A DNA stretch of 35,334 nucleotides. Source: a virus (taxonomy: Duplodnaviria; Heunggongvirae; Uroviricota; Caudoviricetes). Below the pieces are notes generated by a model that searched no databases, was not told the DNA's origin, and saw only the letters and a program-made list of their open reading frames with translations. How positions within the stretch are numbered: position 1 is the first letter of the stretch; every line of letters starts with the position of its first letter. Location of the stretch: IMG/VR virus record IMGVR_UViG_2778261179_000021, positions 1 to 35,334 of that record. One strand, given 5' to 3'. A program made the position numbers and the translations under genes. Below, piece after piece: positions 1-35,334 of this stretch.

Positions 1-21
1 ATGCGAGGGACAGTCGAAATT

Positions 22-351
22 ATGCGTTATCCCGTCACTCTTACACCCGCGCCGGAAGGCGGTTATATGGTTTCTTTTGTGGATATCCCTGAAGCGTTGA
101 CGCAGGGCGAAACTGTCGCTGAAGCGATGGAAGCGGCAAAAGATGCTTTACTGACCGCATTTGATTTTTATTTTGAAGATAACGAGCTTATCCCTTTACC
201 TTCGCCATTAAATAGTCATGATCACTTTATTGAAGTGCCTTTGAGCGTCGCCTCTAAGGTATTGCTGTTAAATGCTTTTTTACAGTCAGAAATCACTCAG
301 CAAGAGTTAGCCAGGCGAATTGGCAACCCGAATGTAGTCAACCCAAAATAA
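22..351 (+). CDS. hicB: HicB-family antitoxin-like protein; C-terminal HTH appears truncated
   Basis: GAGGGA RBS about 10 nt upstream of ATG at 22 (track ORF 1..351 starts at an in-frame ATG at the window edge). N-terminus MRYPVTLTPAPEGGYMVSF...QGETVAEAMEAAKDAL fits the HicB antitoxin fold. The C-terminal ...SEITQQELARRIG looks like the first helices of an XRE-type HTH, then 8 unrelated residues and a stop. Confidence 0.6.
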   Translation: MRYPVTLTPAPEGGYMVSFVDIPEALTQGETVAEAMEAAKDALLTAFDFYFEDNELIPLPSPLNSHDHFIEVPLSVASKVLLLNAFLQSEITQQELARRIGNPNVVNPK

Positions 352-583
352 CTAAAAATTTTGCAATAAAAAGCCCCATCTCAAGGACAAGGCTTAGAAA
401 TCAACTAATTAACATAGTTTCCAGATCAAAGGGGTTATAATGAAATCCATAAAAGGTGATCTGTTAGCTGGGTGCTGTATATCTAAAATGTTACTTAATT
501 AATATCGTTCTGGTGGTTAGCTTTCATCGCATCTCACCATTTTTGAGTAATCTTCATGCTATTGAATTGCATCATTTCACCTC

Positions 584-1363
584 TTACTCTGCGTCTACCA
601 TGTCACATGCAAATTGAGTGTGTTTATATTCAGAATCAAATTTTGGTTCAATTACTTCAAGACGCATGTCACCTTTTTTGCTTACCCAGATGTTATAAGT
701 GTTAACACGTCCAATAGCATCCTGTTTGGATTTACCTTCCATTGCGTTTGGATTCTCTTTAGATGGCTTGAGACTTGATTTATAAACATCATACTTGTCG
801 GAATACACAAAAGATACAGGAACATCGTCTACCATTTTGATCTTAAGTTTACCGCCGTTATTATCAAAAGTTTTGTTTCCGTAGAGTTTATCTTTTACAG
901 CTTCTGTTTCCTCACCATCGATAACTTTCCATGTAAATTTTGTAGTACATGCGTAAATCGCGGTAACATTCAGTTTCTTTACTTCTTCCTGTTTCGGTTG
1001 TTCTTCTTCAATCTTCGCAGAAGTCTCTGAATCGCTCTCTGACGCGGTTTCTTCTTTAGATAATACATTCATCAAGTTTTGGATTTGAGCGTTGTATACA
1101 GCCTCCAGTGGCTGAATCTGCCCGATATTGATCATTGTATCACGAACAGTTTTATTCCAGTTTCGTTGCTCTTGTTTCAGAGACGGATCAATCTTAACAG
1201 CCTTAACATATACTTCATGAAGTTTAGAATCCAGTGCGGAGATTGACTCATTAGCACAAATAAACTTCTCTGATTTGGTAGTGGCTTTAGCGCAATCAAA
1301 GGACGCAGCATCAGCACCGAAAGCAGTAGCAGAAAGAACGATAGCAGCGATAATGTTTTTCAT
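584..1363 (-). CDS. secreted protein with DUF1311/LprI-like N-terminal domain
   Basis: ATG at 1363 with AAGAGG RBS; N-terminal signal peptide MKNIIAAIVLSATAFGADA; FDCAKAT...FICANESISALDSKLHEVY...QEQRNWNK pattern resembles DUF1311 (lysozyme-inhibitor LprI N-domain). Confidence 0.6.
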   Translation of the reverse strand: MKNIIAAIVLSATAFGADAASFDCAKATTKSEKFICANESISALDSKLHEVYVKAVKIDPSLKQEQRNWNKTVRDTMINIGQIQPLEAVYNAQIQNLMNVLSKEETASESDSETSAKIEEEQPKQEEVKKLNVTAIYACTTKFTWKVIDGEETEAVKDKLYGNKTFDNNGGKLKIKMVDDVPVSFVYSDKYDVYKSSLKPSKENPNAMEGKSKQDAIGRVNTYNIWVSKKGDMRLEVIEPKFDSEYKHTQFACDMVDAE

Positions 1364-1721
1364 TTTATACCTCTTTTGGTATGGACTGACTTTTAGATGC
1401 TTACTTTATTGATTTTTGATATTTTTTCAATTATTGGGATGAGATTTAGTAATTAAATTAAGAAATTAATGCTTGACAAATTAAAAAGGTACTGTTCCAC
1501 GGATGAAATAAAGGGAGTTTTCGGCACCCCGGTATTTGATGTGCGTGTGAGATTCTAAAACGTGATCACTTCACTTATGGCGCGGTCGCTACGCGACTAT
1601 TAACCCACTTCCTAACCCTTACCATTACTGGATCTTTCCCTTCGTTAGAATGCGATTTAGGCGCTTAGATTGTGCGTAAAACCAATAAATAAAATTACGC
1701 AAATTTAATGGAGGATAACCA

Positions 1722-2276
1722 ATGAAAGAAGAATTAACCCTTACAGAAATTTCCCGTTTATATGGCTATACATTGAATGGTGGCGGTAAGCGATGGTTAG
1801 AAAGGGGATTGCCATTTAACACCAATACCCGCCGCGTGCCAGCCAAAGAAGGAACAGAATGGGTCTTGAAAAATATTATCAACCCGCTTAAACAAACTTC
1901 TATCAAAGAACAAATCGACGTAGAGAAATTACGCCGTGAACGTGCTTTGGCAGATGCAGCCGAACGAGAGAACCAGGAAAAAATGAATCTCCTGATTCCT
2001 GTCGGTTATGTAGAACAGGAACTAGCGGAATACTGCGGGAAAGTGAAACAGACTATTTTGCAGATTTGTACGATCGATGCCCTAGAAATTTTAGAATCCG
2101 CCACTGATCAGAAAACATTGAAGAATAAGCTAAGGGAGATCATCGAACGTCGTTTAAATGAAGTAGGGGACTTGTTCGAAAATGCAGATTTGGGAGAAGA
2201 CGAGGAAGAAGAATTAGCATTAATGGATGAACCGGAACAAGAACCAGAAGAAGACGATGAATTTGATGTGTCTTAA
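1722..2276 (+). CDS. putative small terminase subunit (Nu1-like winged-HTH protein) or DNA-binding regulator
   Basis: GGAGGA RBS; N-terminal HTH-like segment LTLTEISRLYGY...RWLERGLPF, then an EKLRRE-containing helical region and a very acidic C-terminus; by-eye resemblance to lambda Nu1 (G-M/L-P-V/F ... EKLRRE). Confidence 0.45.
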   Translation: MKEELTLTEISRLYGYTLNGGGKRWLERGLPFNTNTRRVPAKEGTEWVLKNIINPLKQTSIKEQIDVEKLRRERALADAAERENQEKMNLLIPVGYVEQELAEYCGKVKQTILQICTIDALEILESATDQKTLKNKLREIIERRLNEVGDLFENADLGEDEEEELALMDEPEQEPEEDDEFDVS

Positions 2277-2376
2277 ACATTAGATACTAAATATATACGT
2301 GAAGGATGTTGAGCTGGTCAACGTCTACGGGGGAGAACATCCCCCGCTAACCTTTTTCTTATTTGAGGATTTACCT

Positions 2377-2478
2377 ATGGTTGAATTTTTGATTTATCTG
2401 GCTGTAGGATTAACTATCGTATATTCACTTGCTCACATTGGCATTTCTACTGTGTGTAACGCTTTCAAGTATCATTAA
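2377..2478 (+). CDS. small hydrophobic membrane peptide (33 aa)
   Basis: GAGGA RBS 7 nt upstream of ATG; translation MVEFLIYLAVGLTIVYSLAHIGISTVCNAFKYH is a single predicted TM helix; not in the ORF track because shorter than 60 aa. Confidence 0.35.
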   Translation: MVEFLIYLAVGLTIVYSLAHIGISTVCNAFKYH

Positions 2479-2531
2479 TTAAATCGATGAATTGAACTAT
2501 AGATGATGGTCATTTTCAAAGAGGATTATCT

Positions 2532-2705
2532 ATGGATCTTTTTGTCTACTTTGCTACTCTGCTGTTTTTGACTATCGTCGCTGGCATTAAATTGATTTTT
2601 ATATCGCTGGTGGTGTTTTTCAAATTTCTAATCGGTACGCCTTACGGCTGGGTATGCTTAATCCAGTTTATTCTTTTTAGTTGCTGTAAAAAGGATACTA
2701 AATAA
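2532..2705 (+). CDS. small membrane protein (57 aa, two hydrophobic segments)
   Basis: AAAGAGGA RBS upstream of ATG at 2532; strongly hydrophobic translation MDLFVYFATLLFLTIVAGIKLIFISLVVFFKFLIG...; followed by two plus-strand terminators. Confidence 0.4.
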   Translation: MDLFVYFATLLFLTIVAGIKLIFISLVVFFKFLIGTPYGWVCLIQFILFSCCKKDTK

Positions 2706-2863
2706 TAGTGTAATCTGCCTTTTCTCCTTATGGTTATTAACAGGGGATCTTCTTTGAGGATTCCCGATTAAAAGCCATAAAACACACTCCAGTACAGTGT
2801 TTTCATAGTCAGTGATCTATACAACACAAAAACATAACAAGTATAGATTGAGTATTAATCCTC

Positions 2864-2887
2864 CCGCCCTTCGGGGCGGTTATTTTT
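2864..2887 (+). terminator. intrinsic terminator (CCGCCC-TTCG-GGGCGG hairpin plus T-run)
   Basis: Perfect 6-bp GC stem with TTCG tetraloop followed by TTATTTTT. Confidence 0.6.
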
Positions 2888-2963
2888 CTGGCTTTAAAGA
2901 ATAATGTAGCATTATGTTCATTATAACCTCATCTTTGTTGTGCAAACCTAACCTAAACTTACT

Positions 2964-2990
2964 AGGGACTCTTCGGAGTCCCTTTTTTAT
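2964..2990 (+). terminator. intrinsic terminator (AGGGACTC-TTCG-GAGTCCCT plus T6)
   Basis: 8-bp stem, TTCG loop, TTTTTT run; abuts the stop codon of the convergent minus-strand gene. Confidence 0.65.
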
Positions 2991-3928
2991 TGGCAGTAAG
3001 AAAAGTTAGTACCGTACATTTCATCATGAAGCATTGCAGCATTGCGTTTCTGTTCTTCTTCCTCGTCTACCGCATCACTAGAAAAATGAGATTTGCCCTT
3101 AAAAGAACGAAGCAATTGCAGTGCAGCCATCGGATCACGCATCACATCGATTTTCACTTCTACTTCATCATTTGCGGCCTCATCAGCCGCATTTTCAACT
3201 ACTGCCACCGGAGCAACTTCTTTAGCTTTCAGTTCTTCAATTTCAGCTTTCTGGGCTTCGATAATCTGGTCTTTTTCTTCCAGTGCAGCTTTCAGTTCTG
3301 CGATCTGTGCTTCCAGTGCAGCAAAGCGATCTTCTACAACAGGAGAAACAGCATTAACCTGTGCTTCCAGTTCCAGAAATGCTTCGCAAGATTCAATACG
3401 TTCTTTCTCTTCACCTTCATAAGCAACCAGTTCTACAACTTCTTTTTCGGTAGCGTGGCTGTTAAAGAATACAGCAAAGTAAGGATTGCCGGATTTAGTG
3501 AAGTTCAGTTTAGCTTTTCCGGTAACTTCTTTACGACGACCGAAGGTGATCTGGCAATCAGCGGTATCCTGAAAATCCATGTTAGGAGCGGAAACGATAG
3601 CAGTATCACCAGCAATCACCAGGTGGAACAGTTCAGAAGAGTTCTTAACGGTAAAGGTAACGATGTGGTCTACTGCAACGTCTTTAGCAGGTTTAACGCG
3701 GTCGATTGCTTTACGAATGCCGTTAGGCAGTTTACCGTCAACACCAAAGCCAGCCGCGATCAGTGCTTCACGATGTGCTTTAAAGCCAGCGAAAGCGGAT
3801 TTCTGCTGCGCAAAGGAAACATGAGCAACAACTTTCGGCTGAATCTTCTTGTTTGCTTCGGTGCCAAATTTGATAACTGCTTTAGCGTTGGTTACTTCGT
3901 TAGTGAAAAAGTTAGCGGAAAATAACAT
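2987..3928 (-). CDS. hypothetical protein with central coiled coil and acidic C-terminal region (313 aa)
   Basis: ATG at 3928 with GGAG RBS; long ORF; heptad-like region ...FAALEAQIAELKAALEEKDQIIEAQKAEIEELKAKE...; second gene of a leftward operon downstream of LexA-like boxes. Confidence 0.7.
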   Translation of the reverse strand: MLFSANFFTNEVTNAKAVIKFGTEANKKIQPKVVAHVSFAQQKSAFAGFKAHREALIAAGFGVDGKLPNGIRKAIDRVKPAKDVAVDHIVTFTVKNSSELFHLVIAGDTAIVSAPNMDFQDTADCQITFGRRKEVTGKAKLNFTKSGNPYFAVFFNSHATEKEVVELVAYEGEEKERIESCEAFLELEAQVNAVSPVVEDRFAALEAQIAELKAALEEKDQIIEAQKAEIEELKAKEVAPVAVVENAADEAANDEVEVKIDVMRDPMAALQLLRSFKGKSHFSSDAVDEEEEQKRNAAMLHDEMYGTNFSYCQ

Positions 3929-3970
3929 TATAAATACTCCTGTGGAAAGTTAGTTTTAATTGTTCATCGC

Positions 3971-4004
3971 AAAAGCCCCCTTGTTGCCGCAAGGGGGCTT
4001 TTTT
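3971..4004. terminator. bidirectional intrinsic terminator
   Basis: 9-bp perfect stem GCCCCCTTG/CAAGGGGGC flanked by AAAA on the left and TTTTTT on the right. Confidence 0.6.
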
Positions 4005-4042
4005 ATTTTTAAAGCCATCATATAATTCTCAGTCAAAGTTGA

Positions 4043-4222
4043 TTACCAAACGGTAGCTTCAATCTTCACTTTAATGTCATATCGTTTTAGCAGTTTTCTA
4101 AAATCAGAGGGGTCAATCCCTTCTTCCTTCAAAACCGCCAGCTTGTCACCCTGCATCGCTTCAAAATAACGTTTAGCAATCGGGAGTAATACTTCTCGTG
4201 TGAATCGTACAGGTTTAGCCAT
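4043..4222 (-). CDS. small HTH-module protein (59 aa), paralog of the 7412..7645 and 7675..8280 proteins
   Basis: Internal ATG at 4222 preceded by GAGGGA RBS (track ORF starts further upstream at 4282); motif PVRFTREV...EEGIDPSDFRKLLKRYDIKV...IEATVW is shared with the 77-aa protein (RFTKEQ...HGISIAQFYKNMKKLDIKF...IVEATGF). Confidence 0.55.
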   Translation of the reverse strand: MAKPVRFTREVLLPIAKRYFEAMQGDKLAVLKEEGIDPSDFRKLLKRYDIKVKIEATVW

Positions 4223-4320
4223 TTTTAATCCCTCATTGTTAGGTTTAAAAAATCTTAAAAAAGAGCTTTTCGCTCTGAACAATTCTATTTATAAAATGTT
4301 TTTCGAAAAACCCTGTAAAA

Positions 4321-4342
4321 CCACTGTATATCCGATCAGTGG
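4321..4342. promoter_or_regulatory. LexA-box-like inverted repeat (CCACTGTATATCCGATCAGTGG)
   Basis: CTG-N10-CAG with a consensus-like left half ACTGTATAT; lies immediately upstream of a candidate minus-strand -35 (TTTACA) for the 4222 gene. Confidence 0.4.
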
Positions 4343-4405
4343 GAGCACGAATTGCTAAAGAGAAGATTAATAATTAATCAATCCGTACAATATTCAACCG
4401 AAAAA

Positions 4406-4444
4406 GCACTGTATATCTAACCAGTGCTGTATGAGTTAACAGTG
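4406..4444. promoter_or_regulatory. two overlapping LexA-box-like sites, including TGCTGTATGAGTTAACAGTG (CTGT-N8-ACAG)
   Basis: 4406..4427 GCACTGTATATCTAACCAGTGC; 4425..4444 matches the SOS-box core CTGT-N8-ACAG with the left half CTGTATGAG as in the E. coli recA box. Confidence 0.5.
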
Positions 4445-4580
4445 AGTCAGGAGATTTTCAGAAGTGAACAATCATTTTTCATGCATGTATTTATACACGA
4501 AAAAATCATGCTTATCATCTATATGGGGATTGTTTGGAAAATTTCAACCCTTACCAGTGATAAAAAGTATAAAATAGTTC

Positions 4581-4594
4581 TTGACACATGTCAA
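4581..4594. promoter_or_regulatory. operator-like imperfect palindrome TTGACACATGTCAA overlapping a -35-like TTGACA
   Basis: Outer arms TTGAC/GTCAA perfectly symmetric; TTGACA hexamer at 4581..4586. Confidence 0.3.
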
Positions 4595-4790
4595 CAAACA
4601 TGATCTAAGCGAGAGGTGACTATCAAAATTTTTGTTTGAAAATGGTAGATTAGGATTATCAACCTTTATAATCTATTATGGCACGGAGACCTTTTGATGA
4701 TTCCTTTTAAATCATTAGATTACGCCACTTTTTGGTGATTTTTTGGTTAAATAATATACAATAATTTTCTATCAAAATATTTGATGGGAA

Positions 4791-4986
4791 TTGCCCCCGA
4801 AATTCTGAATTTTTGCCCCCGAACAAAATCCCAAGATTCTACTATCCTATTTTTGCCCCTGAAACCTACTATTTTTGCCCCTGAAATTCTGGGAAACAGT
4901 GATTTTGCCCCTCATTTTTGCCCCTGAAATGCCAATAATTGCCCCTGAAAATCTAATTTTTGCCCCTGAAATTTTCCCCCGAAAAG
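4791..4986 (+). repeat. iteron array: about 9 direct copies of TTTTTGCCCCTGAAA
   Basis: Cores at about 4793, 4815, 4855, 4877, 4907 (degenerate), 4920, 4941, 4962, 4976 (degenerate), all in the same orientation, with spacings of mostly 21-22 bp or multiples; inside a 1.4-kb region lacking credible ORFs. Confidence 0.8.
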
Positions 4987-5118
4987 GATTGGTGAGAAAA
5001 ACTCTTTATAAAACATTAACTTGGGTGGGGGTAAAGGCGGGGGATTCGGCGTGCATAGATATTATATAACACATTCGCTACGCTCATGTGTAAAACCAAA
5101 AATAACCAAAAAGATATT

Positions 5119-5138
5119 AGGAGGGCTTTGCCCGACTG
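5119..5138 (+). repeat. 20-bp direct repeat copy 1 (AGGAGGGCTTTGCCCGACTG)
   Basis: Matches 5508..5527 at 19 of 20 positions; contains internal GGGC...GCCC dyad. Confidence 0.75.
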
Positions 5139-5507
5139 CGCGAAGCGCTAACCAATTACTTCTAGTAACAACTAATTTAAACTAGATGATACTAGATGGT
5201 CTTAGAAGGAATTAACTAGTTTGCTCGCTCGCTTCGCTCACTCTCAAACGTCTGCGACGCCACTGCGTGGCATCGAGAATCACTTTTGAAAGGATTTTCT
5301 TAGAAAGGGATTTAATACTAGTTACTAACTGATTCTAGTAAACGAACGAAGTGAGTAACAATCACTTTCTAGAAAGGTATTGGTATCCCTTCGGGATTGC
5401 AACCTTCGGTTGCTAAATTGCTTCCTGATTATTATTTCTCCAAAAGAAAGATTCTTATATTCTAAAGATACTTCTTCGTTTTGATGATGATTTAATCAAA
5501 ACTATGA

Positions 5508-5527
5508 AGGAGGGCTATGCCCGACTG
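5508..5527 (+). repeat. 20-bp direct repeat copy 2 (AGGAGGGCTATGCCCGACTG)
   Basis: Matches 5119..5138 at 19 of 20 positions; 389 bp downstream of copy 1. Confidence 0.75.
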
Positions 5528-5612
5528 AATACAATCACCTTTCATAATAACAAGAATTTTCTCTTTATAAATAATATTAGATTGATTCACTTTCTTTTAG
5601 AGGATTTCCACT

Positions 5613-6080
5613 ATGAACCATAAAATGACTACCACTACTCCTTTCATCCTGTTAGGTTTTGATGCTGATAGCTTCCACAATGACAAGTTAATGAAGATGT
5701 TCCGTGAACGTGGTTATAACATCCTTTTCAATTCCGATGAATCTCATTTCTCTAGTGCATGGTATGCCTTCCACCGTGATAAGAAGCCGACCATTGTTGT
5801 TAACGTCTTCACCGATGAAGAACGCTTAAAGTACCAGAATCTACCAGCAATTATTGTTCGTGATGATCTTCCGTTTGAAGTCCGTTCCGGTGACATTGAC
5901 CTGGGTAGCTTCGTTACTGTCTATGAACTGGATGAAGCAATGTTTAACTACGGTAAAGAAACCGCTCAGGAAGCCCAAGAACACGATGAAGAGGATGAGG
6001 AAAACGAAGACTACGCACCAATCTGTTTCTCTTCTCAGAATGGCTTCTACGGTTACGATGAAGGCTTAGATATGCTGTAA
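5613..6080 (+). CDS. acidic hypothetical early protein (155 aa)
   Basis: AGAGGA RBS; ORF rich in D/E with an acidic C-terminal stretch EAQEHDEEDEENEDY; first plus-strand gene after the non-coding hub. Confidence 0.65.
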   Translation: MNHKMTTTTPFILLGFDADSFHNDKLMKMFRERGYNILFNSDESHFSSAWYAFHRDKKPTIVVNVFTDEERLKYQNLPAIIVRDDLPFEVRSGDIDLGSFVTVYELDEAMFNYGKETAQEAQEHDEEDEENEDYAPICFSSQNGFYGYDEGLDML

Positions 6081-6115
6081 GTTAGGTCAACCCTTTGGCG
6101 TCTTGTCAAGGGGTA

Positions 6116-6143
6116 TTGACAAAATTTTCTGACTTTTTATGAT
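6116..6143 (+). promoter_or_regulatory. sigma70-type promoter (TTGACA-16 nt-TATGAT)
   Basis: Consensus -35 TTGACA at 6116..6121 and -10 TATGAT at 6138..6143 with a 16-nt spacer, upstream of the 6202 and 6441 genes. Confidence 0.55.
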
Positions 6144-6201
6144 TATCGCACTTGACAACTTTGAACCTATTTGACCTAGATTTGTAAAGAGGATGTTAAT
6201 T

Positions 6202-6348
6202 ATGAACACTACTAAGAAAATTGATGGACGTAAAAACCCGAACCGCAAACCGTGGACCCCAAACCTGAATTTCTCAATGGTTGACTTCCATGAACGCCAG
6301 CGTCGCATTCAAGAAGAAATTGATCGCGCGATTGCTGAATCTAAATGA
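6202..6348 (+). CDS. small basic protein (48 aa)
   Basis: AAGAGGA RBS 7 nt upstream of ATG; translation MNTTKKIDGRKNPNRKPWTPNLNFSMVDFHERQRRIQEEIDRAIAESK; downstream of the strong promoter; absent from the track because shorter than 60 aa. Confidence 0.4.
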   Translation: MNTTKKIDGRKNPNRKPWTPNLNFSMVDFHERQRRIQEEIDRAIAESK

Positions 6349-6440
6349 GATAAAAATTTCTTTATAAATAAAATTGTTCCGGTGATGCTGCCGGAACTAG
6401 GAGGACCAAATCACTAAACCGTTTAAGGGGAATTTTTACT

Positions 6441-7271
6441 ATGAATACTGTTACTACTATGAATACTGCTGTTAAAACTGCTTCCGTGTCTCTGGTTGTT
6501 GATAACACCAAACCGCTGACCATGTCTACCCGTCAGATTGCTGAATTGACCGGAAAGAATCATAAGGATGTTATGCGTGATTTTCGTCGCATGATTGATT
6601 CTCTTGAAAAAGGAAGCGAATTAGCCGGGCGCAATTTTGCGCTGGGGTATTTTGTAGAATCTTCATATTTTGATAAGAATAATCAATCTCGCCCGATGTA
6701 TGAACTGGACGAAGATCTCTGTAATACTCTGGTTATGGGATACGATGCACCGCTTCGCTTCAAAATTGCTAAAGAATGGCGTTTGATGAAAGAAGGGAAA
6801 GCTAATGTTCCGGTTAATCCATATGAACACTTTGAAGAAACAGACTGGATCGAACTGGCGTTAAAGAAAACTCGCGAAAACAAACAACTGATTGAACTTC
6901 ATGTTCGTAAGTCTGTAGATAGCCATTCAATGACGCGTCTGTTAGGCGCTAAAAAGGGCGCTACGAAGGTTAAAGAAGCACTGACGGCCTTGCGTACTGC
7001 TGGATACATTGAGCGCGTCTATGATGAAAATAACAAGCCGTGTGGGTATGTTGCTAATGATTCCGCTTTACCGTTTTGCAGCATGAACGCTCACTATCAG
7101 CTTTCTTTTACTGTTGATGTGCTTCCGGTGTTGGTTGAATTTGGTGTTCTGGAAGAAGAACAAAAAGCAACTCTGAATCTTCCTAAGCCGAACAACACTA
7201 TTCTGATTCAAAATAAAGCGGCTGAACGTCTCCGTCAGAATGTTGGATCACTGGAAGTCTTCGGACTGTAA
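6441..7271 (+). CDS. Rha-family phage regulatory protein (antirepressor-like)
   Basis: N-terminal motif MSTRQIAELTGKNHKDVMRDFRRMIDSLEK is characteristic of the phage Rha domain; 276 aa; followed by an intrinsic terminator. Confidence 0.7.
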   Translation: MNTVTTMNTAVKTASVSLVVDNTKPLTMSTRQIAELTGKNHKDVMRDFRRMIDSLEKGSELAGRNFALGYFVESSYFDKNNQSRPMYELDEDLCNTLVMGYDAPLRFKIAKEWRLMKEGKANVPVNPYEHFEETDWIELALKKTRENKQLIELHVRKSVDSHSMTRLLGAKKGATKVKEALTALRTAGYIERVYDENNKPCGYVANDSALPFCSMNAHYQLSFTVDVLPVLVEFGVLEEEQKATLNLPKPNNTILIQNKAAERLRQNVGSLEVFGL

Positions 7272-7279
7272 TAATTTTT

Positions 7280-7305
7280 AGCCTCGCCTAGTGCGGGGCT
7301 TTTTC
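7280..7305 (+). terminator. intrinsic terminator after the Rha-like gene
   Basis: AGCCTCGC-CTAGT-GCGGGGCT hairpin (one G-U pair) followed by TTTTT. Confidence 0.55.
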
Positions 7306-7379
7306 ATACCTACATCACGCGACTTTTCGCGCCATCTTCCACCAACCCGCCGATGGCGTTTTGGACACCCTACAGATAC

Positions 7380-7403
7380 AAAAAAGCCACTCCGAAGAGT
7401 GGC
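7380..7403 (-). terminator. intrinsic terminator for the leftward HTH genes
   Basis: GCCACTC-CGAA-GAGTGGC hairpin preceded on the + strand by AAAAAA (a T-run on the minus strand). Confidence 0.55.
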
Positions 7404-7411
7404 AAAGAGAA

Positions 7412-7645
7412 TCAAAAACCTGTTGCTTCTACGATCTGACCATCACCGATCTGAACATAGAATTTAATGTCTAACTTCTTCATATTCTTATAGAATTGGG
7501 CGATTGAGATCCCATGTTCACTAAGAATCTGTTCTTTCGCTTCCTTACCACGATCCGCTGTATAGTAAGCGTAGGCAATATCAGCCATCTGTTCTTTAGT
7601 AAATCGTGCCGGACGACCGCGAGTAGCTTTAGTAGTCATAGTCAT
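7412..7645 (-). CDS. small HTH-module protein (77 aa), paralog of the 4043..4222 protein
   Basis: ATG at 7645 with GGAGAAA RBS (track ORF begins at an upstream GTG); TRGRPARFTKEQMADIA...HGISIAQFYKNMKKLDIKF resembles psq/resolvase-type HTH seen in phage DNA-binding proteins and some small terminases. Confidence 0.6.
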   Translation of the reverse strand: MTMTTKATRGRPARFTKEQMADIAYAYYTADRGKEAKEQILSEHGISIAQFYKNMKKLDIKFYVQIGDGQIVEATGF

Positions 7646-7674
7646 TTTCTCCAAATTAAAGTGAATGTTCACCT

Positions 7675-8280
7675 TTATTTAGAGGACTTAGATTTTATAG
7701 GAAAAAGTTCTCCATCGTCAACTGACATAAAGAACTCGACCTTAATCTCGTACTTCTTCAACCGTGAATAATATGTACCCCGACTTATATCAACCTTGCG
7801 AAGCACTTCAAAGAAGGATTTAGGATCGTTGTAATAGTGGCTGTACTTCACGTTAGCGAGTTCTACAAACAATTCCCTTGTATCACCATATCCTTTCTTA
7901 AAAGCTATGTTACGTGGCATTGTAATAGCCATATTATCCCTTGTCTGCTTCAACACTTCTCTGATCGGCTTCCACTGCAAACGATAGATAGGACCGTCAT
8001 CAATGCGATAATAACGCTTGATATCAAAATCAAACCAATCTCGGACTCTCCGAAACTCTGTATGTGATGTTCTATGCTTCTTAAAGAAGTTGTGAACGTC
8101 TCTATAGCCATTATCACGGTAAAATTCTATTAAAATCTCTTTCGCTTCCTCACGGCTAAACCCAGATGTTGTGTAATCGGTCTTTAAGTGCTTATGTTTT
8201 ACTGGCAAACGATATTCATGATCGGTACAACAAGACAAGGCTAATTCTACTTCATCTCTTTGTTGCTGATTAATTAGCAT
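7675..8280 (-). CDS. protein with two tandem HTH-like modules related to the small HTH paralogs (201 aa)
   Basis: ATG at 8280 with AAGGGGG RBS; internal duplication (…FFKKHRTSHTEFRRVRDWFDFDIKRYY… and …FFEVLRKVDISRGTYYSRLKKYEIKVEFF); transcribed divergently from the large terminase gene. Confidence 0.65.
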   Translation of the reverse strand: MLINQQQRDEVELALSCCTDHEYRLPVKHKHLKTDYTTSGFSREEAKEILIEFYRDNGYRDVHNFFKKHRTSHTEFRRVRDWFDFDIKRYYRIDDGPIYRLQWKPIREVLKQTRDNMAITMPRNIAFKKGYGDTRELFVELANVKYSHYYNDPKSFFEVLRKVDISRGTYYSRLKKYEIKVEFFMSVDDGELFPIKSKSSK

Positions 8281-8367
8281 ACAACCCCCTTAAATCTTAA
8301 TACCCGTATTTATCAAAATATCAACAATTTAATAAATACCTTCATATTTCGTAATGAGGGTAATTAC

Positions 8368-10272
8368 ATGAAACTGATTTCGAACAAGGCCAAATTAAAA
8401 AAGATTCTCAGAAATGTTTCTGCTGCAATTCGCCCACCTAAAGCGATGAAACCTAGTGAATGGGTAGAGGCTAATGTAGTTGCAACCGATGGTGTTAAAG
8501 CCGGATCTCTTATTAAATTGCATCACTTCCAACGTGGGATGATGGACGCGATTACCGAAGATAAGCGAAAGATTGTCATGAAATGCTCGGCGCAGTTGGG
8601 TAAAACTATGGTGCTCAACGGTATTATCTTTCACAGGATCGCCACCAATCCAACCAATATAGGTGTTTTACAAGCGAACGTTCGAGAATTGAACTCATGG
8701 ATCGCGGGTAAGGTGAAGCCAGTATTAGAGGCAACCCCAGAATTAAAGGCGATGATCACCGACAAATCGGATCGCAATGCCGTTAATAACACATCGCAGA
8801 TACAGCTTAGAAATGGGTCGTTTCTTTATTTCATGTCATTGAATAGTCCATCCCATCTCCGGGGTAAGACTTTGCCGTTGATCCTTGCAGACGAGGTGGA
8901 TGGTTGCGACGAATCAGACGAAGGGAACCCGATCCAGCTAGCGGAACAACGTGCTTCCACTTTCGGGGAAGATGCAAGGATCGTAATTGCTTCTACTCCA
9001 ACGTCGCGGGATGGGGCGATAAACCAACAATACGAACTCTCAGATAAACGAAAATACTATGTTCCATGCCAGCATTGCGGACACCGACACGTAATGGAAT
9101 GGAGTAACGTTCATTTCGATTGGCATCAAGTTAACGGTAAATCACTGCCTAACCCAGATACAGCCGTTTATCGTTGCCCGTCATGTGAAACTGATTGGAC
9201 AGAAGGGGATCGCCTACGTGCTGTTGCTAAGGGAGAATGGATCGCCACCGAACCTAATGCGGAAGTAATCGGTTTTCATGCTAACCGCCTTATGTCTCCG
9301 TTTAGTTCTATCCGTGCGTGTGTGGTGGATTTTGCTGATAGCTACGCGAATATGTCACTGGCAACGTTCTATAACACTGTCTTAGGTGAAACCTTCGATG
9401 ATCTTAACGAAGACCGCACAGCCGACGAACTGGAAACGCTGAAAACTGACATTAGCCTAGACAACATCCCCGATGATGTTCTGGCTCTGGTTGGTGGTGT
9501 TGACCAGCAAAAAGACCGTCTGGAATCTACCTTGCTGGGTATTTCTCGTAAAGGGCTATGCGTAGTTGATCACCGATCATTCTATGATGTGAACTGCGAA
9601 CGCCACGAATCGCCAGCATACAGCCAGCTTTACAACTTCCTGAAAGCGAAATTCTATACCCGATCCGGTCAACGAATCCCAATGCTATCTGCTTTCGTGG
9701 ACTCATCAAACGGACGAGCTACGCAAGTGATCTACCGATTCTGCACACAATGGCAAAACCTAACAGCCATTAAAGGGGCAAGCAATGTTGATGCACCAAT
9801 CCTTCCGGTAAAAGACACAAGAACGGGCGGTTTTACTCTCAAAATTCTGGGCGTAAACAACCTTAAGACGATGATCCGTGAAATGATTAACCGGAACTTG
9901 AGAGATGGCGATCCTCACACTGTTTTCCAGATTGGCGACGTTCCTGATGACTATTGCGAGCAATTGCTTTCTGAACAGTTGAAACGGCAGGGTAATACCA
10001 CACGTTGGGTAAAAGTTGGTCAGCAACGAAACGAGGCGCTCGACTGCCTGGCTTATTCCTATGCTGCTTCTCGCCATGTACTCAATAAAATGTCATGGGA
10101 AAAACTCGAAGCCATCAAAGATAGTTTGAACCGTGAACCAGAAGAATCCGTAGAAGCTCCTAAATCGCAATCTGACGAGAAAATAGAAGAAACTAAGCCA
10201 ATCACACGACCACAACGTCAAAACATCGCCAGACGCCCAAATAGAGGCCGTAGCTGGGTAACATCGTTCTAA
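8368..10272 (+). CDS. terL: terminase large subunit, lambda GpA family
   Basis: 634 aa; by-eye matches to lambda gpA landmarks: SAQLGKT Walker-like segment, zinc-ribbon-like PCQHCGH...RCPSCETDW, FYNTVLGETFD (lambda FVNTTLGETWE), QRNEALDCLAYSYAA (lambda RRNEALDCFVYALAA). Confidence 0.85.
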   Translation: MKLISNKAKLKKILRNVSAAIRPPKAMKPSEWVEANVVATDGVKAGSLIKLHHFQRGMMDAITEDKRKIVMKCSAQLGKTMVLNGIIFHRIATNPTNIGVLQANVRELNSWIAGKVKPVLEATPELKAMITDKSDRNAVNNTSQIQLRNGSFLYFMSLNSPSHLRGKTLPLILADEVDGCDESDEGNPIQLAEQRASTFGEDARIVIASTPTSRDGAINQQYELSDKRKYYVPCQHCGHRHVMEWSNVHFDWHQVNGKSLPNPDTAVYRCPSCETDWTEGDRLRAVAKGEWIATEPNAEVIGFHANRLMSPFSSIRACVVDFADSYANMSLATFYNTVLGETFDDLNEDRTADELETLKTDISLDNIPDDVLALVGGVDQQKDRLESTLLGISRKGLCVVDHRSFYDVNCERHESPAYSQLYNFLKAKFYTRSGQRIPMLSAFVDSSNGRATQVIYRFCTQWQNLTAIKGASNVDAPILPVKDTRTGGFTLKILGVNNLKTMIREMINRNLRDGDPHTVFQIGDVPDDYCEQLLSEQLKRQGNTTRWVKVGQQRNEALDCLAYSYAASRHVLNKMSWEKLEAIKDSLNREPEESVEAPKSQSDEKIEETKPITRPQRQNIARRPNRGRSWVTSF

Positions 10273-10344
10273 TAACTCGCCGTCCTTCGGGGCGGCTTAC
10301 TCCTAAATATTGTTAATCCAATAACAATTAAATAAGGGGTAATT

Positions 10345-10839
10345 ATGAGTTTAGAACTAATTCCCTTAGTAATTCGTAAAGGCGAAAAAATCACGCTGGC
10401 GAATGAAGAGGGTGTAACAATTCAGGTAGGAAATAGTAAAGGTATCATTTATCAGGTTGATGATACTCCGGCTAATCACGAGATTAAAACCTTAGATTTT
10501 GCCGAGGGTAAATATACCATCGTAACCACGTTGGAAGATGAACTGGTATCAATGCAGGAATTAACTGTTTTACCTATTTTTCAGCGTCAATCCAAAAAAG
10601 AACATCTGCGGGAAACTATCGCCACCATCGAGCAAGTTATTTTCGCCAGGCTATCGGGGGACGAGGCCGCATTATCTCAAATGACAGTGAAAGGGAATAC
10701 TTTCGCCTATGAGTCATTAGGTGTTCTCCAGCAATTAAAGACTGATTATGAACGTCAACTGTCTAAATTAATTCAAGCCGAACGACGTAAACAGGGAATT
10801 AGCCCGATTAAAAATATCAAATTACGTCTTACGCGATAA
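10345..10839 (+). CDS. head-associated protein between terminase and portal (possible head-tail joining protein)
   Basis: AAGGGG RBS; 164 aa; position corresponds to gpW in lambda-like order; no recognisable motif. Confidence 0.5.
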   Translation: MSLELIPLVIRKGEKITLANEEGVTIQVGNSKGIIYQVDDTPANHEIKTLDFAEGKYTIVTTLEDELVSMQELTVLPIFQRQSKKEHLRETIATIEQVIFARLSGDEAALSQMTVKGNTFAYESLGVLQQLKTDYERQLSKLIQAERRKQGISPIKNIKLRLTR

Positions 10840-10849
10840 GGGGTAAATC

Positions 10850-12361
10850 ATGTTTAATCTTTTTCGACGCAAAAAGGCGGTAGAAACTCCAGTTAAAACT
10901 AATCACCGCCAGCAACAACAAAAAATTTTCATCGACAAACAAGTAGAAAAATTCCAGAAAGATTTGTCTAAACGTTCTTTGGGCTTAGTCGGTGATCGCA
11001 TTGATGGATCACTTCAACAAGACACTATTACAGGAACCTTCAATAAGGCTCTCAAATCGAACGGTAAGCGCCTTTATGACCAGGGTCGTACTCTGGCCTT
11101 AAACACTTCCGTAGGTAGTCGCTACACGCAATACATCACCGATATGGTGGTTGGTACTGGTCTAGATCCGAAGCCGTCAGTTGTTAAATCAAATGGCAAA
11201 CTTGATAGCGCACTGAATAAGCAGATCGAGAATGCTTTCTGGAAGTGGGCGCAGAATGCTAAACGCTTCTCTCGTAACGGTCGCTTTAACTTCCGTGAAT
11301 TGCTGGTAATGGCTGAACGTGAGCGCGTTATGGGTGGTGAGTGCTTCATAGTTTTAACCAAAGAAAACAATGAGTTAAATGTTTCTATCCTGTCTGCTGA
11401 TAAGTGCGACTGGACGCTCAACCGTGAAGTAAGCAAAGAACGCGCTATCTATCAGGGGATCGAGTATGACGTAGAAACAATGCGCCCTGTTGCATTTTGG
11501 TTTCGTAAAATCAACCTACTGACTCAGACTTACACAGGTGATAACTATCGCGTAGATGCTTCGCAAGTATGCCATTATTATCAACCACTTGCGGCTGAAT
11601 CTCTGCGTGGTGTGACTGACTTCCTGCCAGTGATTAAGGATATCGCACATCAAGACGCATTCCGCTTAACTGCTATCGTCCAGAAACGTATTGCAGCTAG
11701 CTCTATGGGCTTTATCGAACGTCCGAAAGATTCTGGTGACGATTTTGATACTGGTGAAGAGGATGAACAATATCAAGCGCCGGAAGTAGTACAGGATTTT
11801 GCACCGGGTACTATTCAGGAATTGCCGGAAGGGGCAACGATCAAGAGCATCCAGGCGACGCAAAGCGGTGATGATTTCAATTCCTTCAATGATGCGATGT
11901 TTACTAGCGTATCAATGGGCTTAGGCGTGTTCAAACAGGGCTTGACTGGTGATACTTCCCAGATCAACTACTCAGCCGCGCGTTTTGGGGAACTAACCCA
12001 GCGTAACCGTGTTAAAGCACTGCAAAACAAATTAATTGAAACAGTGGTATTGCCAATTTTCGAAGCGTATCTGCGTCATTATTCCGCGCGTGGTATTGTT
12101 CCGATTCGTATTACTGCAATTCCGCATATTATCGATAACACTACTATTATTCGTCCGCGTTTTGAATCCGTCGATCCATTTAAAGACGTAAGCGCCGAGA
12201 TTGCTTTAATTGATAACGGACTTAAATCACGTACTGCCGTTATATTAGAACGTGGTGATGATCCTGAAAAAGTATTCTCAGAGATTCAAGCCGAAAAGAG
12301 CGCACTAAATATTATCGTTGATGGTGAGGGTGAAGAAAAAAATTCCCCAGCCGATCCCTAA
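10850..12361 (+). CDS. portal protein (lambda gpB-like)
   Basis: 503 aa ORF immediately downstream of terL and upstream of the protease-capsid gene; size and position typical of a lambda-family portal. Confidence 0.75.
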   Translation: MFNLFRRKKAVETPVKTNHRQQQQKIFIDKQVEKFQKDLSKRSLGLVGDRIDGSLQQDTITGTFNKALKSNGKRLYDQGRTLALNTSVGSRYTQYITDMVVGTGLDPKPSVVKSNGKLDSALNKQIENAFWKWAQNAKRFSRNGRFNFRELLVMAERERVMGGECFIVLTKENNELNVSILSADKCDWTLNREVSKERAIYQGIEYDVETMRPVAFWFRKINLLTQTYTGDNYRVDASQVCHYYQPLAAESLRGVTDFLPVIKDIAHQDAFRLTAIVQKRIAASSMGFIERPKDSGDDFDTGEEDEQYQAPEVVQDFAPGTIQELPEGATIKSIQATQSGDDFNSFNDAMFTSVSMGLGVFKQGLTGDTSQINYSAARFGELTQRNRVKALQNKLIETVVLPIFEAYLRHYSARGIVPIRITAIPHIIDNTTIIRPRFESVDPFKDVSAEIALIDNGLKSRTAVILERGDDPEKVFSEIQAEKSALNIIVDGEGEEKNSPADP

Positions 12362-12406
12362 TAACCAACGGGGGCGCAATGCCCCCAATTAATTAAAGGT
12401 GATTAA

Positions 12407-14410
12407 ATGCTTAAATTTCGCCGCGATCTTAACGGTTACGGTGGGGTTATTAATGAAGGGCATAACGATCAATACGAATTTGAAATTGCTTTCTCAAGTA
12501 CACAGCCTTATCAGCGCCAATTTTGGGATGAGCAAAATCAAGAAATGGTGGTATTAGATGAAATTCTGGTACATACACCGGAAGCGGTTGATCTGTCTCG
12601 TCTGAATAATAACGCTCCGTTGCTGTTCAATCACAATTTCGATAATCACATTGGTGTCGTTTGTAACGCTCGAATCGATGCGGATAACGTAGGTCGTGCT
12701 CTGGTTAAATTCTCCAAGCATGGGACTATGGCTAATGATATTCGTAACAAAGTCATTGAAGGTACGATGGAAAAAATATCGGTCGGCTATGACATTAAAG
12801 AGTATCACATCGATTACGCCAAAGGGCAATTGATTGTTACTAAGTGGGCACCCTATGAACTCTCATTTGTCACCGTTCCCGCAGACGATACGGTCGGTTT
12901 AAATCGCTCTCTAAATACTATCACAGTTAATTTGGAGGCTAAACGCGATATGACTAAAGAACAAATTGAAGAAATCAAAGAAGAACAAGAATCCGCTCAG
13001 GTTGAAGAAACTCCGGTAGAAGAAAATAAAGAATCGGAAGTAGAAGAAACTCAAGAGCGCCAAGTTGAAGAGAATAAAGAAGATGAAAATCTCGAAGACG
13101 GAAAAGACGCTGAACATCCTGAAAGTGTTGATGATGATAGTTCAACTGTTCGGGAAGCAGAAGAAGTAAAAGAAGAACGTGAAGCCGCTCCGGTTGAAGA
13201 AGAAAAAATCGAAGAAGTGGCTGAACGTTCCGAAGAAGACGAATTAGAAATTCGCGAGATCGCTCGCGAGCTAAATATTAACGACGAAGAATTAGAACGC
13301 GCATTGGCAGTTAAAGATATGACGCCGGAAGCATTCCGCACTAAGGCACTAAATAACATTACCAATGCTCAACGTATTAACGAACAACAAATTAAGGACT
13401 CTAAAATGGAAAAAACTTTTGACCTGAACAACGTAATTCGCTCTCTGGTAGATGGTGAAGCTCTGGGTGCTAACGAAGCCGAGTTTTCTGCAATGGCTGC
13501 TACTGCAACTATGCAGCGTGGTCGTGCTGCTCGCGGTGGCTCTGTATTCGTTCCGACTGCTGCTATGCGTGCTGCTGCTGATGGTAACACCAAAGCTACT
13601 CTGACCGCTGTAACCGACGAAAAACTGCTGAATGATTCCTATGTAGCGATGCTGATGCCGGAATCCGTTCTGGGTCGTCTGGGTGTGAAAGTCCTGTCTG
13701 GTCTGACTTCTCCGACTGCTATTCCGAAAATGACCGCTTCCAGCGTTGAATCTTTCGGCTTCGTTGATGAAAACGGTGCTGCACCGGAAGGTAAAGCTGA
13801 ATTTGCAAACGTGAAAATGGCTCCGAAAACTTTTGCTGGTGGCAACCCGATCAGCCGTCAGTCTCTGAAAACCGTTCCGGGCATCGCTACCCTGATCACT
13901 GATCACATTAACCAAGCTGTTCGTGTCAAACTGGAACAACTGATTCTGTCTGATAAAGAAAATGCTCGTGGTCCGGCTGGTGTGATTAAGCAACTGGTTG
14001 ATGCAAGCCGTGTTGAGAAGAAAGCTGCTTTCTCTTACAAAGACTTCCTGAAAGAAATTGCTAAACTGACCGACGCTGGCGTTCCTGCTCAGGCGATCAA
14101 GTTTGCGATGAGCGGTGCAACTGCTGCTGAACTGGAATCTACCCTGAAAGATAACGGTGTTTCCGGTTATATCATCGAAAACGGTAAACTGGCTGGTTAC
14201 GACGTAGTTACTTCTGGTGTTATTCCGGTAGACCACATCGTTCTGGGTGACTTCTCCGCTATTACCATCGGTGAATGGGGCGGTCTGGAACTGGACATTG
14301 ACGACACTACCTACCGCGCACAGTCCGCAATTGTTCCGCGTATCTGGGTAGATCTGGATTATGTAGTTACCCAGCCGGAAGCTCTGAAAGTTCTTCACGT
14401 CTCTGAATGA
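12407..14410 (+). CDS. fused prohead protease (HK97/S78-like) - acidic scaffold-like linker - major capsid protein
   Basis: 667 aa; N-terminal domain ends with the protease-family signature ...YELSFVTVPADD; about 130 residues of E/K-rich low-complexity linker; C-terminal about 330 aa consistent with an HK97-fold capsid protein; ends in TGA. Confidence 0.8.
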   Translation: MLKFRRDLNGYGGVINEGHNDQYEFEIAFSSTQPYQRQFWDEQNQEMVVLDEILVHTPEAVDLSRLNNNAPLLFNHNFDNHIGVVCNARIDADNVGRALVKFSKHGTMANDIRNKVIEGTMEKISVGYDIKEYHIDYAKGQLIVTKWAPYELSFVTVPADDTVGLNRSLNTITVNLEAKRDMTKEQIEEIKEEQESAQVEETPVEENKESEVEETQERQVEENKEDENLEDGKDAEHPESVDDDSSTVREAEEVKEEREAAPVEEEKIEEVAERSEEDELEIREIARELNINDEELERALAVKDMTPEAFRTKALNNITNAQRINEQQIKDSKMEKTFDLNNVIRSLVDGEALGANEAEFSAMAATATMQRGRAARGGSVFVPTAAMRAAADGNTKATLTAVTDEKLLNDSYVAMLMPESVLGRLGVKVLSGLTSPTAIPKMTASSVESFGFVDENGAAPEGKAEFANVKMAPKTFAGGNPISRQSLKTVPGIATLITDHINQAVRVKLEQLILSDKENARGPAGVIKQLVDASRVEKKAAFSYKDFLKEIAKLTDAGVPAQAIKFAMSGATAAELESTLKDNGVSGYIIENGKLAGYDVVTSGVIPVDHIVLGDFSAITIGEWGGLELDIDDTTYRAQSAIVPRIWVDLDYVVTQPEALKVLHVSE

Positions 14411-14542
14411 ACTAACGTAGAACCTTCTGAACCTTCCCCCGATTTGGGGGAAGAAAATCTGATTCCATCTCAGGAAGAAGAAGTTCAAGAGGTTACGGCG
14501 AAAGCCACAGTTAAAAAAGAACGTAAGACTAAAGCAAAATAA
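14411..14542 (+). other. in-frame 43-codon extension downstream of the capsid TGA stop (candidate readthrough product)
   Basis: No stop codons in the capsid frame from 14411 to TAA at 14540..14542; encodes TNVEPSEPSPDLGEENLIPSQEEEVQEVTAKATVKKERKTKAK; near-identical module follows the major tail gene. Confidence 0.5.
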
Positions 14543-14547
14543 TAATT

Positions 14548-14575
14548 AGCCCTGCCTAACGGTGGGGCTTTTTTG
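14548..14575 (+). terminator. intrinsic terminator after capsid gene and extension
   Basis: AGCCCTGCC-TAAC-GGTGGGGCT hairpin followed by TTTTTT. Confidence 0.7.
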
Positions 14576-14604
14576 TATGTAAATACTCCATAAAGGGGGT
14601 AACT

Positions 14605-14895
14605 ATGTTCAAATTATCAGAATCACAATTATCAAGAATGTTTAAGAGTGCTCCTGTATTTGTGGTGGAAGGTGGTAAATCAATTCGTGCTTACCATGAA
14701 ATTACTACTACCGACGAACAAGGGGTAATTACAGAATCAGAATTTCTATTTTGTCGTGAGGGAGACTTAAATCAGGGTGATGTTGTCATTGTAGACGGTG
14801 AACGCTTCAAAGTTCAATACGTTAAGCGCAATGGTGATAATACTTCTGATTGCTTTATTGCTCGTGCAGGGGGTACACATGCTCGCTACCGTTAA
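14605..14895 (+). CDS. putative head-tail adaptor / head completion protein
   Basis: AAAGGGGG RBS; 96 aa; first gene after the capsid terminator; function inferred from position only. Confidence 0.45.
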   Translation: MFKLSESQLSRMFKSAPVFVVEGGKSIRAYHEITTTDEQGVITESEFLFCREGDLNQGDVVIVDGERFKVQYVKRNGDNTSDCFIARAGGTHARYR

Positions 14896-15301
14896 TAATA
14901 TGCCTAGACTGAAAATCAAACGCGCCTTGCAGGATATTATCGAACAAGATTTAGGTCTGGCTTTAAACGTAGAACAAACTCAGCAAGGCTTTAGTGATGA
15001 TGTGGTTTGTTGGATTACCGGAATGAATGAGACTTACAATAGGGTCCGTGGTGGTAATGCAATGCAAGCTGAATGCGTTATCGAAATGCAGTTGTATTCT
15101 CAGAATCATGAAACCAAAATTCATGAGGGTATTTGCCAGATAATCCAGATTCAGCCGGATAATCCACGTTTTAAAGATTTGGGCTTCTCTATTTCAGATA
15201 TCACTCCAGTAGCTTCTAATACCGATTATGACGATGATTCTAGTGATGGGGGTATCGTTGGGACACTTAGCCTTAAATTTTCTTATCTAGCGCGTTTTTA
15301 A
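14879..15301 (+). CDS. putative neck / tail completion protein
   Basis: Track ORF 14798..15301; preferred start ATG 14879 with AGGGGG RBS, overlapping the upstream stop (ATGCTCGCTACCGTTAA); function inferred from position. Confidence 0.45.
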   Translation: MLATVNNMPRLKIKRALQDIIEQDLGLALNVEQTQQGFSDDVVCWITGMNETYNRVRGGNAMQAECVIEMQLYSQNHETKIHEGICQIIQIQPDNPRFKDLGFSISDITPVASNTDYDDDSSDGGIVGTLSLKFSYLARF

Positions 15302-15310
15302 GGGGTAATA

Positions 15311-16144
15311 ATGAATATTACACAAGATAACTTAGATATTTTCACTGGATCACATGTTGAAGTGTCGATCTCTAACCAGATAGACAATCAGGTCGACTTT
15401 TTCGATCCTAGCTTTAGTTCTATGGAGAACATCGCAGCATTCCCTACGCTAACCGAATCCACAGAGATAGAAACTCTGGAAGAGTACGATCAGGACGCTA
15501 CGGGGAAACTTGCTGGTTATCGTAGACTGGAACCGACAACACTCACATTAAACCGTGTTCTTGACGATGAACATCAAGCAATGTTGATGAAAGCGGTAGA
15601 GGATAAAACACCTTTACGCTTCCGTATGTTCTATGTTGTGAACTCTGGCTATAGTGCTGCTAACACAGGGTACTTTTGTATATTCGATGCTTACGTCACA
15701 TCACATAAAACCCGTGGTAGTGATAACAAAGCTGTAACACTGGAATTTAAACTTGAACCAGATGGCGGGATTCTGGCAAGGGGTATTGCTACCGAAGGCC
15801 GGATCTTACGTCAGGGTGATTTTGGTTTGGGTGCTGGTGTAAATCCATTCACGGGTCCAATTGATAGCGAGGCATTAGCCGGAAACCGTTTCGTAACTTA
15901 CAAGGGAACTGCTAGCGGTAATCCATATTCAACCGACACAGCATTAATTCACCTTCAAGCCAATGAGCATGGCGCATGGCAATTAACCTGTAATACTTCC
16001 GGCGCACCACGTTTACGCGTCCGAAATATTCAGGAAAACGGACGCTCTGAATGGATCAAGGTATATTCCACCAATGAGAAACCGACACCTAGCGAAATTG
16101 GCGCAGTAGCTAAGACTGACCGGATCGATTTCGGGGAGTATTGA
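15311..16144 (+). CDS. virion structural protein (possible tail terminator or tail-tube-like protein with C-terminal beta-rich domain)
   Basis: AAGGGG RBS; 277 aa ORF within the late operon; function from position and composition only. Confidence 0.5.
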   Translation: MNITQDNLDIFTGSHVEVSISNQIDNQVDFFDPSFSSMENIAAFPTLTESTEIETLEEYDQDATGKLAGYRRLEPTTLTLNRVLDDEHQAMLMKAVEDKTPLRFRMFYVVNSGYSAANTGYFCIFDAYVTSHKTRGSDNKAVTLEFKLEPDGGILARGIATEGRILRQGDFGLGAGVNPFTGPIDSEALAGNRFVTYKGTASGNPYSTDTALIHLQANEHGAWQLTCNTSGAPRLRVRNIQENGRSEWIKVYSTNEKPTPSEIGAVAKTDRIDFGEY

Positions 16145-16219
16145 TTCACTTCCTAAATAAAACATGAACGTTGGGAGGTTAACGCCTCCCTTATTCCTGT
16201 TTTATAGTGAGGTGATTCG

Positions 16220-19200
16220 ATGCAGTCGATCCAATTTAAACGCACACAGACGGCTGGTAAAAAACCAACGCCGGAACAATTATCACAGGGTGAGATCGCC
16301 TTACAACTGGCGGACCATGTGATTTACACCAAAGACAAAAATAATAATGTAGTTCAAATTAGTGTTTCTCCAGAAAAACACGCTGAACTGAATACGAAAG
16401 TAGACAATAACAAAACTAGCACTGACCGTGTTATTGCAGCAAATAAGAAAGAAGCTGCTGATAATCTGGCTAGTGCTAAAGCTGAACTTAATCAGACTAT
16501 CACTTCTACCCGTGATACCCTCAATGCTTCAATCACTGCTGGCGATACCGCAGCCAACAAACGAATTGATGCTTTGACTACCACAGTAGGTAACAATAAA
16601 ACCGAAGCGGCTAACGCTCTGGCGGCTGCTAAGACTGAACTGAATCAGACTATTACTTCAACCCGCGATACTATCAACGCGACAATTAACAAGAACAAGA
16701 CAGATATTAATGCGCGAGTTGATCAGACGAATACCAACGTTACCAACTTAACGAATACTGTCGCAGCAAATAAATCAGCAATAGAAAAGACGGTAGCGGA
16801 TAATAAGAAAGATGCGGACACGAAGATCACCAATCTTACTAGTACGGTCTCTGCGAATAAGACAGCCATTGAAAGAACTGTTGCAAATAACAAGGCCAGT
16901 GCCGATGCCGCAATTGCCGCAGCTAATCAGCGAATTGATTCGATTGAAGGTAGTGCCGATGCTGCTTACATCAAGAAGAATACCAACACTTACCATCACG
17001 GGTATTTGTTAAGCAAGACCGCTAACTATTTTGATGATGCTGGCGCACGTAACCTTGATTATTTTGGTGCGTTTCGTCCGAACAATGCCGAAGGTTGGGG
17101 TAACTTAATCCTTAACATTCCTCATTCTGGCGGTAAAGCCCACGGTCGCGGTTTTGAGTTCCACTATGGGTCTAGCTCATCTCAAGTTAAAACCTATGGC
17201 TTTGATAAAGATGGTAATAAGCGATTCAGCTACCGCATGTATCATGAAGGTGATAAGCCGACTCCTACTGAATTGGGTGTGTATAGTAAAGCCGAAGTTG
17301 ATCAGATGTTCACTAAACCCGTTCATATGTCAACTGGTGAAAATGCGGCTGGTTACTTTAAACTGGCAACGGCAACAATTCCACAAGGGGGTCGAGGCTT
17401 TTTCATCCGTATTTTCGGTGGAAATGGTTATAACGTTAATAGTCCTGATCAGTGTGATATTGTAGAAATTGTTATCCGTTCCGGTAATGGAAATCCGAAA
17501 GGTGTAAACGTTGTTGCTTATCGTCGTAATACTAATAACGAGTTTGAAACCTTTGCGGTTAATACTTCGGGTGATAACTATGATATCTATGTGAAATATC
17601 GCAAATACACCGATAAAGTTACTGTAGAGTACGGTAAAAGTGCTGATGTGACTTTAAATGTGTATGATACACCTGAATTAACTCTCGTTAAGCCGTCTAC
17701 TGGTGTTAACGAAGGTCGTGTTATTACCTTGTTTAATACTGAAAATAAACGCGGTACTCTGTCCTTTGATAATAACTCACAAGCAACTTACGATATTGTG
17801 AGTTTGAGCGCCGCACAGGACCGTAACAAAAAATATCTGCGTAAATTCCGTAGTCAAGCGGTAGAGACCATCTGGCATGAAGTTGTTAACGGTAGTTCAT
17901 ATCGTTTAGCTACTGGTGTTACCGATTCTACTGATGTTTTTCAGATTGATTCTACTGGCTCTGTTGCTGGTCCATATAAAGGCAACGTGACTACTGGACG
18001 TATGGAATTAAACGGTGGTAGTAATGCATTAACTTTGCGTCGTCCTGCTGGACAATCTAACCATATTACATTCCAAGATAACCGTAGTGGTAATATTACC
18101 CGTCAAGGCTGGATCGGTTATGGTGACGCTGATACTAACGCATTGCAGATATATAGCGATGTAGGAAGTAACAAATTTGCATTAGAAACTAACGGTCAGA
18201 TCTCTCTGAATGTTGGCGCAACAAAAATTGTTTACTCTAACGGACAATATTATTCCGCTAACTCAGATGCATTCCGTATGATTTACGGTAATTACGGTGC
18301 ATTCTGGCGTAATGATGGCACTAAAGTATATTTGTTATCTACTGCTGAAAATGATCGTTTTGGTGGCTGGAACGGCAACCGTCCGTTCATTTACGATTTA
18401 ACTAACGGTAAAGTTACTTTAGGTGGTGATGGTAACGAAGGTGCATTAGTTCTTGAAAGAGATAGCCGTGCTGCTCGCTTTAGTAATAACGTATTCTTAG
18501 AGAAAGGTTTGCTTACGTTCTCTGCTGGTGGAAATCAGTCGATGGATTCTTTCACGATTAACCATTGGGGGAATAGTAATGCCGATCGATATAACGTTTT
18601 GCAATTCCAGGACACTAGCGGAACTCACTTTACCACTGAACGTAACGGATCTGGCGGTTTGCTTGCTCATTTCCGAGGGGATTTAACTACCGAAGGAAAA
18701 TTAACGTGGGGTAAGGGTACAGCTACTTCTAGTTTCAATATTCGTGCATGGGGCGCTGATGCTCGTAAACAAGTATTTGAATGTGCTGATGAAAGCGGTT
18801 GGCATTGGTATACCCAACGTCCGGGCGGTCCGGGTACTACGGCAATTGAGTTTGCTATCAACGGTACTGTTAAGCCTCAAGCAATTCACACTGGCGGCAA
18901 TATTCTTTTGAACGGTGCTGATATTGAATTTCGTCGCACTGGTAATAAGCATATCTGGTTTAGAGATCCAACTGGATTAGAACTAGGTTTGATGTATTCC
19001 GATGATGCTGGTGTTATTCGCTTCCGTGGTCAGAAACAAGCCCAGACGTGGAAACTTGCGGATAAGATGATCCAGTTGGAATCTGGTACTGTAACCGGAG
19101 GCGGTAATGGCCTGATTCGTGGTGAAGTTGCTGGCGGTAGTTGGGCTAGCTGGCGTGACCGTGCTGCTGGCCTTATGGTTGGGTGTCCTCGATCAACCGA

Positions 19201-19738
19201 TTCCGCTCATAACATCTGGAAAGCGACACATTGGGGTAAATATCACATTGCAGCAATGGGTGTGCATGTTCCTAGTGGTACTATCGGTAACGCTCTTGTG
19301 CGTCTCCATGTTCATGATACTAACTTTGACTTTAACGCTGCTGGTGATTTTACCGCAGGTCGCAACGGTAGCTTTAACGATGTTTACATTCGCTCTGACT
19401 CTCGTCTGAAAATTAACAAGGAAGAATTACAGGACGGCGCATTAGAGAAAGTAAACTCCCTGAAAGTCTACACCTACGATAAAGTTAAATCTCTTTCCGA
19501 TGACACAGTGATTAAACGCGAAGTAGGCATTATTGCTCAGGATCTGGAAAAAGTATTGCCGGAAGCGGTAGGTATTCAATCCACAGAAGATCCAGAACAT
19601 CCAGAAGCAATCAAGACTATTTCTAACTCTGCTGTCAATGCTTTAATCATCAAGGCTATGCAGGAAATGGACGCCAAATATAAAGCGCAGATCGAAGCAT
19701 TACATAAAGAGATTGCCGAACTGAAAGCAACTAAATAA
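16220..19738 (+). CDS. long tail fibre with C-terminal intramolecular chaperone (peptidase S74-like) domain
   Basis: 1172 aa; N-terminal about 51-aa tandem repeats (…AKAELNQTITSTRDT…); C-terminal about 115 aa …IRSDSRLKINKEEL…VGIIAQDLEKVLPEAV…NALIIKAMQEMDAKYKAQIEALHKEIAELK match the self-cleaving chaperone domain of endosialidase/T5-type L-shaped fibres. Confidence 0.8.
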   Translation: MQSIQFKRTQTAGKKPTPEQLSQGEIALQLADHVIYTKDKNNNVVQISVSPEKHAELNTKVDNNKTSTDRVIAANKKEAADNLASAKAELNQTITSTRDTLNASITAGDTAANKRIDALTTTVGNNKTEAANALAAAKTELNQTITSTRDTINATINKNKTDINARVDQTNTNVTNLTNTVAANKSAIEKTVADNKKDADTKITNLTSTVSANKTAIERTVANNKASADAAIAAANQRIDSIEGSADAAYIKKNTNTYHHGYLLSKTANYFDDAGARNLDYFGAFRPNNAEGWGNLILNIPHSGGKAHGRGFEFHYGSSSSQVKTYGFDKDGNKRFSYRMYHEGDKPTPTELGVYSKAEVDQMFTKPVHMSTGENAAGYFKLATATIPQGGRGFFIRIFGGNGYNVNSPDQCDIVEIVIRSGNGNPKGVNVVAYRRNTNNEFETFAVNTSGDNYDIYVKYRKYTDKVTVEYGKSADVTLNVYDTPELTLVKPSTGVNEGRVITLFNTENKRGTLSFDNNSQATYDIVSLSAAQDRNKKYLRKFRSQAVETIWHEVVNGSSYRLATGVTDSTDVFQIDSTGSVAGPYKGNVTTGRMELNGGSNALTLRRPAGQSNHITFQDNRSGNITRQGWIGYGDADTNALQIYSDVGSNKFALETNGQISLNVGATKIVYSNGQYYSANSDAFRMIYGNYGAFWRNDGTKVYLLSTAENDRFGGWNGNRPFIYDLTNGKVTLGGDGNEGALVLERDSRAARFSNNVFLEKGLLTFSAGGNQSMDSFTINHWGNSNADRYNVLQFQDTSGTHFTTERNGSGGLLAHFRGDLTTEGKLTWGKGTATSSFNIRAWGADARKQVFECADESGWHWYTQRPGGPGTTAIEFAINGTVKPQAIHTGGNILLNGADIEFRRTGNKHIWFRDPTGLELGLMYSDDAGVIRFRGQKQAQTWKLADKMIQLESGTVTGGGNGLIRGEVAGGSWASWRDRAAGLMVGCPRSTDSAHNIWKATHWGKYHIAAMGVHVPSGTIGNALVRLHVHDTNFDFNAAGDFTAGRNGSFNDVYIRSDSRLKINKEELQDGALEKVNSLKVYTYDKVKSLSDDTVIKREVGIIAQDLEKVLPEAVGIQSTEDPEHPEAIKTISNSAVNALIIKAMQEMDAKYKAQIEALHKEIAELKATK
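16430..16930 (+). repeat. in-frame tandem repeats (about 153-nt unit) within the tail fibre shaft
   Basis: For example GCTAAAGCTGAACTTAATCAGACTATCACTTC at about 16475 versus GCTAAGACTGAACTGAATCAGACTATTACTTC at about 16628. Confidence 0.6.
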
Positions 19739-19794
19739 TAAAAGTCGGGGGACTAGTTCCCCCGTAATAACAATTTTAATTAAGGGGTAATTCT

Positions 19795-20268
19795 ATGTCT
19801 CAGCAATTTAAAGATATTTTTACTGGTGGTCTGGTAAGTCTGTTCTATCACGCCGACACCACTAATACCGCTCTCGACCACGAAAGCTACGAAGAAATTA
19901 AAGAGTGTGCTGGTTTTCCTGAAACTGGTATCGAGCGCGGTACTGTAGAAGTTAAATCCTTCTCTTCTCAGTATAACCGTAAACTGGTAGGTAAACTGAA
20001 CGTTCCTGATCTGACTCTGACCGTTAACTACATCCCAGGTGATGCGGTACATGAAAAACTGATCAAAGCTGCCGAAGACGGTACTCGTATTCAGATTAAA
20101 GTAGAATATTACGTTGACGCAGCAAAACAGACTGGTATTCGCACCGCTTTCAACGGCTTCATTTCTAAAGTTGCTATGAACGGTGGCGATGAAGAAGTTG
20201 TAACCAAAGAGTTTACCTTCGCGGTGGATGGTGCTCCGCTGAAACAGCAAATCTTCACTGCCGGATGA
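19795..20268 (+). CDS. putative major tail (tube) protein
   Basis: AAGGGG RBS; 157 aa; sits in the V position upstream of G/GT and tape measure; ends in TGA followed by the same extension module as the capsid gene. Confidence 0.5.
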   Translation: MSQQFKDIFTGGLVSLFYHADTTNTALDHESYEEIKECAGFPETGIERGTVEVKSFSSQYNRKLVGKLNVPDLTLTVNYIPGDAVHEKLIKAAEDGTRIQIKVEYYVDAAKQTGIRTAFNGFISKVAMNGGDEEVVTKEFTFAVDGAPLKQQIFTAG

Positions 20269-20388
20269 ACTAACGAAGAACTTCCCGAACCGGAACCACA
20301 GCCGGAACATGAAGCGGTGGTGATTCCAGAAGTAGAAGAAGTTACGGCGAAAGCCACAGCTAAACGAAGCCGCAAGGCTAAAGATTAA
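20269..20388 (+). other. in-frame 39-codon extension downstream of the major tail TGA stop (candidate readthrough product)
   Basis: Open in the tail-gene frame to TAA at 20386..20388; encodes TNEELPEPEPQPEHEAVVIPEVEEVTAKATAKRSRKAKD, sharing EEV-TAKAT-K--RK-K with the capsid extension. Confidence 0.5.
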
Positions 20389-20393
20389 TTATA

Positions 20394-20422
20394 AGCCCTG
20401 CCTTAATGGTGGGGCTTTTTTA
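20394..20422 (+). terminator. intrinsic terminator after major tail gene and extension
   Basis: AGCCCTGCC-TTAAT-GGTGGGGCT hairpin followed by TTTTTT; near-identical to the terminator at 14548..14575. Confidence 0.7.
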
Positions 20423-20436
20423 TTGGAGTAATCAAA

Positions 20437-20943
20437 ATGGCGAATGTCGTTAATAAGCCTGGCTGGGTCGGGTCATCTGCTGTTTCTGTAACTGGTCAAC
20501 GATGGATGAGCGCAGCAATGAACGCATTAAAGGTTAGTCGCCCAGCTAACATGAGTGCGATGTGTGGTCGTGGTATGGATACGGTTGTAGCTACTGCTGC
20601 GTGGTCTACTTCATTGGGTAATAACTGGGGTGTAACTGCTTCAAACTATCCAGTAACTGACATGCGCGGTAAAGGATCTATGGAGAACCCCGAAAACGTG
20701 GGCGTAGGGCGTCTGATTGGCGTTATCGTTGGTCAATTCAATGGCGGTACTCCTACTATGGCTGTATATCTCCAGAACGGTAGAGCGGGGAATATAACCG
20801 TTAATTTGGGTGGTGCTGCTGTCACTGTTCTTTATAACAGTATGCAAAGTGGTTTTCATTACTATTGGTTAAGCAATCCTCCGGCTGCTTTCCTTACCAA
20901 CATTAAGAAGACTGGCACTAAGCAGACTTTGAAAATCTCTTAA
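20437..20943 (+). CDS. hypothetical virion-associated protein (beta-rich, 168 aa)
   Basis: GGAG RBS; ORF between the major tail gene and the G chaperone; no recognisable motif. Confidence 0.45.
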   Translation: MANVVNKPGWVGSSAVSVTGQRWMSAAMNALKVSRPANMSAMCGRGMDTVVATAAWSTSLGNNWGVTASNYPVTDMRGKGSMENPENVGVGRLIGVIVGQFNGGTPTMAVYLQNGRAGNITVNLGGAAVTVLYNSMQSGFHYYWLSNPPAAFLTNIKKTGTKQTLKIS

Positions 20944-20985
20944 ATTCTAAATAAACATATCGAATTAACTTAAGAGGAAACAAGA

Positions 20986-21294
20986 ATGAATATTAATGAA
21001 ATGCTGAAAGCTCTTTCTCCGAAACGTGAATCTCTGACCATCGGCGGATTCACGTTCTATGCTCGCCCTATGTCAGTAAAAGAATTTAACGAACATGTTT
21101 TCAATACTGATAAAGAAGACCGTGATGAACGTTCGATTCTTCGTTGTATTGAAGATGAAGACGGTAAACCGGTATTTGAATCTATGGAACAAGTTAAGGC
21201 ACTGTATACTAACGTCCGCAGTGAATTAATCGGTTTGGTTGCTCAAGCATCATTGATGCAAGATCCGGCAGTAATTGAAAACGAGGTAAAGTAA
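20986..21294 (+). CDS. tail assembly chaperone G
   Basis: AAGAGGA RBS; 102 aa immediately upstream of an overlapping -1 frame ORF and the tape measure gene (canonical G/GT arrangement). Confidence 0.6.
   Translation: MNINEMLKALSPKRESLTIGGFTFYARPMSVKEFNEHVFNTDKEDRDERSILRCIEDEDGKPVFESMEQVKALYTNVRSELIGLVAQASLMQDPAVIENEVK
21286..21294 (+). other. candidate -1 programmed frameshift site (GUA AAG UAA) generating a G-T fusion
   Basis: The T frame (-1 relative to G) is open from 21279; A-AAG immediately before the G stop codon allows tRNA-Lys to re-pair on AAA in the -1 frame. Confidence 0.45.
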
Positions 21295-21323
21295 ACCCGC
21301 TTCTGAATTTCTATTTTCGGCAA

Positions 21324-21674
21324 ATGATGCGATCGGGGCTTAGTAAAGATGAAATGGATAATATGCCAATCACTCTGTTTTGGAAATTATACATTTTCGA
21401 CACCTACTTAGAACCACAAAGCCCCGCGTTTCATGATATGCAGAATGCGATGTTGCAATATTCCATGTATATGACGTCGCAAGGAATGACTCGTGAAACT
21501 GCAAAGAAACTCAAGCCTAGCCAATTCCAATTAATTAGAGAAGAAAAACTCTTTAAAACTAAAGAAGAACTGGAAGAACTTGCACGCAAGAAAGAAGAAG
21601 AACGTAAAGCTGCAACATTGAGCATGTTCGATCCATCTTTGCTTGAGAAACTCAGAAGCGCACAAACGGGGTAA
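21324..21674 (+). CDS. tail assembly chaperone T segment (probably expressed as a G-T fusion by -1 frameshift)
   Basis: 116-aa ORF in the -1 frame relative to G, without a convincing RBS of its own, ending 4 nt before the tape measure start. Confidence 0.55.
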   Translation: MMRSGLSKDEMDNMPITLFWKLYIFDTYLEPQSPAFHDMQNAMLQYSMYMTSQGMTRETAKKLKPSQFQLIREEKLFKTKEELEELARKKEEERKAATLSMFDPSLLEKLRSAQTG

Positions 21675-21677
21675 TTT

Positions 21678-24107
21678 ATGACAAAACATATAGTAACAAT
21701 AGAAGGGGATAATAAAGGTCTAAGGAGAAGTACCAGTGAAGCCGCCGACCTTCTCGATAGTTTGTCTGAAAAGGCAAGTGGTATTGATTTTGGTGGTGGC
21801 TTGTCTGGTTTGACTGGATCTCTTCGTGGGATCGCTGGCTCTGCTGGTTTGGCTGCTGGTGGTATCGGCTTAGTTGCGACCGCAGTGGTTGCAGCCGCTA
21901 AAGCTGGTGCGGAATACGTTAAACAGTATTCAGAAGTATCTAAGGCGACCGGACTCTCGATTGAATCCCTTCAAAGACTAGAAAAGGAATTTTCTGGTAC
22001 TGGCCTAACAGTTGAAAAATTCGGTGATATCAACAAAGACACCTTAGATAAGATGGGTGATGCATGGGCTAACGGTGGTGGTATTGCTGATGACTTAGAA
22101 TCGGTTGGTCTTAAGTTAGAAAACTATGCTCACTTCATGACAGATCCGCAAGGTGGTATGAAAGCGGCGATCCAAGTGTTCTATGACATGAAGAAAGCCG
22201 GAAAATCAATGGCTGAAATCAAGTTCATGATGGAATCTTTAGCCAGTGATTCAAGCCATATGACCAGCCAGCTTGAGAAATATAATAGTGCTCAAGAGGC
22301 GATGATCGCTATTCAGAATCAATCTGTTAACGTCACCGAAGAAAACGCTAAAAAATATGATAAATTTTCTCAAAATATCAATAAGCTGGAAAATAATCTG
22401 AAAGGTGTCGGTATGACCATTTCTGGTCCGCTGGTTGATAGTTTAAACTGGTTATTTGACTGGTTTAATATTGATTGGGAAAAGAGTTCTCTATTCAGGG
22501 CATTAGATCGACTGAATAAAGAAGGCAAGACCGCAACTGGCGGTATTCTTAACGCCAACCATAAAGACGCTCAAAAGATTATTGACAAGTACAATAAAGA
22601 AAAGCGTTGGAATAATCTAGCAGATTGGGAAAAGGCCGCGATCCGTGGTGCTGGTGTCGATCCTCGTACTGCTGGCTTTGATGTAGAAGGATTTAAGAAA
22701 CGTTTTGGTGGGTCTTATAAGAAAAATGGTGCTCTGATTGTCGTAGATGCTGGTGAACATCTGACACGCAAGGCAGATCCTAACACTGATTTAACTCTAC
22801 CAAATAAACCAGTAAGACCAGAATCATTGGGTAAATCTGGCAACGAGAAGAAAGCCGAGGAAGAAGCACGCAAGAAAGCGGAAGAGGCAGCTAAAAAGGC
22901 TAAGGAAGCCGCAGAAAAAGCACAGAAAGAACGTGAGGATGCAATCAAGCGCCTGAATGCACTTGATGTTAAATTGCAAGGGCAAGTTGCAGCGTCTATT
23001 GCTTCTCAAAACAAGCAGTTAGAAGCCAGCTTGAAAGATTTGGATACTGCTTTAGATCTGGGCTTAATCTCTCAGCAAGACGCAGCCGCGAAACGCCAAT
23101 CCTTAATCGATCAGAATACTGAAAACGTATACAAGATGATTTTAGGTGCTGATCCGGTTGATGCTCTGAATGCTTTAACACAATTGCAACAAATCAGGGA
23201 CAATGAGTTAGAAAGCCATAAACGGTTACTTGATGGTAAGGCTATCTCCTACGAAGAATATATGCGTCGTGTGAATGATACCGAACAAAGTTATTCGCAG
23301 ATTGAAGATTCTTTGCATGGAATGGATGGTTTTAAAACCAATCAGTTGACCAATAGCTTAGACTATCAGGACTCAAATAATCCGTTTGCTAAATTTAATG
23401 CAATCGATAAAGAGAAATCGGAAGCCGAACAAGATTATAAAACCGATAAACTCAAGATTGATGGGATCACCGATCCGGCTAAACGGATGGAAGCATTAGA
23501 AAAACTCAATGAAAACCATCAAAAACGAATGGCTGCAATTGAGAAGAAATATGCTGATGCTCGCCAGTCAATAGCCGATGATATGTACGGCGGTTTTGCT
23601 GCTGCAATGACTCTCTTCGGGCAGGAAAACACAAAAGCTATGCAGATGGCTTTCAATGCTCATAAAGCATTCTCAATTGGACAAGCGACGGTGAACATGT
23701 GGACGGCTGCTACCGATGCATGGAACGATCCGACCAACGTAACCACAGGTCAAAAGATCGCTGCTGCTGCATTGGCTGTTTCTCAGAACATGGGGAACAT
23801 TGCAAACATCAAGTCTACTAATGTTAGCGGTATGGCTCATGATGGTATCGATAACATCCCGCGTGAGGGTACATGGTTGCTTGATAAGGGTGAACGAGTA
23901 GTTGATCAGCGTACTAACGGTGATTTGAAAGACTTCTTATCTGCTCAAAAATCAGGCGGTGGTAACTCTCAGCCGATTGAAGTTAATGCGCCTTTGAACA
24001 TTAACGGCAACGTTAATAGCTCAGACAAGATGGTTATGGATGCTATCAAACGTCACGCTAAGTTAGTTGCTCAGGCGGTAGAAGACGCACAGCGTCGTAA
24101 GATGTAA
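21678..24107 (+). CDS. tail tape measure protein
   Basis: 809 aa; N-terminal glycine-rich hydrophobic segment; long alpha-helical/coiled-coil composition with an EEARKKAEEAAKKAKEAAEKAQKE stretch; location after G/T. Confidence 0.85.
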   Translation: MTKHIVTIEGDNKGLRRSTSEAADLLDSLSEKASGIDFGGGLSGLTGSLRGIAGSAGLAAGGIGLVATAVVAAAKAGAEYVKQYSEVSKATGLSIESLQRLEKEFSGTGLTVEKFGDINKDTLDKMGDAWANGGGIADDLESVGLKLENYAHFMTDPQGGMKAAIQVFYDMKKAGKSMAEIKFMMESLASDSSHMTSQLEKYNSAQEAMIAIQNQSVNVTEENAKKYDKFSQNINKLENNLKGVGMTISGPLVDSLNWLFDWFNIDWEKSSLFRALDRLNKEGKTATGGILNANHKDAQKIIDKYNKEKRWNNLADWEKAAIRGAGVDPRTAGFDVEGFKKRFGGSYKKNGALIVVDAGEHLTRKADPNTDLTLPNKPVRPESLGKSGNEKKAEEEARKKAEEAAKKAKEAAEKAQKEREDAIKRLNALDVKLQGQVAASIASQNKQLEASLKDLDTALDLGLISQQDAAAKRQSLIDQNTENVYKMILGADPVDALNALTQLQQIRDNELESHKRLLDGKAISYEEYMRRVNDTEQSYSQIEDSLHGMDGFKTNQLTNSLDYQDSNNPFAKFNAIDKEKSEAEQDYKTDKLKIDGITDPAKRMEALEKLNENHQKRMAAIEKKYADARQSIADDMYGGFAAAMTLFGQENTKAMQMAFNAHKAFSIGQATVNMWTAATDAWNDPTNVTTGQKIAAAALAVSQNMGNIANIKSTNVSGMAHDGIDNIPREGTWLLDKGERVVDQRTNGDLKDFLSAQKSGGGNSQPIEVNAPLNINGNVNSSDKMVMDAIKRHAKLVAQAVEDAQRRKM

Positions 24108-24110
24108 TTA

Positions 24111-24156
24111 AAAGCCCCCATAGTCATAAATAATCATAAAACTATGGGGGCTTTTC
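24111..24156 (+). terminator. intrinsic terminator (long-stem hairpin) after the tape measure gene
   Basis: AGCCCCCATAGT ... ACTATGGGGGCT 12-bp stem with 16-nt loop followed by TTTT. Confidence 0.5.
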
Positions 24157-24157
24157 T

Positions 24158-24718
24158 ATGTTCAAATCCAAGAATATTAAAATCACAGATTTTACTCTTA
24201 AATCAAAACAACCTTTCTTCAAGGCGCAATCTATTTCTGGTAAGTTCCAGCGTCGCTTTACTGGCATTCATTTTTATGAAGCAGAATTTACAGCTAATTT
24301 CATGGCTCAGGATATTAACGAAGTAAAAGAATTTGTAGCACGTCACCTTTTTGGTCGTCCTTTTAGTGTGCCACTGTCTTACTTTTCAAAATATACAGGT
24401 GATGTACGCCAGATGGTTACGGCTGCTGCTGGTACTGCTCGCGGTGGGCGTAAGGTGAGAATCTCCAACTTCACCGGAACACTGAAAGCGGGAACTATCA
24501 TCCAGTTTGAGAACCACAAGAAAATCTACACGATCACCGAAGACGTGAAATCAGGTGGTGAAATGAAACTCTTCCCTAACTTGCGTCAAAACGTCCTGGC
24601 TGGTGAGGTGATCAAGTATCAGAACGTAGAAGGCGAATTTGTTCTCAAAACTGAAAATATCGATTGGAAGATCGCCCAGATTGGCAAGATGAAATTCGAA
24701 TTAGTGGAGAATGTATAA
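24158..24718 (+). CDS. minor tail protein (distal tail / gpM-position protein)
   Basis: 186 aa ORF directly downstream of the tape measure; function by position. Confidence 0.55.
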   Translation: MFKSKNIKITDFTLKSKQPFFKAQSISGKFQRRFTGIHFYEAEFTANFMAQDINEVKEFVARHLFGRPFSVPLSYFSKYTGDVRQMVTAAAGTARGGRKVRISNFTGTLKAGTIIQFENHKKIYTITEDVKSGGEMKLFPNLRQNVLAGEVIKYQNVEGEFVLKTENIDWKIAQIGKMKFELVENV

Positions 24719-25371
24719 TGGCAACTATTCAGGAATCATTCAGCAAACTATGCACTAATCTGGACTTCATCGAGGTCTACAACGACCAGACAGGTCAGAA
24801 TGTGTCTAGATTGACTCTACCGCAGCTTTTCTCTACTGGATCGATGTTTCACATTATCGAAGTAGTAACCGCGTCAGGGGACGTTCTACGGCTTACAGAT
24901 GGGTATTTCGATCTGGACTATAACGGATTTACGTATCTCGCAACGGGTGATTTTCTTCAAATCTCATCGAATACCGAAGAGAAGGAGATCAACAACAACG
25001 GGATCAACGTAACTGTTTCTAACGTTCGCGAAGAATACATTACCCTGATTCGAAACAAGCAATTCGATAAATCTGATGTGAAAATCGAGATGGTTTTCCT
25101 TAACCCCAACACGGGCAAGGTTGAAACTACTTACCCTGTTTTCCGTGGGGTAGTCGATTCCATCGGTATTAACATCGAACATGAAGATGATGAGTGTAAA
25201 AACGAATCAGAATTTCAGCTTAATAGTATCTGGGAAGTTCTAGATAAAAACGCTCGTAGTCATGCCTCCGATGGTATCCACCGATCCTATGTTGGAAACG
25301 AGAACGATCTATTCTTCTCCCGTGCCGGGAAGTGGCAAAGCGAAAGCAAGTGGCATTCATCGAAGAAATAA
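24718..25371 (+). CDS. minor tail protein (gpL-position protein)
   Basis: ATG 24718 overlaps the upstream stop (TAATG); the track ORF begins at an upstream TTG (24664); 217 aa. Confidence 0.55.
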   Translation: MATIQESFSKLCTNLDFIEVYNDQTGQNVSRLTLPQLFSTGSMFHIIEVVTASGDVLRLTDGYFDLDYNGFTYLATGDFLQISSNTEEKEINNNGINVTVSNVREEYITLIRNKQFDKSDVKIEMVFLNPNTGKVETTYPVFRGVVDSIGINIEHEDDECKNESEFQLNSIWEVLDKNARSHASDGIHRSYVGNENDLFFSRAGKWQSESKWHSSKK

Positions 25372-25417
25372 TCCCTTCTCCCTAAGCCTAGTAAATAACA
25401 GCATGGAGGTATTCAAC

Positions 25418-25837
25418 ATGCTAAAAACTAGGCTTATCACCGATTACATCAATTCTTTAATAGGTCAGGAGTTCGTTCAAGGCGAGAATGATTGCAATCT
25501 CATTGCATGTAAGATCATCGATATTCTCGCTGGTACTGACCTATATAATTCTCTTTATAAAAAATATTCAACTAAAGAAGAAGGCTTGAAAATCTGCAAA
25601 GAATTAAGCGGATATTCAAACATCCTTCAACCAATTAAGAAACATTTCAAATTAGTCACTGATGATTTACAGGACGGCGACTTACTGGTCACAGCCCACA
25701 AATTAGGAAACCGTAATTATTATTCCGTAGTTCCTCATTATTCCGGTTATGGCCTCGTTGAAGAAGATGGTATCTGGATGACCATTCCTGTTTCAGACAT
25801 TGACTATGAACAAGTTTATAGATTCGGGGGTGAATAA
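25418..25837 (+). CDS. tail-associated NlpC/P60-like cysteine peptidase (gpK C-terminal-domain-like)
   Basis: ATG 25418 with GGAGG RBS (track ORF starts at 25262 inside the upstream gene); candidate catalytic Cys in GENDCNLIA and downstream His (VVPHYSGYG); stop overlaps the J-like start. Confidence 0.5.
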   Translation: MLKTRLITDYINSLIGQEFVQGENDCNLIACKIIDILAGTDLYNSLYKKYSTKEEGLKICKELSGYSNILQPIKKHFKLVTDDLQDGDLLVTAHKLGNRNYYSVVPHYSGYGLVEEDGIWMTIPVSDIDYEQVYRFGGE

Positions 25838-28800
25838 TGGGATTTGAAATATTGGTAGGCGCGGTTATTGCTGGTGCGTCTGCTGGGATGGCTGCTGCTG
25901 CAACATTTTCTGTTATGACCGCAGTCGCTATCGGTATGGCTGCTGGTGCAATGACCTTGATCGCTTCCACTGTAGGCGCACCAAAAACACCTAAAGTACA
26001 AAGCCCAGATAATGCGGTGACACTAGGAACATCAAACGATCCGAAAGCGGTGATACCAGTCGTTTTCGGTACTACCCGCACTGGCACAAACTGTGTTTAC
26101 AAAGCAGTTTCTAAGCAAGAAAACAATAAGCTAGTGCAAATCTTCTCTGTAGCCGAGGGTGAAATCGACCATTACAAAGCACTCTTTATTGATAATAAAA
26201 ATGTTCTTGTTGGTAAGAACATGACGATCCGTGATGGTATTCTCGATAAGGGCAACATTAAAGAAGAATATCGTAAAGTATTAGAAGTCGAGTTCCGCAC
26301 GGGCAAGAATCCTAACACCGCTTTGTCGCTGGCAAAACGTCATTTAGGATCAGACTGGACCGACGCTTTCAAGGGTAACGGCATTGCAACCATGTGTATT
26401 GTGTTGCGTCGTGATGACAAATCTCTTGCTGCTGGTGTTGATATTCTCCAGCCAAATAGCCAGGTAGCAGTAGACGTTTGCGGGTTAAAGATTCGTAACC
26501 TTGAAACCAATGCTATTGAGGCTAGCACTAACGGCGTGGACCAGATTTTCCACTACCTAACAAATGAAAAATATGGTTTATCAGTACCAATTGAAAACAT
26601 CAACGTTGATTCATTCCTGAAAGTACGTAAACAAGTACGCCAGATGGACCTACATTCAAACGGTGCATGTGATCCGAACGCCAGCTTTAAAGAGAACTTG
26701 ACCAGTCTTATGCAGACTTTCGGCGGGGTGATGTTCGAATCCTTTGGACGTATTACGCTGAAACTGGATGCTCCTGATATTGTTAAGCATACCTTCAATG
26801 AAGACAATATCATGATGGGTAAGGTATCACTGAAAACAGGTGGCACTAACGGTTATTTCAATACCATTAACGCAATGTATCAGGAACCATCAATCGACTA
26901 TTCAGAGCAAATGCTACGTTATCCGGCTGATGCTGAAAACGATGCTACTGTTCGCGCAGATGGTCGAATTATTGCTAAGGATGTAGAATATCGTTTCGTT
27001 AAGTCTAAAGACCAGATTGATAAACTAGCGAGCATTGAACGAAATAAATCTCGTATCACTCAGGTTATCAGCTTTATGACTACTGACGCATTCACTGCCG
27101 AAGTATGGGACGTTATCAGCGTAACCTATGATGAATTGAAGCTGAATAATTCCTTATGGCGTATTACTGCAATTGATCGCTCGATTGATTCTGGTATTGC
27201 TGGGATGATGACTATCACCGCTACAGAATATAATTCTCAGGTTTATACTGACCTGAACTATGCGGCTAACCCAGACAATAGACCAAGTGGTTTACCGGAT
27301 TCAATGACAGTACAGAAGCCTACTAATTTCAGAATTAAGGCAACTGGCGAGACGATTTACGGTAAAAACGTTACTTTGACATGGGATGCACCGGAAGATT
27401 TTAACCGCTACGGCTTCCAGATTGATTACCGTGTAAGCGGATCACCTAACTGGATTAAGTTGGGACAGACTTCACAGCAAATTTTCAGTGTCAATGCACT
27501 GGCAAAAGATCGTTCCTACGATTACCGAGTTTGTGCTTTCGGTATCATCGCGAGATCCGATTGGGTAGAACTGGTTAACCAGAATCCTACCGTTACCTAT
27601 GAATTGCCGACTCCGGTTATTCGAATCAAAAATCAGGGTAGCACGCCAGGAACTTTCGAAGGCAATGATCTGATTATCGAATGGGAAAATCAGCAACAAT
27701 TAGATGTTGAGATCAACGGTGAAACTAACAAGTTTAGTGACCTGTTTGAAGCATACATTATCAAGGTGACTAACAAGGCTGGTAAGTCTATTCAGTACCG
27801 TACCCGCGATCCTGAATCATGGACTTATACGCTTGATATGAACCAATTTAACGGCCTTTCGCGTCAACTGACGGTAGAAGTATCAGCTAAGGGCTATAAC
27901 AACTCAGAGAGCGCCCCAGCGCGTTTAGTGGCTATCAACCCACAACATAAGCCAATGAAAGGTTTTAGTGCGCGTGGTGGCTTTAATACTGCGTTTGTTA
28001 GCTGGGCAGATGACGTAGAACATGACTATGCAGGGTCAATCATCCAGTATGCAACCGATAACACTTTCTCAGATGCAAGGGCAGTAAGCACGAATAGTGT
28101 TAGCCATACTTCCTTTGATATTGCAGACGGTGATTATTATATCCGTGGTGCTCACTACGATATTTTCGGTATGGATGATGCTGTTTGGTCTGAACCGTAT
28201 TTCATGTCTATGAAGTCTACGATTAGTTGGGACGATCAGGACAAAGAAGCACTGGAAGACCTTATTGGTTTACAAGATCGCTTAGATGAAACCATCGCGG
28301 ATGCTATTGCTCAAGCTGGCGCTAATGCCGATGCTAAAATTGATGCAATGCATAAGCAAATCACTACCGAGACGGGTAAAACTGTTCAAGCCTCAGCCGA
28401 TACTTTAAAGAGTCTGATTGCTTCTGGTGATAAGGCAAGTTCAACTAAGATTGATCAGGTTAAAGCTGAACTGAAAGGCGATATCACCAAAGAAGTTAGC
28501 GCCTCCGCTACAACCCTGAAACAAGCTATTGCTACCAGTGAAGCAGCAAGCGCAAGTAAGATTGACCAAGTTCGGGTAGAAATGGATGGCAAGATTGCTG
28601 GTGTGAATCAGGAAGCGGACGTTAAGATCGATGCTTTGAAGGGAACCATTAACAGCAAATACAATCTAGCAGTTAATGCAGATGGTCGCGTGGCTGGCAT
28701 TCACATGAGCGCAACTAACGATCCGGCACAACCGACTAAAATCATCTTTACGGCTGATAAAATTGCTGTAGCTCCGCAGAACGGGACCGATGTTTGCCCG

Positions 28801-29613
28801 TTTGGTATCGAAGGTAACAAGGTTTATCTCGATAATGCGATGATTCGTAATGCTGCAATTGGTACAGCCCAGATTAATGATGCGGCAATTACTACCGCTA
28901 AGATCGGCAATGCTGCAATTAACAGCGCGAAGATTCAGGACGGGGCAATCACTAACGCCAAGATCGTAAACGGTGCTATTGATAATGCCAAAATTGGTAA
29001 CTATATCCAGTCTTCCAACTGGAACGGATCTACCGGATGGCATATCAACAAGAACGGGTCCGCTACGTTCATGAACGCTACCGTTAAAGGTAATATCACG
29101 GCTGATTCTGGTACTCTGAACAACGTCACGATTAACTCTAGCTGTGTTATTAAGGGGATGCTTGAAGCTACTCAGGTTAAGGGTGATTTCGTTAAGGTGA
29201 TTGGTCGTAAGTTCCCGCACCGTGATGTTAACGTTGATAATGGTTATGCTGGCTATCCACAGGGTACGGTCACTGTTCGCGTTGAAGATGATCACAAGTT
29301 CGACCGTCAAATCGTTATTCCGGCAATTAGTTTTGGTGGATTGCGAGCGCGTGAAGGATCGAACAATAATACCTATTACGACACCTGTCGCCTGATTGTT
29401 CGTAAGAATGGGTCAGAGTTGTATAATAGGGCGTATGGCGGTAATACTGGTCTTTACTCTGGTGTTATTGATATGCCAGCGGGTAAAGGTGCTGTGACCT
29501 TGACCTTTGAAGTGCAATCAAGCGCAATCAACAACTGGACGCCTAGCACATGGATCAGTGATTTAACTGTAATGGTAACTAAAAAAGCCACTACGGGTAT
29601 TACTGTTTCTTAA
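25837..29613 (+). CDS. central tail fibre / host specificity protein (lambda J-like), possibly with a fused gpI-like N-terminal segment
   Basis: 1258 aa; N-terminal hydrophobic glycine/alanine-rich segment; fibronectin-III-like region (…NVTLTWDAPEDF…YDYRVCAFG…); C-terminal repeats NAAIGTAQINDAAITTAKIGNAAINSAKIQDGAITNAKIVNGAIDNAKIGN typical of J-type fibres. Confidence 0.8.
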   Translation: MGFEILVGAVIAGASAGMAAAATFSVMTAVAIGMAAGAMTLIASTVGAPKTPKVQSPDNAVTLGTSNDPKAVIPVVFGTTRTGTNCVYKAVSKQENNKLVQIFSVAEGEIDHYKALFIDNKNVLVGKNMTIRDGILDKGNIKEEYRKVLEVEFRTGKNPNTALSLAKRHLGSDWTDAFKGNGIATMCIVLRRDDKSLAAGVDILQPNSQVAVDVCGLKIRNLETNAIEASTNGVDQIFHYLTNEKYGLSVPIENINVDSFLKVRKQVRQMDLHSNGACDPNASFKENLTSLMQTFGGVMFESFGRITLKLDAPDIVKHTFNEDNIMMGKVSLKTGGTNGYFNTINAMYQEPSIDYSEQMLRYPADAENDATVRADGRIIAKDVEYRFVKSKDQIDKLASIERNKSRITQVISFMTTDAFTAEVWDVISVTYDELKLNNSLWRITAIDRSIDSGIAGMMTITATEYNSQVYTDLNYAANPDNRPSGLPDSMTVQKPTNFRIKATGETIYGKNVTLTWDAPEDFNRYGFQIDYRVSGSPNWIKLGQTSQQIFSVNALAKDRSYDYRVCAFGIIARSDWVELVNQNPTVTYELPTPVIRIKNQGSTPGTFEGNDLIIEWENQQQLDVEINGETNKFSDLFEAYIIKVTNKAGKSIQYRTRDPESWTYTLDMNQFNGLSRQLTVEVSAKGYNNSESAPARLVAINPQHKPMKGFSARGGFNTAFVSWADDVEHDYAGSIIQYATDNTFSDARAVSTNSVSHTSFDIADGDYYIRGAHYDIFGMDDAVWSEPYFMSMKSTISWDDQDKEALEDLIGLQDRLDETIADAIAQAGANADAKIDAMHKQITTETGKTVQASADTLKSLIASGDKASSTKIDQVKAELKGDITKEVSASATTLKQAIATSEAASASKIDQVRVEMDGKIAGVNQEADVKIDALKGTINSKYNLAVNADGRVAGIHMSATNDPAQPTKIIFTADKIAVAPQNGTDVCPFGIEGNKVYLDNAMIRNAAIGTAQINDAAITTAKIGNAAINSAKIQDGAITNAKIVNGAIDNAKIGNYIQSSNWNGSTGWHINKNGSATFMNATVKGNITADSGTLNNVTINSSCVIKGMLEATQVKGDFVKVIGRKFPHRDVNVDNGYAGYPQGTVTVRVEDDHKFDRQIVIPAISFGGLRAREGSNNNTYYDTCRLIVRKNGSELYNRAYGGNTGLYSGVIDMPAGKGAVTLTFEVQSSAINNWTPSTWISDLTVMVTKKATTGITVS

Positions 29614-29632
29614 AAATTTAATTTTAATAATT

Positions 29633-29673
29633 AATCCCGCTTAATTCTTTTGAGTTAGGCGGGATTATTTTTA
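29633..29673 (+). terminator. putative intrinsic terminator after the J-like gene
   Basis: AATCCCGC ... GCGGGATT 8-bp stem with a long (18-nt) loop followed by a T-rich run. Confidence 0.4.
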
Positions 29674-29717
29674 TCTAAATAATTCTGCCATGAAATTATA
29701 AAAATATCGGGGGCGTA

Positions 29718-29996
29718 ATGACTGAAATTATATATGGCGGTATCGGTGTTATCGCCTTAATTTGCGGTGGTCTTTGGAGACTTCACCGAAATCAATTAGC
29801 AACTGAAAATAGATTGTCGAAATTGGAATCCAGCGACGCATTGTTAAACCAGAAGTTTGAGACGATGCAGAACAACCATACTCAGATTGCTGAACGTGTT
29901 TACCAAATGGAACAAACACTACACGGTATAGAGAAGAAAGTGGTTGCGATGGACGCCAAATTTGACCAAGTTCTCGACATACTCAAACAAAAATAA
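29718..29996 (+). CDS. membrane protein with one N-terminal TM helix and a coiled-coil tail (holin- or i-spanin-like)
   Basis: GGGGG RBS; 92 aa; IIYGGIGVIALICGGLW TM segment followed by a heptad-like helical region. Confidence 0.45.
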   Translation: MTEIIYGGIGVIALICGGLWRLHRNQLATENRLSKLESSDALLNQKFETMQNNHTQIAERVYQMEQTLHGIEKKVVAMDAKFDQVLDILKQK

Positions 29997-30014
29997 TAAT
30001 AAAGGGGTGAATAT

Positions 30015-30185
30015 ATGAAGAATAAACTTAAGAAATATTTTGGTTATCTCTTGATTGTCGCCCTCACTTATAACGTAGCTATTAGACCTCTGCTAACGTC
30101 CTTTGGGCTTGAACTCCCGGCTATGACCGTGGATGAACAATTGCTAAGGACACTGGCGGGGGTCTTTTCGTTATTAGGGGGCTAA
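30015..30185 (+). CDS. small putative membrane protein (56 aa)
   Basis: AAAGGGG RBS; hydrophobic segment YFGYLLIVALTYNVAI; stop is 1 nt before the next start; absent from the track because shorter than 60 aa. Confidence 0.35.
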   Translation: MKNKLKKYFGYLLIVALTYNVAIRPLLTSFGLELPAMTVDEQLLRTLAGVFSLLGG

Positions 30186-30186
30186 C

Positions 30187-30870
30187 ATGGCAACCAGTAC
30201 CAATAAACGAAACGCTCTAAGGACTAAGAAAGCGTTACGGCAATGGTCTGAAAAGGCAACCGATACATTCGAAAGGGCACTAGGGGAAGGGGCGATCTTT
30301 GCTTCCAGAGCACTCCAGAAGAAGATTAACAAGAATGTTGATAGACCTACTCGCTGGACTCAGCAAGCTGTAGGTAATACCAACTACAAGAACCGATCAG
30401 GGACGAGACACCAAATCTTCATCAAGGGCGCAAGGGATAAGGACAAGAAGATCGGCAGTCAGGATGACTATCTGAAACACTATTTCGATGGGGGCAAAAT
30501 CAATAAGCTAGTTCCAATCGCCAACGGTAAGGTCTTAGACGCCCACGGGAACATTAAGGCCATCAAAGGCGGTAAGATGATGCGTAACATCGAAAATGGC
30601 AACTTCATCAAGGTAGAGAACCAGGAAGGGACTTTTATCATGAAGAAGTACAAGCCTAAGAAATCCCGAACCAAACGCGCTAAGAATGGATCGGCGGTGG
30701 CAAAACGTCGCTTAGAGAAACGCATACAGAAACAGAGTAAGCGAATCGTTGCCGTTAAATCGGATAAAATTTCTACTCGTTATTCGACGCTAGGATCGTG
30801 GGAAAGCAACGAAGCAATGATGCTTGAAAACATCAATAAGCACATTAAATCGCGCATGAAATACGTTTAA
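30187..30870 (+). CDS. lysine/arginine-rich basic protein (227 aa), function unknown
   Basis: AGGGGG RBS; highly basic composition (…KKYKPKKSRTKRAKNGSAVAKRRLEKRIQKQSKR…). Confidence 0.6.
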   Translation: MATSTNKRNALRTKKALRQWSEKATDTFERALGEGAIFASRALQKKINKNVDRPTRWTQQAVGNTNYKNRSGTRHQIFIKGARDKDKKIGSQDDYLKHYFDGGKINKLVPIANGKVLDAHGNIKAIKGGKMMRNIENGNFIKVENQEGTFIMKKYKPKKSRTKRAKNGSAVAKRRLEKRIQKQSKRIVAVKSDKISTRYSTLGSWESNEAMMLENINKHIKSRMKYV

Positions 30871-30908
30871 TCAATAAATACCCTCATAGAATCTTATGGG
30901 GGTATAAC

Positions 30909-31256
30909 ATGGCTAAAAATATTTTCACTGAATTTCCTACTTATCCGGTCGATCAGCTTTCCGGTATTTTTATTAATGGCATTAGCCCAGAATCAATGAC
31001 CTATGATTTTGAGGCGAAGAGAGTTAAACATAAACAATATAAAGAATGTATCCGCGATCATGAAAAAGGGACCGTGTTTTGTGTCGCTACATTGGCTAAA
31101 CGTCCTAAGTATCGTTTTCGTGTCGGGCAAGAAGTCGATGTAGTTAATCCTTATAGCTTTAATTGTCTGGGCGATGCACGCGCGGTGTGTGTAGGTACTG
31201 CTCCTTATTATATCAAGGGTATGCGCTTTATTGGTTATATCTTCGAAATGATCTAA
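30909..31256 (+). CDS. hypothetical protein (115 aa)
   Basis: GGGGG RBS; no TM segment or recognisable motif. Confidence 0.6.
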   Translation: MAKNIFTEFPTYPVDQLSGIFINGISPESMTYDFEAKRVKHKQYKECIRDHEKGTVFCVATLAKRPKYRFRVGQEVDVVNPYSFNCLGDARAVCVGTAPYYIKGMRFIGYIFEMI

Positions 31257-31265
31257 GGGGGTAAT

Positions 31266-31619
31266 ATGTTAAGCAAACATTTTTCTCGCAAGGAATTTAA
31301 ATGTAAATGCGGAAAATGTGATTATGATACAATCGACGCTGAATTACTGGTAATTCTTGAGGATGTACGAGAGCACTTCGGTAAACCAGTGATTATTAAC
31401 AGTGGCAACCGTTGCCCGACTCATAACAAGAATGTAGGCGGGGCAGCCAATAGCTATCACGTTCGAGGCCGTGCGGCTGACATTGTTATCAAGGGTGTCT
31501 CACCTGATATTGTTCATGCTTATCTTGATGGGAAATATCCTACTCAATACGGCTTAGGAAAATATAAAACATTTACGCATATCGATTCCAGATCAAAAAA
31601 ATCACGGTGGAATGGATAA
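31266..31619 (+). CDS. endolysin, peptidase M15-type zinc peptidase (cell-wall peptidase)
   Basis: AAGGGGG RBS; 117 aa; motif …IINSGNRCPTHNKNVGGAANSYHVRGRAADIVIKG…THIDSR fits the His/Asp/His zinc site of M15-family peptidoglycan peptidases. Confidence 0.75.
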   Translation: MLSKHFSRKEFKCKCGKCDYDTIDAELLVILEDVREHFGKPVIINSGNRCPTHNKNVGGAANSYHVRGRAADIVIKGVSPDIVHAYLDGKYPTQYGLGKYKTFTHIDSRSKKSRWNG

Positions 31620-31621
31620 AA

Positions 31622-31650
31622 CAAAAGCGCCTCTGGTGGGCGCTTTTTTG
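31622..31650 (+). terminator. intrinsic terminator ending the rightward late/lysis transcript
   Basis: AGCGCC-TCTGGTG-GGCGCT hairpin followed by TTTTT, immediately after the endolysin stop. Confidence 0.7.
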
Positions 31651-31828
31651 TTAGAATATGCTGGCGACGTTAGCTATATTTCTGACCATTTTTTCATTAT
31701 AGACAAATATACCGCAGACGATAAAGTCGTTTTTGACGAAGTAGATCCGTCTCTGGTTGAAGTAATGAAAGAACCGGAAGACCTAGAGTTTGATTTAAGC
31801 CAATTATAGACTCTCTAACGCAATTAAA

Positions 31829-31853
31829 TTAAAAAGGGGTACGGATGTACCCC
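31829..31853 (-). terminator. intrinsic terminator ending the leftward recombinase operon
   Basis: GGGGTAC-GGAT-GTACCCC hairpin preceded on the + strand by AAAAA (T-run on the minus strand). Confidence 0.6.
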
Positions 31854-31891
31854 TTAAAGCGTTTGGTTCGTTATACGGCGATTTAGGCCGC

Positions 31892-32149
31892 CTATGATTT
31901 ATTTTCTTGTTCTATGAAAATCTTTCTCACCTCATCAGAATAAATGTCTAGTGATTCCTCATAACATTTTCTGTATTCACCGTAATTACTGGTGGTCTTT
32001 TGACATAGCAATTTCAATGTCTTATGTGCTCCATCAATGAAAGCATCTTCTCTATAGGTTAGCGGTCTACGCATTTCTTGGTCTACGGTTGCCAATGCCA
32101 AGCAAGAATTCATAGATAAAATCAAACCTAAAATCTTAATCATCTTCAT
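31892..32149 (-). CDS. small secreted protein (85 aa, signal peptide, two cysteines)
   Basis: ATG at 32149 (track start is an upstream TTG); MKMIKILGLILSMNSCLALA signal-like N-terminus; start is 3 nt from the recombinase stop, suggesting translational coupling. Confidence 0.5.
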   Translation of the reverse strand: MKMIKILGLILSMNSCLALATVDQEMRRPLTYREDAFIDGAHKTLKLLCQKTTSNYGEYRKCYEESLDIYSDEVRKIFIEQENKS

Positions 32150-32153
32150 TAGC

Positions 32154-33833
32154 TTAAATTCCAAATTCTTGTAATGGACCTGGTATTTCTTCTTCTGGTT
32201 TCCAGTTCTTATCTGTCAGCATGTCTAAACATGGATGCAGAACAAGCCCGTTACTCTCCAGAATCTGCCTATCATTGATAGTCTTCAAATCAACGAAGAT
32301 CCGGCCTTTCCTCGGTCCTCTTGAATTTTCTATTACAACTCTCTGGGTCTTGCCATCGATGTATTCCAGTACAAACAAGTTTTTGTACTTGTCAATCCTG
32401 CTACACCCGATCCGTTTTAGAGCTTGCTTAATCTTAAACCGGACCTTAATGCGATCCTCGTTGTAAACATCTTCTAAATCAAATTCTACGAGCTTCTCCC
32501 AGCCTTGAGAGTCAACAGAATACATTTCCTCTTCTGCCATCTTAATTTGATTGTAGAGTGTTTCACGCTCGCTATTGAGGGTAGTAATCTGATCGGCTAG
32601 CTCCTTCGTTGCTCCTGTCATAGCAGAAAGGGTAATCAGGTTATCAATCTTGCGTGATATTTCATCAATCTGTACTTTCAAAGCCGGAACCGGATTAGCC
32701 TTATCTTCAGCAATCCAGATTTTATCAGCCAGCAATTGCAATACAGCTTTCTCTAATTGGTCGCCGCGAAAACTCCAGTTTGTATGCACACATTCAATAC
32801 GACTAGAGCGCATTGCATCGCATGAATAACGATATTGGTTAGGCCGTCTGTTTGTTCCTTTCACCTTAACCATAGCGGAACCGCAATGTTCACATTTCAA
32901 TAGACCAACACCACTAAGCAAGGGAATAGGTTTAACTTCTTCTTTGTCTCCAAAGTTACATGCTCTAACACCAATGCTTTTCTTAAGGTGATAAAACTCA
33001 GCGTCATCTAGCACACGAGGATAATAATCCTTTAACTCATACTTAACGCCATCTACAGAGATTTCCTTGATACCAATCAAAGCGCGGGTATGGAACAACC
33101 TTTCAATCATTGCCCGTGACCAGTTTGAATGCCTCTTGTGACTTGCGGCTGGTGGTGGTGTGTATGTCGCGTTAAGGTGATCCAGTATCTCGGCGGTTGA
33201 CCGTCCATTCCTGCGTAATTCCACAACTTCCTGAACAATAGGGAAGAAGACCGGATGAGGAAGCACATAACCAGATGTGGTATCAGTCCACCACATATTC
33301 TTTCCAATTTCCTCGATTGCAACAGCCGGATTTTGTGGATTTTCTTGATGAGCTTTAATCTTAATCAGTGCGCTTGAGTTAGTACGATTGCGCTTAGTCT
33401 GGCTTTCCTCATTACCACGGATGAATAAAAGGATGGAGAACATCAGGTCCATCGGGTTAGCGGTAACAGTATCCAGCGAGTAGATCTTGTTATCCATGCC
33501 AGTAACAATGGTTATCCCCCTACGGATGATTGAAAGGAATAACTCCTGCGCACTGACAATATCGGCACGGGATAAACGGTCCAAGTTTTCGATGAATAGC
33601 CAGCTACCAACAGGAACGGATCTACCTATTGCATCAAGGAAACGAGATAGCGCCCCTGTTTTGGAGTTAGCACCCTTAAACGCAGATACACCCAGATCCT
33701 GATAATCATTTACCAGTTCAAGGTCATACTTTACCGCAATCTCTCTAGCCATCCTGATTTGTCGTTCATAACTCGAACCATCATTCTGACGCATAGACGA
33801 GAAGCGAATATACGAATACAGTTTAGTTTTCAT
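32154..33833 (-). CDS. large serine recombinase (probable integrase)
   Basis: 559 aa from ATG 33833 (track start is an upstream TTG); N-terminal resolvase-type catalytic domain with YIRFSSMRQ (serine nucleophile) and …ENLDRLSR…; C-terminal extension with zinc-ribbon-like cysteines (CEHCGS…YRYSCD) and a coiled coil. Confidence 0.9.
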   Translation of the reverse strand: MKTKLYSYIRFSSMRQNDGSSYERQIRMAREIAVKYDLELVNDYQDLGVSAFKGANSKTGALSRFLDAIGRSVPVGSWLFIENLDRLSRADIVSAQELFLSIIRRGITIVTGMDNKIYSLDTVTANPMDLMFSILLFIRGNEESQTKRNRTNSSALIKIKAHQENPQNPAVAIEEIGKNMWWTDTTSGYVLPHPVFFPIVQEVVELRRNGRSTAEILDHLNATYTPPPAASHKRHSNWSRAMIERLFHTRALIGIKEISVDGVKYELKDYYPRVLDDAEFYHLKKSIGVRACNFGDKEEVKPIPLLSGVGLLKCEHCGSAMVKVKGTNRRPNQYRYSCDAMRSSRIECVHTNWSFRGDQLEKAVLQLLADKIWIAEDKANPVPALKVQIDEISRKIDNLITLSAMTGATKELADQITTLNSERETLYNQIKMAEEEMYSVDSQGWEKLVEFDLEDVYNEDRIKVRFKIKQALKRIGCSRIDKYKNLFVLEYIDGKTQRVVIENSRGPRKGRIFVDLKTINDRQILESNGLVLHPCLDMLTDKNWKPEEEIPGPLQEFGI

Positions 33834-33846
33834 ACCATTTCCAAAC

Positions 33847-33882
33847 AAAAACGCCCCTACCGCGTATTATAACGATAGGGGC
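33847..33882 (-). terminator. putative intrinsic terminator between the secreted-protein gene and the recombinase
   Basis: GCCCCTA ... TAGGGGC 7-bp stem with 16-nt loop, preceded on the + strand by AAAAA. Confidence 0.35.
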
Positions 33883-33896
33883 TAGGTGATTAAAGA

Positions 33897-34316
33897 TTAA
33901 AGAATTTCACGGCAGCTAATCAGGGAATAAGACGTATCACCTTTTTTAACATCAAATATAGGCGCACCATCTACAGAATGCAGATATTTGATGTAGGATT
34001 TACCATCTTCGGAACCATAATATTCTTCTTTCTCGTTCTTATCTTCTTTCAGTTTTGGGCTTTTGATTGTTTTATCAAATACCGGATCGTTGAAAGCAAA
34101 TTGACTATTATCATCATTCACTCGAACCTTTACACCGATAAAACCACGGTATTTGCCAGACGGCGCATGATAATAACGATCGCCATCACTCAGGTAGCGT
34201 GTATCATCTCCTTTATATTCGAAGTAGGAATTGCACACATAATAGGTATAGGTATTAGCATTCGCAGCACCAACCAAACCCAGAGCAAGAACAACACCAG
34301 CGATAATCTTTTTCAT
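33897..34316 (-). CDS. secreted hypothetical protein (139 aa, signal peptide)
   Basis: ATG at 34316 with AAGAGGA RBS; MKKIIAGVVLALGLVGAANA signal peptide; Tyr/Asp/Lys-rich mature region. Confidence 0.6.
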   Translation of the reverse strand: MKKIIAGVVLALGLVGAANANTYTYYVCNSYFEYKGDDTRYLSDGDRYYHAPSGKYRGFIGVKVRVNDDNSQFAFNDPVFDKTIKSPKLKEDKNEKEEYYGSEDGKSYIKYLHSVDGAPIFDVKKGDTSYSLISCREIL

Positions 34317-34361
34317 AGTAGAATTTCCTCTTGTTGTTTGAATTACGATATATTTATATCA

Positions 34362-34484
34362 TTAAAAGTTAATGCTAATAATCAGACCAAACACAACCGC
34401 ACCAATCAAATCAATCCAGTTAATACACAGCGAATATTCTTTCTTGAATGTCTTAGATGAAATGCCATCATGAAATTGTTTCAT
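34362..34484 (-). CDS. small hydrophobic peptide (40 aa)
   Basis: GGGGTGAG RBS 5 nt upstream of ATG at 34484; MKQFHDGISSKTFKKEYSLCINWIDLIGAVVFGLIISINF with a C-terminal TM-like segment; absent from the track. Confidence 0.35.
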   Translation of the reverse strand: MKQFHDGISSKTFKKEYSLCINWIDLIGAVVFGLIISINF

Positions 34485-34487
34485 TGC

Positions 34488-34568
34488 TCACCCCATACTA
34501 ACGACAATATAAGAAAGACTAATCATGGTTGTGAGACTACCTCCCACGAATGAGATAAAAGCTAACAT
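34488..34568 (-). CDS. small hydrophobic peptide (26 aa)
   Basis: GGAG RBS 9 nt upstream of ATG at 34568; MLAFISFVGGSLTTMISLSYIVVSMG; its stop lies 3 nt before the next micro-ORF start. Confidence 0.3.
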   Translation of the reverse strand: MLAFISFVGGSLTTMISLSYIVVSMG

Positions 34569-34583
34569 GTTTGATTCTCCATT

Positions 34584-34610
34584 TAAAAAGCGGTGGGAAT
34601 TACACCCACC
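34584..34610 (-). terminator. intrinsic terminator downstream of the 145-aa gene
   Basis: GGTGGG-AATTACA-CCCACC hairpin; on the minus strand it is followed by GCTTTTT. Confidence 0.5.
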
Positions 34611-34624
34611 AAATTAGAAATTAA

Positions 34625-35062
34625 TTAAGCGCGAACGATGGTCAGAGTATCCAGCAAACCTTTTTCGTATAATTCGAAACACGTTTTATATTGCTCAATC
34701 TTCCAACCGTAGCGGGTGATCTTATTCAGTAGAATAATCACGGTATTCTCATCTAGGTATTGTCCTTGCTTACCAATTACATATGACTCGCGGGATAGTC
34801 TCAGCTTACGGAAACCTTTAACACCTAATTCCTTAGCCACCGCTTTAACCTCGTTAATCTCACCTTCTGCGGCTACATATTCAGCGTCGATAATCTCAGT
34901 TGATGATCTCAGTGCTACCAGAACTAAGGCCATTGCTTCTTCTTCGGTACGAGCAACACCAGCTTTCTCGAAAGTCATCTCACCAAATTTACGAGTCATA
35001 ATATTGAACATTGTCTGTATTCCGTTTAAATCGGCGGGAATAGTACCCGCCAAATTAGACAT
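34625..35062 (-). CDS. hypothetical protein (145 aa)
   Basis: ATG at 35062 overlapping the upstream stop (TAATG coupling); no recognisable motif. Confidence 0.6.
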   Translation of the reverse strand: MSNLAGTIPADLNGIQTMFNIMTRKFGEMTFEKAGVARTEEEAMALVLVALRSSTEIIDAEYVAAEGEINEVKAVAKELGVKGFRKLRLSRESYVIGKQGQYLDENTVIILLNKITRYGWKIEQYKTCFELYEKGLLDTLTIVRA

Positions 35063-35334
35063 TACTTCTTGCTGATAAACTCTTTAGCGATAAAGTTGAT
35101 TACTTCTTTCAGCTTCTTGTCTGTATCGATGCACGCTGGTAATTCTTCTTTAATATCCTGCGGCAGATACACATTGCCTTTAAAGTGGAGGAAACCATCA
35201 TTACCAATCATGTAGGAGAACATCCATTCACAATCGTTATCCGCTTCCCAGAACGCCACGGTCTCATCCCCAATCAAGGTAATGTCCATGTTGCGACGCG
35301 CTGCGTAGTTGATGATTGCTTTACCGATGTTCAT
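35062..35334 (-). CDS. hypothetical protein (90 aa or longer; start codon at the window edge)
   Basis: ORF runs to the last base of the window (…GATGTTCAT is the reverse complement of ATGAACATC); may extend upstream beyond the window. Confidence 0.5.
   Translation of the reverse strand: MNIGKAIINYAARRNMDITLIGDETVAFWEADNDCEWMFSYMIGNDGFLHFKGNVYLPQDIKEELPACIDTDKKLKEVINFIAKEFISKK

Follow-up and report, generated by a model that had tools for sequence, protein, structure and literature searches.

The window analysed here, a stretch of 35,334 nucleotides of viral DNA, opens with a plus-strand open reading frame (1..351) that encodes 116 amino acids and ends in ...QQELARRIGNPNVVNPK / ...TQQELARRIGNPNVVNPK, followed by a stop codon. 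Residues 8-108 of this ORF correspond without mismatch to E. coli HicB residues 1-101 (PDB 6HPB_B and 6U0I_A, E 1e-63 to 1e-67, and also the K-12 protein), while its first seven codons (MRGTVEI) correspond to an alternative start upstream of the hicB start annotated in K-12. The HicB N-terminal domain is recognised at residues 10-74 (Pfam PF15919, E 5.5e-8), and the HicA-binding domain of HicB, a partial RNase H fold, is complete, with 100% identity to the PDB HicB over residues 1-101. The remainder of the ORF consists of eight phage-encoded residues (NPNVVNPK) and a phage-derived stop. Translation, Pfam and PDB matches thus agree with the initial annotation, which had described the short ORF as a HicB N-terminal domain and the start of a helix-turn-helix (HTH) running into these eight residues and a stop. 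Intact K-12 HicB is 138 residues long, with HTH_3 at residues 88-134 (Pfam); the break after G101 therefore falls 14 residues into the HTH, in the turn before the recognition helix. No HTH match is returned by Pfam for the window ORF. The complete HTH_3 domain and the dimerising beta-strand that characterise HTH-class HicB proteins are both missing from it, and it lacks this DNA-binding domain because of the insertion described below.

Bases 1..326 (plus strand) are host DNA, comprising the seven upstream codons, codons 1-101 and two nucleotides of codon 102 of hicB, the same as in K-12, and they constitute the B arm of an attL site. Among 5426 complete E. coli genomes, 5350 match hicB over bases 1..326/332 at 92-100% identity; the junction is crossed in only 35 of the 5426, and the other matches stop at 326/332. 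Comparison with these intact hicB genes places the breakpoint at most 2 nt from the position given in the initial annotation. The change to AT-rich DNA noted there is also borne out, as G+C content drops from 44% over 1-300 to 35-37% in the following kilobase. In lysogens, the equivalent ORF is annotated by RefSeq as a hicB pseudogene 'missing C-terminus'.

An alternative raised at the outset is a naturally short HicB homologue carried by the phage; it would lack a DNA-binding domain and belong to the phage's own toxin-antitoxin system or anti-defence cargo. The review PMC11594946 describes HicB proteins lacking such a domain as common, and hicAB pairs do exist on phages, such as the prophage Cyrano. 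Against this reading, the 326 bases match the chromosomal gene in 5350 genomes, just 35 of which carry the phage, hicA and yncJ lie upstream in lysogens, the missing 37 codons are found at the far end of the prophage, G+C content shifts at the junction, and the intact protein has 138 residues. The 326 bases are therefore those of a chromosomal gene carried by thousands of strains, with 98-100% identity, and the comparison of empty and occupied sites refutes a phage-borne gene, to which we now give next to no credence.

This comparison is most direct in strain 2014EL-1346-6, which is 99.8% identical to the window over 1..420. In K-12, hicA and ydcR are the neighbours of hicB. In 2014EL-1346-6 the order is yncJ, hicA, hicB 'missing C-terminus', prophage, hicB 'missing N-terminus' and ydcR, such that the cut falls between codons 101 and 102 of hicB and its remaining 37 codons reside at the other prophage end. 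Lysogens of this kind are 99.8% identical to the window at both ends, and a matching right junction is present in lysogens 266917_2, L3Cip3, C325 and UTME-9. Two hicB halves thus flank the prophage, and the K-12 empty site is their exact sum, in line with the original proposal of a mobile element inserted into hicB. The 35 complete genomes that bear the junction are of diverse origin and carry differing hicAB alleles, and the orientation of the prophage is uniform in every lysogen examined. We hold it very probable that 1..351 is the attL of a temperate, siphovirus-type prophage some 35 kb long, put into E. coli hicB by its own large serine integrase. The 'short HicB' is accordingly a prophage junction artefact, neither a phage gene nor a new HicB variant, and the true start of the prophage is base 327.

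The edges of the window deserve separate consideration. It begins at an ATG of hicB, its right edge coincides with the start codon of the final phage gene on the minus strand, and this exactness gives an artificial look that could be taken for an assembly or binning chimera between the end of an E. coli contig and a phage contig. The junction, however, is base for base identical in 35 closed genomes from independent projects, which refutes a chimera, and the gene-boundary ends are accounted for by the way proviruses are called. Indeed, most IMG/VR proviruses of the same family end at the start codon of the terminal gene, many of them on the identical ...ACCGATGTTCAT. Since both edges of the window lie at gene boundaries, as in these other calls, they are provirus-caller cuts, and the hicB fragment is host sequence that the caller took along with the phage. 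We regard a chimeric junction as having a negligible probability.

With the prophage in hicB as the preferred reading, the second junction was expected past the right edge of the window, and near-identical lysogens place it there: the AA of attR lies 42 nt beyond the last start codon, so that the junction, and with it the 3' part of hicB, begins 44 nt past the edge. The source sequence beyond 35334 would read TGTTGTACCCCCTCGTGTTATTGTGGGTACATGATATT(T/A)GGCAA, then ACCTAAACAGGA..., the hicB 3' end and ydcR. The phage arm of attR in the integrase clade of the window (clade A, see below) carries an in-frame ATG three codons before the junction, creating a 41-residue ORF, MIFG+HicB(102-138), that would hold the recognition helix and the dimerisation strand. 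We considered and rejected a functional HicB C-terminal ORF made by attR, as clade B has no such ATG; the ORF is not conserved and is probably coincidental.

The prophage body extends over 327..35334 and, with the 42 nt past the window, measures approximately 35.05 kb (Pfam, PHROGs and the RefSeq annotation of collinear lysogens). Its gene content includes a large terminase (8368-10272), portal, capsid, gp37/gp38-type fibre, tape measure, tail tip, M15 endolysin and integrase. A small terminase is encoded at 1722-2276, 6 kb away from the large terminase gene, and a Rha/Ant-type regulator at 6441-7271. In what is presumed to be the early region (2300-8300), Pfam and PHROGs recognise no gene for a repressor, for replication or for recombination. 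The window and the prophage of 2014EL-1346-6 are collinear over their full length and mosaic (82-99% identity), with the ends best conserved.

Just inside attL lies a terminator-like hairpin (371..395, minus strand; a 10-pair stem followed by TTTATTG, a pattern match from a consensus scan), downstream of the leftmost phage gene. This gene (584..1363, minus strand) encodes a secreted protein of the LprI family, which is lysozyme-inhibitor-like (Pfam LprI, 1.6e-5; RefSeq name 'lysozyme inhibitor LprI family'), with an N-terminal signal-like sequence, and is probably a moron. At the opposite end, three or four small minus-strand genes (139, 145 and 90 aa, plus short hydrophobic ORFs) occupy 33897..35334 between the integrase and attR; they match phrog_14908 and phrog_6147, to which PHROGs assigns no function. 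The 139-aa protein encoded beside the integrase (33897-34316, minus strand) has a signal-peptide-like N-terminus. Its gene and the LprI-family gene, both near the prophage ends, are probably lysogenic-conversion cargo.

Several other features of the prophage body were observed in passing. The tail-fibre gene (16220-19738) shares 71-82% DNA identity over about 17018-19669 with gp37 of the T4-like phages RB49, Phi1 and SSG23, and is followed by a gene (20437-20943) for a protein with a gp38 adhesin N-terminal domain. These three T4-like phages are virulent, and gp37 is their distal long tail fibre; the gp37/gp38 region has the appearance of a receptor-binding module that has passed between virulent and temperate phages. 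At 2987-3928, ORFs of 313 aa (minus strand) and 311 aa (plus strand) overlap fully. Neither has a family match; the minus-strand ORF is the one annotated by RefSeq in relatives, and the plus-strand ORF is probably a shadow of this acidic, coiled-coil-rich gene. Between the lysis genes and the integrase there is a variable cargo slot (31809-32154) that is nearly empty in the window; in relatives it is occupied by a DEAD/DEAH helicase, a GIY-YIG nuclease or both, which may serve in defence.

The large serine integrase is encoded on the minus strand at 32154..33833 (559 aa counted from the annotated Met, with a mechanical ORF that reaches back to a TTG at 33848). It has the domain order Resolvase (PF00239, residues 11-158, E 2.1e-14), Recombinase (PF07508, E 1.5e-7) and Zn_ribbon_recom (PF13408, E 1.6e-9) in Pfam and matches the phrog_95 integrase family (1.5e-58) in PHROGs. 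The catalytic motif YSYIRFSSMRQ is found at residues 6-16 (Y-x-R-x-S-x-x-x-Q context of the nucleophilic serine), and four zinc-ribbon cysteines are present as CEHC ... C-x10-C. A coiled-coil motif projecting from the zinc-ribbon domain controls directionality in large serine recombinases, and a heptad-like charged stretch can be read by eye in the sequence at residues ~385-450 (...IDEISRKIDNLITL...LYNQIKMAEEEMY). The distance of about 32 kb between the integrase and the hicB boundary had been remarked upon. The integrase is indeed far from the left junction; the arrangement itself is the usual one, with the gene 1.5 kb from attR.

Sequence searches matched the integrase to no solved large serine integrase, only to the resolvase N-domain 3GUV. 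The best matches in deposited phages are the integrases of Burkholderia phages Bcep176 (gp53), Bcep22 and JC1 and the YbcK-type recombinases of E. coli lambdoid phages, Perceval among them. These cover ~82-84% of the integrase with the same domain order, but at just 28-31% identity (33.8% at most, over 63% of the length), and the phages themselves are unrelated to the window prophage and have different att sites where these are known. A search of species-representative genomes found no close integrase relatives outside E. coli. No deposited phage genome matches the element, the sole match being the gp37-type tail-fibre segment of T4-like phages.

The att sites can be resolved by aligning the empty and occupied sites. 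K-12 hicB reads ...GAATTGGCAAACCTAAACAGG, the window junction ...GAATTGGCAA|CCCGAATGTAG, and the attR of the 99.8%-identical lysogens ...CATGATATTTGGCAA|ACCTAAACAGG. The corresponding sites are attB (K-12), GCGAATTGGCAAACCTAAACAGG; attL (window), GCGAATTGGCAACCCGAATGTAG; and attR (lysogens), CATGATATTTGGCAAACCTAAACAGG. An identity block, TTGGCAA (320..326), is common to attB and the clade-A attP and is present in both attL and attR. In a second hicB-targeting clade of integrases (clade B), attL is TTGGCAAACCTAAATGTTG and attR is ATTAGGGAAACCTAAACAGG, and the identity block with attB is AAACCTAAA, which overlaps the clade-A TTGGCAA only at AA. Further attR variants (TAGGC-AA, TAGGG-AA and TAGTG-AA) are all consistent with AA, and in a third clade, which targets ycdX, the bases flanking AA on both sides differ among attB, attL and attR, leaving AA as the only possible point of exchange. 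Since the blocks of clades A and B, the attR variants and the ycdX clade agree, we infer from attB, attL and attR, compared in three integrase clades, that strand exchange takes place at the 2-bp dinucleotide AA (325..326).

The phage-derived P' arm of attL (CCCGAATGTAGTCAACCCAAAATA, 327..350) mirrors the P arm at the lysogen attR, the two being complementary at 16 of 24 positions, and the reconstructed attP reads ...TATTGTGGGTACATGATATTTGGC AA CCCGAATGTAGTCAACCCAAAATA.... This dyad around AA (16/24) compares with a window background of 6.1 +/- 2.2 (sd), and the same score is reached at only 6 positions in 35 kb (0.017%; shuffle p ~4e-5 to 5e-5). The sister clades show the same symmetry in attP at 15/24 (p = 1.5e-4) and 12/24 (p = 0.013), while the two attB sites score 7/24 and 8/24, which is not significant. 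T/C-n-G-G-n stands beside AA in all six half-sites. A search for inverted repeats at 320..340 had been suggested. In the window itself this search found no significant inverted repeat, the hybrid attL being complementary at ~6/24 by hand count, a chance level as expected for a hybrid site; the symmetry resides instead around AA in the reconstructed attP. The two hicB halves sum exactly to the intact gene, which indicates conservative exchange without target-site duplication.

The attP of large serine integrases is approximately 50 bp long with imperfect dyad symmetry, and attB is less symmetric. Large serine integrases leave a characteristic signature: the crossover spans 2 bp and is non-palindromic, attP is symmetric, attB is only weakly so, and the target is not duplicated. 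Judged on sequence, the element appears to possess every defining feature of the serine-integrase prophage family that can be tested in this way. Following established serine-integrase chemistry, integrase dimers would bind attP and attB and then synapse, all four strands would be cut with a 2-nt stagger at AA, and the subunits would rotate by 180 degrees before the strands are religated. The fusion ORF at the left end is a by-product of the insertion. Because AA is not a palindrome, only one orientation of insertion is allowed. Integration by enzymes of this family is unidirectional; for excision the phage would have to supply a directionality factor, and the joined attP of the excised form would read ...GATATTTGGCAACCCGAATG.... 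Pfam and PHROGs recognise no directionality factor, repressor or replication gene in the prophage; directionality factors are not known to share a common family.

The integrase end is present in 60 of the 5426 complete E. coli genomes, and in about 35 of them it lies in hicB. A sister prophage with the same architecture and a 92% identical integrase sits at AA inside ycdX, a zinc-binding phosphatase gene, for example in strain ES2, and is seen in ~27 of the 5426 genomes (12 with an exact integrase end and ~15 more with only the attP arm and ycdX). UTME-9 is a double lysogen with one prophage each at hicB and ycdX, and BS74R-D probably also has one at each site. A comparison of 13 integrases of known location separates three clades, namely hicB-A, to which the window belongs, hicB-B and ycdX. 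The hicB-B integrases are 93% identical to clade A, and the ycdX integrases are 92% identical to A and 87% to B.

Clade membership predicts the target gene in all 13 cases, both UTME-9 prophages included. The 35 diagnostic substitutions that distinguish hicB from ycdX integrases all fall outside the catalytic domain, and 28 of them are located in residues 176-351, the Recombinase and zinc-ribbon region. In serine integrases it is these two domains that read the att half-sites. The attP arms are nearly unchanged between clades. The agreement of clade and site, the position of the substitutions in recognition domains and the near constancy of attP thus argue for true targeting of hicB rather than opportunistic insertion, and the clade-target correlation, as a sequence-level pattern, supports site-specific recognition of this gene. 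Integrase domains, AA crossover, attP symmetry and clade-target match all agree with the initial annotation in holding the large serine recombinase responsible for the insertion.

Whether the prophage is still active can be weighed from the same data. An insertion by the serine integrase that has since become a fixed, cryptic prophage without excision would make the split of hicB a permanent pseudogenisation. In favour of this, the joined attP (clade A, clade B and ycdX-clade patterns) has zero matches in IMG/VR and JGI metagenome contigs, no isolated phage matches the element, and a repressor, replication gene and directionality factor are not recognised. Some relatives also carry IS1 or IS5 insertions, a large deletion or a rearrangement. 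The C325 copy is an example of such decay: it retains attR and the small genes, but its integrase is cut short and runs into a ynfF-like molybdoenzyme gene, and the matching attL lies ~200 kb away on the opposite strand, suggesting that the chromosome was rearranged with one breakpoint within the prophage. On the other hand, the structural, lysis and integrase ORFs are all open in the window, and the family is a mosaic (82-99% identity) with well conserved ends. Moreover, its spread over unrelated strains, differing hicAB alleles, three integrase clades and two targets implies repeated recent integrations. A fixed cryptic state is therefore a possible but rather unlikely outcome, and this copy may still be inducible.

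The insertion has potential consequences for the HicAB toxin-antitoxin module. According to the review PMC11594946, HicB neutralises HicA with its N-terminal domain, which masks the toxin's active site, and uses its C-terminal HTH to bind the operator of P2, a promoter serving hicB alone; E. coli HicB dimerises via a beta-strand that follows the HTH. The fusion ORF keeps the HicA-neutralising domain and has lost the recognition helix and the C-terminal dimerisation strand. Fusion HicB should thus still block HicA and would no longer repress the hicB-only promoter P2, an expectation drawn from the literature and from the survival of lysogens. The hicA gene, which lies outside the window, is located 46 nt upstream of hicB in every lysogen examined and is annotated as intact in 27 of 35. 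In the three annotations read (2014EL-1346-6, UTME-9 and L3Cip3) its protein accession is that of K-12.

In the other 8 of the 35 lysogens, hicA has a 22-bp frameshift deletion. This deletion lies between TGCG repeats, is found in ~814 of 5426 E. coli genomes (about 15%), and in non-lysogens leaves hicB as an orphan antitoxin. We considered hicA inactivation as a compensation for lysogeny and rejected it, since the same allele occurs in ~814/5426 genomes and the difference between 23% and 15% is within noise by a rough binomial estimate; the frameshift is thus not a response to the phage.

A more speculative reading is that the insertion is more than use of a neutral landing site and amounts to a reversible rewiring of a host, possibly anti-phage, toxin-antitoxin module. 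We consider this improbable. If it were true, a monomeric HicB without DNA binding would sequester HicA with P2 unrepressed, HicA would be permanently buffered through lysogeny and phage induction, and the wild-type circuit would return once the prophage excised. The lysogens in any case offer a natural experiment, a type II antitoxin without DNA binding beside an intact toxin gene.

In the literature searched, mostly main texts outside subscription journals, we found no paper naming hicB or ycdX as a serine-integrase target. Both the phage family and the hicB target site appear not to have been described previously, although they may have been catalogued earlier in large integrase screens. 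For an E. coli serine integrase that had not been characterised, the present analysis provides a fully resolved set of attB, attP, attL and attR centred on the dinucleotide AA. The hicB and ycdX clades, 87-93% identical and with nearly the same attP, constitute a compact starting point for mapping the determinants of attB specificity, a pair that should interest serine-integrase engineers.

Comparison with known systems places both partners of the junction. On the host side, bases 1..326 are the gene whose product is seen in the E. coli HicAB structures (PDB 6HPB, 6HPC and 6U0I), with the N-terminal domain complete and identical; the window ORF differs in that its HTH is cut after helix 2 and eight phage-encoded residues replace the rest. 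On the phage side, the hicB prophage would, by analogy, work like the classic intragenic serine-integrase prophages A118/comK, Bxb1/groEL1, phiC31 and SPbeta/spsM. The Listeria phages A118 and phi10403S integrate into comK via a large serine integrase, and PDB 4KIS shows an A118-type integrase bound to an attP half-site. They share with the hicB prophage a temperate tailed phage, a three-domain integrase, a host gene split by attB, a 2-bp crossover and an attP of ~50 bp with imperfect dyad symmetry. They differ in host phylum and in target, the window integrase is detectably related to theirs (phmmer) only in the catalytic domain, and their reversible 'active lysogeny' excision has been demonstrated, whereas the hicB prophage is known from static genomes alone. 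Active lysogeny as a regulatory switch calls for regulated, reversible excision that repairs the split gene while yielding no phage.

Similarly, the mycobacteriophage Bxb1 has its attB inside groEL1 and the Streptomyces phage phiC31 inside a pirin-like gene, and excision of both depends on a directionality factor. An intragenic attB, a non-palindromic central dinucleotide that sets polarity and the lack of target duplication are common to these phages and the hicB prophage. Their hosts are actinobacterial, their att sequences are unrelated, their central dinucleotides differ, and their biochemistry is fully characterised, in contrast to a prophage read from DNA. In Bacillus subtilis, SPbeta interrupts spsM and the skin element sigK; their excision is developmentally programmed, with a known directionality factor, whereas the hicB prophage has been read from static genomes. 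In these elements, as in the hicB prophage, a large serine recombinase element interrupts a gene, and in SPbeta and skin the interrupted gene is restored upon excision.

Follow-up and report, generated by a model that had tools for sequence, protein, structure and literature searches.

The locus described here raises the question of where a phage keeps its packaging recognition subunit, and the DNA site that this subunit reads, when the gene for its Nu1-like protein is separated by some 6 kb from the gene for a GpA-family large terminase. An earlier note on this DNA considered two answers, either an unusual split terminase arrangement or a recognition subunit encoded elsewhere, for example by one of the helix-turn-helix (HTH) paralogs of the phage. 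The first answer is supported here. The small terminase gene (terS) and the large terminase gene (terL) are separated throughout this phage group, and a conserved non-coding block directly upstream of terS is the place where we would look for the recognition site.

The window, that is the whole stretch of 35,334 nucleotides that was analysed, opens with about 330 bases of the 5' part of E. coli hicB, and the rest of it is an AT-rich prophage with a GC content of about 42%. In strain 266917_2 the same element splits hicB, and the 3' hicB remnant is located just past the point where the window ends. Since the two halves of hicB flank the element in that strain, the window is essentially the whole phage of about 35 kb, a complete prophage inserted in hicB. 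Its genes for head, tail, lysis and integration form a full set. From left to right, the element is composed of the cargo gene lprI (-), the 184-aa ORF that we call terS (+), two small hydrophobic ORFs, genes for a 313-aa (-) and a 79-aa (-) protein, a 1.3-kb non-coding stretch that carries palindromic operators and about 11 iterons, a 155-aa gene (+), a Rha-family regulator (+), and genes for an 86-aa (-) and a 201-aa (-) protein. These are followed by terL, a head-tail joining gene, the portal gene, a fused protease/capsid gene, the tail genes and the endolysin gene, and the right end is formed by a large serine integrase and three small genes (-). The attP site is located between the integrase end and lprI, so the distance between terS and terL is unchanged in the excised circle and is no artefact of prophage permutation. 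In this prophage terS lies about 1.3 kb inside attL, and in relatives without lprI it lies about 110 bp from the att arm. The phage group is carried by about 1% of complete E. coli genomes and is found in Salmonella and Proteus as well; our search of the literature found no published description of it. The features of the terminase region are collected in Table 1.

Table 1 Features of the terminase region, with positions in the window
Feature	Position	Strand	Description
Conserved non-coding block	1465..1721	+	About 250 bp; candidate packaging-recognition (cos) region, or terS promoter/operator
Element A	1515..1537	+	GAGTTTTCG, GC-rich core, then TTT
Element B1	1582..1597	+	16-mer GCGGTCGCTACGCGAC, core of the dyad proposed in the earlier note
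Dyad TGCGTAA-N15-TTACGCA	1673..1701	+	Just upstream of the terS ribosome-binding site (RBS)
terS	1722..2276	+	184 aa, ATG start, RBS GGAGG at 1710-1714
Parts of TerS			Winged-HTH N-terminus (about residues 1-55), long helix, helical C-terminal part, acidic tail ending EFDVS
Two small hydrophobic ORFs	2299/2377..2478 and 2532..2705	+	Co-oriented with terS
Terminator-like hairpins	2864-2879 and 2964-2983	+	T run after each; close the terS unit
Early/regulatory module	2987..8280	both	Between terS and terL
Plus-strand genes of the module	6441..7271 (Rha-family regulator)	+	155-aa protein; Rha-family regulator
Minus-strand genes of the module		-	313-aa coiled-coil protein; 79-, 86- and 201-aa HTH paralogs
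Operators and iterons	4290-5600		1.3-kb non-coding stretch
Intergenic region between the 201-aa gene and terL	8281..8367	divergent	87 bp, AT-rich, without any GC-rich motif
terL	8368..10272	+	634 aa, GpA family; PF05876 E 2e-60, PF20454 E 4e-46
Genes 3' of terL			Head-tail joining protein, lambda-B-type portal, fused protease/capsid gene

The identity of the 184-aa protein emerges from profile comparisons. A Pfam scan of the protein matched no family at E <= 0.1, Phage_Nu1 included, an NCBIfam scan gave no relevant match, and a single-sequence search of the PDB returned a spurious epimerase match only, while the sole PHROG match, at E 6e-11, was to phrog_57 'terminase small subunit'. E. coli, Salmonella and Proteus are the only sources of close homologs (down to 52% identity), most of which are labelled hypothetical and none of which has a recorded Pfam domain. 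A profile of 17 close homologs (A1), searched against 1.8 billion representative proteins, recovered 216 remote relatives at E <= 0.001, mostly 150-200 aa long and matched end to end. Pfam Phage_Nu1 is present in 40 of the 75 full-length relatives that were scanned (best E 9e-28) and DUF1441 in 16 of them, and it is through those 40 relatives from the profile search that the 184-aa protein is linked, transitively, to PF07471.

Profile-profile comparison by hhalign supports membership of the Nu1 family directly. Profile A1 aligns with a set of 26 Nu1-like proteins, picked for a match to lambda Nu1 at E 1e-8 to 1e-14, at 99.7% (E 1e-26) over 150 columns covering residues 2-152. With the single lambda Nu1 sequence it aligns at 93.5% (E 2e-7), residues 5-94 pairing with residues 3-112, and this alignment extends from the DNA-binding domain into the first part of the helical core. 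PDB chains that represent the DNA-binding domain of Nu1 (1j9i, 6hn7_B and 7lw0) match A1 weakly (E 0.1-0.7) and an extended profile, A2, strongly (E 2e-15 to 1e-12), in both cases with the N-terminal register correct. The N-terminal winged HTH is thus homologous, at the profile level, to lambda Nu1 residues 1-68. In addition, the AF2 model of TerS is helical (pLDDT 72), with helices at residues 41-89, 94-113 and 130-153, and the protein is collinear over its full length with the Nu1 type, from the DNA-binding domain through the long helical core to the C-terminal helical part. The earlier note had called this the only Nu1-like protein in the stretch. An HMM of Nu1-like proteins, built without members of the family to which the 184-aa protein belongs, agrees; among the 321 ORFs of 40 aa or more in the six frames of the window, it matches this ORF alone (E 3e-23). 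Judged from these profiles, the 184-aa protein, though divergent, truly belongs to the Nu1 family, and the phage offers no other candidate for its small terminase.

Membership of the Nu1 family leaves room for a function outside packaging. The protein might be a Nu1-derived DNA-binding protein that serves as a recombination directionality factor for the serine integrase or as a transcription factor, the true recognition subunit being another protein such as the 201-aa one. The location of the gene would suit such a role, as it adjoins attP and the integrase end, is far from terL and forms its own unit; moreover, the 201-aa gene is always located beside terL and is well conserved (84-92%). Some of the remote profile matches also carry HTH_17 or MerR domains. 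The Nu1 DNA-binding domain has its fold in common with MerR/excisionase-type HTH proteins. We regard a role outside packaging as improbable. The 201-aa protein and the 79- and 86-aa proteins are mutual paralogs confined to this phage group, with a domain of about 55 aa in common that is present in two copies in the 201-aa protein. By hhalign they show no similarity to the Nu1 family (probability 1%), and the model of the 201-aa protein, built of two three-helix-plus-hairpin repeats, resembles only generic Myb/HTH domains. On profile and fold, the HTH paralogs were rejected as TerS, and the suggestion that one of them is the recognition subunit finds no support.

The position of terS relative to terL agrees with the earlier note, whose coordinates all proved correct. 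The distance from the terS stop to the terL start, put there at about 6 kb, is 6,091 bp (2277-8367), and the gene immediately before terL is the divergent 201-aa gene. The TerL protein is 23% identical to lambda gpA over 600 aa (E 1e-25). GpA-family terL and terS are both present in every relative examined, and the canonical lambda order, with terS just upstream of or overlapping terL, is absent from the window and from all of them. Among 25 IMG/VR loci, E. coli chromosomes, and Salmonella and Proteus genomes, the start-to-start distance between the two genes is 5.4-9.1 kb and the gene order is constant. In each of them terS is followed by minus-strand genes, a long non-coding region and a 150-aa gene; then come, in most cases, a Rha-family gene and, in all, a minus-strand HTH paralog and terL. 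Even in PQ671644, the most distant relative found and the sole cultured relative in the phage collection (TerL 44% and TerS 32% identical), the genes are again non-adjacent. This genome (DCP80) was rejected as a source of defined ends; it contains T4-like genes, two rIIA copies among them, alongside a siphophage module, and looks chimeric. The unusual split terminase arrangement envisaged earlier is therefore upheld, in that terS belongs to the Nu1 family and its separation from terL is kept in all relatives.

A gene order of this kind could also arise as an artefact in a decaying or rearranged prophage, and in some copies IS elements are indeed inserted inside the region. However, 58-64 E. 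coli genomes, with the element at more than one integration site, have the same order with intact ORFs, as do Salmonella and Proteus; the exchange among the relatives is of the mosaic kind typical of active phages, and the head, tail, lysis and integration gene set of the window is complete. We therefore consider decay or rearrangement very improbable.

The DNA following terS indicates how the two genes may be expressed. The two predicted terminators place terS outside the terL operon; six terminator-like sites were found in the window, against 1.6 expected. The positions of the small hydrophobic ORFs are taken by other small ORFs in relatives. In the arrangement that we propose, terS would be expressed from its own short transcription unit, a replication/regulation module would come next, and terL would head the structural operon; the product of terS would act with the GpA-family large terminase, whose gene lies 6 kb further downstream. 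The non-coding stretch of the intervening module contains about 11 copies of the iteron TTTTTGCCCC(T/C)GAAA. Relatives whose terminase genes are nearly identical (94-97%) have other DNA in place of the iteron segment at 4787-5279. The 87-bp region in front of terL probably holds two divergent promoters.

The region upstream of terS stands out in an alignment of 13 lineages, with TerS identity down to 50%, as a conserved block with a sharp left edge at CTTGACAAA (1472-1480). To the left of this edge lie cargo genes or the att arm, which differ between relatives. Among the segments compared, the block is the one sizeable non-coding segment that accompanies the terminase genes in every lineage. 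It is present in 61 of 5426 E. coli genomes, in about one place each and only together with this prophage, and E. coli PI7 (NZ_CP074033) has it with 100% identity; no satellites or extra copies of the block were found in these 5426 genomes, and the partial matches belong to other lineages of the same prophage. The block gave no Rfam match and no covarying structure, and a reading as an RNA leader or riboswitch was rejected. A second copy of TTCGTTA..GCGATTTAGGC at 31867 was likewise rejected, as its local alignment score is within the chance range across the window.

Three elements can be distinguished within the block. Element A is recognisable in most of the 13 aligned lineages, down to 50% TerS identity; it has no hairpin and no predicted RNA structure, and may be one candidate for cosN. 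The second element coincides with a dyad that the earlier note had placed at 1579-1597 and regarded as possibly cos-like or an operator. The string GGCGCGGTCGCTACGCGAC is located exactly there and its core is conserved, but the dyad symmetry does not exceed chance, as it amounts merely to GTCGC-TAC-GCGAC (5 bp + 3 + 5 bp) and is absent from the repeat listing of the window. The core, element B1 with the 16-mer GCGGTCGCTACGCGAC, is found at one place in the window, and no fully invariant run in the block is longer when seven lineages with diverged flanks are compared. We consider it a candidate TerS-binding site resembling the R sites of cosB. A cos-like or operator role for the 1579-1597 element is plausible, and it is strengthened by the conservation of the element and by its association, described below, with one type of DNA-binding domain in TerS. 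The third element, the dyad at 1673-1701, has 0 matches expected by chance. Its half-sites are conserved in 10 lineages without covariation, as would suit a site bound by protein better than an RNA helix, and a dimeric protein probably binds it, as an operator or as a further terminase site.

Our preferred explanation is that a lambda-like recognition module, composed of a cosB-like site and probably cos, sits by terS and is uncoupled from terL, and on present evidence we consider this moderately probable. The block of about 250 bp most likely holds the packaging recognition site, as the DNA upstream of lambda Nu1 holds cos. The invariant 16-mer GCGGTCGCTACGCGAC would be read, in the manner of cosB, by the DNA-binding domain of TerS, and the nicking site would lie nearby. 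We infer both the binding of the 16-mer by TerS and the presence of cos in the block. For the placement of cos in the block we would claim somewhat better than even support, and this placement is favoured by elimination, because the gap before terL is too short and AT-rich, the iteron segment is replaced, and the block travels with the terminase genes. A cos next to terL was rejected, as the intergenic region there is short (87 bp), AT-rich, promoter-like and without a GC-rich motif, and a cos in the iteron region was rejected, as that segment differs between phages that have the same terminase. Contig ends were also inspected for a common position that would place cos, and none was found among 11 metagenome contigs. 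The ends of IMG/VR contigs correspond to gene or prophage-prediction boundaries, with no pile-up, and metagenome ends to assembly boundaries.

The main competing explanation keeps the protein as the small terminase and places cos elsewhere, either within genes near terL, in the non-coding stretch of 1.3 kb or in the gap between the lysis genes and int. The conserved block would then be the promoter/operator of terS, with TTGACA at 1473 and with the 1673-1701 dyad serving a repressor or an autoregulator. P2 provides a precedent, since its terS is not beside cos. Moreover, a conserved TTGACA with an A-tract in front of it stands at the opening of the block, and 17 nt downstream of TTGACA several lineages have TGnTAG, resembling an extended -10 box; however, the -10 position in the window reads TCCACG, and a sigma-70 scan gave no plus-strand promoter in 1300-3000. 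The 1673-1701 dyad, which flanks a TAnnAT box ahead of the RBS, does not change with the type of DNA-binding domain, and this would fit a common regulator. In contrast, the 16-mer is located about 100 bp downstream of TTGACA, exceeds the promoter-like parts in conservation and follows the TerS domain type. As for an alternative location, a GC-rich stretch, GGGTGGGGGTAAAGGCGGGGG, is present at about 5023-5045, but the segment around it gives way to other DNA in phages whose TerL is 94-95% identical, and the intergenic region next to terL offers only its 87 AT-rich bp. A location of cos outside the block thus seems unlikely to us, though it deserves to be kept in view.

The placement of cos by terS, which we prefer, gains from the way TerS is assembled in different lineages. 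The N-terminal domain of TerS is found in two main types, YGYT(L/I)N..KKW...RRVP (type 1) and YGYSLPAV.KW...RRCP (type 2), and these are joined to different C-terminal halves. The 16-mer GCGGTCGCTACGCGAC accompanies every type-1 domain, and another sequence takes its place with type-2 domains. The type of 16-mer is independent of the TerL type (94%, 81% or 55-59% identical to that of the window) and of the TerS C-terminal half. Particularly, in one lineage (L038) element A and the TerS C-terminal half are of the window type, and the 16-mer and the DNA-binding domain have been exchanged together. Physical linkage alone could give rise to such co-exchange. In lambda and 21, the R sites of cosB and the recognition helix of Nu1 set packaging specificity (PMC4669245).

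The compatibility of the two subunits can be considered on the same material. In lambda, the N-terminus of gpA is bound by the C-terminus of Nu1 (PMC4669245). One lineage here (L003) pairs a TerS 100% identical to that of the window with a TerL only 55% identical, and two TerL types that are 55-59% identical have their first 15 residues, MKLISNKAKLKKIL(R/K), in common. All lineages possess an acidic TerS tail ending in (D/E)F(D/E)(V/L/I)(S/I/V) and a basic TerL N-terminus with K..SNK.KLK(K/R)I(L/F), and by analogy the acidic tail may contact the basic N-terminus. It is conceivable, and we put this forward tentatively, that the packaging-recognition module (cos and the terS DNA-binding domain) is an autonomous, swappable cassette located by attP, with the whole early region between it and terL, and that the virion DNA starts with terS and early genes instead of head genes. 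The phage would then have a lambda-type cos system on a permuted map with independently regulated subunits, in which TerS domains, C-terminal halves and the two TerL types could mix through a short invariant contact between tail and N-terminal peptide.

The packaging machine of these phages is of the lambda Nu1/gpA type that is already known, and what differs is the genome architecture, with the recognition subunit, and probably the recognition site, located by attP in a separate unit. The known mechanism of the terminase is unchanged by this finding. Annotation pipelines and tools for prophage or terminase typing usually seek terS directly upstream of terL. In the carrier strain examined, RefSeq labels terS as 'hypothetical protein', and the packaging module of this phage group therefore looks incomplete in annotation. 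If the block is cos, the group would be a natural example of recognition (terS and its site) recombining independently of catalysis (terL), and could be used to study how subunit compatibility and the specificity of packaging evolve. The block would in that case also supply the cos sequence required to predict which satellites or plasmids can be mobilised by these phages.

Compared with lambda (and likewise 21 and N15, ordered cos - Nu1 - A), the phage agrees in its TerS, of the Nu1 type with a winged HTH at the N-terminus, and in its TerL, of the GpA type; downstream of terL come, as in lambda, a small head-tail joining gene and then a lambda-B-type portal. Its conserved non-coding block of about 250 bp is located directly upstream of terS, where lambda has cos, the ATG of lambda Nu1 being at nt 191 with cos upstream of it. 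Moreover, the upstream DNA element is swapped along with the TerS N-terminal domain, as for cosB and Nu1 in lambda and 21 (PMC4669245). In contrast to lambda, in which Nu1 (191..736) and A (711..2636) overlap, here 6.1 kb with the replication/regulatory module and two predicted terminators lie between the genes, which therefore are not co-transcribed as one unit. The protein is too divergent from lambda Nu1 for Pfam Phage_Nu1 and has a long acidic tail, and the alignment of the block shows no trio of R repeats and no layout of three repeats plus IHF.

P2 and 186 (cos - Q, P leftward / O, N, M rightward) resemble the present phage in having terS and terL non-adjacent and in separate transcription units, with terS away from the promoter of terL. 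In the P2 record, cos is at 1-19, terL (P) at 1221..2993 (-) and terS (M) at 5157..5900 (+), so that 5 kb separate terS from cos and 2.2 kb separate it from terL. The P2 genes, however, belong to the gpM and gpP families, are on opposite strands and are separated by 2.2 kb of head genes inside the morphogenesis cluster, whereas here terS and terL are on the same strand and 6 kb apart, with early/regulatory genes and the iteron region between them. In addition, cos of P2 is located by the portal gene, and here the portal gene lies 3' of terL on the same strand.

The Rpp (redirecting phage packaging) proteins of phage-inducible chromosomal islands (PICIs) resemble TerS in their N-terminal domain only and reside in satellites. 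The 184-aa protein differs from them on both counts, being collinear with Nu1-like terminases over 150 columns and encoded in a complete phage.

The terL gene, which encodes the GpA-family large terminase, was compared between the window (8368-10272) and loci L003, L005, L007 and L010 of related phages and prophages. Two allelic types are present in E. coli, sharing only 55-59% protein identity, while the small-terminase gene terS and the 201-aa gene upstream are the same with either type. The first 15 codons are identical between the two types, and in some cases the last ~80 TerL residues are again 97-100% identical. Because the types match at these two ends, the terL exchange looks, at the sequence level, like the replacement of an internal cassette. 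A GpA terminase also occurs in PQ671644 (L002/L034; Escherichia phage DCP80), a 141-kb GenBank record classified as a T4-like Gaprivervirus. It belongs to a siphophage structural module of ~26 kb, one end of which carries this terminase gene and a Nu1-like gene. The record also contains two rIIA genes in opposite orientations, and looks like a chimeric assembly.

Three paralogous HTH proteins of 79, 86 and 201 aa are encoded between terS and terL. They have in common a ~55-aa three-helix-plus-hairpin domain, present in two copies in the 201-aa protein. The paralogs could be assigned to neither a Pfam nor a PHROG family, and all their homologs lie within the phage group. One pair of their genes is always oriented divergently from terL, and the proteins may act as late-operon regulators or iteron binders.

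The 1.3-kb non-coding region contains, besides its repeats and palindromes, several GC-rich hairpins, and its layout resembles an iteron origin combined with operators. Neither a replication initiator nor a CI-type repressor is recognisable among the genes encoded. The iteron segment itself behaves as a cassette, being swapped from relative to relative. Elsewhere in the window, TTCGTTATACGGCGATTTAGGCCGCCTATGATT (31867-31899) resembles TTCGTTAGAATGCGATTTAGGCGCTTAGATT (1641-1671) of the conserved non-coding block upstream of terS, with a score within the chance range across the window.

Features of the prophage outside the terminase genes
Feature	Position	Strand	Description
ORF	1..351		N-terminal part of HicB running into a few codons of phage origin
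lprI cargo gene	584-1363	-	adjoins attL; LprI-family (lysozyme-inhibitor-like) secreted protein
79-aa paralog gene	4043-4282	-	
Non-coding region	4290-5600		1.3 kb; iterons, palindromes, 20-mer repeat, hairpins
Palindromic sites (two)	4321-4341, 4406-4426		CACTGTATATC..CAGTG
Iterons	4790-4985		TTTTTGCCCC(T/C)GAAA, ~11 copies
20-mer (two copies)	at 5119 and 5508		AGGAGGGCT(T/A)TGCCCGACTG
86-aa paralog gene	7412-7672	-	
201-aa paralog gene	7675-8280	-	
667-aa ORF	12407-14410		prohead protease and major capsid protein in a single ORF
1172-aa fiber	16220-19738		similar in its C-terminal half to the distal subunits of T-even long tail fibers (phrog_1699, E 1e-135)
gp38-like tail fiber adhesin	20437-20943		phrog_1121
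TTCGTTATACGGCGATTTAGGCCGCCTATGATT	31867-31899		directly after lysis-operon terminator
Large serine integrase	32154..33848	-	

The 667-aa ORF is a fused protease-capsid gene, and its counterpart in the Proteus relative L029 carries Peptidase_S78 and Phage_capsid domains. The T-even-like fiber and the gp38-like adhesin are carried here by a siphovirus-type prophage.

The prophage splits hicB, the antitoxin gene of the hicAB toxin-antitoxin pair, into parts located at 1-351 and beyond 35334. The recombinase is likely the large serine integrase. Relatives integrate at other sites, for example adjoining a 2-hydroxyacid dehydrogenase/PHP-domain gene in Salmonella, and other relatives carry different cargo at the lprI position beside attL. 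Many virulent T4-like phages (Krischvirus and other Tevenvirinae) have a hypothetical gene that shares 96-98% DNA identity with the 5' third of lprI (983-1369). This high identity suggests a recent exchange of the lprI segment between a temperate siphophage and T-even phages.

Follow-up and report, generated by a model that had tools for sequence, protein, structure and literature searches.

What is the role of four copies of one small winged helix-turn-helix (HTH) module, spread over three genes, in a 35-kb E. coli prophage? The window analysed here, the whole stretch of 35,334 nucleotides, contains three leftward open reading frames for proteins of 59, 77 and 201 amino acids in which the first-pass annotation had recognized a shared HTH module, and all three are present on the minus strand at the coordinates it gave (Table 1). 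They are real, conserved genes. RefSeq annotation of related E. coli prophages lists the same three as hypothetical proteins of 59, 75 and about 200 aa, and the synteny is strictly kept in prophages of E. coli, Salmonella and Proteus, with the 201-aa gene divergent from terL and followed by the 77-aa gene, and the 59-aa gene followed by the 313-aa gene. For the 77-aa frame the second ATG (7639) is the probable start, giving 75 aa, because ribosome-binding-site (RBS) spacing and homologues both point there. All three products are basic (pI 9.3-9.6, the 59-aa protein having a pI of 9.6). The proposal that the 77- and 201-aa genes flank the Rha gene was inaccurate; they are adjacent to one another, both to the right of Rha and convergent with it, whereas the 87-bp divergent gap described between the 201-aa gene and terL was correct. 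Rha itself is the sole other regulator-like gene of the prophage and is replaced in the Proteus relative.

Table 1. Coordinates of the three HTH-module genes and of the elements around them (positions in the window).
Feature	Position	Strand	Description
59-aa protein	4043..4222	-	ORF; one module, beta-hairpin shortened to a single strand
Terminator-like hairpin and T-run	4262..4276	-	59-aa leader, after the ATAAATA element and before the RBS
ATAAATA promoter-like element, 59-aa gene	4286..4292	-	Unchanged in six of six aligned relatives
LexA (SOS) box 1	4322..4341		CACTGTATATCCGATCAGTG, upstream of the 59-aa gene
LexA (SOS) box 2	4407..4426		CACTGTATATCTAACCAGTG, upstream of the 59-aa gene
Leftward 59-313 operon		-	59-aa gene first, then 313-aa gene
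Terminator	7280-7300	+	Where the Rha gene converges with the 201-77 operon
Intrinsic-terminator-like hairpin	7386..7403	-	Ends the 201-77 operon
77-aa protein	7412..7645	-	N-terminal RGRP arm, three-helix HTH, beta-hairpin wing (AlphaFold2 and alignment)
201-aa protein	7675..8280	-	N-terminal extension of ~35 aa, then two tandem module copies (AlphaFold2)
201-aa protein, C-terminal module	7687..7893	-	Residues about 130-198
201-aa protein, N-terminal module	7963..8175	-	Residues about 36-106
Divergent control region, 201-aa gene/terL	8281..8367		87 bp, two inverted ATAAATA elements

The motifs quoted in the first-pass annotation are found in the three proteins as stated, and its claim of paralogy, with the module doubled in the 201-aa protein, held in both pairwise and profile comparisons. 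By BLASTP the 59- and 77-aa proteins match at 38% identity (E 2e-11), the 59-aa protein matches the C-terminal half of the 201-aa protein (E 6e-4) and the 77-aa protein matches both halves (E 2e-6 and 4e-5); in family-profile HHalign, all six pairs formed by the two small proteins and the two halves gave probabilities of 83-98% (E 9e-6 to 8e-13). These comparisons identify the trio as true paralogues made from one HTH-type module of about 60 residues, which occurs twice in the 201-aa protein. Structure prediction, proposed as a check on the claim, agreed with it: AlphaFold placed three helices and a beta-hairpin in each module. The AlphaFold2 model of the 77-aa protein (pLDDT 82.7) has helices at residues 17-29, 34-43 and 48-57 and strands at 63-66 and 70-73, that of the 201-aa protein (pLDDT 72.6) repeats this arrangement twice, and, aligned with the 77-aa protein, the 59-aa protein has a deletion of 8 residues in its wing. 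The stretch EHGISIAQFYK of the 77-aa protein is unchanged in all relatives, down to 56% overall identity, and its recognition helix and RGRP arm are invariant, whereas their counterparts vary in the 59- and 201-aa proteins; the 201-aa family, with 22 aligned sequences down to 50% identity, keeps a length of about 200 aa throughout.

No member of the trio reached any Pfam or PHROG family. The Pfam gathering thresholds of HTH_7, HTH_23, HTH_28 and HTH_Tnp_1 were exceeded by none, and sub-threshold matches to HTH_7 (E 0.059) and HTH_Tnp_1 (E 0.099) were seen in only 2 of 16 members. The module profile nevertheless matched MAG proteins of 5-9 repeats at E 5e-12 to 6e-4, proteins that do pass HTH_23, HTH_28, HTH_Tnp_1 and HTH_7, and HHalign of the module against 43 of the repeat units gave a probability of 97.3% (E 2e-11) over helix 2, turn and helix 3. 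Because it matches repeat proteins that are themselves called by these models, the module is, as judged by profile, a divergent transposase/resolvase-type HTH, and a previously unclassified one. The expansion is lineage-specific, as had been suggested: a profile search of 1.84 billion representative proteins returned 17 matches, all of them enterobacterial prophage relatives or multi-repeat MAG proteins. The phage and plasmid collections searched contained no member of the family, no cultured phage in the collection searched had either the 201- or the 77-aa protein, and a DNA match to the early region (4000-8400) was likewise lacking there. Homologues of the 59-aa protein, 59-61 aa long, occur in E. 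coli, Salmonella, Providencia and Proteus, and about 1% of complete E. coli genomes carry the prophage lineage, which extends to Salmonella, Shigella, Proteus, Providencia and Edwardsiella.

The genes lie at control points, as the first-pass annotation had claimed. The LexA-like boxes it saw above the 59-aa gene are real: there are two, 100-200 nt upstream of the start, against 0.04 expected by chance. Box 1 is kept as CTGT-N8-ACAG in three related loci (L001, L003 and L005) and is absent from two (L002 and L004), and the boxes upstream of the 59-aa gene, though conserved in many relatives, are missing from these two and from about a dozen IMG/VR loci, so that SOS control does not extend to the whole family. 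The hairpin in the 59-aa leader keeps its stem among relatives while its loop varies. At the other control point, facing terL, the 87-bp divergent region is nearly invariant even where the 201-aa proteins of the prophages share only 50-67% identity, and its two ATAAATA elements, at 8307-8313 on the minus strand and 8332-8338 on the plus strand, are 18 bp apart.

A -35-less ATAAATA promoter-like motif marks every transcription unit of the prophage, whether early, regulatory or late. All 11 copies lie in the 4.3 kb of non-coding DNA, against none in the 31 kb that is coding, for which codon shuffles predict 6.9 (P = 0.002). Nine of them are 15-80 nt upstream of a start on the same strand, compared with 21.5% of other A5T2 heptamers (p = 3.6e-5), and all relatives keep the motif at the orthologous promoters. 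No -35 element was detectable near it in 49 instances; three of the elements read TATAAATA. The motif is a candidate target of the HTH trio.

The first-pass annotation had allowed that one member might be the true small terminase; the 201- and 77-aa genes directly adjoin terL, which has no co-oriented upstream partner, and an N-terminal (winged) HTH is common in small terminases. Both genes are, however, divergent from terL rather than co-oriented upstream of it, the trio gave no TerS or other terminase match in Pfam or PHROGs, and the match to PHROG 57 'terminase small subunit' (phrog_57), at E 6e-11, belongs to another protein, of 184 aa (1722-2276). The N terminus of this protein is Nu1-like, and the orthologue from Proteus matches Phage_Nu1 below threshold. 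Moreover, L002 and L003 have a 100% identical 201/77 pair, whereas their TerL proteins share only 59% identity. With a Nu1-like TerS elsewhere in the genome and no co-variation of the 201-aa type with TerL, the suggestion does not stand, and we consider a small terminase subunit or a cos-binding packaging accessory among the trio very improbable. Binding to the iteron array (4791-4985) as replication accessory proteins is less probable still: the 59-aa gene adjoins the iterons and is co-transcribed with the 313-aa gene, but across about 35 loci the iteron type co-varies perfectly with the type of the 313-aa protein and not with that of the 59-, 77- or 201-aa protein. The window and L002, for example, share iterons and 99%-identical 313-aa proteins, yet identity is 60% between their 59-aa proteins and 50% between their 201-aa proteins.

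A trio member, especially the SOS-controlled 59-aa protein, was also considered as the recombination directionality factor (excisionase) of the large serine integrase. Several known factors of this kind are basic and very small, expression timed by the SOS response would be appropriate for excision, and the first six loci seemed to show the three 59-aa types tracking the three integration sites. This apparent pattern is contradicted by L001, which has the hicB site of the window and an integrase gene 99.9% identical in DNA, yet another 59-aa type (47% identity). The integrase is found in about 55 E. coli genomes and this type of 59-aa gene in only 4 of them, and the identical 201/77 pair occurs in prophages at different integration sites. 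Sequence type thus follows neither integrase nor attachment site; the candidate was rejected, and its chance is as slight as that of the terminase role.

We therefore favour, with moderate confidence, the reading that the trio are small basic winged-HTH DNA-binding proteins that act as the prophage's own transcription regulators. A regulatory circuit is the best reading because the trio lies at control points and the prophage has no other recognizable repressor: no other repressor-like protein was found when all non-structural ORFs were scanned against Pfam and PHROG, and no CI/Cro, Q or replication genes were recognizable. The kept synteny, the LexA boxes and the near-invariant 87-bp region also fit such a role. 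To this extent the circuit proposed in the first-pass annotation stands, but its repressor/antirepressor pairing was not confirmed; the 59- and 201-aa types occur in all combinations, and this free assortment argues against a tightly co-evolving pair. Among the compared loci, no DNA element was found to co-vary with the sequence types of the 59- or the 201-aa protein.

How might such a circuit work? The 201-77 operon and the late (terL) operon would start at the back-to-back promoter elements of the divergent region, only 18 bp apart; the two are probably mutually exclusive, and the switch would be controlled by the 201- and 77-aa products, either by repressing the late operon for maintenance while regulating themselves or through late activation. 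The 77-aa protein would be the best candidate reader of the AT-rich ATAAATA elements, because an invariant recognition helix and an RGRP arm of minor-groove type are matched by an equally invariant element. In the 201-aa protein the two modules, whose recognition helices vary, would form a covalent pseudo-dimer. On DNA damage, LexA cleavage would cause the 59-aa protein to be made together with the 313-aa protein, the presumed iteron binder, making the former an early, SOS-triggered member of the circuit that may bind DNA or, since its wing is truncated, interfere with its longer paralogues.

A different function within transcription is that of a promoter-specificity factor, a sigma-like protein or RNA-polymerase appropriator or activator for the -35-less ATAAATA promoters, most plausibly the 201- or 77-aa protein. 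Confinement of the motif to non-coding DNA, its bias upstream of starts, its retention in relatives and the lack of a detectable -35 across the 49 instances are consistent with this, as is a prophage with neither an RNA polymerase gene nor a recognizable sigma factor. Against it, HHalign of the 201-aa family with an approximate gp55 sequence gave a probability of 0.1%, the match of the 59-aa protein to the gp33 family (Pfam Trans_coact) was sub-threshold (E 0.029; 14.6 bits, cut-off 25), and the weak sigma matches were generic HTH matches. The factor's own promoter also carries ATAAATA, so that infection of a naive cell would depend on some transcription by the host alone; an HTH bound to duplex DNA at a -10 element suits a repressor more than an activator; and ATAAATA could be an unusually uniform sigma-70 -10 variant. 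We consider such a factor unlikely. Similarly speculative is a more sweeping proposal, in which the whole prophage programme would run from T4-late-like ATAAATA promoters with the trio as their dedicated reader: the 77-aa protein would recognize the motif as a global silencer or, with the 201-aa protein, as a new specificity factor for host RNA polymerase, and the SOS-induced 59-aa protein would flip the system.

On the favoured reading of the trio as the prophage's own regulators, the prophage appears to rely for its regulatory proteins on four copies of a single unclassified HTH module. Their targets, once worked out, would define a new temperate-phage switch and may also explain the uniform -35-less promoter type, T4-late-like in a phage without gp55 or gp33. 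If the trio are ordinary repressors, the gain is modest, namely three 'hypothetical proteins' annotated as a new HTH family.

Among known systems, the trio shares with transposase and resolvase HTHs (the C-terminal domain of Hin and gamma-delta resolvase, the N-terminal domains of IS3 and IS630) the tri-helical fold and the pattern '...G-I-S-x-x-T/F-Y-x-x-h-K-K...', and is linked to them by profile through the multi-repeat proteins that pass those Pfam models; it differs in consisting of stand-alone modules without a catalytic domain and with an extra C-terminal beta-hairpin wing. The minor-groove arm of Hin, GRPR, resembles the basic N-terminal RGRP arm of the 77-aa protein. Direct HHalign with an approximate Hin sequence was not significant. 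The best structural matches of the 201-aa model were bipartite tandem-HTH domains (Tc3/paired domain, CENP-B, Myb R2R3 and MarA/SoxS), and the 201-aa protein likewise has two HTH modules, joined by a basic linker; here, however, the modules are winged and paralogous to free-standing proteins of the same genome. Like lambda gpNu1, the trio are winged HTH proteins of a phage with a gpA-type large terminase, but the Nu1-like protein is the product of another gene (1722-2276), and the trio fails the tests of sequence, orientation and co-variation. Tum of coliphage 186 and the Gifsy-type antirepressors are small phage regulators under LexA control. The 59-aa gene is likewise small and lies behind LexA boxes in a prophage without a cleavable CI-type repressor; its product differs in having no sequence similarity to them, in having two HTH paralogues within the prophage and in a type that does not co-vary with those of the 201- or 77-aa protein. 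Finally, T4 late promoters (TATAAATA) are used by RNA polymerase through gp55 and gp33. The ATAAATA element of the prophage is similar, identical to that sequence in three cases and with no detectable -35, but the prophage is temperate and siphovirus-like, has no homologue of gp55 or gp33, and places the element before early, regulatory and late units alike.

The three leftward ORFs on which the first-pass annotation had based a shared HTH module, encoding proteins of 59, 77 and 201 residues, are all present; in related prophages RefSeq annotates the same genes as coding for hypothetical proteins. Pairwise BLASTP related the 59-aa protein to the 77-aa protein (E 2e-11) and to the C-terminal half of the 201-aa protein (E 6e-4), and the 77-aa protein to the two halves of the 201-aa protein (E 2e-6 and 4e-5). 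We also compared homologue-built family alignments profile to profile with HHalign for the 59-aa protein, the 77-aa protein and the two modules of the 201-aa protein; all six pairs gave probabilities of 83-98% with E values from 9e-6 to 8e-13. Together these comparisons establish that the suspected paralogy is real and four-fold. The proposed placement of the 77- and 201-aa genes on either side of the regulator-like gene Rha was wrong: both lie to the right of Rha, as a two-gene operon convergent with it.

The window, 35,334 bp long, corresponds to a complete prophage and begins within the host antitoxin gene hicB; the absent 3' part of hicB sits just beyond the window's last gene in one related E. 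coli genome. The insertion falls after codon ~102 of hicB (window 1-351), and relatives use other sites, including the PHP-domain gene ycdX. The early region (4000-8400) has a DNA match in 58 of 5,426 complete E. coli genomes, every time chromosomal, and none by megablast in 50,697 phage records. No description of this prophage was found in the literature, and Rfam scans of the window matched no family. Features are collected in the table below.

Coordinates of the features discussed, as window positions
Feature	Position	Strand	Remarks
HicB residues 1-102	22-327		
Nu1-like small terminase candidate, 184 aa	1722-2276	+	PHROG 57 'terminase small subunit', E 6e-11
313-aa coiled-coil protein	2987-3928	-	
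Candidate antisense small RNA, ~70 nt	3927-4012	+	ATAAATA at 3930-3936; terminator 3971-4002
59-aa protein	4043-4222	-	
Terminator-like hairpin with T-run	4262-4276	-	
Near-consensus sigma-70 promoter	4566-4594	-	TTGACA-17-TATACT
Iteron array	4791-4985		TTTCAGGGGCAAAAA in window; TAGTGTAGGG or CTAGGGATG in relatives
Conserved non-coding stretch	~5100-5560	+	iterons to 155-aa gene
Terminator closing 201/77 operon	7386-7403		
77-aa protein	7412-7645	-	
201-aa protein	7675-8280	-	
Hairpin at terL	8339-8360		
Hairpin at gene starting at 24158	24110-24155		
Hairpin at gene starting at 30909	30881-30902		
Large serine recombinase	32154-33848	-	
ATAAATA	1685, 3930, 5567, 6364, 8332, 24126, 30874		
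ATAAATA	4292, 4494, 8313, 34357	-	

AlphaFold2 predicted each module as three helices followed by a beta-hairpin (pLDDT 72.6 for the 201-aa protein and 82.7 for the 77-aa protein), the hairpin of the 59-aa protein having eight residues deleted; each of the three proteins is basic. Scanned against Pfam and PHROG, none of them scored above threshold; a PDB search with the module profile found no solved structure similar by sequence, and Foldseek against predicted viral structures returned nothing significant. Nor did tblastn of the 201- and 77-aa proteins match any of the 50,697 phage records; the 201-aa protein had no match in 72,556 plasmids and its family none in GTDB species-representative genomes. 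An exhaustive search of 1.84 billion representatives with the module profile recovered only 17 proteins, in two groups. The first consists of the family's own members, from Escherichia, Shigella, Salmonella, Proteus, Providencia and Edwardsiella; the other comprises long proteins of uncultured bacteria with 5-9 tandem repeats of ~50 aa, which Pfam scores as HTH_23, HTH_28, HTH_Tnp_1 and HTH_7. HHalign of the module against 43 of these repeat units gave a probability of 97.3%, with the match spanning helix 2, the turn and helix 3. Repeat proteins of the HTH_23/HTH_28 type from outside the window (P0069-P0080; 320-980 aa, 5-9 tandem ~50-aa HTH repeats, uncultured bacteria) are, as judged by sequence, the module's nearest relatives beyond the prophage family; one of them, from a Clostridium sp. 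MAG, is annotated as no more than a 'helix-turn-helix domain-containing protein'. With HHalign no significant match to Hin, Sf6 gp1 or T4 gp55 was obtained; a profile set against a single sequence makes a weak test. From the transitive link and the predicted fold, as opposed to direct membership, we conclude that the module is a divergent, putatively winged member of the transposase/resolvase-type HTH group. As it stands, the trio represents a new, lineage-restricted winged-HTH family.

Possible functions were weighed by co-variation among mosaic relatives, namely six related prophage loci (L001-L006) and 33 IMG/VR loci. It had been suggested that one member of the trio might be the true small terminase. 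We reject this, given a separate 184-aa TerS candidate and the lack of co-variation with TerL: two prophages with TerL proteins only 59% identical carry an identical 201/77 pair. The 184-aa protein has a Nu1-like N terminus and its Proteus orthologue matches Phage_Nu1 weakly; BLASTP against lambda Nu1 was collinear but not significant (E 0.32), and the assignment is made because of the PHROG 57 match and not this comparison. For the large terminase, a lambda gpA-type protein, the best match among cultured phages has 44% identity. The TerS candidate lies 6 kb from this gpA-type terL, with the whole early region between them, and its type does not track TerL type.

Iteron binding by the trio was also rejected. 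Iteron sequence varies between prophages and matches the type of the 313-aa protein, not that of the trio, without exception in ~35 loci. Because of this perfect co-variation the 313-aa protein, which has no family match, is likely to be an iteron-binding replication initiator. A role for the 59-aa protein as the recombination directionality factor (excisionase) of the large serine integrase was promising at six loci, where three 59-aa types at first seemed to follow integration sites, but failed with more: a prophage at the same hicB site, its integrase gene 99.9% identical, carries a different 59-aa type, and the window's own type occurs in only 4 genomes against ~55 for this integrase. A co-evolving 59/201 pair was not supported either, since all type combinations occur, and no DNA element co-varying with 201-aa type was found in the terL-proximal region or at 5100-5560.

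The non-coding DNA around these genes has several features of its own. The long stretch that runs from the iterons to the 155-aa gene, conserved across relatives, contains an imperfect inverted repeat of ~120 nt and short GC-rich hairpins in which every stem change is compensated (ATCCC-TTC-GGGAT and GCAACC-TTC-GGTTGC in the window; TCCGC-TTC-GCGGA and GGATGC-TAC-GCATCC in L005). The stretch may represent a structured RNA or a single-strand origin element; Rfam yields no match for it, and covariation by RNAalifold was only modest. The strand opposite the 59- and 313-aa genes carries, in the gap between the two, a candidate antisense small RNA ending in a strong terminator with a T-run, an arrangement conserved in relatives. 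The terminator-like hairpin between an ATAAATA heptamer and the ribosome-binding site of the 59-aa gene keeps its stem in all relatives while its loops vary, and could either act as an attenuator or end a transcript that starts upstream, near 4480-4560. The sigma-70-like promoter faces left, in the direction of the LexA boxes; the palindrome TTGACATGTGTCAA encloses its -35, and the promoter is conserved in L001 and L003.

Gene order is strictly kept even at 50% protein identity: terL; the divergent 201- and 77-aa genes; a variable Rha region; a 150-aa gene; 1.3-1.4 kb of non-coding DNA; and the 59- and 313-aa genes. Almost no variation is seen among these prophages in the 87 bp that separate the 201-aa gene from terL. 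The LexA boxes noticed earlier near the 59-aa gene were borne out, two, at 4322-4341 and 4407-4426, lying 100-200 nt upstream against 0.04 expected by chance, and are kept in many relatives, not all. No other repressor-like protein emerged in the prophage when all non-structural ORFs were scanned; the only other regulator-like gene, Rha, is replaced in Proteus. EHGISIAQFYK and an N-terminal RGRP never vary within the 77-aa family, in contrast to the matching helices of the 59- and 201-aa proteins, which do; from this we infer that the 77-aa protein may read a conserved DNA element and the other two variable targets or none. With its terminase alternative set aside, the best reading of these sequence comparisons is the one suggested earlier, in which an expanded DNA-binding module would supply the parts of a regulatory circuit.

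A candidate target of the trio is the promoter-like heptamer ATAAATA. The window has 11 copies, every one of them in its 4.3 kb of non-coding DNA; the 31 kb of coding DNA contain none, against 6.9 +/- 2.8 predicted by codon shuffling (P = 0.002). For nine copies a same-strand start codon follows at a distance of 15-80 nt, compared with 21.5% of other same-composition heptamers (p = 3.6e-5 for the excess). The heptamer precedes the genes for the TerS-like, 59-, 155-aa, Rha and 201-aa proteins, terL, two late genes and the integrase operon, and is kept at orthologous sites in all relatives, Proteus included. Over 49 instances no -35 element was detectable, only 'TT-ATAAATA' being conserved. Two copies in the 201-terL gap are inverted, 18 bp apart; should they act as -10 elements, the promoters would overlap and be expected to exclude each other. 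For three genes, terL and those with starts at 30909 and 24158, ATAAATA is enclosed in a hairpin or lies right before it, the 3' arm carrying the ribosome-binding site (arms CCTTCAT...ATGAGGG, CCCTCATA...TATGGGGG and CCCCCATAG...CTATGGGGG).

Interest in the finding would rise considerably should the trio turn out to be what reads the ATAAATA promoters. The heptamer resembles the T4 late promoter TATAAATA, and HHalign against gp55 and a Pfam scan found no gp55 or gp33 homologue; a similar unexplained situation was reported in an analysis of phage rV5 (PMC3606486).

Follow-up and report, generated by a model that had tools for sequence, protein, structure and literature searches.

Introduction

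The coupling of prophage induction to the host repressor LexA is well known, and the principle is not new. LexA controls induction, directly or indirectly, in phages 186, N15 and Gifsy (PMC3121763), in CTXphi together with RstR (PMC3323433) and in GIL01 (PMC4551915). For CTXphi of Vibrio cholerae, PMC3323433 places LexA and RstR at PrstA, in an intergenic control region where host LexA directly gates the promoter of an operon starting with a replication gene, and states, citing Quinones 2005 and Kimsey & Waldor 2009, that induction requires the cleavage of LexA. This filamentous phage has a rolling-circle initiator, RstR as a defined co-repressor and a single LexA site. In the modules of 186 (Tum), N15 (AntC) and Gifsy (GfoA/GftA), an SOS box stands before a small prophage operon, expression of which sets off induction with no cleavage of the repressor (PMC3121763); the Gifsy box is paired with a terminator-like palindrome upstream. 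The products of these operons are antirepressors, often accompanied by DinI homologues, and their target is a CI-type repressor whose gene lies elsewhere. GIL01, a tectivirus of Bacillus thuringiensis, has no classical CI and is kept in lysogeny by host LexA at several SOS boxes of its early promoter (PMC4551915), with the small protein gp7 as a demonstrated co-repressor; it is a linear plasmid prophage of a Gram-positive host with a different LexA motif.

In iteron origins, such as lambda O/ori, P1 RepA/oriR and those of iteron plasmids, repeats of one orientation cluster beside an A+T-rich stretch with a phasing of about two helical turns, and the specificity of the array corresponds to that of a protein encoded nearby, which binds DNA through its N-terminal part and has a separate C-terminal part. 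The E. coli-type SOS box is a 20-bp palindrome, TACTGTATATATATACAGTA, with the core CTG-N10-CAG. At colicin promoters and at the lexA gene, tandem SOS boxes lie directly after, or overlap, a good -10 element, and the use of LexA as a roadblock is unusual.

Here we analyze a 35,334-bp stretch of DNA (hereafter the window), which is a complete, undescribed, temperate siphovirus prophage inserted in hicB. On balance, we think that three sites in its control region probably serve as operators for host LexA before a leftward early operon, encoding a 59-aa protein (p59) and a predicted iteron-binding 313-aa protein (p313), and form an SOS-coupled switch. The interest of the locus lies in a widespread lineage without a recognizable repressor, in SOS boxes placed before the operon for a specificity-matched iteron-binding protein of an orphan family, and in sister phages with a swapped cassette. 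If confirmed, the switch would offer a simple experimental system for host-factor-driven control of lysogeny and for the modular rewiring of induction signals, and would give an orphan protein family a function. It also bears on predicting which prophages of gut E. coli respond with induction to SOS-inducing antibiotics.

Results and discussion

A widespread prophage lineage without a recognizable repressor

The prophage encodes a serine recombinase, and WP_000850652.1 is the recombinase found at hicB. Among 5,426 complete E. coli genomes, at least 63 carry a member of its lineage, which extends to Shigella, Salmonella and Providencia as well. The cassette of the window is present in 31 strains with complete genomes; strain 266917_2 is one example of a lysogen. 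Except in tail-fibre and moron genes, which have been exchanged, no sequenced phage isolate is close at the DNA level; a near-identity search of positions 2900-5100 against phage and plasmid collections gave no match, nor did tblastn of p313 against phages, and scans of a genome-contig collection with p59 and TerL returned no relatives. No CI/XRE, Cro or S24 domain was recognizable in any scanned ORF of the 35-kb prophage, which may carry a repressor of an unrecognizable kind. Several small helix-turn-helix proteins are encoded, and the only Ant/Rha-like protein (6441-7271) lies 2 kb away on the strand opposite to p59 and p313.

Three candidate LexA boxes

The three sites, none of which is assigned to a strand, are as follows.

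4322-4341: candidate LexA box 1, CACTGTATATCCGATCAGTG (with flanks CCACTGTATATCCGATCAGTGG, 4321-4342); 14.0 bits, third in the window
4407-4426: candidate LexA box 2, CACTGTATATCTAACCAGTG (with flanks GCACTGTATATCTAACCAGTGC, 4406-4427); 20.0 bits, first in the window
4425-4444: candidate LexA box 3, TGCTGTATGAGTTAACAGTG, with the canonical CTGT-N8-ACAG; 16.0 bits, second in the window

An earlier reading made from the sequence only had described these dyads as a cluster of LexA-box-like sites and proposed scoring them with a LexA matrix. All three sequences are present where it had placed them, and they take the three highest ranks in the window, at 14-20 bits. The matrix, which is approximate, was symmetrised and compiled from 26 known SOS boxes of E. 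coli; its training sites score 12.9-24.3 bits, a range that includes all three boxes (14.0-20.0). When the window was shuffled 500 times with dinucleotides preserved, sites of at least 14 bits appeared at a mean of 0.11 per shuffle, compared with the three observed, and in 0 of the 500 shuffles did three such sites fall within 125 bp. The core CTG-N10-CAG occurs eight times in the whole window, and three of these occurrences are boxes 1-3. Two further LexA-like 20-mers, at 3457 and 20823 (about 12.6-12.9 bits), are probably due to chance or coding constraint.

Boxes 2 and 3 overlap by 2 bp, with 18 bp between their centres. Box 1 lies 85 bp from box 2 and has extended flanks in common with it (AAAA-C/G-CACTGTATATC, 84% over 25 nt); the right halves of these two boxes are TCAG and CCAG, not ACAG. 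The left half of box 3, CTGTATGAG, is that of the E. coli recA box, and box 2 has the same ends as the E. coli dinB box, CACTGTATACTTTACCAGTG.

The box cores are selectively conserved

We aligned 13 E. coli-type sequences, namely the window and 12 related E. coli prophage loci. Only one of the 18 CTG/CAG core columns varies, and it belongs to box 3, compared with 13 of 30 columns in the box centres, 7 of 10 at their edges and 72 of 260 over the remainder of 4283-4600. Since 4283-4600 is about 90% conserved overall, conservation of the boxes by itself is weak evidence; the combination of invariant cores and variable centres, on the other hand, is the pattern that LexA contacts would be expected to leave, and the contact positions are under evolutionary constraint. 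Box 1 is almost unchanged in the 12 related loci. Box 2 has the centres TGTATA, TGTGTA, TGTGCA and TGCATA among the relatives with CTG and CAG constant, and scores 14-20 bits in every one. Box 3 is found in most relatives at 12.7-19.1 bits; in one locus (L012) its CTG has become CCG and the score falls below the 11-bit reporting cutoff. The outer palindrome positions differ (CCAC/CAAC/CTAC and GTGG/GTAG/GAGG), and beyond the LexA 20-mer the palindrome is not conserved.

In six Salmonella relatives, whose cassette differs, a single box, TACTGTATGAATATACAGTA, scores 21-25 bits and stands about 285 nt before the start of the 59-aa gene. Because matrix rank, shuffles, core-specific conservation and a near-consensus Salmonella box in different surrounding sequence all agree, the cluster stands as LexA-box-like, and the three sites look like genuine LexA operators, neither chance occurrences nor purely phage-specific operators. 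Among the 33 loci sampled, 25 have at least one LexA box and 8 have none; LexA control is therefore not essential for this phage type.

The leftward operon and p59

The ORFs nearest to the boxes are the two leftward genes that the sequence-only reading had named. The nearest leftward ORF begins 100-220 nt from the boxes, compared with about 1170 nt for the nearest rightward one, and both genes are present and syntenic across all relatives.

4043-4222, minus strand: 59-aa gene (p59), an ORF with a Fis/NtrC-like helix-turn-helix motif, GI..S.F.KLLK.Y.I
3971-4002, strand not assigned: 14-bp G+C-rich hairpin between the 59-aa and 313-aa genes
2987-3928, minus strand: 313-aa gene (p313), with an N-terminal specificity domain, a coiled coil at 182-236, an acidic region and a small C-terminal domain

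Co-transcription of the 59-aa and 313-aa genes is probable, since no minus-strand promoter scoring 8 or more (the reporting cutoff) lies between them. The hairpin in that interval came from the terminator scan, which reported it on the plus strand; on the minus strand, no more than UUUU follows it.

The motif of p59 bears out its description as a small helix-turn-helix protein, with database matches, to Fis and HTH_Tnp_1, that are weak and not significant; a protein search returned six proteins. By alignment, p59-paralogous domains occur once at 7412-7639 and twice within 7675-8280. Its alleles form three classes of 47-100% identity that covary with neither recombinase nor cassette. We considered p59 as a recombination directionality factor and rejected it in that role: one and the same recombinase at hicB, WP_000850652.1, is found with alleles that are only 47% identical, and in Salmonella nearly identical alleles go with a different integration site (ycdX). 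The analogy with LexA-controlled antirepressor modules, drawn when the locus was first described, was not supported either. Neither the 59-aa nor the 313-aa protein has a Pfam, PHROG or NCBIfam hit or resembles any antirepressor family, and no CI-type target repressor was found in the prophage.

p313 is matched to a nearby iteron array

Rightward of the boxes lies an array of direct repeats with an A+T-rich neighbor.

4620-4790, strand not assigned: A+T-rich stretch from the promoter P_L (see below) to the iterons; G+C 0.22-0.38, with minima at 4620-4679 and 4710-4799
4791-4984, plus strand: eight direct iterons, TTGCCCC(T/C)GAAA, at spacings of 22, 40, 22, 43, 21, 21 and 13 bp

The iteron sequence has 15 matches in the window against 3.1 expected, and the eight that cluster at 4791-4984 are all on the plus strand. 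The array has the hallmarks of an iteron origin, with clustered direct repeats, phasing of about two helical turns and an adjoining A+T-rich region, at G+C 0.22-0.27 in parts of 4620-4800, that is a possible unwinding region; DnaA boxes are not enriched. Six N-terminal variants of p313 match six iteron cores in 33 of 33 loci, and the match holds despite shuffled p59 alleles and cassettes in between. By virtue of this covariation, p313 is predicted to be an iteron-specific DNA-binding protein, and it is probably an origin-binding replication initiator or organiser.

A search with p313 first returned near-identical E. coli and Shigella entries only, and comparison with known initiators by family, PDB sequence and fold gave no match. 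The structure model does contain the coiled coil previously proposed, as a long central helix spanning residues 182-236. As in lambda, P1 and the iteron plasmids, the repeats are clustered, equally oriented and matched in specificity to a nearby gene product with separate N- and C-terminal parts. Unlike in those systems, about 860 bp separate the gene from the iterons and its transcription is directed away from them, the protein has no sequence or fold likeness to known initiators, its role in replication is predicted, and its codon usage is very high. With an Fop of 0.76, p313 is level with the capsid and tail tube proteins and has the highest codon adaptation in the prophage, which suggests a protein level well above the usual requirement for an initiator; p313 may alternatively act as an immunity-type repressor or as some other abundant DNA-binding protein.

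Promoters and terminator of the control region

Three further elements accompany the boxes.

4291-4319, minus strand: weak proximal promoter-like element, TTTACA-17-TTTTAT; estimated start about 4284, score 4.5
4566-4594, minus strand: P_L, a strong sigma-70-like promoter, TTGACA-17-TATACT; estimated start about 4559, 11/12 consensus match, score 14.4
4256-4276, minus strand: intrinsic terminator/attenuator from the terminator scan, AGAGC-GAAAA-GCUCU (4276-4262) and then U6, 34 nt before the start codon of the 59-aa gene

A promoter TTTACA...TATAAA had been proposed beside the nearest box. The hexamers are there and abut box 1, but TTTACA (4319-4314) is 20 bp from TATAAA (4293-4288), and with a canonical 17-bp spacer the -10 becomes TTTTAT and the score 4.5. 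Both hexamers of this 17-bp element are invariant in the 13 loci while the spacer varies in sequence at constant length, and its -35 aligns with TTAACA in other cassette types; its function as a promoter is putative. Box 1 lies 2 bp upstream of the proximal -35, at about -38 to -57.

With a stronger promoter upstream and a conserved terminator, the control region turns out more elaborate than first pictured. P_L is the strongest of only three sites in the window that score at least 12, it points at the boxes, its -35 sits inside the palindrome TTGACAcaTGTCAA, and it is conserved in every cassette type. All three boxes lie downstream of it, at +115 to +237, with boxes 2 and 3 in its leader at +115 to +152. 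No strong promoter overlaps any box, and no conserved -10 adjoins boxes 2 and 3 on either strand. In the Salmonella cassette the strong promoter is downstream of the box; a roadblock to P_L therefore cannot be the common mechanism. The terminator lies between the boxes and the 59-aa gene and is retained with compensatory stem changes (AGAGCG-GAAA-CGCUCU in Salmonella and GAGCG-GUUAA-CGCUC in L014); elsewhere in the P_L leader RNA there is no convincing covariation. A strong rightward promoter is found at 6116-6149, after the 155-aa gene. The presence of a shared dyad (TTGACA/TGTCAA) at the two strongest promoters of the window suggests the target of a common repressor.

Two small ORFs between the boxes and P_L, a 37-aa ORF starting with GTG after AGGAG at 4450 and a 23-aa ORF on the minus strand, were rejected, as 1-2-nt indels and stops break their frames in relatives, which removes the idea of a LexA-controlled type I toxin. 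P4 CI-like and P1 c4-like immunity RNAs were also considered and are absent from the Rfam results, in which no family reached its gathering threshold and only noise appeared at E up to 5.

Proposed LexA switch

In the switch that we infer, including LexA binding, the controlled promoter and its direction, the rise of expression during SOS and the functions of both proteins, LexA would occupy box 1 and the tandem boxes 2 and 3 in an undamaged lysogen. Because box 1 is so close, the LexA footprint there would cover part of the proximal -35. LexA at boxes 2 and 3 in the P_L leader, together with the terminator before the 59-aa gene, would keep the operon low. Upon DNA damage, RecA-stimulated self-cleavage of LexA would allow the operon to be expressed, and the resulting regulator and iteron-binding protein would move the prophage towards replication and lytic growth.

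The closest described systems appear, by analogy, to be CTXphi PrstA and the 186/N15/Gifsy modules. The boxes are found 100-220 nt before the operon for the predicted iteron-binding protein; if this protein is a replication initiator, as is probable, their placement would match that in CTXphi and GIL01. The LexA site of CTXphi lies just upstream of the -35, a position comparable to that of box 1. The role of LexA in an intergenic control region, predicted here, would be a further likeness to CTXphi. Unlike CTXphi, however, this prophage belongs to a tailed siphovirus and has an iteron-type region, three boxes, a strong promoter upstream of them and a leader terminator, and we identified no phage-encoded LexA partner of the RstR or gp7 kind in it. 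With the 186, N15 and Gifsy modules it has in common an SOS box before a small operon, and with Gifsy a terminator-like palindrome, which here is downstream of the boxes; unlike them, it has no CI-type repressor and no Tum, DinI or Ant homologue that we could find, and one of its products would bind iterons. The lack of a classical CI and the use of several boxes recall GIL01, whereas here a co-repressor is conjectural and sister prophages lack LexA boxes. Like the operators of colicin genes and lexA, boxes 2 and 3 are adjacent and overlapping and could bind two LexA dimers, but without the conserved -10 beside them.

Alternative explanations

A serious alternative, though one that we consider unlikely, is that LexA binds the boxes but controls a rightward transcript, starting at about 4304 from TTCGCT-17-TAAAAT left of box 1 or near TACAAT at 4386-4391. 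This RNA would cross the A+T-rich and iteron region and then a long, structured leader that precedes the 155-aa, 51-aa and Rha genes; SOS would then activate the origin by transcription or turn on rightward early genes, with interference with the convergent P_L. The operator arrays do lie directly downstream of a plus-strand TATAAT-like element in all three cassette types, and variants of TACAAT retain T1, A2 and T6 in 12 of 13 loci. The Salmonella box overlaps a candidate rightward -10 (TTGATT-18-TACTGT, score about 7), a classical LexA arrangement, and UNCG-type hairpin loops on the plus strand at 5385-5415, with compensatory stems in relatives, imply that a rightward RNA crosses the non-coding region. 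However, every candidate promoter is weak (at most 7.6), the T at position 6 of TAAAAT is missing in several relatives, no ORF follows in that direction within 1.1 kb, and the strong rightward promoter is distant, past the 155-aa gene. It is improbable that boxes 1 and 2 (CCACTG...CAGTGG and GCACTG...CAGTGC) are instead operators of a phage-encoded dimeric regulator, with LexA at box 3 only or nowhere, although their common flanks, their non-ACAG right halves and the several small helix-turn-helix proteins of the prophage would fit such a regulator. Box 2 is the top LexA match of the window, the outer palindrome varies around a near-invariant CTG-N10-CAG core, a textbook box occupies the same region of the Salmonella relatives, and neither p59, p155 nor Rha alleles track the presence of the cassette. 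The fallback offered by the sequence-only reading, in which a phage protein binds the first two sites, thus becomes unlikely, as the palindrome is unconserved beyond the 20-mer and none of the phage gene alleles tested varies along with the cassette.

The operon could also be the lysogenic (immunity) operon, expressed from P_L in lysogens, with p313 as the repressor, the iterons as its operators and LexA modulating repressor supply instead of setting off induction. We find this doubtful. Matched repressor-operator pairs that differ between mosaic relatives are a hallmark of immunity regions, which p313 and the iterons fit exactly; the top codon adaptation of p313 agrees with it, and the gene downstream of p59 differs between relatives, as is common for lysogenically expressed regions. 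Nevertheless, a LexA-repressed repressor operon would yield more repressor during SOS, contrary to the logic of induction, and eight same-orientation iterons with phasing of about 21-22 bp and an A+T-rich neighbor are as in origins. In addition, the iterons overlap neither strong promoter, and those two promoters have another dyad, TTGACA/TGTCAA, in common. That the cluster is a functionless accident of A+T-rich intergenic DNA is hardly credible. The region is indeed A+T-rich (G+C 0.28-0.38), as LexA boxes are, but the shuffles, the selective conservation of the cores and the Salmonella box of independent sequence effectively refute chance.

Possible exchangeable operator cassettes in sister prophages

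In sister phages the LexA cassette is replaced by one with five TGTTA repeats phased at about 11 bp, which look like an array for ArcA-P (redox/oxygen), while the Salmonella relatives have both the LexA box and a TGTTA-type array. A tentative extension of the proposed LexA switch, which we hold to be rather unlikely as a whole, is that, in place of a switch repressor of their own, phages of this lineage would use host global regulators (LexA; ArcA-P-like) at this locus, read directly through exchangeable operator cassettes, all gating the p313 operon. If true, phages that are otherwise almost identical would have induction and replication coupled to different stress signals of the host. The most conserved block of the region lies among the operators themselves.

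4344-4383, strand not assigned: AGCACGAATTGCTAAAGAGAAGATTAATAATTAATCAAT, between box 1 and boxes 2/3, near-invariant in 13 loci

Its AGCAC-N5-TG(C/T)TAAAG core is also found beside the operator arrays in L014 and Salmonella.

A predicted LexA operator cluster upstream of the 59-aa gene

Upstream of the leftward operon formed by the 59-aa gene (4043-4222, minus strand) and the 313-aa gene (2987-3928, minus strand), the three dyads behind the sequence-only reading's proposal of an SOS-controlled switch are all present:

4322-4341: box 1, 14.0 bits
4407-4426: box 2, 20.0 bits
4425-4444: box 3, 16.0 bits

The scores are approximate, coming from a symmetrised matrix of 26 literature E. coli SOS boxes, which themselves span 12.9-24.3 bits. 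These 20-mers are the best three matches in the whole window. Dinucleotide-preserving shuffles yielded 0.11 sites of at least 14 bits per window, and none of 500 contained three such sites within 125 bp; the cluster is therefore not due to chance. Two more LexA-like 20-mers, at 3457-3476 and 20823-20842 (12.6 and 12.9 bits), are probably not functional. The former falls within the 313-aa coding sequence and shares its conservation, and the latter is missing from the closest relative.

The LexA-box cassette, an exchangeable operator stretch, is found in 31 complete E. coli genomes, of which 12 were aligned with the window. Because 4283-4600 is about 90% identical throughout, plain conservation carries little weight for the boxes. 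Variable columns numbered 1 of 18 in the CTG/CAG cores, 13 of 30 in the box centres, 7 of 10 at the box edges and 72 of 260 in the remaining non-coding DNA, and the box variants of relatives still score high on the matrix. Conservation of the palindrome stops at the LexA 20-mer, which counts against a longer phage-specific operator and thus against the earlier suggestion that sites 1 and 2 serve a phage protein. On this sequence evidence, the three sites are very probably LexA operators.

The strongest comparative evidence for this prediction is found in six Salmonella loci, which carry another cassette with little shared sequence yet each have one box close to consensus, TACTGTATGAATATACAGTA (21-25 bits), lying about 285 nt ahead of the 59-aa gene. 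Two or three boxes occur in 19 of the 33 loci analysed, one in six and none in eight (E. coli L014, Providencia L015 and six IMG/VR contigs), suggesting that LexA control is recurrent yet dispensable in the lineage. In sister prophages (L014, at about 3140-3190, L016-L021 and L024/25/29/31/33/34), the place of box 1 is taken by a direct repeat of TGTTA in five copies (ATGTTAAAATGTTATTCAGATGTTATCAGACGTGTTAAATGTGTTAAAC), four of which are spaced at about 11 bp. This array is absent from the window and resembles the direct-repeat site for ArcA-P reported in PMC4173790. A dyad, TTGATGTTTATTCAATCAA, stands in L014 at the place of the Salmonella box. None of the phage gene alleles compared (those of p59, p155 and Rha) covaries with cassette type.

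Promoter-like sites and a terminator in the control region

The non-coding region from the 59-aa start codon (4222) to the 155-aa gene (5613) spans 1.39 kb and is similarly long in all relatives. It had no Rfam match, no close phage or plasmid record in similarity searches and no conserved small ORF among the relatives compared. Its main elements, and a related site beyond it, are:

4594-4566, minus strand: P_L, TTGACA-17-TATACT, score 14.4, the window's strongest sigma-70-like promoter
4276-4262, minus strand: intrinsic terminator with a U-tract after the stem (whole element 4256-4276)
6116-6149, plus strand: promoter-like site TTGACA-16-TATGAT, preceding the genes for the 51-aa protein and Rha

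The first two had escaped the sequence-only reading, which instead proposed a promoter next to box 1. Its TTTACA and TATAAA hexamers exist, but they are 20 bp apart, and the -10 at 17 bp is TTTTAT and scores poorly. Even so, both hexamer blocks are invariant, the spacer varies in sequence while keeping a constant length, and the -35 aligns with TTAACA of other cassettes, features that argue for this proximal promoter. Box 1 stops 2 bp short of its -35, at about -38 to -57. P_L, one of only three promoter-like sites scoring at least 12 in 35 kb, lies upstream in the same orientation, placing all three boxes in its leader (+115 to +237).

The terminator separates the boxes from the 59-aa gene and lies 34 nt ahead of its start codon. 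All cassette types retain it, with compensatory changes in the stem. Since any leftward transcript has to read through it, it is predicted to be an attenuator-like barrier to all of them.

Several other elements were observed. The window's only two TTGACA/TGTCAA dyads (4581-4594 and 6104-6121) overlap the -35 regions of its two strongest promoter-like sites, which suggests a shared operator for a common putative repressor. CTnTTTATAAA occurs three times in the non-coding region on the plus strand (4285-4296, 5002-5013 and 5561-5572) and might serve as a shared promoter or binding site. Every cassette type retains the third copy, which precedes the 155-aa gene by about 40 nt. The plus strand at 5100-5560, and especially at 5385-5415, has many short G+C hairpins whose loops are of the UNCG type (ATCCC-TTCG-GGAT, GCAACC-TTCG-GTTGC); this stretch, too, lacks an Rfam match. 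Hairpins also occur at the corresponding positions in relatives, but on other stems (CCAC-TTCG-TGG, GGACAC-TACG-TGTCC, GACGCTC-TAGG-GAGCGTC), which suggests either a rightward RNA with secondary structure or an extended leader for the 155-aa gene.

A 313-aa protein matched to iterons

Six N-terminal variants exist of the gene at the position of the 313-aa gene (p313). Each is accompanied by a distinct core of the non-coding repeats, and the match holds in all 33 related loci.

N-terminal variants and their iteron cores
MLFSANFF: TTGCCCCTGAA
MKNSKRITFNLF: ACCTACACTA
MKKNRITFNLF: CCTGCACTAA
MKNVKIWFYDN: CCCCAAGATTC
MKNVVVKFYDN: CCCCCGGATTCC
MKQNNFSITVY: TCCCCG...

The p59 alleles and LexA/TGTTA cassettes, which lie between gene and repeats, shuffle independently, so the match reflects function and not linkage. 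In the window the repeats are:

4791-4984, plus strand: eight iterons TTGCCCC(T/C)GAAA, spaced by about 21-22 bp or multiples

They adjoin an A+T-rich stretch, with a 21-nt inverted repeat on both sides. Taken together, the region looks like an iteron origin plus its cognate binding protein, and the second gene of the operon, which had been compared with antirepressor modules, is re-assigned to a predicted iteron-binding protein. This would assign a function, sequence-specific binding of iterons, to an orphan protein family. Matched protein-site pairs are, however, just as typical of immunity repressors, making p313 as a repressor acting at these repeats a rival reading. A further caveat on the origin reading is the optimal-codon fraction of p313, the highest in the prophage at 0.76 (capsid 0.71, tail tube 0.75). 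The 155-aa gene (5613-6080) and the 51-aa gene are also high (0.63-0.66), and the 313-aa and 155-aa proteins both have very acidic C-terminal parts.

The 59-aa protein had no significant match in database searches. It carries the motif GI..S.F.KLLK.Y.I, which we take to be typical of Fis/NtrC-type helix-turn-helix domains. Paralogous domains occur in 86-aa and 201-aa proteins beside the large terminase, whose genes diverge from it (7412-7639 and 7675-8280, minus strand; one and two copies); these p59-like domains appear to be a phage-specific paralogous family. The p59 alleles form three classes (47-100% identity) and covary with neither cassette type, recombinase nor integration site, the last two arguing against a recombination directionality factor.

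Direction of control and comparison with known systems

We consider leftward control by the boxes roughly twice as likely as rightward control. In favour of the former are ORF proximity, the proximal promoter by box 1 and the strong P_L. Rightward control would fit weak TATAAT-like elements that flank the operator arrays on their left side in each of the three cassette types, a possible -10 within the Salmonella box (TTGATT-18-TACTGT) and the signs of a structured rightward RNA farther along. The Salmonella loci have a strong promoter downstream of the box, so a roadblock on P_L is not a shared mechanism.

In the most likely mechanism, host LexA would occupy all three boxes in an undamaged lysogen and, together with the leader terminator, limit expression of the two-gene operon that encodes the small regulator and the predicted iteron binder; LexA cleavage upon SOS induction would then release it. 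The analysis establishes the sites and their constraint, the operon, the terminator and the match of protein to iterons; LexA binding, the promoter under control, SOS inducibility and what the two proteins do are inferred.

The nearest working analogues are CTXphi, where LexA and RstR act at the replication-operon promoter (PMC3323433); the antirepressor operons under LexA control of 186, N15 and Gifsy phages (PMC3121763); and GIL01, which LexA itself keeps lysogenic together with a small partner from the phage (PMC4551915). The window departs from the antirepressor class in both features compared, the product having no antirepressor likeness and the scanned ORFs containing no CI-type target. 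The proposed SOS switch is plausible and partly supported; its likeness to antirepressor systems is not supported. The CTXphi/GIL01-like class fits better, although its members have a phage partner of LexA and none was identified in the window. Boxes 2 and 3 are spaced like colicin or lexA tandem operators, unlike which they have no adjoining -10. This type of control is already known, and what is new is a variant form in an undescribed prophage lineage; it would gain interest if the reading of swapped cassettes and host factors only is true.

A widespread prophage lineage

The 35.3-kb window corresponds in essence to a single complete prophage, encoding a lambda gpA-like large terminase, portal, capsid, siphovirus tail genes, an M15 endolysin and:

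1722-2276: Nu1-like small terminase
32154-33848, minus strand: serine recombinase

Among the ORFs scanned, none showed a CI/Cro/XRE or S24-type repressor or matched a known replication protein. The same element occurs in E. coli 266917_2, where it has the large serine recombinase at its far end and cuts hicB into two pseudogene halves. The window likewise sits in this antitoxin gene, with hicA intact and hicB split (1-351 and about 35,300; also related loci L001/L002), and in relatives another recombinase allele accompanies insertion in ycdX (E. coli STEC1575, Salmonella). The control region is found in 63 of 5,426 complete E. coli genomes, each time on the chromosome, with further relatives in Shigella, Salmonella and Providencia. 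The lineage is widespread and previously undescribed; no phage record exceeds 37% identity to its portal.

RB49-group T-even phages match only the tail-fibre and LprI-like genes of the window, with 75-84% DNA identity across:

584-1363: LprI-like lipoprotein gene
16220-19738 and 20437-20943: tail-fibre and Gp38-like adhesin genes

This identity indicates that a temperate siphovirus and virulent myoviruses have exchanged genes.

Follow-up and report, generated by a model that had tools for sequence, protein, structure and literature searches.

What is the role of an ordered array of short direct repeats lying in a long non-coding region of a temperate phage, and which protein recognizes it? This question is raised by a stretch of viral DNA of 35,334 nucleotides, hereafter called the window. 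Our analysis showed that the window is a complete prophage of about 35 kb inserted in hicB, the truncated hicB gene being the left end of the window, and that its relatives are inserted in hicB or ycdX. A large serine integrase is encoded at 32154–33848 on the minus strand. In the relatives, three small genes lie beyond the integrase and are followed by a C-terminal fragment of hicB. Among the late genes are those for a lambda-type gpA terminase, a portal protein, a protease-capsid fusion, and a tail tube protein, together with gp37/gp38-like genes for fibres. A Nu1-like small terminase subunit is also present, and the array is situated between the two terminase genes.

The array lies in a hub (4223–5612) of 1,390 bp, which has no ORF conserved or annotated in most relatives. 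DNA of this hub was found in 58 of 5,426 complete E. coli genomes, and the prophage family also occurs in Salmonella. All 63 places of the prophage hub are chromosomal, and none is on a plasmid. No closely related phage was found among the deposited phage genomes. The IMG/VR contigs that match the array are proviruses from genomes, so they are uninformative on virion ends for cos mapping. Our literature search found the iteron sequence in no paper, and a search on hicB prophages gave nothing relevant to this prophage family. The sequence-only reading had recognized no replication initiator in the window, and homology searches agree with it: no helicase, primase, loader, or other replication gene was recognized among the scanned ORFs of the prophage with Pfam, PHROGs, and NCBIfam.

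The array contains nine direct copies of the core TTGCCCCYGAAA at 4791–4984, every one on the plus strand, and a T-tract precedes most of these copies. The full iteron unit, TTTTTGCCCCTGAAA, is present in five copies. The ninth copy is degenerate (TTGCCCCTCATT, starting at 4905). The copies and the single element that lies among them are as follows.

4791, 4813, 4853, 4875, 4905 (degenerate), 4918, 4939, 4960, and 4973, plus strand: starts of the type-A iteron cores.

4826–4848, plus strand: AAAATCCCAAGATTCTACTATCC, either a relic or a lone copy, similar to the type-C iteron AAATCCCCAAGATTCCAC when compared with the type-C hub of L014.

The core starts are thus spaced by 22, 40, 22, 30, 13, 21, 21, and 13 bp. 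Motif search confirmed the earlier count of seven good and two degenerate copies at 13–40 bp, mostly 21–22 bp, and the description of a helically phased, single-orientation array in an ORF-free regulatory hub was likewise borne out, with all nine copies on the plus strand. Allowing at most one mismatch, TTGCCCCYGAAA has eight matches in the 35,334-bp window, all of them within 4791–4984 and on the plus strand, as against a chance expectation from shuffled sequences of 0.35 ± 0.59 (maximum 2). The same search found no iteron copy on the minus strand of the window. The AAAATCCCAAGATTCTACTATCC element occupies the 40-bp gap separating the second and third iterons and is kept in all type-A arrays. 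TRF picked up only the 21-bp and 13-bp sub-arrays of the block, because the spacing is irregular. The array is the sole non-coding multi-copy direct repeat within the prophage. It holds at least three one-way, helically phased direct repeats of about 12–22 bp, as iteron origins do.

A CRISPR-like array was rejected, as the repeats are only 12–15 bp long, the spacers are 1–28 bp, and cas genes are lacking. Rfam contains no family matching the array. The folding z-scores of the array against shuffled sequence were +1.87 and +1.79 for the two strands, that is, less structured than the shuffles, and such weak folding on both strands fits a protein-binding site in double-stranded DNA.

The array of nine same-direction repeats is real and conserved. 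The sequence-only reading had proposed looking for the motif in related phages, and we found the array in relatives from both E. coli and Salmonella: the type-A array is conserved in 33 E. coli genomes, 4 IMG/VR proviruses, and 2 Salmonella loci. Compared with the Salmonella locus L016, the window shows an identity of 92% in the 12-bp cores and of 65% in the spacers (Fisher p = 5e-6), and the order of the iterons is preserved in Salmonella despite an unrelated left flank. Judged by this pattern of sequence conservation, the array is under selection. Alignment of the hubs of seven prophages further showed that a cassette containing the array is swapped as a block between conserved flanks at 4260–4787 and 5281–5612.

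4788–5280, no strand: variable cassette, consisting of the iteron array and about 300 bp of non-coding DNA (seven-locus alignment).

At least four unrelated repeat types, together with two variants related to type A, occupy this cassette. The ORF at 4875–5069 over the array, previously suspected to be an artefact of the repeats, proved to be one, being absent in relatives whose cassette has another repeat. The four types are as follows.

Type A (window): TTGCCCCTGAAA.

Type B (L002–L004 and L006): AAACCTACACTA, 8 copies.

Type C (STEC1575, L014): AAATCCCCAAGATTCCAC, 5 copies.

Type D (L011–L013): at least 15 copies of (A/T)TCCCCG, in two clusters flanking an AT-rich spacer.

In each type all copies run one way. 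Copies of types A, A′, B, and C are most often 20–24 bp apart, and the type-D clusters frequently show spacings of 11 bp. Each array has 5–10 clear one-way repeats; type D has more, which are harder to count.

Such a series of exchangeable repeats provides a means of finding the protein that reads them. When the early-region proteins were searched by tblastn against six loci, one protein alone, which we call p313, followed the repeat type. Its gene and the small gene beside it are located as follows.

2987–3928, minus strand: p313, 313 aa, the predicted iteron-binding protein (from covariation and co-divergence); the gene lies 860 bp to the left of the array.

4043–4222, minus strand: 59-aa gene encoding an HTH protein, between p313 and the hub, probably in the same operon as p313.

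The same result was obtained when 39 plausible ORFs of the window were compared by tblastn with two complete type-A and three type-B prophages: p313 alone segregates, with 98.7–100% identity in the type-A prophages and no match in type B. Cassette A was found in 33 genomes, and the type-A p313 gene is present in 33 of 33. Another four genomes have this gene without the cassette, and these are IS-truncated remnants from which the hub has been deleted. Cassette B and the type-B gene occur in an identical set of genomes (18/18). Strain UTME-9 carries both prophages, each gene lying beside its own cassette, and types C and D are accompanied by N-domain proteins particular to each.

None of the other candidate binders behaves in this way. 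The 59-aa HTH protein, one of the proteins proposed from sequence alone, is not supported, since the same allele (WP_021515494) lies next to type-A and type-B arrays and the alleles of this gene are independent of the iteron type. The Nu1-like protein, also proposed, is 90–100% identical across the repeat types and shows no covariation. The Rha, 74-aa, and 201-aa proteins likewise do not segregate with the repeat type and were dropped as binders. Megablast with the left flank of the window matched only 31 genomes, compared with 33 for cassette A and 58 for the hub, which indicates that several left-hub alleles exist within type A. The pairing of p313 with the array is not explained by physical linkage, because the intervening 59-aa gene reassorts and the left hub is multi-allelic within type A. 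We therefore consider it very probable, on the strength of this covariation, that the array and the N-domain of p313 form a cis-trans specificity pair, and we infer that p313 binds DNA. A neighbouring protein of matching specificity, as is found at iteron origins, would thus be provided by p313.

The relatives show a graded co-divergence of protein and repeat. As the N-domain becomes less similar to that of p313, the repeat goes from identical to different, as listed below.

Salmonella L016 and L017 (P0136): N-domain 61–69% identical to that of p313; same iteron in the same order.

L145 (P0123): N-domain 44% identical; TTTTTGCCCCT(C), 7 copies.

L144 (P0133): N-domain 31% identical; TTGTCC(G/T)TGA(A/G)A, 10 copies.

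In L016 and L017 the left hub is unrelated to that of the window, and the C-terminal domain of the p313-like protein is of another type. The N-domains of types A and C are remote homologues of each other (hhalign probability 96.5%), as are those of types B and D (BLASTP 9e-5). The same N-domain, together with its array, is joined to one C-terminal module in the window and to another in PEC41 and Salmonella. In P0130, an ORF6N DNA-binding domain (Pfam E = 1e-20) is fused to the same coiled coil and C-terminal module. The co-divergence and the module swaps of PEC41 and P0130 therefore suggest that the N-domain is the specificity element and the remainder a common chassis.

The layout of p313 comprises an orphan beta-rich N-domain (about residues 1–170), a coiled coil (about 178–236), an acidic linker, and a short exchangeable C-terminal module. 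AlphaFold with an alignment of 10 sequences gave a model with a mean pLDDT of 65, which reaches 80–90 at residues 30–120 and is usable there; the single-sequence model was poor (pLDDT 46). The former predicts a beta-rich domain with two helices, a 55-residue helix at 182–236, and a disordered acidic tail, and the long helix may be read as a coiled coil. No match to p313 was found in Pfam, PHROGs, NCBIfam, or the PDB sequences. Sequence and fold searches revealed no similarity to winged-helix Rep proteins, lambda O, or primase-helicase Reps. HMMER search against 1.8 billion representatives returned only three real p313 clusters at 50% identity, together with spurious repeat proteins, and the C-terminal domain alone as a query returned one fragment only. 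By tblastn, no homologue of the p313-like proteins was found on PLSDB plasmids or in the deposited phage genomes. Judged by the covariation, the array and p313 probably form an iteron/binding-protein pair whose protein partner is from an unannotated family.

What such a pair does must be judged from the rest of the hub, whose main elements are as follows.

4728–4790, no strand: AT-rich stretch (82–88% A+T over 4733–4790 by A+T profile) touching the left end of the array; a possible unwinding element.

4566–4594, minus strand: P_left, the only strong sigma-70-type promoter of the hub (TTGACA-17-TATACT), with the −35 element at 4594–4589 and the transcription start at about 4559.

4324–4442, no strand: three LexA-box-like sites, CTGTATATCCGATCAG (4324–4339), CTGTATATCTAACCAG (4409–4424), and CTGTATGAGTTAACAG (4427–4442).

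4262–4276, minus strand: terminator hairpin ahead of the 59-aa gene.

3971–4002, no strand: perfect 14-bp hairpin that separates p313 from the 59-aa gene and resembles a terminator on either strand.

5087–5095, minus strand: one consensus DnaA box, TTTTACACA, at a distance of 100 bp on the right-hand side of the array.

The AT-rich stretch terminates in a palindrome, ATCAAAATATTTGAT (4771–4785). An AT-rich flank is conserved in E. coli types A–D; in the hubs of Salmonella, L031, and L145, the sequence at this place is not conserved, being different or not AT-rich. P_left is directed leftwards at the 59-aa gene and p313, not at the array, which is 197 bp distant in the window. It scores 13–15 in every hub type, including Salmonella, and its distance to the array ranges over 45–310 bp among the relatives. 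The LexA-box-like sites of the window sit between P_left and the 59-aa gene, and LexA boxes were also found in the otherwise unrelated left hubs of Salmonella (TACTGTAAATCCATACAGTA). Promoter searches of the window and of the relatives' hubs found no conserved sigma-70 promoter overlapping the array. There is a −10-like TATAAA (TATAAT in type C) about 24 bp past the last iteron in types A and C, which is a weak element. A rightward promoter in the RB49-like segment was rejected, as the −10 part of the RB49 promoter is missing from the window. The DnaA box is found only in the E. coli type-A hubs and in L145 and is absent from the hubs of types B, C, D, and Salmonella; DnaA boxes were therefore ruled out as a feature of the family. 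No strict IHF consensus was found in the hub of the window.

The reading that we favour, with a confidence somewhat short of even, is that the array is the phage replication origin and p313 its origin-binding protein. This assignment is made by analogy and elimination. In the proposed mechanism, p313 would be transcribed leftwards from the hub, from P_left and perhaps also from a weaker promoter associated with the LexA boxes, and its expression would probably rise after SOS induction. The N-domain would recognize the 12–15-bp iterons as double-stranded DNA. Since most sites are 21–22 bp, or two turns, apart and run in one direction, the bound p313 molecules may be aligned on one helix face, where the coiled coil would join them into a nucleoprotein filament. 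This complex would most likely mark the origin and destabilize the adjoining AT-rich DNA. Recruitment of host replication proteins, probably by the exchangeable acidic or C-terminal module, is proposed because the phage encodes no helicase, primase, or loader.

An origin was ranked in first place because of the number, orientation, and two-turn phasing of the repeats and because of the layout of gene, promoter, AT-rich DNA, and iterons. In the basic replicons of the plasmids P1, F, and pSC101, the order is protein, promoter, AT-rich DNA, and iterons. It is also favoured because the prophage has no other array or replication gene, yet concatemers are needed for a cos-type terminase, and because the p313 operon is probably under SOS control. 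The locus is similar to lambda ori/O, P1 oriR/RepA, F ori2/RepE, R6K gamma-ori/pi, and SaPI/PICI ori/Rep in its one-way repeats of 12–22 bp, their spacing of about two turns, and the AT-rich neighbour. As in other iteron origin/initiator pairs, the presumed binding protein is encoded beside its site, and matched, mutually exclusive types of protein and repeat are exchanged as modules. In lambda O, the N-terminal domain determines specificity and the C-terminal part is exchangeable, and the same division of labour is suggested for p313. Unlike the known iteron initiators, p313 has no similarity to Rep, lambda O, or primase-helicase proteins, and no gene for a helicase loader or other partner accompanies it. 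Unlike in lambda, the array lies outside the gene of its presumed binding protein, and DnaA boxes are not conserved among the hubs.

Several observations on this locus sit less easily with an origin. p313 matches no Rep, O-protein, or other family, and its homologues are missing from plasmids and deposited phages. DnaA boxes are unconserved and the AT-rich flank is not universal. There is no additional iteron near the p313 promoter for autoregulation. P_left has the look of a strong promoter without regulation, and lysogens could therefore contain p313, as they would a repressor. The presence of at least four allelic specificities among prophages that are about 90–99% identical is the classic pattern of an immunity region.

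These last features belong to the main rival, namely that p313 is a regulator (an immunity repressor, an autoregulator, or an activator of a promoter at the array's right edge) with the iterons as operators, and that types A–D are hetero-immune or hetero-specific types. We regard this as possible, though rather unlikely. The gene and its sites lie in a divergent early-control hub, as in cI/OR/cro, there are at least four allelic specificities in near-identical phages, and p313 is downstream of the strongest, apparently constitutive promoter of the hub. The prophage has no other recognizable repressor candidate. The TATAAA or TATAAT of types A and C would place the last iteron near −43, a class-II activator position, and the ORF6N and Rha-type N-domains that can replace that of p313 occur in annotated antirepressors and regulators. 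A hypervariable, allele-specific protein/site pair in an early control region is also found in phage immunity modules such as P1 C1, Mu c, and the L5 gp71 stoperators, whose sites are, as here, asymmetric and of a single orientation. The Mu repressor has a coiled-coil oligomerization segment and a C-terminal tail, as does p313. However, 9–10 one-way repeats at two-turn spacing without dyad symmetry are unusual for repressor operators, and they form one tight tandem array, unlike the promoter-overlapping operators or dispersed sites of the immunity modules. No conserved sigma-70 promoter overlaps the array, and the one strong promoter lies at various distances from it among relatives, over the range given above. 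p313 is without an HTH, and the LexA boxes of the hub suggest that host LexA rather than a phage repressor holds the SOS switch, with the p313 operon SOS-induced. Two places with a type-A cassette were found in four genomes, and types A and B together in one, which argues weakly against exclusion between like types.

The remaining alternatives are much less likely. That the array is a packaging site (cosB/pac-like) recognized by the small terminase or a packaging-specificity factor is very improbable. The phage does have lambda-type gpA and Nu1-like subunits with the array between their genes. Lambda cosB, in a phage with this type of terminase, likewise consists of short protein-binding sites in several copies (the R sites, bound by Nu1), along with an IHF site. 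Against it, the Nu1-like protein is identical in the window (type A) and in C325 (type B), the TerL alleles do not segregate with the iteron type, and p313 has no terminase similarity. Moreover, a GC-rich palindrome, GCGCGGTCGCTACGCGAC (1580–1597), which is invariant even in Salmonella, lies 125 bp upstream of the Nu1-like gene. This palindrome is cosN-like and lies at the cosN/cosB position of lambda, 3.2 kb from the array. Unlike cosB, the array does not adjoin this palindrome and is 2.5 kb from the end of the Nu1-like gene. The earlier suggestion of a small-terminase binding array is for these reasons unlikely. A centromere-like partition site (parC/parS type) with its binding protein would be an extremely unlikely explanation. 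Arrays of at least ten short direct repeats are typical of parC-type centromeres such as that of plasmid R1, where the tandem repeats are bound cooperatively by ParR-type proteins; the array resembles them, and the type-D hub has two clusters around an AT-rich core. Yet no ParA, ParM, or TubZ-type NTPase was found in the scanned early, integrase-side, packaging/head, and selected tail/lysis ORFs or in the PGAP annotation of the relatives, every member is integrated in the chromosome via a serine integrase (0 of 63 places on a plasmid), and p313, unlike ParR, is not a ribbon-helix-helix protein. Hardly to be expected, too, is an RNA-level element, in which repeats in a hub transcript would be bound by an RNA-binding protein or would act as a protein sponge. 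In its favour are the length of the hub, its lack of ORFs, and its probable transcription, as well as invariant UUCG-type hairpins at 5394–5420 and the location of the repeats on a single strand in every type. But several unrelated repeat types share a spacing of about two turns (20–24 bp), which fits proteins bound along one face of double-stranded DNA, the array shows neither structure (z = +1.8 on both strands) nor an Rfam match, and no promoter reading through it was found.

If the pairing of p313 with the array holds, it would give the orphan p313 family its first function, sequence-specific iteron recognition. It would also provide no fewer than six matched pairs of protein and site from nature (A, A-like, A′, B, C, and D), with which the recognition code of a new DNA-binding fold could be worked out and which might serve as orthogonal parts. 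The principle is not new, since iteron/initiator and operator/repressor specificity modules are textbook concepts. The array would be the most probable origin, or else a master control site, of prophages in which homology searches found neither a replication gene nor a repressor.

Returning to the origin reading, a broader proposal, which we put forward as doubtful, is that the p313 family may be a previously unrecognized class of phage origin-binding or initiator proteins, with swappable orphan beta-barrel N-domains, a coiled coil, and C-terminal recruitment modules, forming with the arrays hypervariable replication-specificity cassettes in a widespread family of E. coli, Shigella, and Salmonella prophages. 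In these prophages neither a CI-type repressor nor replication genes are recognizable, and host LexA seems to throw the switch directly. If this were true, a temperate phage of 35 kb would replicate using one novel protein and host factors. The p313 family was found in at least 51 of the 5,426 complete E. coli genomes, and also in many Shigella and Salmonella assemblies, in Providencia, and in Proteus.

Repeats of foreign type were found at the borders of several iteron arrays. Directly before some type-A arrays (the iteron type of the window) there are two or three repeats resembling those of type B (AAACCTACA..., CCTACACTA), as in the IMG/VR proviruses L031, L037 and L040 and at hub positions 370-390 of L145, and these loci encode the type-A protein only. 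Three ACCTACA repeats also lie inside the type-D cassette, and two proteins resembling p313, the 313-aa putative iteron-binding protein, are encoded per type-D locus. The arrays appear to have been put together through recombination at their edges. In several type-A and type-B relatives, the terminator hairpin downstream of the Rha gene is TTTTTGCCCCTGAAnTTCAGGGGC (L001 15289, L003 8161, L005 8474, L006 8143), one arm of which is identical to the type-A iteron; the Rha terminator of the window itself differs from it. This likeness may be coincidence, or the arm may be the evolutionary source of the iteron.

Our analysis also showed the following elements in the ORF-free hub around the array:

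4324-4339, 4409-4424 and 4427-4442, three LexA-box-like sites, CTG-N10-CAG
5119-5138 and 5508-5527, a duplicated 20-mer, AGGAGGGCT(T/A)TGCCCGACTG
5205, 5288, 5303 and 5372, a further repeat family with four copies, GAA(A)GGnATT, within the hub's right half
5394-5420, two UUCG-type tetraloop hairpins side by side, ATCCCTTCGGGAT and GCAACCTTCGGTTGC

One of the three LexA-box-like sites has the canonical form CTGT-N8-ACAG. LexA boxes (TACTGTAAATCCATACAGTA) are also present in the otherwise unrelated left hubs of Salmonella relatives (L016/L017 hub; L015 1-300). Because the window prophage has no recognisable CI-type repressor, host LexA may hold this prophage family directly.

The GAA(A)GGnATT copies fall partly within the conserved hub flank. 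Both UUCG-type hairpins were essentially invariant when seven hubs of types A and B from E. coli were aligned: the first had the same sequence in all seven, and the second showed one loop change (L005) and one change at the stem's base (L004). Both are also found in the type-D loci L012 and L013, while a different sequence occupies this position in L011, also of type D, and in the Salmonella hubs. An Rfam search gave no match for the hairpins, which may represent a structured RNA or a terminator within the hub.

The segment at 5426-5506 is ~79% identical to intergenic sequences of RB49-like T4-type coliphages (Krischvirus), which are present in 2-3 copies per phage genome. It matches the upstream part of PeSL, a cassette of stem-loop plus promoter (PMC2839356), and the RB49 -10 element is not kept in it. 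Further DNA in common with RB49-like virulent phages, with identity up to ~85%, was identified at ~983-1363 and ~16220-20943 of the window, and includes:

20437-20943, a Gp38_N adhesin domain

In the RB49-like phages, the counterpart stretch spans gp37, the gene for the distal long tail fibre, then ten small ORFs and, at its far end, the holin gene. This shared stretch is a tail-fibre module that T4-type myoviruses and a temperate, siphovirus-like prophage have exchanged.

Analysis of the packaging genes revealed these features:

1580-1597, a GC-rich palindrome, GCGCGGTCGCTACGCGAC, lying 125 bp before the start of the Nu1-like terS gene
1722-2276, the small (Nu1-like) terminase gene
8368-10272, the large (gpA) terminase gene

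The palindrome is unchanged across E. coli and Salmonella relatives and is followed by TAACCC repeats, and it is a candidate cosN/cosB. The split order of the Nu1-like and gpA genes is unusual in a lambda-type packaging module. The 6 kb separating them includes the entire early-control region.

Three paralogous small proteins are encoded in the window:

4043-4222, minus strand, 59 aa
7412-7636, minus strand, 74 aa
7675-8280, minus strand, 201 aa

The 201-aa paralogue has repeated copies of a ~60-aa unit common to the other two. None of the three has a family assignment, and their allele identity is just 46-70% between otherwise similar prophages.

At the C-terminus of the type-B protein of C325 (L003 3872-4927), the AY dipeptide repeat is expanded (AYAYAY...AA) relative to DEC5A, where it reads AYAYAA. 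An -AA terminus, reminiscent of ClpXP-type degradation tags, is seen in several members of the protein family. Many members of the prophage family are decaying (L007-L010, L139, L142): insertions of IS3, IS5 or IS2 have cut short the integrase, the capsid gene or p313 and have removed the hub.

Follow-up and report, generated by a model that had tools for sequence, protein, structure and literature searches.

What is a 409-base stretch of non-coding DNA (positions 5119-5527), bounded by near-identical direct repeats and crowded with small hairpins, doing between an iteron array and the first rightward gene of a prophage? The window in which it lies, that is, the whole stretch of DNA analysed here (35,334 nt), represents a prophage family that 57 of 5426 complete E. 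coli genomes carry, and among public E. coli and Shigella sonnei sequences well over a thousand contigs encode the 313-aa protein whose gene lies near the array. The family is common, yet its early region consists entirely of orphan genes and unannotated DNA. The carrier, a temperate prophage of 33 kb that has a serine integrase, is not T4-like and lacks primase and helicase genes; a megablast search against phage records returned no match. Comparison with relatives (46 distinct upstream sequences out of 58 related loci) shows that the flagged bases are a composite of two unrelated non-coding pieces, rather than an inserted element or a demonstrated RNA gene.

Flanking repeats and break points

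A sequence-only reading had described the segment well. The flanking repeats agree at 19 of 20 positions (AGGAGGGCTTTGCCCGACTG at 5119-5138 and AGGAGGGCTATGCCCGACTG at 5508-5527) and are the only matches to the 20-mer in the window at up to 3 mismatches, with none in shuffled sequence. The seven CTAG tetramers (5162, 5182, 5192, 5216, 5318, 5335, and 5369) make up the densest 220-nt stretch of a window that averages 1.75 per kb, and the 10-bp tandem ACTAGATGAT/ACTAGATGGT, the repeated short words, the GCCAC…GTGGC hairpin, and the twin hairpins with TTC loops are all present, far above chance. Neither strand of the segment holds a credible ORF of 20 aa or more, and a tRNA and tmRNA scan yielded nothing. 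The features referred to below are collected in Table 1.

Table 1. Features of the early region, as positions in the window
Feature	Positions	Strand	Description
313-aa orphan protein gene	2987-3928	-	
Array of 8-9 direct iterons, TTTTGCCCCTGAAA	4789-4984	+	spacing about 21-22 or 43 bp
G-rich box	5024-5050	+	inverted, degenerate iteron copy
DnaA-box-like TTTTACACA	5087-5095	-	W iteron lineage only
Left 36-nt repeat copy, TAACCAAAA	5103-5138	+	GATATT (-10-like), AGGAG, GGGC-TTT-GCCC (5123-5133), GACTG
Hairpin GCGC-GAA-GCGC	5138-5148	+	contains GCGAAGC; twin pair 1 with 5123-5133
AT-rich, CTAG-rich spacer	5149-5230		four of the seven CTAG; 10-bp tandem at 5181-5200
Twin pair 2	5231-5271	-	GCGAAGC (5231-5237), CGTC-TGC-GACG (5249-5259), GCCAC-TGC-GTGGC (5259-5271)
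Start of sequence common to most of the family	5280-5363	+	homology with other iteron lineages resumes at 5280; two of the four ATCACTTT words (5279, 5361); GAAAGG words
173-bp presence/absence cassette	5364-5536	+	twin hairpins, AT-rich tract, candidate -35/-10 boxes, small hairpin, GACTG
Twin pair 3	5385-5413	-	ATCCC-TTC-GGGAT and GCAACC-TTC-GGTTGC, one base apart
RB49-homologous stretch	5425-5505	+	intergenic region upstream of RB49ORF130w, RB49-like T4-type coliphages
Candidate promoter P1, TTGATG-16-TATGAA	5481-5508	+	aligns with RB49 TTGGTT-17-TATATT
Right 36-nt repeat copy	5493-5527	+	GGGC-TAT-GCCC (5512-5522), GACTG
Candidate proximal promoter P2, ATAACA-17-AATAAT	5547-5575	+	inside invariant TTATAAATAATA
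First rightward gene, 155 aa, orphan	5613-6080	+	
Rha/Ant-like gene	6441-7271		downstream of the 155-aa gene

The repeat is really 36-37 nt long, with a local alignment score of 36 (shuffles, 16.9 ± 2.3, maximum 25) and no significant homology beyond 36 nt, and in the motif a -10-like box is followed by a GC stem of 4 bp and then GACTG. Its left copy is confined to one iteron lineage (W) and is missing from lineages A, C, and D; at the same site the A lineage reads CGGC-GTA-GCCG, lacking AGGAG and GACTG. The right copy is found in nearly all relatives, L037 alone being without it. The left loop is GTA in 10 relatives, TTT in 6, and TTTA in 2, and the right hairpin occurs as GGGC-TTT-GCCC (19), GGGC-TTTA-GCCC (10), GGC-GAA-GCC (9), the TAT form (2), GGGCTAGCCC (1), and TGGC-TTTA-GCCA (3), the last a compensatory change. 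GACTGAAT follows every right-hairpin variant without alteration, and AGGAG has become ATGAT in three relatives. The left copy probably arose, in the W lineage only, by a short conversion or template switch into a pre-existing hairpin. The micro-ORFs suggested for the repeats, each preceded by AGGAGG, do exist, at 3 and 7 codons, but are not conserved, because the loop that supplies the start codon varies (TTT, TAT, GTA, GAA, TTTA). A 39-codon ORF from the ATG at 5504 was also discarded, as it ranges from 4 to at least 59 codons and shifts frame among relatives, and has no SD.

The proposal that the segment was inserted between its direct repeats fared worse. No relative among the 46 unique sequences lacks exactly 5119-5527, the left repeat is lineage-specific, the breaks among relatives lie elsewhere (~4786, 5280, 5364, and 5536), there are no terminal inverted repeats, and the 20-mer is not dispersed: its 10 matches in IMG/VR comprise nine from the same family and one in an unrelated high-GC phage (L007), dismissed as a chance match. 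What survives of the small-element idea is a sub-segment, ~5364-5536, that is missing in L037. Relatives keep 4000-4786 and the sequence from 5280 onward, and replace 4786-5280 together with the gene at 2987-3928. The homology break between lineages, at ~5280, falls in mid-segment. The part from ~5077 to 5280 belongs to this swap module, with the iteron array, the inverted iteron, an A/T tract, and hairpins. Within it, the CTAG-rich spacer is unconserved in the A lineage, the tandem is present in 1, 2, or 3 copies in relatives, and 5148-5197 ranks within the least stable 1% of all 50-mers of the window.

The iteron array, the 313-aa protein, and the small hairpins

The iteron sequence has 8 matches in the window, all within the array, against 0.67 expected. 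At the array site relatives carry other repeat families (AAACCTACACTA, a TCCCCG-rich repeat, or GATGTACA), and four iteron families, defining lineages W, A, C, and D, are seen among them. The G-rich box reads GAGGGGCAAAAG in relatives, the reverse complement of TTTTGCCCCT. No IHF consensus was found. The 313-aa protein is built of a lineage-specific N-terminal domain, a coiled coil, and an acidic C-terminal tail that is shared across lineages, and its N-terminal type corresponds to the iteron type in 49 of 49 loci (23 W/W, 24 A/A, and 2 C/C). Because protein type matches repeat type throughout, this protein is probably the cognate iteron binder. It had no match in Pfam, PHROG, NCBIfam, or PDB sequences, belongs to no known Rep/O initiator family, and has no winged-helix signature; an exhaustive HMMER search of 1.8 billion representatives gave only 12 matches, and a search of 5.8 billion sequences only near-identical E. 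coli and Shigella copies. Fold comparison gave no informative match; a single-sequence AlphaFold model was poor (pLDDT 46), and one built from 6 sequences had a pLDDT of 62.

By analogy, the iteron module is most likely the replication-origin or early-control region of the prophage. In the origin of phage lambda, the iterons are followed by an AT-rich tract and, beyond it, a GC palindrome. The present locus resembles iteron origins (lambda, R6K gamma, P1 oriR, and pSC101) in its eight to nine phased direct repeats with an inverted copy beside them, its very AT-rich flanks, the palindromes beyond, and a nearby gene for a lineage-matched putative binding protein. It differs from them in that the putative initiator is an orphan, the DnaA box occurs in one lineage only, and the 313-aa gene is on the opposite strand at a distance of 860 bp, with a conserved spacer bearing LexA boxes in between. 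An origin function for the iterons draws on this analogy and on the co-variation of repeat and protein. The 50-mer at 4736-4785, which ties as the least stable of the window and flanks the array, is the best candidate for unwinding, and lies on the opposite side of the iterons from the hairpins; this counts against a model that joins origin and hairpins. A sequence near 5059-5073 that resembles the phiX174 gene A origin (GATATTA...TAACAC) was set aside as chance, as the 313-aa protein has no HUH motif and the sequence is unconserved in other lineages. A cos site was likewise rejected: the G-rich box goes with lineage but the large terminase gene does not (L009), and there are relatives that have lost pair 3 or carry other hairpins in its place.

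Seven GC-rich hairpins with 3-nt loops lie in the segment (5123-5133, 5138-5148, 5249-5259, 5259-5271, 5385-5397, 5399-5413, and 5512-5522), out of 26 GC triloop hairpins in the whole 35-kb window; in 2000 shuffled versions of the segment the mean count was 0.17 and the highest 2. Five of the seven are of the C-GNA-G class, and 5 of the window's 16 members of that class fall within 430 bp (P about 1e-6). Furthermore, they are polarised, with the C-GNA-G form on the top strand near the iterons (pair 1) and on the bottom strand further away (pairs 2 and 3). This polarity is kept in the W and A lineages, even where unrelated sequences, ACGCC-TAC-GGCGT, or TGC-TTC-GCA beside GACGCTC...GAGCGTC, replace the hairpins. 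The 5138-5148 hairpin is conserved in both lineages with a loop of GAA (28) or GTA (10). The loops of pair 2 read GCA on the bottom strand, and the non-homologous ACGCC-TAC-GGCGT of the A lineage at that site presents GTA there. The loops of pair 3 read GAA on the bottom strand; its stems are identical in 39 unique relatives, with TGC and TTT as loop variants, and some relatives have TGC-TTC-GCA followed by GACGCTC-N3/4-GAGCGTC instead. Counting against a role of this class in the DNA, the third lineage's hairpin has a loop of 4 nt, and one relative has the loop flipped. Searches of genome contigs with an exact twin-hairpin pattern and with the portal protein found no match.

As RNA, most of these stems are weak, at -1.3 to -6.5 kcal/mol. 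For instance, the common right-repeat variant GGCGAAGCC, which is the GCGAAGC motif, has only -1.3 kcal/mol as RNA, and GCGAAGC mini-hairpins are known to be extra stable as DNA (review PMC13037366).

The right cassette and its RB49 homology

In L037 the whole of 5364-5536 is missing, with the junction in a short CAATC repeat, and variants up- and downstream recombine around ATGAAGGAGG and the hairpin. The cassette contains an 81-bp match to RB49 DNA at 78-79% identity, found in 59 Krischvirus records, scoring 71 where dinucleotide shuffles score 18.1 ± 2.5 (z = 21). In RB49 nt 1-50000 these 81 bp do not recur, and the prophage has no homologue of RB49ORF130w. The tract at 5416-5480, upstream of the -35 box of P1, is 22% GC. 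P1 itself is weak: its -10 (TATGAA or CATGAA) has no final T, it was unlisted by a consensus scan, and its spacer is 15-17 in relatives. P2, in the least stable DNA of the window, is better conserved than P1 and is kept in the cassette-less L037. The cassette ends ~75 nt before the ATG at 5613, with P2 and an SD (GAGGA) in between. Pair 3 and the right repeat are not essential, because they can be deleted, as in L037, without loss of the proximal promoter of the gene. The possibility that TTGCTTCC at 5418-5425 is a MotA box was dropped, the spacing to any -10 being wrong.

Promoter-early stem-loop (PeSL) cassettes are known from RB49, phi1, and other T4-like phages (Arbiol et al. 2010, PMC2839356; Comeau et al. 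2014, PMC4122927), and consist of an AT-rich tract, -35 and -10 boxes, and stem-loops upstream of an orphan gene (PMC2839356). The separately movable stretch 5364-5536, homologous over 81 bp to DNA of RB49-like phages, is by its anatomy a plausible, if not a confident, promoter and stem-loop cassette of this type. It shares with PeSLs an intergenic AT-rich tract and GC stem-loops, has candidate sigma-70-like -35/-10 boxes, and behaves as an indel among close relatives; the RB49 intergenic region also has two adjacent GC hairpins with 3-nt loops. The differences are that one full and one 36-nt partial copy are found here, rather than about 50; that the -10 is degenerate; that another candidate promoter (P2) separates it from the SD and start of the ORF; and that the stems are of 4-6 bp with 3-nt loops, as against the GGGG...CCCC stems and 4-nt loops of RB49. 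The shared 81 bp indicate that the movement of promoter cassettes, so far described from T4-like phages alone, extends to temperate prophages of the same host, whether as recipients or as donors.

Replication, transcription, or RNA

The reading that we favour, without regarding it as better than an even chance, is that of an origin and early-control region whose hairpins act on unwound DNA, with additional roles at the RNA level possible. The left part, ~5077-5280, would be the far arm of the iteron module, exchanged together with the matching DNA-binding domain, and the order of the module, from iterons to AT-rich DNA to GC palindromes, is that of lambdoid and IncQ origins. On this model the initiator would open the AT-rich DNA, and the C-GNA-G hairpins, unusually stable as DNA but weak as RNA, would form in the exposed strands, where they would exclude SSB and give the host primase defined places to start; they may also bar transcription from entering the iteron array. 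In this respect hairpin-GA-CTG is similar to the complementary-strand origin of phage G4. The right cassette would sit upstream of the proximal promoter (candidate P2) of the first rightward gene.

A more specific version, which we consider unlikely, holds that the strand-polarised array of DNA mini-hairpins provides the entry and start signals for host primase, fixing leading-strand starts beside the origin of a temperate double-stranded DNA phage with no recognisable replication protein except a putative orphan iteron binder, and that part of this hairpin and promoter hardware can be exchanged with virulent T4-like phages.

The favoured reading can be set beside known primase-dependent single-strand initiation signals, one of which is the 'G-site' downstream of oriR in plasmid R1. 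Other such signals are the complementary-strand origins of G4, St-1, and alpha3, and ssiA and ssiB of RSF1010 (PMC13037366). The hairpins here belong to the same GCGNAGC or C-GNA-G mini-hairpin class as ssi signals and, as in ssiA and ssiB, are found on opposite strands a few hundred bp from the iterons, among GC-rich and AT-rich blocks. In the G4 origin, GGCGAAAGCC...GTCC-CTA-CTG, the primer starts at the T of CTG, and both repeats here read hairpin-GA-CTG, with CTG 2-3 nt after the hairpin. Unlike G4, the locus has no compact set of three hairpins (about 110-140 nt), as the left repeat has one adjacent hairpin and the right lies ~95 nt from the twins, and CTG follows only the two top-strand repeats. 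The bottom-strand hairpins without CTG on their 3' side, and the A-lineage left hairpin without GACTG, speak against the favoured reading, as does the loss of pair 3 and the right repeat in L037. If mini-hairpins did act as primase or SSB signals, a mechanism of single-stranded phages and of IncQ and IncFII plasmids would extend to a temperate double-stranded DNA phage.

The strongest competitor, possible but on the unlikely side, is that the locus is transcriptional punctuation only, the hairpins being RNA terminators or insulators and the 5'-end stem-loops of two tandem PeSL-type cassettes. The left repeat would then be the core of a promoter, either weak or vestigial, its right counterpart would drive or boost the operon of the 155-aa and Rha genes, and the hairpins would stop read-through into the iteron array and neighbouring operons. 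The presence of homologous RB49 DNA at a promoter points to a transcriptional role for the right part. The 81 bp match an intergenic region that fits PeSL anatomy (PMC2839356), and the cassette behaves as an indel, which PeSL cassettes also do. Some relatives have, in place of pair 3, a 7-bp stem (-9.5 kcal/mol) with a U-rich tail, which is terminator-like on the + strand, and in L044 the right hairpin falls in a 5' leader, a perfect TATAAT being located 22 nt before it. A T-rich run follows the leftmost hairpin on the bottom strand in every lineage (ACGGC-UAC-GCCGU-AUUCUUUUU in the A lineage) and resembles a leftward terminator. However, most stems are weak as RNA and have no adjacent U-run, the enrichment of GNA loops and the strand polarity have no RNA-level rationale, the -10 of P1 lacks a conserved final T and its spacer varies, the better conserved P2 lies downstream of the right repeat, and typical RB49 PeSL stems are longer, with 4-nt loops.

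Less likely again, and in our view improbable, is a structured non-coding RNA that regulates replication or immunity, in the manner of the P4 CI RNA, P1 c4, or plasmid antisense RNAs. A rightward RNA would begin at the inverted iteron or left repeat and finish with the twin hairpins of 5385-5413 (about 290-350 nt); a leftward one could, for example, start from a TTGTTA-18-TAGAAT promoter at 5361-5332 and reach the hairpins and T-run of 5148-5100 (about 200 nt). In favour of the sequence-only reading's structured RNA gene, the folding of either strand is much more stable than that of shuffled sequence (z = -5.2 and -6.0), hairpin positions survive sequence replacement, and one compensatory change (GGGC/GCCC to TGGC/GCCA) is seen in a region without an ORF. 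In addition, GCGAAGCG (5140), CGCTTCGC (5232), and GAACGAAGTGAG (5344) are mutually complementary, as are seqA, seqB, and seqC of P4, and 5361-5332 has a 9/12 promoter match on the minus strand. On the other side, conservation is limited to local hairpins. A covariance-model check (Rfam 15) gave no match at the gathering score in the window, and only chance-level matches at E up to 10 in 4200-5700. A long-range helix, 5134-5147/5230-5243, has one compensatory pair between lineages, but A-to-T changes in the GAA loop break this pairing and are tolerated in 10 of 38 sequences, and the -35 of the minus-strand promoter and the third complementary box are lost in many relatives. Self-complementarity is equal on both strands, with no strand-specific G-U evidence, and the middle 80 nt are not kept between lineages.

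That the repeats are regulator binding sites, either operators on double-stranded DNA looping 389 bp or nut-like boxB hairpins in RNA, is very unlikely, although there are two same-strand copies, one of them at a candidate promoter, with conserved AGGAG and GACTGAAT flanks, and other repeated words, such as GAAAGG, CTAG, and four same-strand copies of ATCACTTT (including 5279 and 5361), suggest several protein sites. Three of the four iteron lineages seen have no left copy, L037 does without the right one, AGGAG is ATGAT in L044, L053, and L058, the loop varies freely (3-4 nt, five sequences), unlike a protein-recognised boxB loop, and no N-like arginine-rich protein is encoded downstream. The locus does share with lambda nut (boxA/boxB), P4 seqA/seqB/seqC, and P1 c4 short hairpin-bearing repeats near a temperate-phage early promoter, but here the loops are unconserved, no boxA precedes the hairpin, and both copies are on one strand; there is no Rfam C4 match, and not every relative retains the complementary boxes. 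A MITE-like element or recombination insertion, with the 20-bp repeats as target-site duplications around 369 bp of non-coding DNA, is highly improbable, and refuted for the boundaries 5119-5527, given the intact stretch and displaced breaks in the relatives, the lineage-specific left repeat, the lack of terminal inverted repeats, and no other copies in the window nor, save for the chance match noted above, beyond the locus in IMG/VR.

Of the 21 matches to WTCACYTT in the window, four lie inside 5279-5593, all on the + strand. Overall, the comparison yields a testable map of specificity repeats, their expected binder, swappable parts, and possible hairpin boundaries for replication or transcription.

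Prophage family and iteron module

The segment at 5119-5527 lies in a temperate phage genome that encodes a lambda-gpA-type large terminase, a portal, a protease-capsid fusion, an endolysin and a serine integrase, and exact and near-exact copies are found in the chromosomes of E. coli and Shigella sonnei. One prophage copy is inserted in ycdX (strain PEC41, locus L022), and others adjoin a host peptidase-U32 gene that has hicA/hicB-like neighbors. The region is carried by 57 of 5426 complete E. coli genomes and is annotated in RefSeq as hypothetical proteins only; no close isolated phage was found. The GC content, 41%, is much lower than in E. coli. The ends of the window, 1-1400 and 33850-35334, appear to be flanking or cargo DNA; they include genes for a HicB-like protein (1-351) and an LprI-like lipoprotein (584-1363).

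Features in and around the intergenic gap (window coordinates)
Feature	Position	Strand	Remarks
Intergenic gap containing the segment	4283-5612		1.3 kb, between divergent genes
Small leftward gene	4043-4282	-	then 313-aa gene, 2987-3928 (-)
155-aa gene	5613-6080	+	then Rha/Ant-like gene
Three LexA boxes	4324-4339, 4409-4424, 4427-4442		5' of small leftward gene; CTGTATATCCGATCAG, CTGTATATCTAACCAG, CTGTATGAGTTAACAG
Strong leftward promoter	4594-4566	-	near-consensus TTGACA-17-TATACT inside palindrome TTGACATGTGTCAA
Rightward terminator-like site	4723-4745	+	
Extremely AT-rich DNA	4736-4785		
Iterons, eight to nine	4789-4984		
Inverted iteron	5024-5050		segment then to the right
G-N-A loop GAA	5138	top	
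G-N-A loops GCA, GCA, GAA, GAA	5249, 5259, 5385, 5399	bottom	

The 58 related loci collected from IMG/VR, NCBI assemblies, RefSeq E. coli and metagenomes (46 distinct upstream sequences) form at least four lineages according to the repeat family of the array: TTTTGCCCCTGAAA, the window's own or W type, AAACCTACACTA, TCCCCG-rich and GATGTACA. DNA identity with the other lineages ends at about 4786 and returns at 5280, and in them the 313-aa gene is separately replaced, a different N-terminal domain being joined to the same coiled coil and C-terminal tail. The N-terminal type agrees with the array repeat type at all 49 loci, so that the array's binder is very probably the 313-aa protein. The two swapped parts are separated by a conserved 860-bp stretch, and no fold match was found for this orphan putative initiator. 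By these comparisons the left 160 bp of the segment are assigned to the iteron specificity module, with the right part outside it. Some W-type loci carry two or three repeats of another lineage's type, A, ahead of the W array.

Repeats, linker and right-hand cassette

The 20-mers at 5119-5138 and 5508-5527 differ by one base and have no other match in the window even at up to three mismatches (0 expected). By local alignment the repeat runs to 36-37 nt (5103-5138 and 5493-5527; score 36 versus 16.9 +/- 2.3 for shuffles), taking in TAAYCAAAA, a -10-like box and AGGAGGGCWTTGCCCGACTG, and beyond these limits the sequences flanking the two copies have no significant similarity. Seven CTAG tetramers within 5162-5369 make this the densest such stretch in the window (mean 1.75 per kb), and the segment holds no credible ORF; on the repeats, the tetramers and the lack of coding capacity the sequence-only reading was borne out. 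Its proposal of an inserted element bounded by the repeats is effectively refuted. The left repeat occurs in the W lineage only, the A lineage having AATA-CGGC-GTA-GCCG-T at this position, still followed by GCGCGAAGCGC; no relative among the 58 loci lacks exactly the DNA between the repeats; and one W-type relative, L037, lacks 5364-5536 instead, with its junction within a short CAATC repeat. The repeats are therefore not insertion scars, and the segment consists of two adjacent modules and a conserved linker. The best-supported reading, a structural and comparative one, is that these are the far arm of the iteron-specific module, the linker, and a movable promoter/stem-loop cassette.

The stretch missing from L037 holds the third of three adjacent hairpin pairs, an AT-rich tract, a candidate promoter (P1, 5481-5508) and the right repeat. 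Since a second candidate promoter downstream of the right repeat (P2, 5547-5575; ATAACA-17-AATAAT within invariant TTATAAATAATA) is better conserved than P1 and is kept in L037, the cassette can be dispensed with and would serve, at most, as an auxiliary promoter or as an insulator. Within the cassette, 5425-5505 matches intergenic DNA upstream of RB49ORF130w at 78-79% identity in 59 records of RB49-like (Krischvirus) coliphages (alignment score 71 versus 18.1 +/- 2.5 for dinucleotide shuffles). In RB49 the homologous DNA is flanked by a late gene and an orphan gene and is preceded by two adjacent GC triloop hairpins. Promoter-early stem-loop (PeSL) cassettes, which bring about indels, consist of stem-loops and a sigma-70-like promoter (PMC2839356; PMC4122927), an anatomy that the RB49 region appears to fit. 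The shared copy is atypical for RB49, whose typical PeSL stems are longer and have 4-nt loops. No other copy of the shared DNA was found in the first 50 kb of RB49, nor a homologue of the RB49ORF130w protein in the prophage, and the prophage -10 aligned to RB49, that of P1, is a poor TATGAA or CATGAA.

Variants of the right hairpin among relatives are GGGC-TTT-GCCC (19), GGGC-TTTA-GCCC (10), GGC-GAA-GCC (9), TGGC-TTTA-GCCA (3), GGGC-TAT-GCCC (2) and GGGCTAGCCC (1), each followed by GACTGAAT. Because the stem is kept, with one compensatory change on both sides, while the loop varies freely, in length as well as sequence, and AGGAG becomes ATGAT in three relatives, the conserved unit is the stem plus GACTG rather than the SD-like box or start codons. 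The micro-ORFs are gone in most variants, and the reading frame that opens at ATG 5504 is 4 to at least 59 codons long and falls in either of two frames.

Several small variations accompany these modules. A 10-bp unit, ACTAGATGAT (5181-5200), is present in one, two or three copies across relatives (L004, L019 and L015 loci), and a run of 26 A replaces AAAACCAAAAA just 5' of the left repeat in one relative, both signs of replication slippage. A 41-nt insertion, TTTCAAGTACAGACCAGTTTTGGACTCTACCAGATCACTC, between the right repeat and P2 in seven relatives (L016, L019, L024, L029, L031, L041 and L043) is another small indel module. The word (A/T)TCAC(T/C)TT, often followed by GAAAGG-like words, occurs four times on the top strand (5279, 5361, 5534 and 5586, the last directly 5' of the 155-aa gene's ribosome site) and up to five or six times in relatives; these are probably binding sites for a conserved protein. 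At 5563-5574, the T4-type late-promoter consensus, TATAAATA, occurs inside the invariant TTATAAATAATA 5' of the 155-aa gene, and similar CT(C/A)TTTATAAA words lie at 4285 and 5002, a likeness that may be coincidence in AT-rich DNA.

Mini-hairpins and possible roles of the segment

The small GC hairpins already remarked on are confirmed: seven of the 26 with 3-nt loops in the 35 kb lie within 5123-5522, where shuffles of the segment average 0.17 and never exceed two. Both strands fold much better than shuffles (z = -5.2 and -6.0), which reflects palindrome density and favors neither strand. They form three adjacent pairs (5123/5138, 5249/5259 and 5385/5399) and a single (5512), and five have a G-N-A loop closed by C-G when read on one strand. 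The window holds only 16 such C-G-closed hairpins on both strands, so five within 430 bp is improbable (P ~1e-6). The bottom strand also has bare GCGNAGC heptamers, at 5077 and 5231. The W and A lineages share one polarity, top strand beside the iterons and bottom strand further right; the commonest left hairpin in relatives, GGGC-GTA-GCCC, has its G-N-A on the top strand. Polarity survives non-homologous replacement: pair 2 of the A lineage is ACGCC-TAC-GGCGT, and where GACGCTC-N3/4-GAGCGTC replaces pair 3, TGC-TTC-GCA adjoins it. A third lineage's hairpin has a 4-nt loop, which is flipped in one relative. Calculated with nearest-neighbor parameters, RNA versions of the stems are weak (-1.3 to -6.5 kcal/mol), and none has an adjacent U-run.

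GCGNAGC and related sequences form mini-hairpins whose stability is exceptional in DNA and far lower in RNA, and they occur at the primase starts of G4, St-1 and alpha3, in RSF1010 ssiA (CCGAAGG) and in N4 hairpin promoters (PMC13037366). In the G4 record, which reads GGCGAAAGCC...GTCC-CTA-CTG, the primer begins at the T of CTG. Where G4 has hairpin-CTA-CTG, the two repeats here have hairpin-GA-CTG; CTG is absent beside the bottom-strand hairpins. We tentatively favor, at somewhat less than even confidence, hairpins acting at the DNA level in a putative origin or early-control region: once the duplex opens, each would form on its own strand, keep SSB away and either signal where primase starts or serve as a barrier. 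The order of features (iterons, inverted iteron, AT-rich DNA, opposite-strand palindromes) parallels that of lambda ori and that of RSF1010 oriV (PMC13037366). Weighing against DNA-level action are the position of the best unwinding candidate, on the other side of the array from the hairpins, the orphan nature of the putative initiator, the lack of CTG at the bottom-strand hairpins, the 4-nt loop of the third lineage, and the fact that neither pair 3 nor the right repeat is essential.

The main rival, a purely transcriptional role, is somewhat less likely; it draws on the RB49 homology of the right module, a stronger terminator-like hairpin in place of pair 3 in some relatives, a TATAAT upstream of the hairpin in relative L044, and the T-rich bottom-strand run that every lineage has after its leftmost hairpin. 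That either strand gives a structured regulatory RNA is possible but unlikely, and operator or nut-like sites are less likely still. Each component of the region is of an already known kind; new are a widespread prophage family with an unannotated early region, a PeSL-like cassette that a temperate phage has in common with a virulent T4-like one, and a strand-polarized mini-hairpin cluster beside an iteron array.

Leftward genes and other loci

Most relatives keep the three LexA boxes, suggesting that the 60-aa/313-aa operon is under direct SOS control; the boxes are missing from an alternative left-hand version of the region, where repeated AGCACGAATTGCTAAAG words are found in their place. 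The RefSeq start of the small leftward gene is an internal ATG (59-60 aa). Just downstream of the boxes, a small top-strand ORF (4464-4603), whose ribosome site is AGGAGA and whose product has a hydrophobic stretch (MLIIYMGIVW), differs in frame among relatives and is overlapped by the leftward promoter, whose predicted transcript ends at a terminator-like hairpin (4276-4262, minus strand) before the 60-aa gene. The ORF and promoter could make up a type I toxin/antisense pair induced by SOS or, alternatively, a long leader subject to attenuation. The center of the large terminase gene (8416-10030) has no DNA-level match in most relatives, with flanks 84-92% identical, and matches throughout in one (L009); it reads as a mosaic replacement inside an essential gene, unlinked to iteron lineage. 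The orphan proteins of 4043-4282, 7412-7672 and 7675-8280 (all minus strand) have a common short C-terminal motif, ..F/Y..L.KKY/L-D/E-IK.., which occurs twice in the 201-aa orphan protein and suggests a paralogous small DNA-binding domain in several early genes.

Follow-up and report, generated by a model that had tools for sequence, protein, structure and literature searches.

A candidate UGA readthrough cassette shared by the major capsid and tail-tube genes of a temperate siphovirus

Introduction

Why do the major capsid gene and the tail-tube gene of one phage both end in a UGA codon behind which the same reading frame stays open until it reaches a transcription terminator? This question is raised by the window analysed here, a 35,334-nt stretch of viral DNA (IMGVR_UViG_2778261179_000021:1-35334). 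A previous interpretation, hereafter the sequence-only reading, had proposed programmed UGA readthrough that yields C-terminally extended forms of both proteins, a claim to which our comparative analysis lends support, short of proof.

Programmed readthrough is a textbook mechanism in RNA viruses and retroviruses. In bacterial systems, by contrast, it is, to our knowledge, essentially limited to phage Q-beta and to selenocysteine incorporation, and for tailed DNA phages we know of frameshifting, but not of readthrough, as a means to extend head and tail proteins. In Q-beta, a few percent of ribosomes pass the coat stop codon by means of near-cognate tRNA-Trp, and the resulting A1 protein is built into the virion. 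The leakiness of the Q-beta coat UGA and the minor, extended coat protein A1 go back to Weiner and Weber (1973), as cited in PMC7026636. In the Listeria phages PSA, A118 and A500 and in Lactobacillus phage A2, as well as in T7/T3 (10B) and SPP1 (gp17.1*), minor, C-terminally extended forms of the major capsid and major tail proteins arise through recoding close to the 3' terminus of the respective gene (PMC5009743, PMC8718954). Our literature search found no account of a dsDNA phage whose capsid and tail genes are subject to readthrough.

Results

All features of the two loci lie on the plus strand. The major capsid gene (12407..14407; ORF 12407..14410) encodes a 667-aa fusion of prohead protease, scaffold and HK97-type capsid protein, which matches Peptidase_S78 (E 1.7e-10) and Phage_capsid (E 7e-25) in a Pfam profile search and the major head protein family phrog_617 (E 7e-90). 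Its TGA stop (14408..14410), which we propose to be leaky, is present in all intact copies of the family and always followed by A. Next comes a spacer, ACTAACGTAG (14411..14420), which contains stops in both other frames and keeps its length of 10 nt throughout the variant classes and also in Providencia. It leads into the 5' arm of a helix, P1 (AACCTTCTGAAC, 14421..14432), which pairs with the 3' arm (GTTCAAGAGGTT, 14483..14494) at 11 of 12 positions. Folding places two further hairpins inside P1: inner hairpin 1 (CTTCCCCC GATTT GGGGGAAG, 14433..14453), invariant among the long capsid variants and missing in a 28-codon variant, and inner hairpin 2 (TCT..TTCC / GGAA..AGA, 14458..14481), which variant L159 has cleanly lost through a 27-nt deletion that leaves P1 and the frame in place. 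A conserved 19-nt block (14492..14510), encoding V-T-A-K-A-T, harbors hairpin P2 (GGC-GAAA-GCC, 14497-14506), retained as GGA-GAAA-TCC in Providencia. The in-frame extension as a whole (TNVEPSEPSPDLGEENLIPSQEEEVQEVTAKATVKKERKTKAK, 14411..14539) comprises 43 codons, with an acidic proline-rich linker ahead of a basic tail; it is open in all variants and closed by the tandem stops TAA TAA (14540..14545). An intrinsic terminator (14548..14575) with a 9-bp GC-rich stem (14548-14569) and a T6 run (14570-14575) follows. Every feature described in the sequence-only reading is present at its stated position.

The same arrangement recurs, as had likewise been claimed, behind the tail-tube gene (19795..20265; ORF 19795..20268), which encodes a 157-aa protein of the lambda gpV N-domain type. 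Its product matches PF16460 and PF16461, each slightly under its cut-off, with Phage_TTP_11 scoring 28.3 bits relative to a cut-off of 28.4 bits; it aligns with phrog_158 (E 3e-21) in the tube-domain part only. The assignment agrees with the annotation of its RefSeq relatives as tail tube protein and with its position ahead of chaperone-like genes and the tape measure gene. The putatively leaky TGA (20266..20268), again with A next, is found in every type-A allele of this gene. Sequence and anchored alignment define a 10-nt spacer (ACTAACGAAG, 20269..20278), after which the P1 arms AACTTC (20279..20284) and GAAGTT (20338..20343) pair with each other, although the register of this helix is ambiguous because GAAG is present three times in the 3' region. 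The second exact copy of the 19-nt block (20341..20359) carries P2 at 20346-20355, and a further hairpin, P3 (AGCC-GCAA-GGCT, 20368..20379), lies inside the codons for the basic tail; in Providencia, CGAC-GCAA-GTCG occupies this position. The extension (20269..20385) comprises 39 codons and ends in the stops TAA TTA TAA (20386..20394), so that tandem strong stops terminate the extensions of both genes, and an intrinsic terminator spans 20393..20423.

The similarity between the capsid and tail copies begins at the stop codon and ceases past the terminator. The identity reported for the 10 nt behind the stop is real, except that the shared block, ATGAACTAACG, measures 11 nt; the window contains exactly two perfect copies of it, and shuffled sequences contain a mean of 0.66 matches with up to one mismatch. 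The identical 19-nt block, GTTACGGCGAAAGCCACAG, occurs exactly twice in the window and in none of 100 shuffles. Global nucleotide identity is uninformative because unrelated genes already score 62-65% with the aligner settings used. An open frame in a single copy is weak evidence of translation, as frame 0 stays open in 10-24% of dinucleotide shuffles; moreover, the TGA belongs to the shared module, which is therefore in frame with the upstream gene by construction. Since a stop would arise from only ~4% of point substitutions, even persistent openness is modest evidence. The significance of the pattern derives from the comparative data.

The sequence-only reading had suggested that related phages would reveal whether frame and stop are conserved, and both are: TGA-A is found in all 52 distinct modules (41 + 11) from related prophages, each with frame 0 open. 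In E. coli, these modules occur in three gene contexts, two capsid alleles that are 38.6% identical to each other and the type-A tail-tube allele. The TGA, the extension and the terminator are all kept in a Providencia capsid gene whose product is 43% identical, and all database entries for the cassette-bearing family end at TGA. Genes without the extension terminate differently. TAA is used by the type-B tail-tube allele (58% identical), by a 73%-identity tail-tube allele, by the extension-less Salmonella and Hafnia-like contigs and phage DCP80, and by 32 of 33 distant capsid genes; it is also the stop codon of 27 of the 32 genes in the window, the others using TGA (4) or TAG (1). TGA and the extension are thus exclusively linked. 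The base most closely tied to leaky UGA codons is C (PMC7026636); the base following the stop here is A, which counts against readthrough.

Several features of the extension bear on its translation. Its length is 25 (Providencia), 28, 33, 36, 39, 41, 42, 43, 44 or 45 codons, with differences exclusively in multiples of three nucleotides, and the roughly ten indel events within it are likewise all multiples of three (3, 3, 3, 6, 15, 27 and 48 nt, among others), unlike those in the adjoining terminator loop, which measure 1 and 2 nt. No variant has a stop in frame 0, and frames +1 and +2 contain one to seven stops; in E. coli and Providencia, both close within one to three codons of the TGA. A frameshift-type extension was rejected for these two groups, since the extension lies in frame 0 and the other frames close early. 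In frame 0, omega is ~0.56 for the capsid copies (p=0.05) and ~0.39 for the tail copies (p=0.004); frames 1 and 2 yield values of 0.7-1.16, none of them significant, and those of the tail copies are ~1. These estimates point, with moderate strength, to a protein-coding substitution signature in frame 0 only. Variable sites in the capsid copies are not clearly clustered at third codon positions, and the extension peptide is only weakly constrained.

Two simple explanations can be weighed against these data. The first is that a recently duplicated intergenic spacer has hitch-hiked with its neighbors and is open in one frame by luck. The frequency with which single shuffled copies remain open would allow for this, and the copies are related and therefore not independent; however, the invariant TGA, the indel pattern, the frame-specific synonymous excess, the covariation described below and the recurrence in a second genus, taken in combination, make such an origin very improbable. 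The second, to which we assign an even smaller likelihood, is that the extension is a separate small peptide, made through reinitiation or from an internal start. It is favored by the Edwardsiella capsid gene, in which the stop codon and the GTG start of the homologous ORF share nucleotides (GTGA), as is typical of coupled genes. In E. coli and Providencia, however, the copies lack a conserved in-frame start codon or Shine-Dalgarno sequence, an NTG overlapping the TGA is out of frame and meets a stop within two to seven codons, and both the indel pattern and the conservation of the frame reach back to the first codon past the TGA.

The Edwardsiella sequences depart from the common arrangement in two ways. 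The occurrence of the block out of frame in homologues had been named in the sequence-only reading as a finding that would refute readthrough, and the capsid gene of Edwardsiella, a single sequence, does carry the homologous block in the -1 frame, where it may reflect frameshifting, reinitiation or decay; this is the only such case. A candidate frameshift signal in this gene consists of GUA_AAG, 7 nt and a GAUACC..GGUAUC hairpin. The Edwardsiella tail-tube protein P0024, in turn, ends in a similar tail (..NVIPEAVAAKEK) with no stop ahead of it, and the BLASTP alignment to this protein runs on past the stop position, with extension residues included. The Salmonella, Hafnia-like and Providencia relatives likewise have a short basic tail at the C-terminus as a constitutive feature. 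Within the cassette-bearing group, the 28-codon capsid variant starts like the tail variant, which indicates that one shared module recombines between head and tail genes.

The RNA downstream of the stop is conserved in its own right. A post-stop signal of 10 nt had been proposed; these nucleotides form the spacer, and the conserved signal goes on beyond them with a long-range helix that covaries and with small GNRA hairpins. P1 begins exactly 10 nt past the UGA in every variant class and in Providencia, has a stem of 6-12 bp and encloses the variable, internally structured segment of 4-50 nt, with the two GNRA hairpins P2 and P3 coming after it. Across 26 distinct sequences, 81% of the cells in P1 are paired, compared to 25-44% for slid partners. 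Restricting the set to a single representative of each class yields 86.7% paired cells (23-44% for slid partners), and 9 of 15 pairs have changed on both sides; none of 500 shuffles reaches the observed values. The P1 arms hence differ between classes by compensatory changes. The covariation emerged only from the between-class comparison in an anchored alignment; RNAalifold detected almost none inside single classes, because the sequences there are too similar. The fold z-scores of the modules range from -1.65 to -4.8, the nucleotide conservation of the module is far above that of the flanking genes, and the 19-nt block displays zero synonymous variation within E. coli. Conservation and covariation indicate that selection acts on the RNA itself, which alone could account for much of the nucleotide conservation.

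It is therefore conceivable that the module is a structured 3'UTR RNA of ~130 nt from stop to terminator, made up of P1-P3 and the terminator, whose occasional translation is accidental and produces no functional peptide. Such an RNA could stabilise the mRNAs for capsid and tail-tube protein, which are very abundant, modulate termination or be released as a 3'UTR-derived small RNA with the 19-nt block as its seed. The covariation of P1 and P2, the GNRA loops and strongly negative z-scores, the high conservation of the module, the synonymous invariance of the 19-nt block and the weak constraint on the peptide would all be expected, and the terminator with its U-tail is always located at the end of the module, as in Hfq-binding small RNAs. 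However, this explanation leaves the invariant TGA without a reason, given the use of TAA in the genome and in all relatives that lack the extension, as well as the fact that similarity sets in precisely with the stop codon behind three or four unrelated genes. Neither does it account for ~10 indels that are all multiples of three next to a terminator loop with 1- and 2-nt indels, for the openness and synonymous excess of frame 0 only, or for the constitutive Edwardsiella tail, and no Rfam family matches the region. We consider it unlikely for these reasons, although it is the main rival to readthrough.

The readthrough reading would give the helix an active role. The geometry of P1 resembles that of stimulators found in alphaviruses, tobra-, furo- and pecluviruses and the Drosophila kelch gene, in which a UGA is followed by a spacer, a stem and a partly structured loop (Firth et al. 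2011, PMC3159437). Validated elements in alphaviruses and plant viruses have spacers of 7-12 nt, stems of ~10-14 bp and a large structured loop, and the eukaryotic stimulators are supported by compensatory changes and enhanced nucleotide conservation 3' of the stop (PMC3159437). By analogy with this architecture, the helix may stimulate readthrough above background rather than merely protect a rarely translated RNA, although its 10-nt spacer is among the longer ones known. The eukaryotic elements act on eukaryotic ribosomes and eRF1; we know of no counterpart for bacterial ribosomes and RF2, nor of any RNA structure that stimulates readthrough other than selenocysteine insertion on bacterial ribosomes.

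A different function would follow if readthrough were real but served regulation. A ribosome that passes the UGA would then unwind P1-P3, halt at the TAA and block the terminator hairpin, so that the frequency of readthrough would set the fraction of transcripts entering the low-copy genes for connectors, chaperones and the tape measure, with the peptide being secondary. Consistent with this idea, only 2-6 nt separate the stop of the extension from the stem of the terminator in E. coli and Providencia, the peptide sequence is weakly constrained, and the cassette trails exactly those two genes whose products exceed the downstream ones 30- to 100-fold, an excess of major capsid and tail-tube protein that is established virion stoichiometry. 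Yet this mechanism would require tight coupling of the leading ribosome and RNA polymerase, the extension-less relatives likewise have their main stop near a terminator, and the basic C-terminal tail is kept as a protein feature, including in its constitutive form. Regulation as the primary purpose thus strikes us as quite improbable.

Other forms of recoding were considered and rejected. Bacterial SECIS elements resemble the cassette in that the UGA is closely trailed by an RNA hairpin in the coding sequence. Selenocysteine insertion was dismissed because the region contains no SECIS family in Rfam, either at the gathering score or at E-values up to 10. In contrast to SECIS elements, the cassette hairpins vary in sequence and loop between classes and are separated from the UGA by 10 nt before the first pair; presumably, they also lack the loop features required for SelB binding. 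Beyond SECIS, the Rfam scan of the region returned nothing at the gathering score, and sub-threshold matches cover the terminator only. Reassignment of TGA to Trp or Gly does not apply, as the large genes are intact under table 11, four genes stop at TGA, and the window contains no suppressor tRNA. A protein search also returned P0001, a 198-aa entry and the only apparent fusion of tube protein and extension; its DNA has a TGA, which the gene caller must therefore have taken as Trp, and the entry was discarded as a gene-calling artefact.

Discussion

Our findings make it probable, on the comparative evidence, that the head and tail-tube genes of this phage carry a portable cassette for programmed UGA readthrough, arranged in the order UGA-A, 10-nt spacer, P1, GNRA hairpins P2 and P3, strong stops and intrinsic terminator. 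The majority of ribosomes would stop at the UGA and release ordinary major capsid or tail-tube protein. A minority, perhaps ~1-10%, would insert an amino acid, most likely Trp by means of near-cognate tRNA-Trp as in Q-beta, and add 28-45 codons that specify an acidic proline-rich linker leading into a tail rich in Lys and Arg, in some variants reminiscent of an AT-hook. Across the stop, the capsid fusion would read VLHVSE-X-TNVEPSEPSPDLGEENLIPSQEEEVQEVTAK and the tail-tube fusion QQIFTAG-X-TNEELPEPEPQPEHEAVVIPEVEEVTAK.

The putative extended capsid protein is reminiscent of Q-beta (Allolevivirus) A1, in which a major coat gene with a leaky UGA gives rise to a C-terminal extension of a minor form. 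However, Q-beta is an ssRNA phage whose extension is a folded domain of ~196 aa needed for infection, with no known conserved 3' helix, whereas the cassette belongs to a dsDNA temperate siphovirus, encodes a short, probably disordered tail of 28-45 aa, is also found on the tail-tube gene and contains a covarying RNA element past the stop. It likewise differs from the frameshifting phages, which use a +1 or -1 shift to append mostly folded Ig-like or FN3 domains and whose head and tail extensions do not constitute one module, in that an in-frame ORF behind a UGA forms a single module shared by head and tail.

On the tail side, a structural parallel is provided by lambda gpV, whose tube domain comprises residues 1-156 and whose Ig-like domain lies outside the tube (PMC8718954). 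The extension would thus begin at the end of a tube domain of ~156 residues (157 aa in the window protein), where gpV bears its exposed appendage. In gpV, every subunit constitutively bears this folded domain, whereas the appendage encoded by the cassette is short, probably disordered and predicted for a minority of subunits. It follows from this position that a few subunits per head or tail may display a flexible cationic tether. As a guess, electrostatic attraction could let this tether adhere weakly to nucleic acid or to polyanionic polymers on the cell surface.

If the readthrough reading is correct, a portable cassette for heads and tails would represent a new recoding route in phage biology and reveal a class of minor virion proteins that are invisible to standard annotation. 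The covarying helix, located at the distance from the UGA known from eukaryotic viruses, also raises the question of whether mRNA structure can antagonise RF2-mediated termination. More tentatively, and with considerably less conviction than we attach to the cassette as such, it is tempting to speculate that this is the first natural case of RNA-structure-stimulated, non-selenocysteine readthrough on bacterial ribosomes, in the form of a mobile recoding module (UGA-A, 10-nt spacer and covarying stem-loop) that phages shuttle between head and tail genes, and that may also couple the frequency of readthrough to transcription past the terminator, thereby setting the ratio of major structural to low-copy downstream products. 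Being short (~170 nt) and self-contained, the cassette could be used for low-copy peptide display on phage heads and tails.

Several minor observations concern the wider occurrence of the sequences. Nucleotide and peptide searches of the cultured phages in INPHARED returned no match; as a prophage, the family is present, for example, in E. coli ETEC4085 (NZ_CP122634, around 2.74-2.77 Mb). Two antisense ORFs on the minus strand (13349..14488 and 19780..20310) have no family matches and were dismissed as shadow ORFs. A search for the AT-hook profile PF02178 did not match the window's own extension variants; a GRPPKAK variant reaches 14.7 bits (E 0.027) relative to a cut-off of 17.4 bits, a resemblance that may serve as a lead only. 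The 19-mer, finally, has eight matches in species-representative genomes, which fall into unrelated taxa and are presumed to be due to chance; 34 of its metagenome matches are not accompanied by the terminator.

A shared module behind the capsid and tail-tube genes

The capsid gene of the window (12407..14410, + strand) encodes a 667-aa fusion of a Peptidase_S78 (prohead protease) domain with an HK97-type Phage_capsid domain and ends in a TGA codon (14408-14410), whose frame stays open for another 43 codons, up to a TAA TAA pair (14540-14545) followed by an intrinsic terminator (14548-14575; all on the + strand). The tail-tube gene (19795..20268, + strand), which encodes a 157-aa protein of the lambda gpV N-domain type directly upstream of chaperone-like genes and the tape measure gene, likewise ends in TGA (20266-20268), with 39 in-frame codons, a TAA at 20386 and a terminator on the same strand. 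The two downstream regions resemble each other from the stop codon through the whole terminator; the parts upstream are unrelated. Both ATGAACTAACG and the 19-mer GTTACGGCGAAAGCCACAG occur exactly twice in the window, the latter being absent from shuffled sequences. The sequence-only reading had described both arrangements accurately, with TGA, open frame, terminator and shared blocks all present. Antisense ORFs overlying the two genes and their cassettes (13349-14488, 19780-20310 and 20109-20375, all on the minus strand) lack PHROG and Pfam matches and were dismissed as shadow ORFs. Just 3' of the capsid terminator (14570-14590; also in related loci L084 and L089), the sequence TTTTTTGT(A/T)TGTAAATACT is kept across E. 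coli, Salmonella and Providencia despite differing terminator stems; it might serve the head-tail connector genes as a promoter or regulatory site.

No nucleotide-level relative of the window was found among cultured phages. It belongs to a prophage family of ~35 kb, present in 55 of 5426 complete E. coli genomes (for example ETEC4085) and in many IMG/VR prophage contigs, for which the RefSeq annotation ends both genes at the TGA and leaves the gap in between without any feature. In all 31 intact related loci, the capsid gene ends in TGA with A as the next base, and 28, 42, 43, 44 or 45 open codons precede TAA TAA and the terminator. The tube gene has two alleles: type A (>90% identical to that of the window) always carries TGA and an extension of 36, 39 or 41 codons; type B (~58%) ends in TAA without one. 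In IMG/VR, each of the 44 occurrences of the 19-mer is in frame with a capsid or tube gene and downstream of its TGA. Scanning metagenomes yielded 11 further variants, every one of them with TGA and an open frame, including one of 33 codons produced by a 27-nt deletion (52 distinct module sequences in total). Conservation of frame and stop in related phages, which the earlier reading had named as a comparative check, is borne out by all of these module copies. The module also follows a second capsid allele with a protein identity of only 38.6%, where similarity starts at the stop codon, and a Providencia prophage capsid gene (43% identical), where TGA ACTAACGAAG.. leads into 25 in-frame codons (TNEELPEEEPLPVATEKSTKRRKSK), TAG and a terminator. 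An apparent tube-extension fusion, protein P0001 (contig L081, 41-637), proved to be a database artefact, in which a public metagenome gene call, probably made with code 4 on a short contig, had read TGA as Trp.

Association of TGA with the extension

TGA is the leakiest stop codon. Relatives without the extension end in TAA, as seen for 32 of 33 distant capsid homologues, the capsid and tube genes of Salmonella, Hafnia-like contigs, phage DCP80 and the two extension-less tube alleles from E. coli (58% and 73% identity). The window itself is strongly skewed, with 27 TAA, 4 TGA and 1 TAG stops among 32 plausible genes. TGA usage therefore goes hand in hand with the extension. Of the four TGA stops, two belong to the capsid and tube genes; the other two genes (7412-7672, minus strand; 15311-16144) have no extended in-frame ORF downstream. 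Genome-wide reassignment of TGA and a phage suppressor tRNA encoded in the window were both excluded.

Evidence for translation of the extension

The open frame of a single copy is weak evidence, because 10-24% of shuffled sequences are also open, and the extension is in frame with the upstream gene by construction, because the TGA belongs to the module. Comparison of the variants is more informative: each has no stop in frame 0 and one to seven in frames +1 and +2, both of which hit a stop 1-3 codons past the TGA. The ~10 indel events within the extension are all multiples of three, whereas indels of 1 and 2 nt occur in the loop of the terminator, only a few bases away. An excess of synonymous changes is limited to frame 0, where omega is ~0.56 among capsid copies (p=0.05) and 0.39 among tail copies (p=0.004), compared to 0.7-1.16 in frames 1 and 2. 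The peptide could in principle be initiated independently of the upstream gene, but neither the E. coli nor the Providencia copies provide a start codon for it.

The encoded peptide consists of an acidic, proline-rich linker, a conserved V-(T/K)-A-K-A-T-(A/V)-K core and a basic end (KKERKTKAK, KKQRKTKE, KRSRKAKD or KK(V/A)GRPPKAK), the last of which is AT-hook-like yet stays below the Pfam cut-off. A constitutive counterpart exists in the Edwardsiella tarda tube protein P0024 (175 aa), whose C-terminus ..FTPDAPLATYHMNVIPEAVAAKEK, reached without a preceding stop, resembles ..VVIPEVEEVTAKATAK..; a BLASTP alignment extends across the stop position. Short constitutive Lys/Arg-rich C-terminal tails also occur in Salmonella, Hafnia-like and Providencia relatives. 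Two Hafnia-like contigs, L087 (~5140-5190) and L088 (~4785-4815), carry GAA and TAA, respectively, five codons from the end of the capsid gene (..PAGAEAKSKD-stop versus ..PAGV-stop-AKSKD-stop), reflecting either a natural nonsense change that deletes a short basic tail or tolerance of UAA at this position. In three further loci (L117, L118 and L124; ~3360-3480), capsid homologues ~40% identical to the Edwardsiella capsid end in TAA, behind which a lysine-rich hexamer repeat (EKQKQKRKRKLK, encoded by AAAGCN units) continues in frame into the terminator without an intervening stop; one copy is 12 nt shorter. This could be a related phenomenon or merely an A-rich spacer.

A conserved RNA structure downstream of the stop codon

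The extension RNA folds far more stably than shuffled sequences (z -1.65 to -4.8). The sequence-only reading had placed a possible readthrough-promoting signal in the conserved post-stop context; this context is indeed present, but the long-range helix P1 had escaped it and was revealed by comparing variant classes. The 5' arm of P1 begins exactly 10 nt past the UGA, and its 3' arm terminates at the GUU with which the 19-mer begins. Between classes the arms vary in sequence yet remain complementary: AAUUGCCGGAA / UUCCGGUAGUU in the short capsid form, AACC.UCUG / CAGA.GGUU in the long capsid form, AACCUU.UGAAC / GUUCA.GAGGUU in the capsid copy of the window, AACAACC / GGUUGUU and AACUUC / GAAGUU in the two tail forms, and AGUUGCCGGAAG / CUUCCGGUAGCU in Providencia. 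When all 26 distinct sequences are placed in an anchored alignment, 81% of cells are paired, compared to 25-44% with the partners slid; with one sequence per class, the values are 86.7% and 23-44%, and both sides change in 9 of 15 pairs (shuffle mean 5.3), values reached by none of 500 shuffles. The enclosed segment is variable and has hairpins of its own, one of which is cleanly lost in the 27-nt deletion variant, with P1 kept.

P1 is followed by the small GNRA-loop hairpin P2 (GGC-GAAA-GCC), which in Providencia reads GGA-GAAA-UCC, with compensatory changes on both sides that also replace two amino acids. Many variants contain another such hairpin, P3 (AGCC-GCAA-GGCU in tail copies, CGAC-GCAA-GUCG in Providencia), which takes the form GGYGG..CCRCC in GRPP capsid forms, with U-A to C-G covariation. 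In the basic tail of these variants (modules of L005, L006, L008, L015 and others), the (V/A)GRPP codons themselves form the hairpin, GGUGG..CCACC or GGCGG..CCGCC. The choice between V and A, made at the second codon position, covaries with that between two synonymous Pro codons (CCA/CCG), an interleaving of constraints on protein and RNA. Rfam contains no family matching the extension region, SECIS included.

An element acting solely as RNA in the 3' untranslated region would account for the covariation and the nucleotide conservation. However, it would leave unexplained the exclusive use of TGA, the restriction of indels to multiples of three, the frame-specific synonymous excess, the tandem stops and the constitutive counterpart, and we consider it unlikely. 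A readthrough cassette best fits both layers of constraint, and the comparative sequence data suggest that functional readthrough probably occurs.

Proposed mechanism and relation to known systems

According to this model, most ribosomes would terminate at the UGA, while a minority would insert an amino acid there, probably Trp, and continue through the extension to the tandem TAAs, where translation would end. Since the stop lies only 2-6 nt from the terminator stem, it is geometrically possible that a readthrough ribosome halted at the TAA suppresses transcription termination, although we regard such a regulatory role as highly improbable. In alphaviruses, a spacer, a stem and a large structured loop were experimentally shown to increase UGA readthrough up to 10-fold, and the same arrangement was inferred for several plant viruses and Drosophila kelch; spacers in all these cases measure 7-12 nt and stems ~10-14 bp (PMC3159437). 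These eukaryotic elements share their RNA architecture with the cassette but act on a different translation system. On bacterial ribosomes, P1 could be a readthrough stimulator or only shield rarely translated, ribosome-poor RNA against nucleases or Rho.

In the tube protein, the extension begins at residue 158; by analogy with lambda gpV, whose tube domain comprises residues 1-156 and whose Ig-like domain lies outside the tube (PMC8718954), it would be expected on the outside of the tail. It is tempting to speculate that the extension acts as a cationic tail that binds weakly to polyanionic surface polymers or nucleic acid.

Besides these eukaryotic elements, the closest known systems come from phages. 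Q-beta A1 relies on the mechanism proposed here, but in an RNA phage. Listeria phages PSA, A118 and A500, Lactobacillus phage A2, T7/T3 (10B) and SPP1 (gp17.1*) follow the same logic by a different mechanism, extending capsid or tail proteins through frameshifting. Our search of the full-text literature returned no report of readthrough on dsDNA phage capsid and tail genes, and the word readthrough is absent from the text of a review on major tail proteins (PMC8718954).

The capsid gene end of the Edwardsiella tarda prophage L082 (2750-2870; a single case, L115 being identical) represents an exception. The gene ends in TGA, with the homologous block (..VIPTGREEVSVKSGRKPKTDN, then a stop) in the -1 frame. 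The block starts from a GTG that shares bases with the stop (GTGA), and the -1 frame is open for just nine codons upstream. GUA_AAG, a 7-nt spacer and a GAUACC-N15-GGUAUC hairpin resemble a -1 frameshift site and would fit such frameshifting, with reinitiation or decay equally possible. According to a review, phage C-terminal extensions seem indifferent to the mode of recoding (PMC5009743).

Neighboring tail genes

The window encodes a 277-aa protein (15311-16144) with a second tail-tube-like domain in its N-terminal ~150 residues (phrog_158, E 1e-8), which shares ~30% identity with the tube protein of 157 aa and precedes another ~120 residues. Across the family, its gene keeps this place, flanked by the genes for the head-tail connectors and that for the tail fibre; candidate roles are those of a collar, fibre anchor or terminator-like protein. 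The lambda-like siphovirus tail operon also includes a T4-type long tail fibre gene (16220-19738; Gp34_trimer and Peptidase_S74, 1172 aa) and a gp38-like adhesin gene (20437-20943). The position of the latter varies: in the window it comes after the tube gene with its cassette, in ETEC4085 (L033) and Edwardsiella (L082) ahead of the tube gene.
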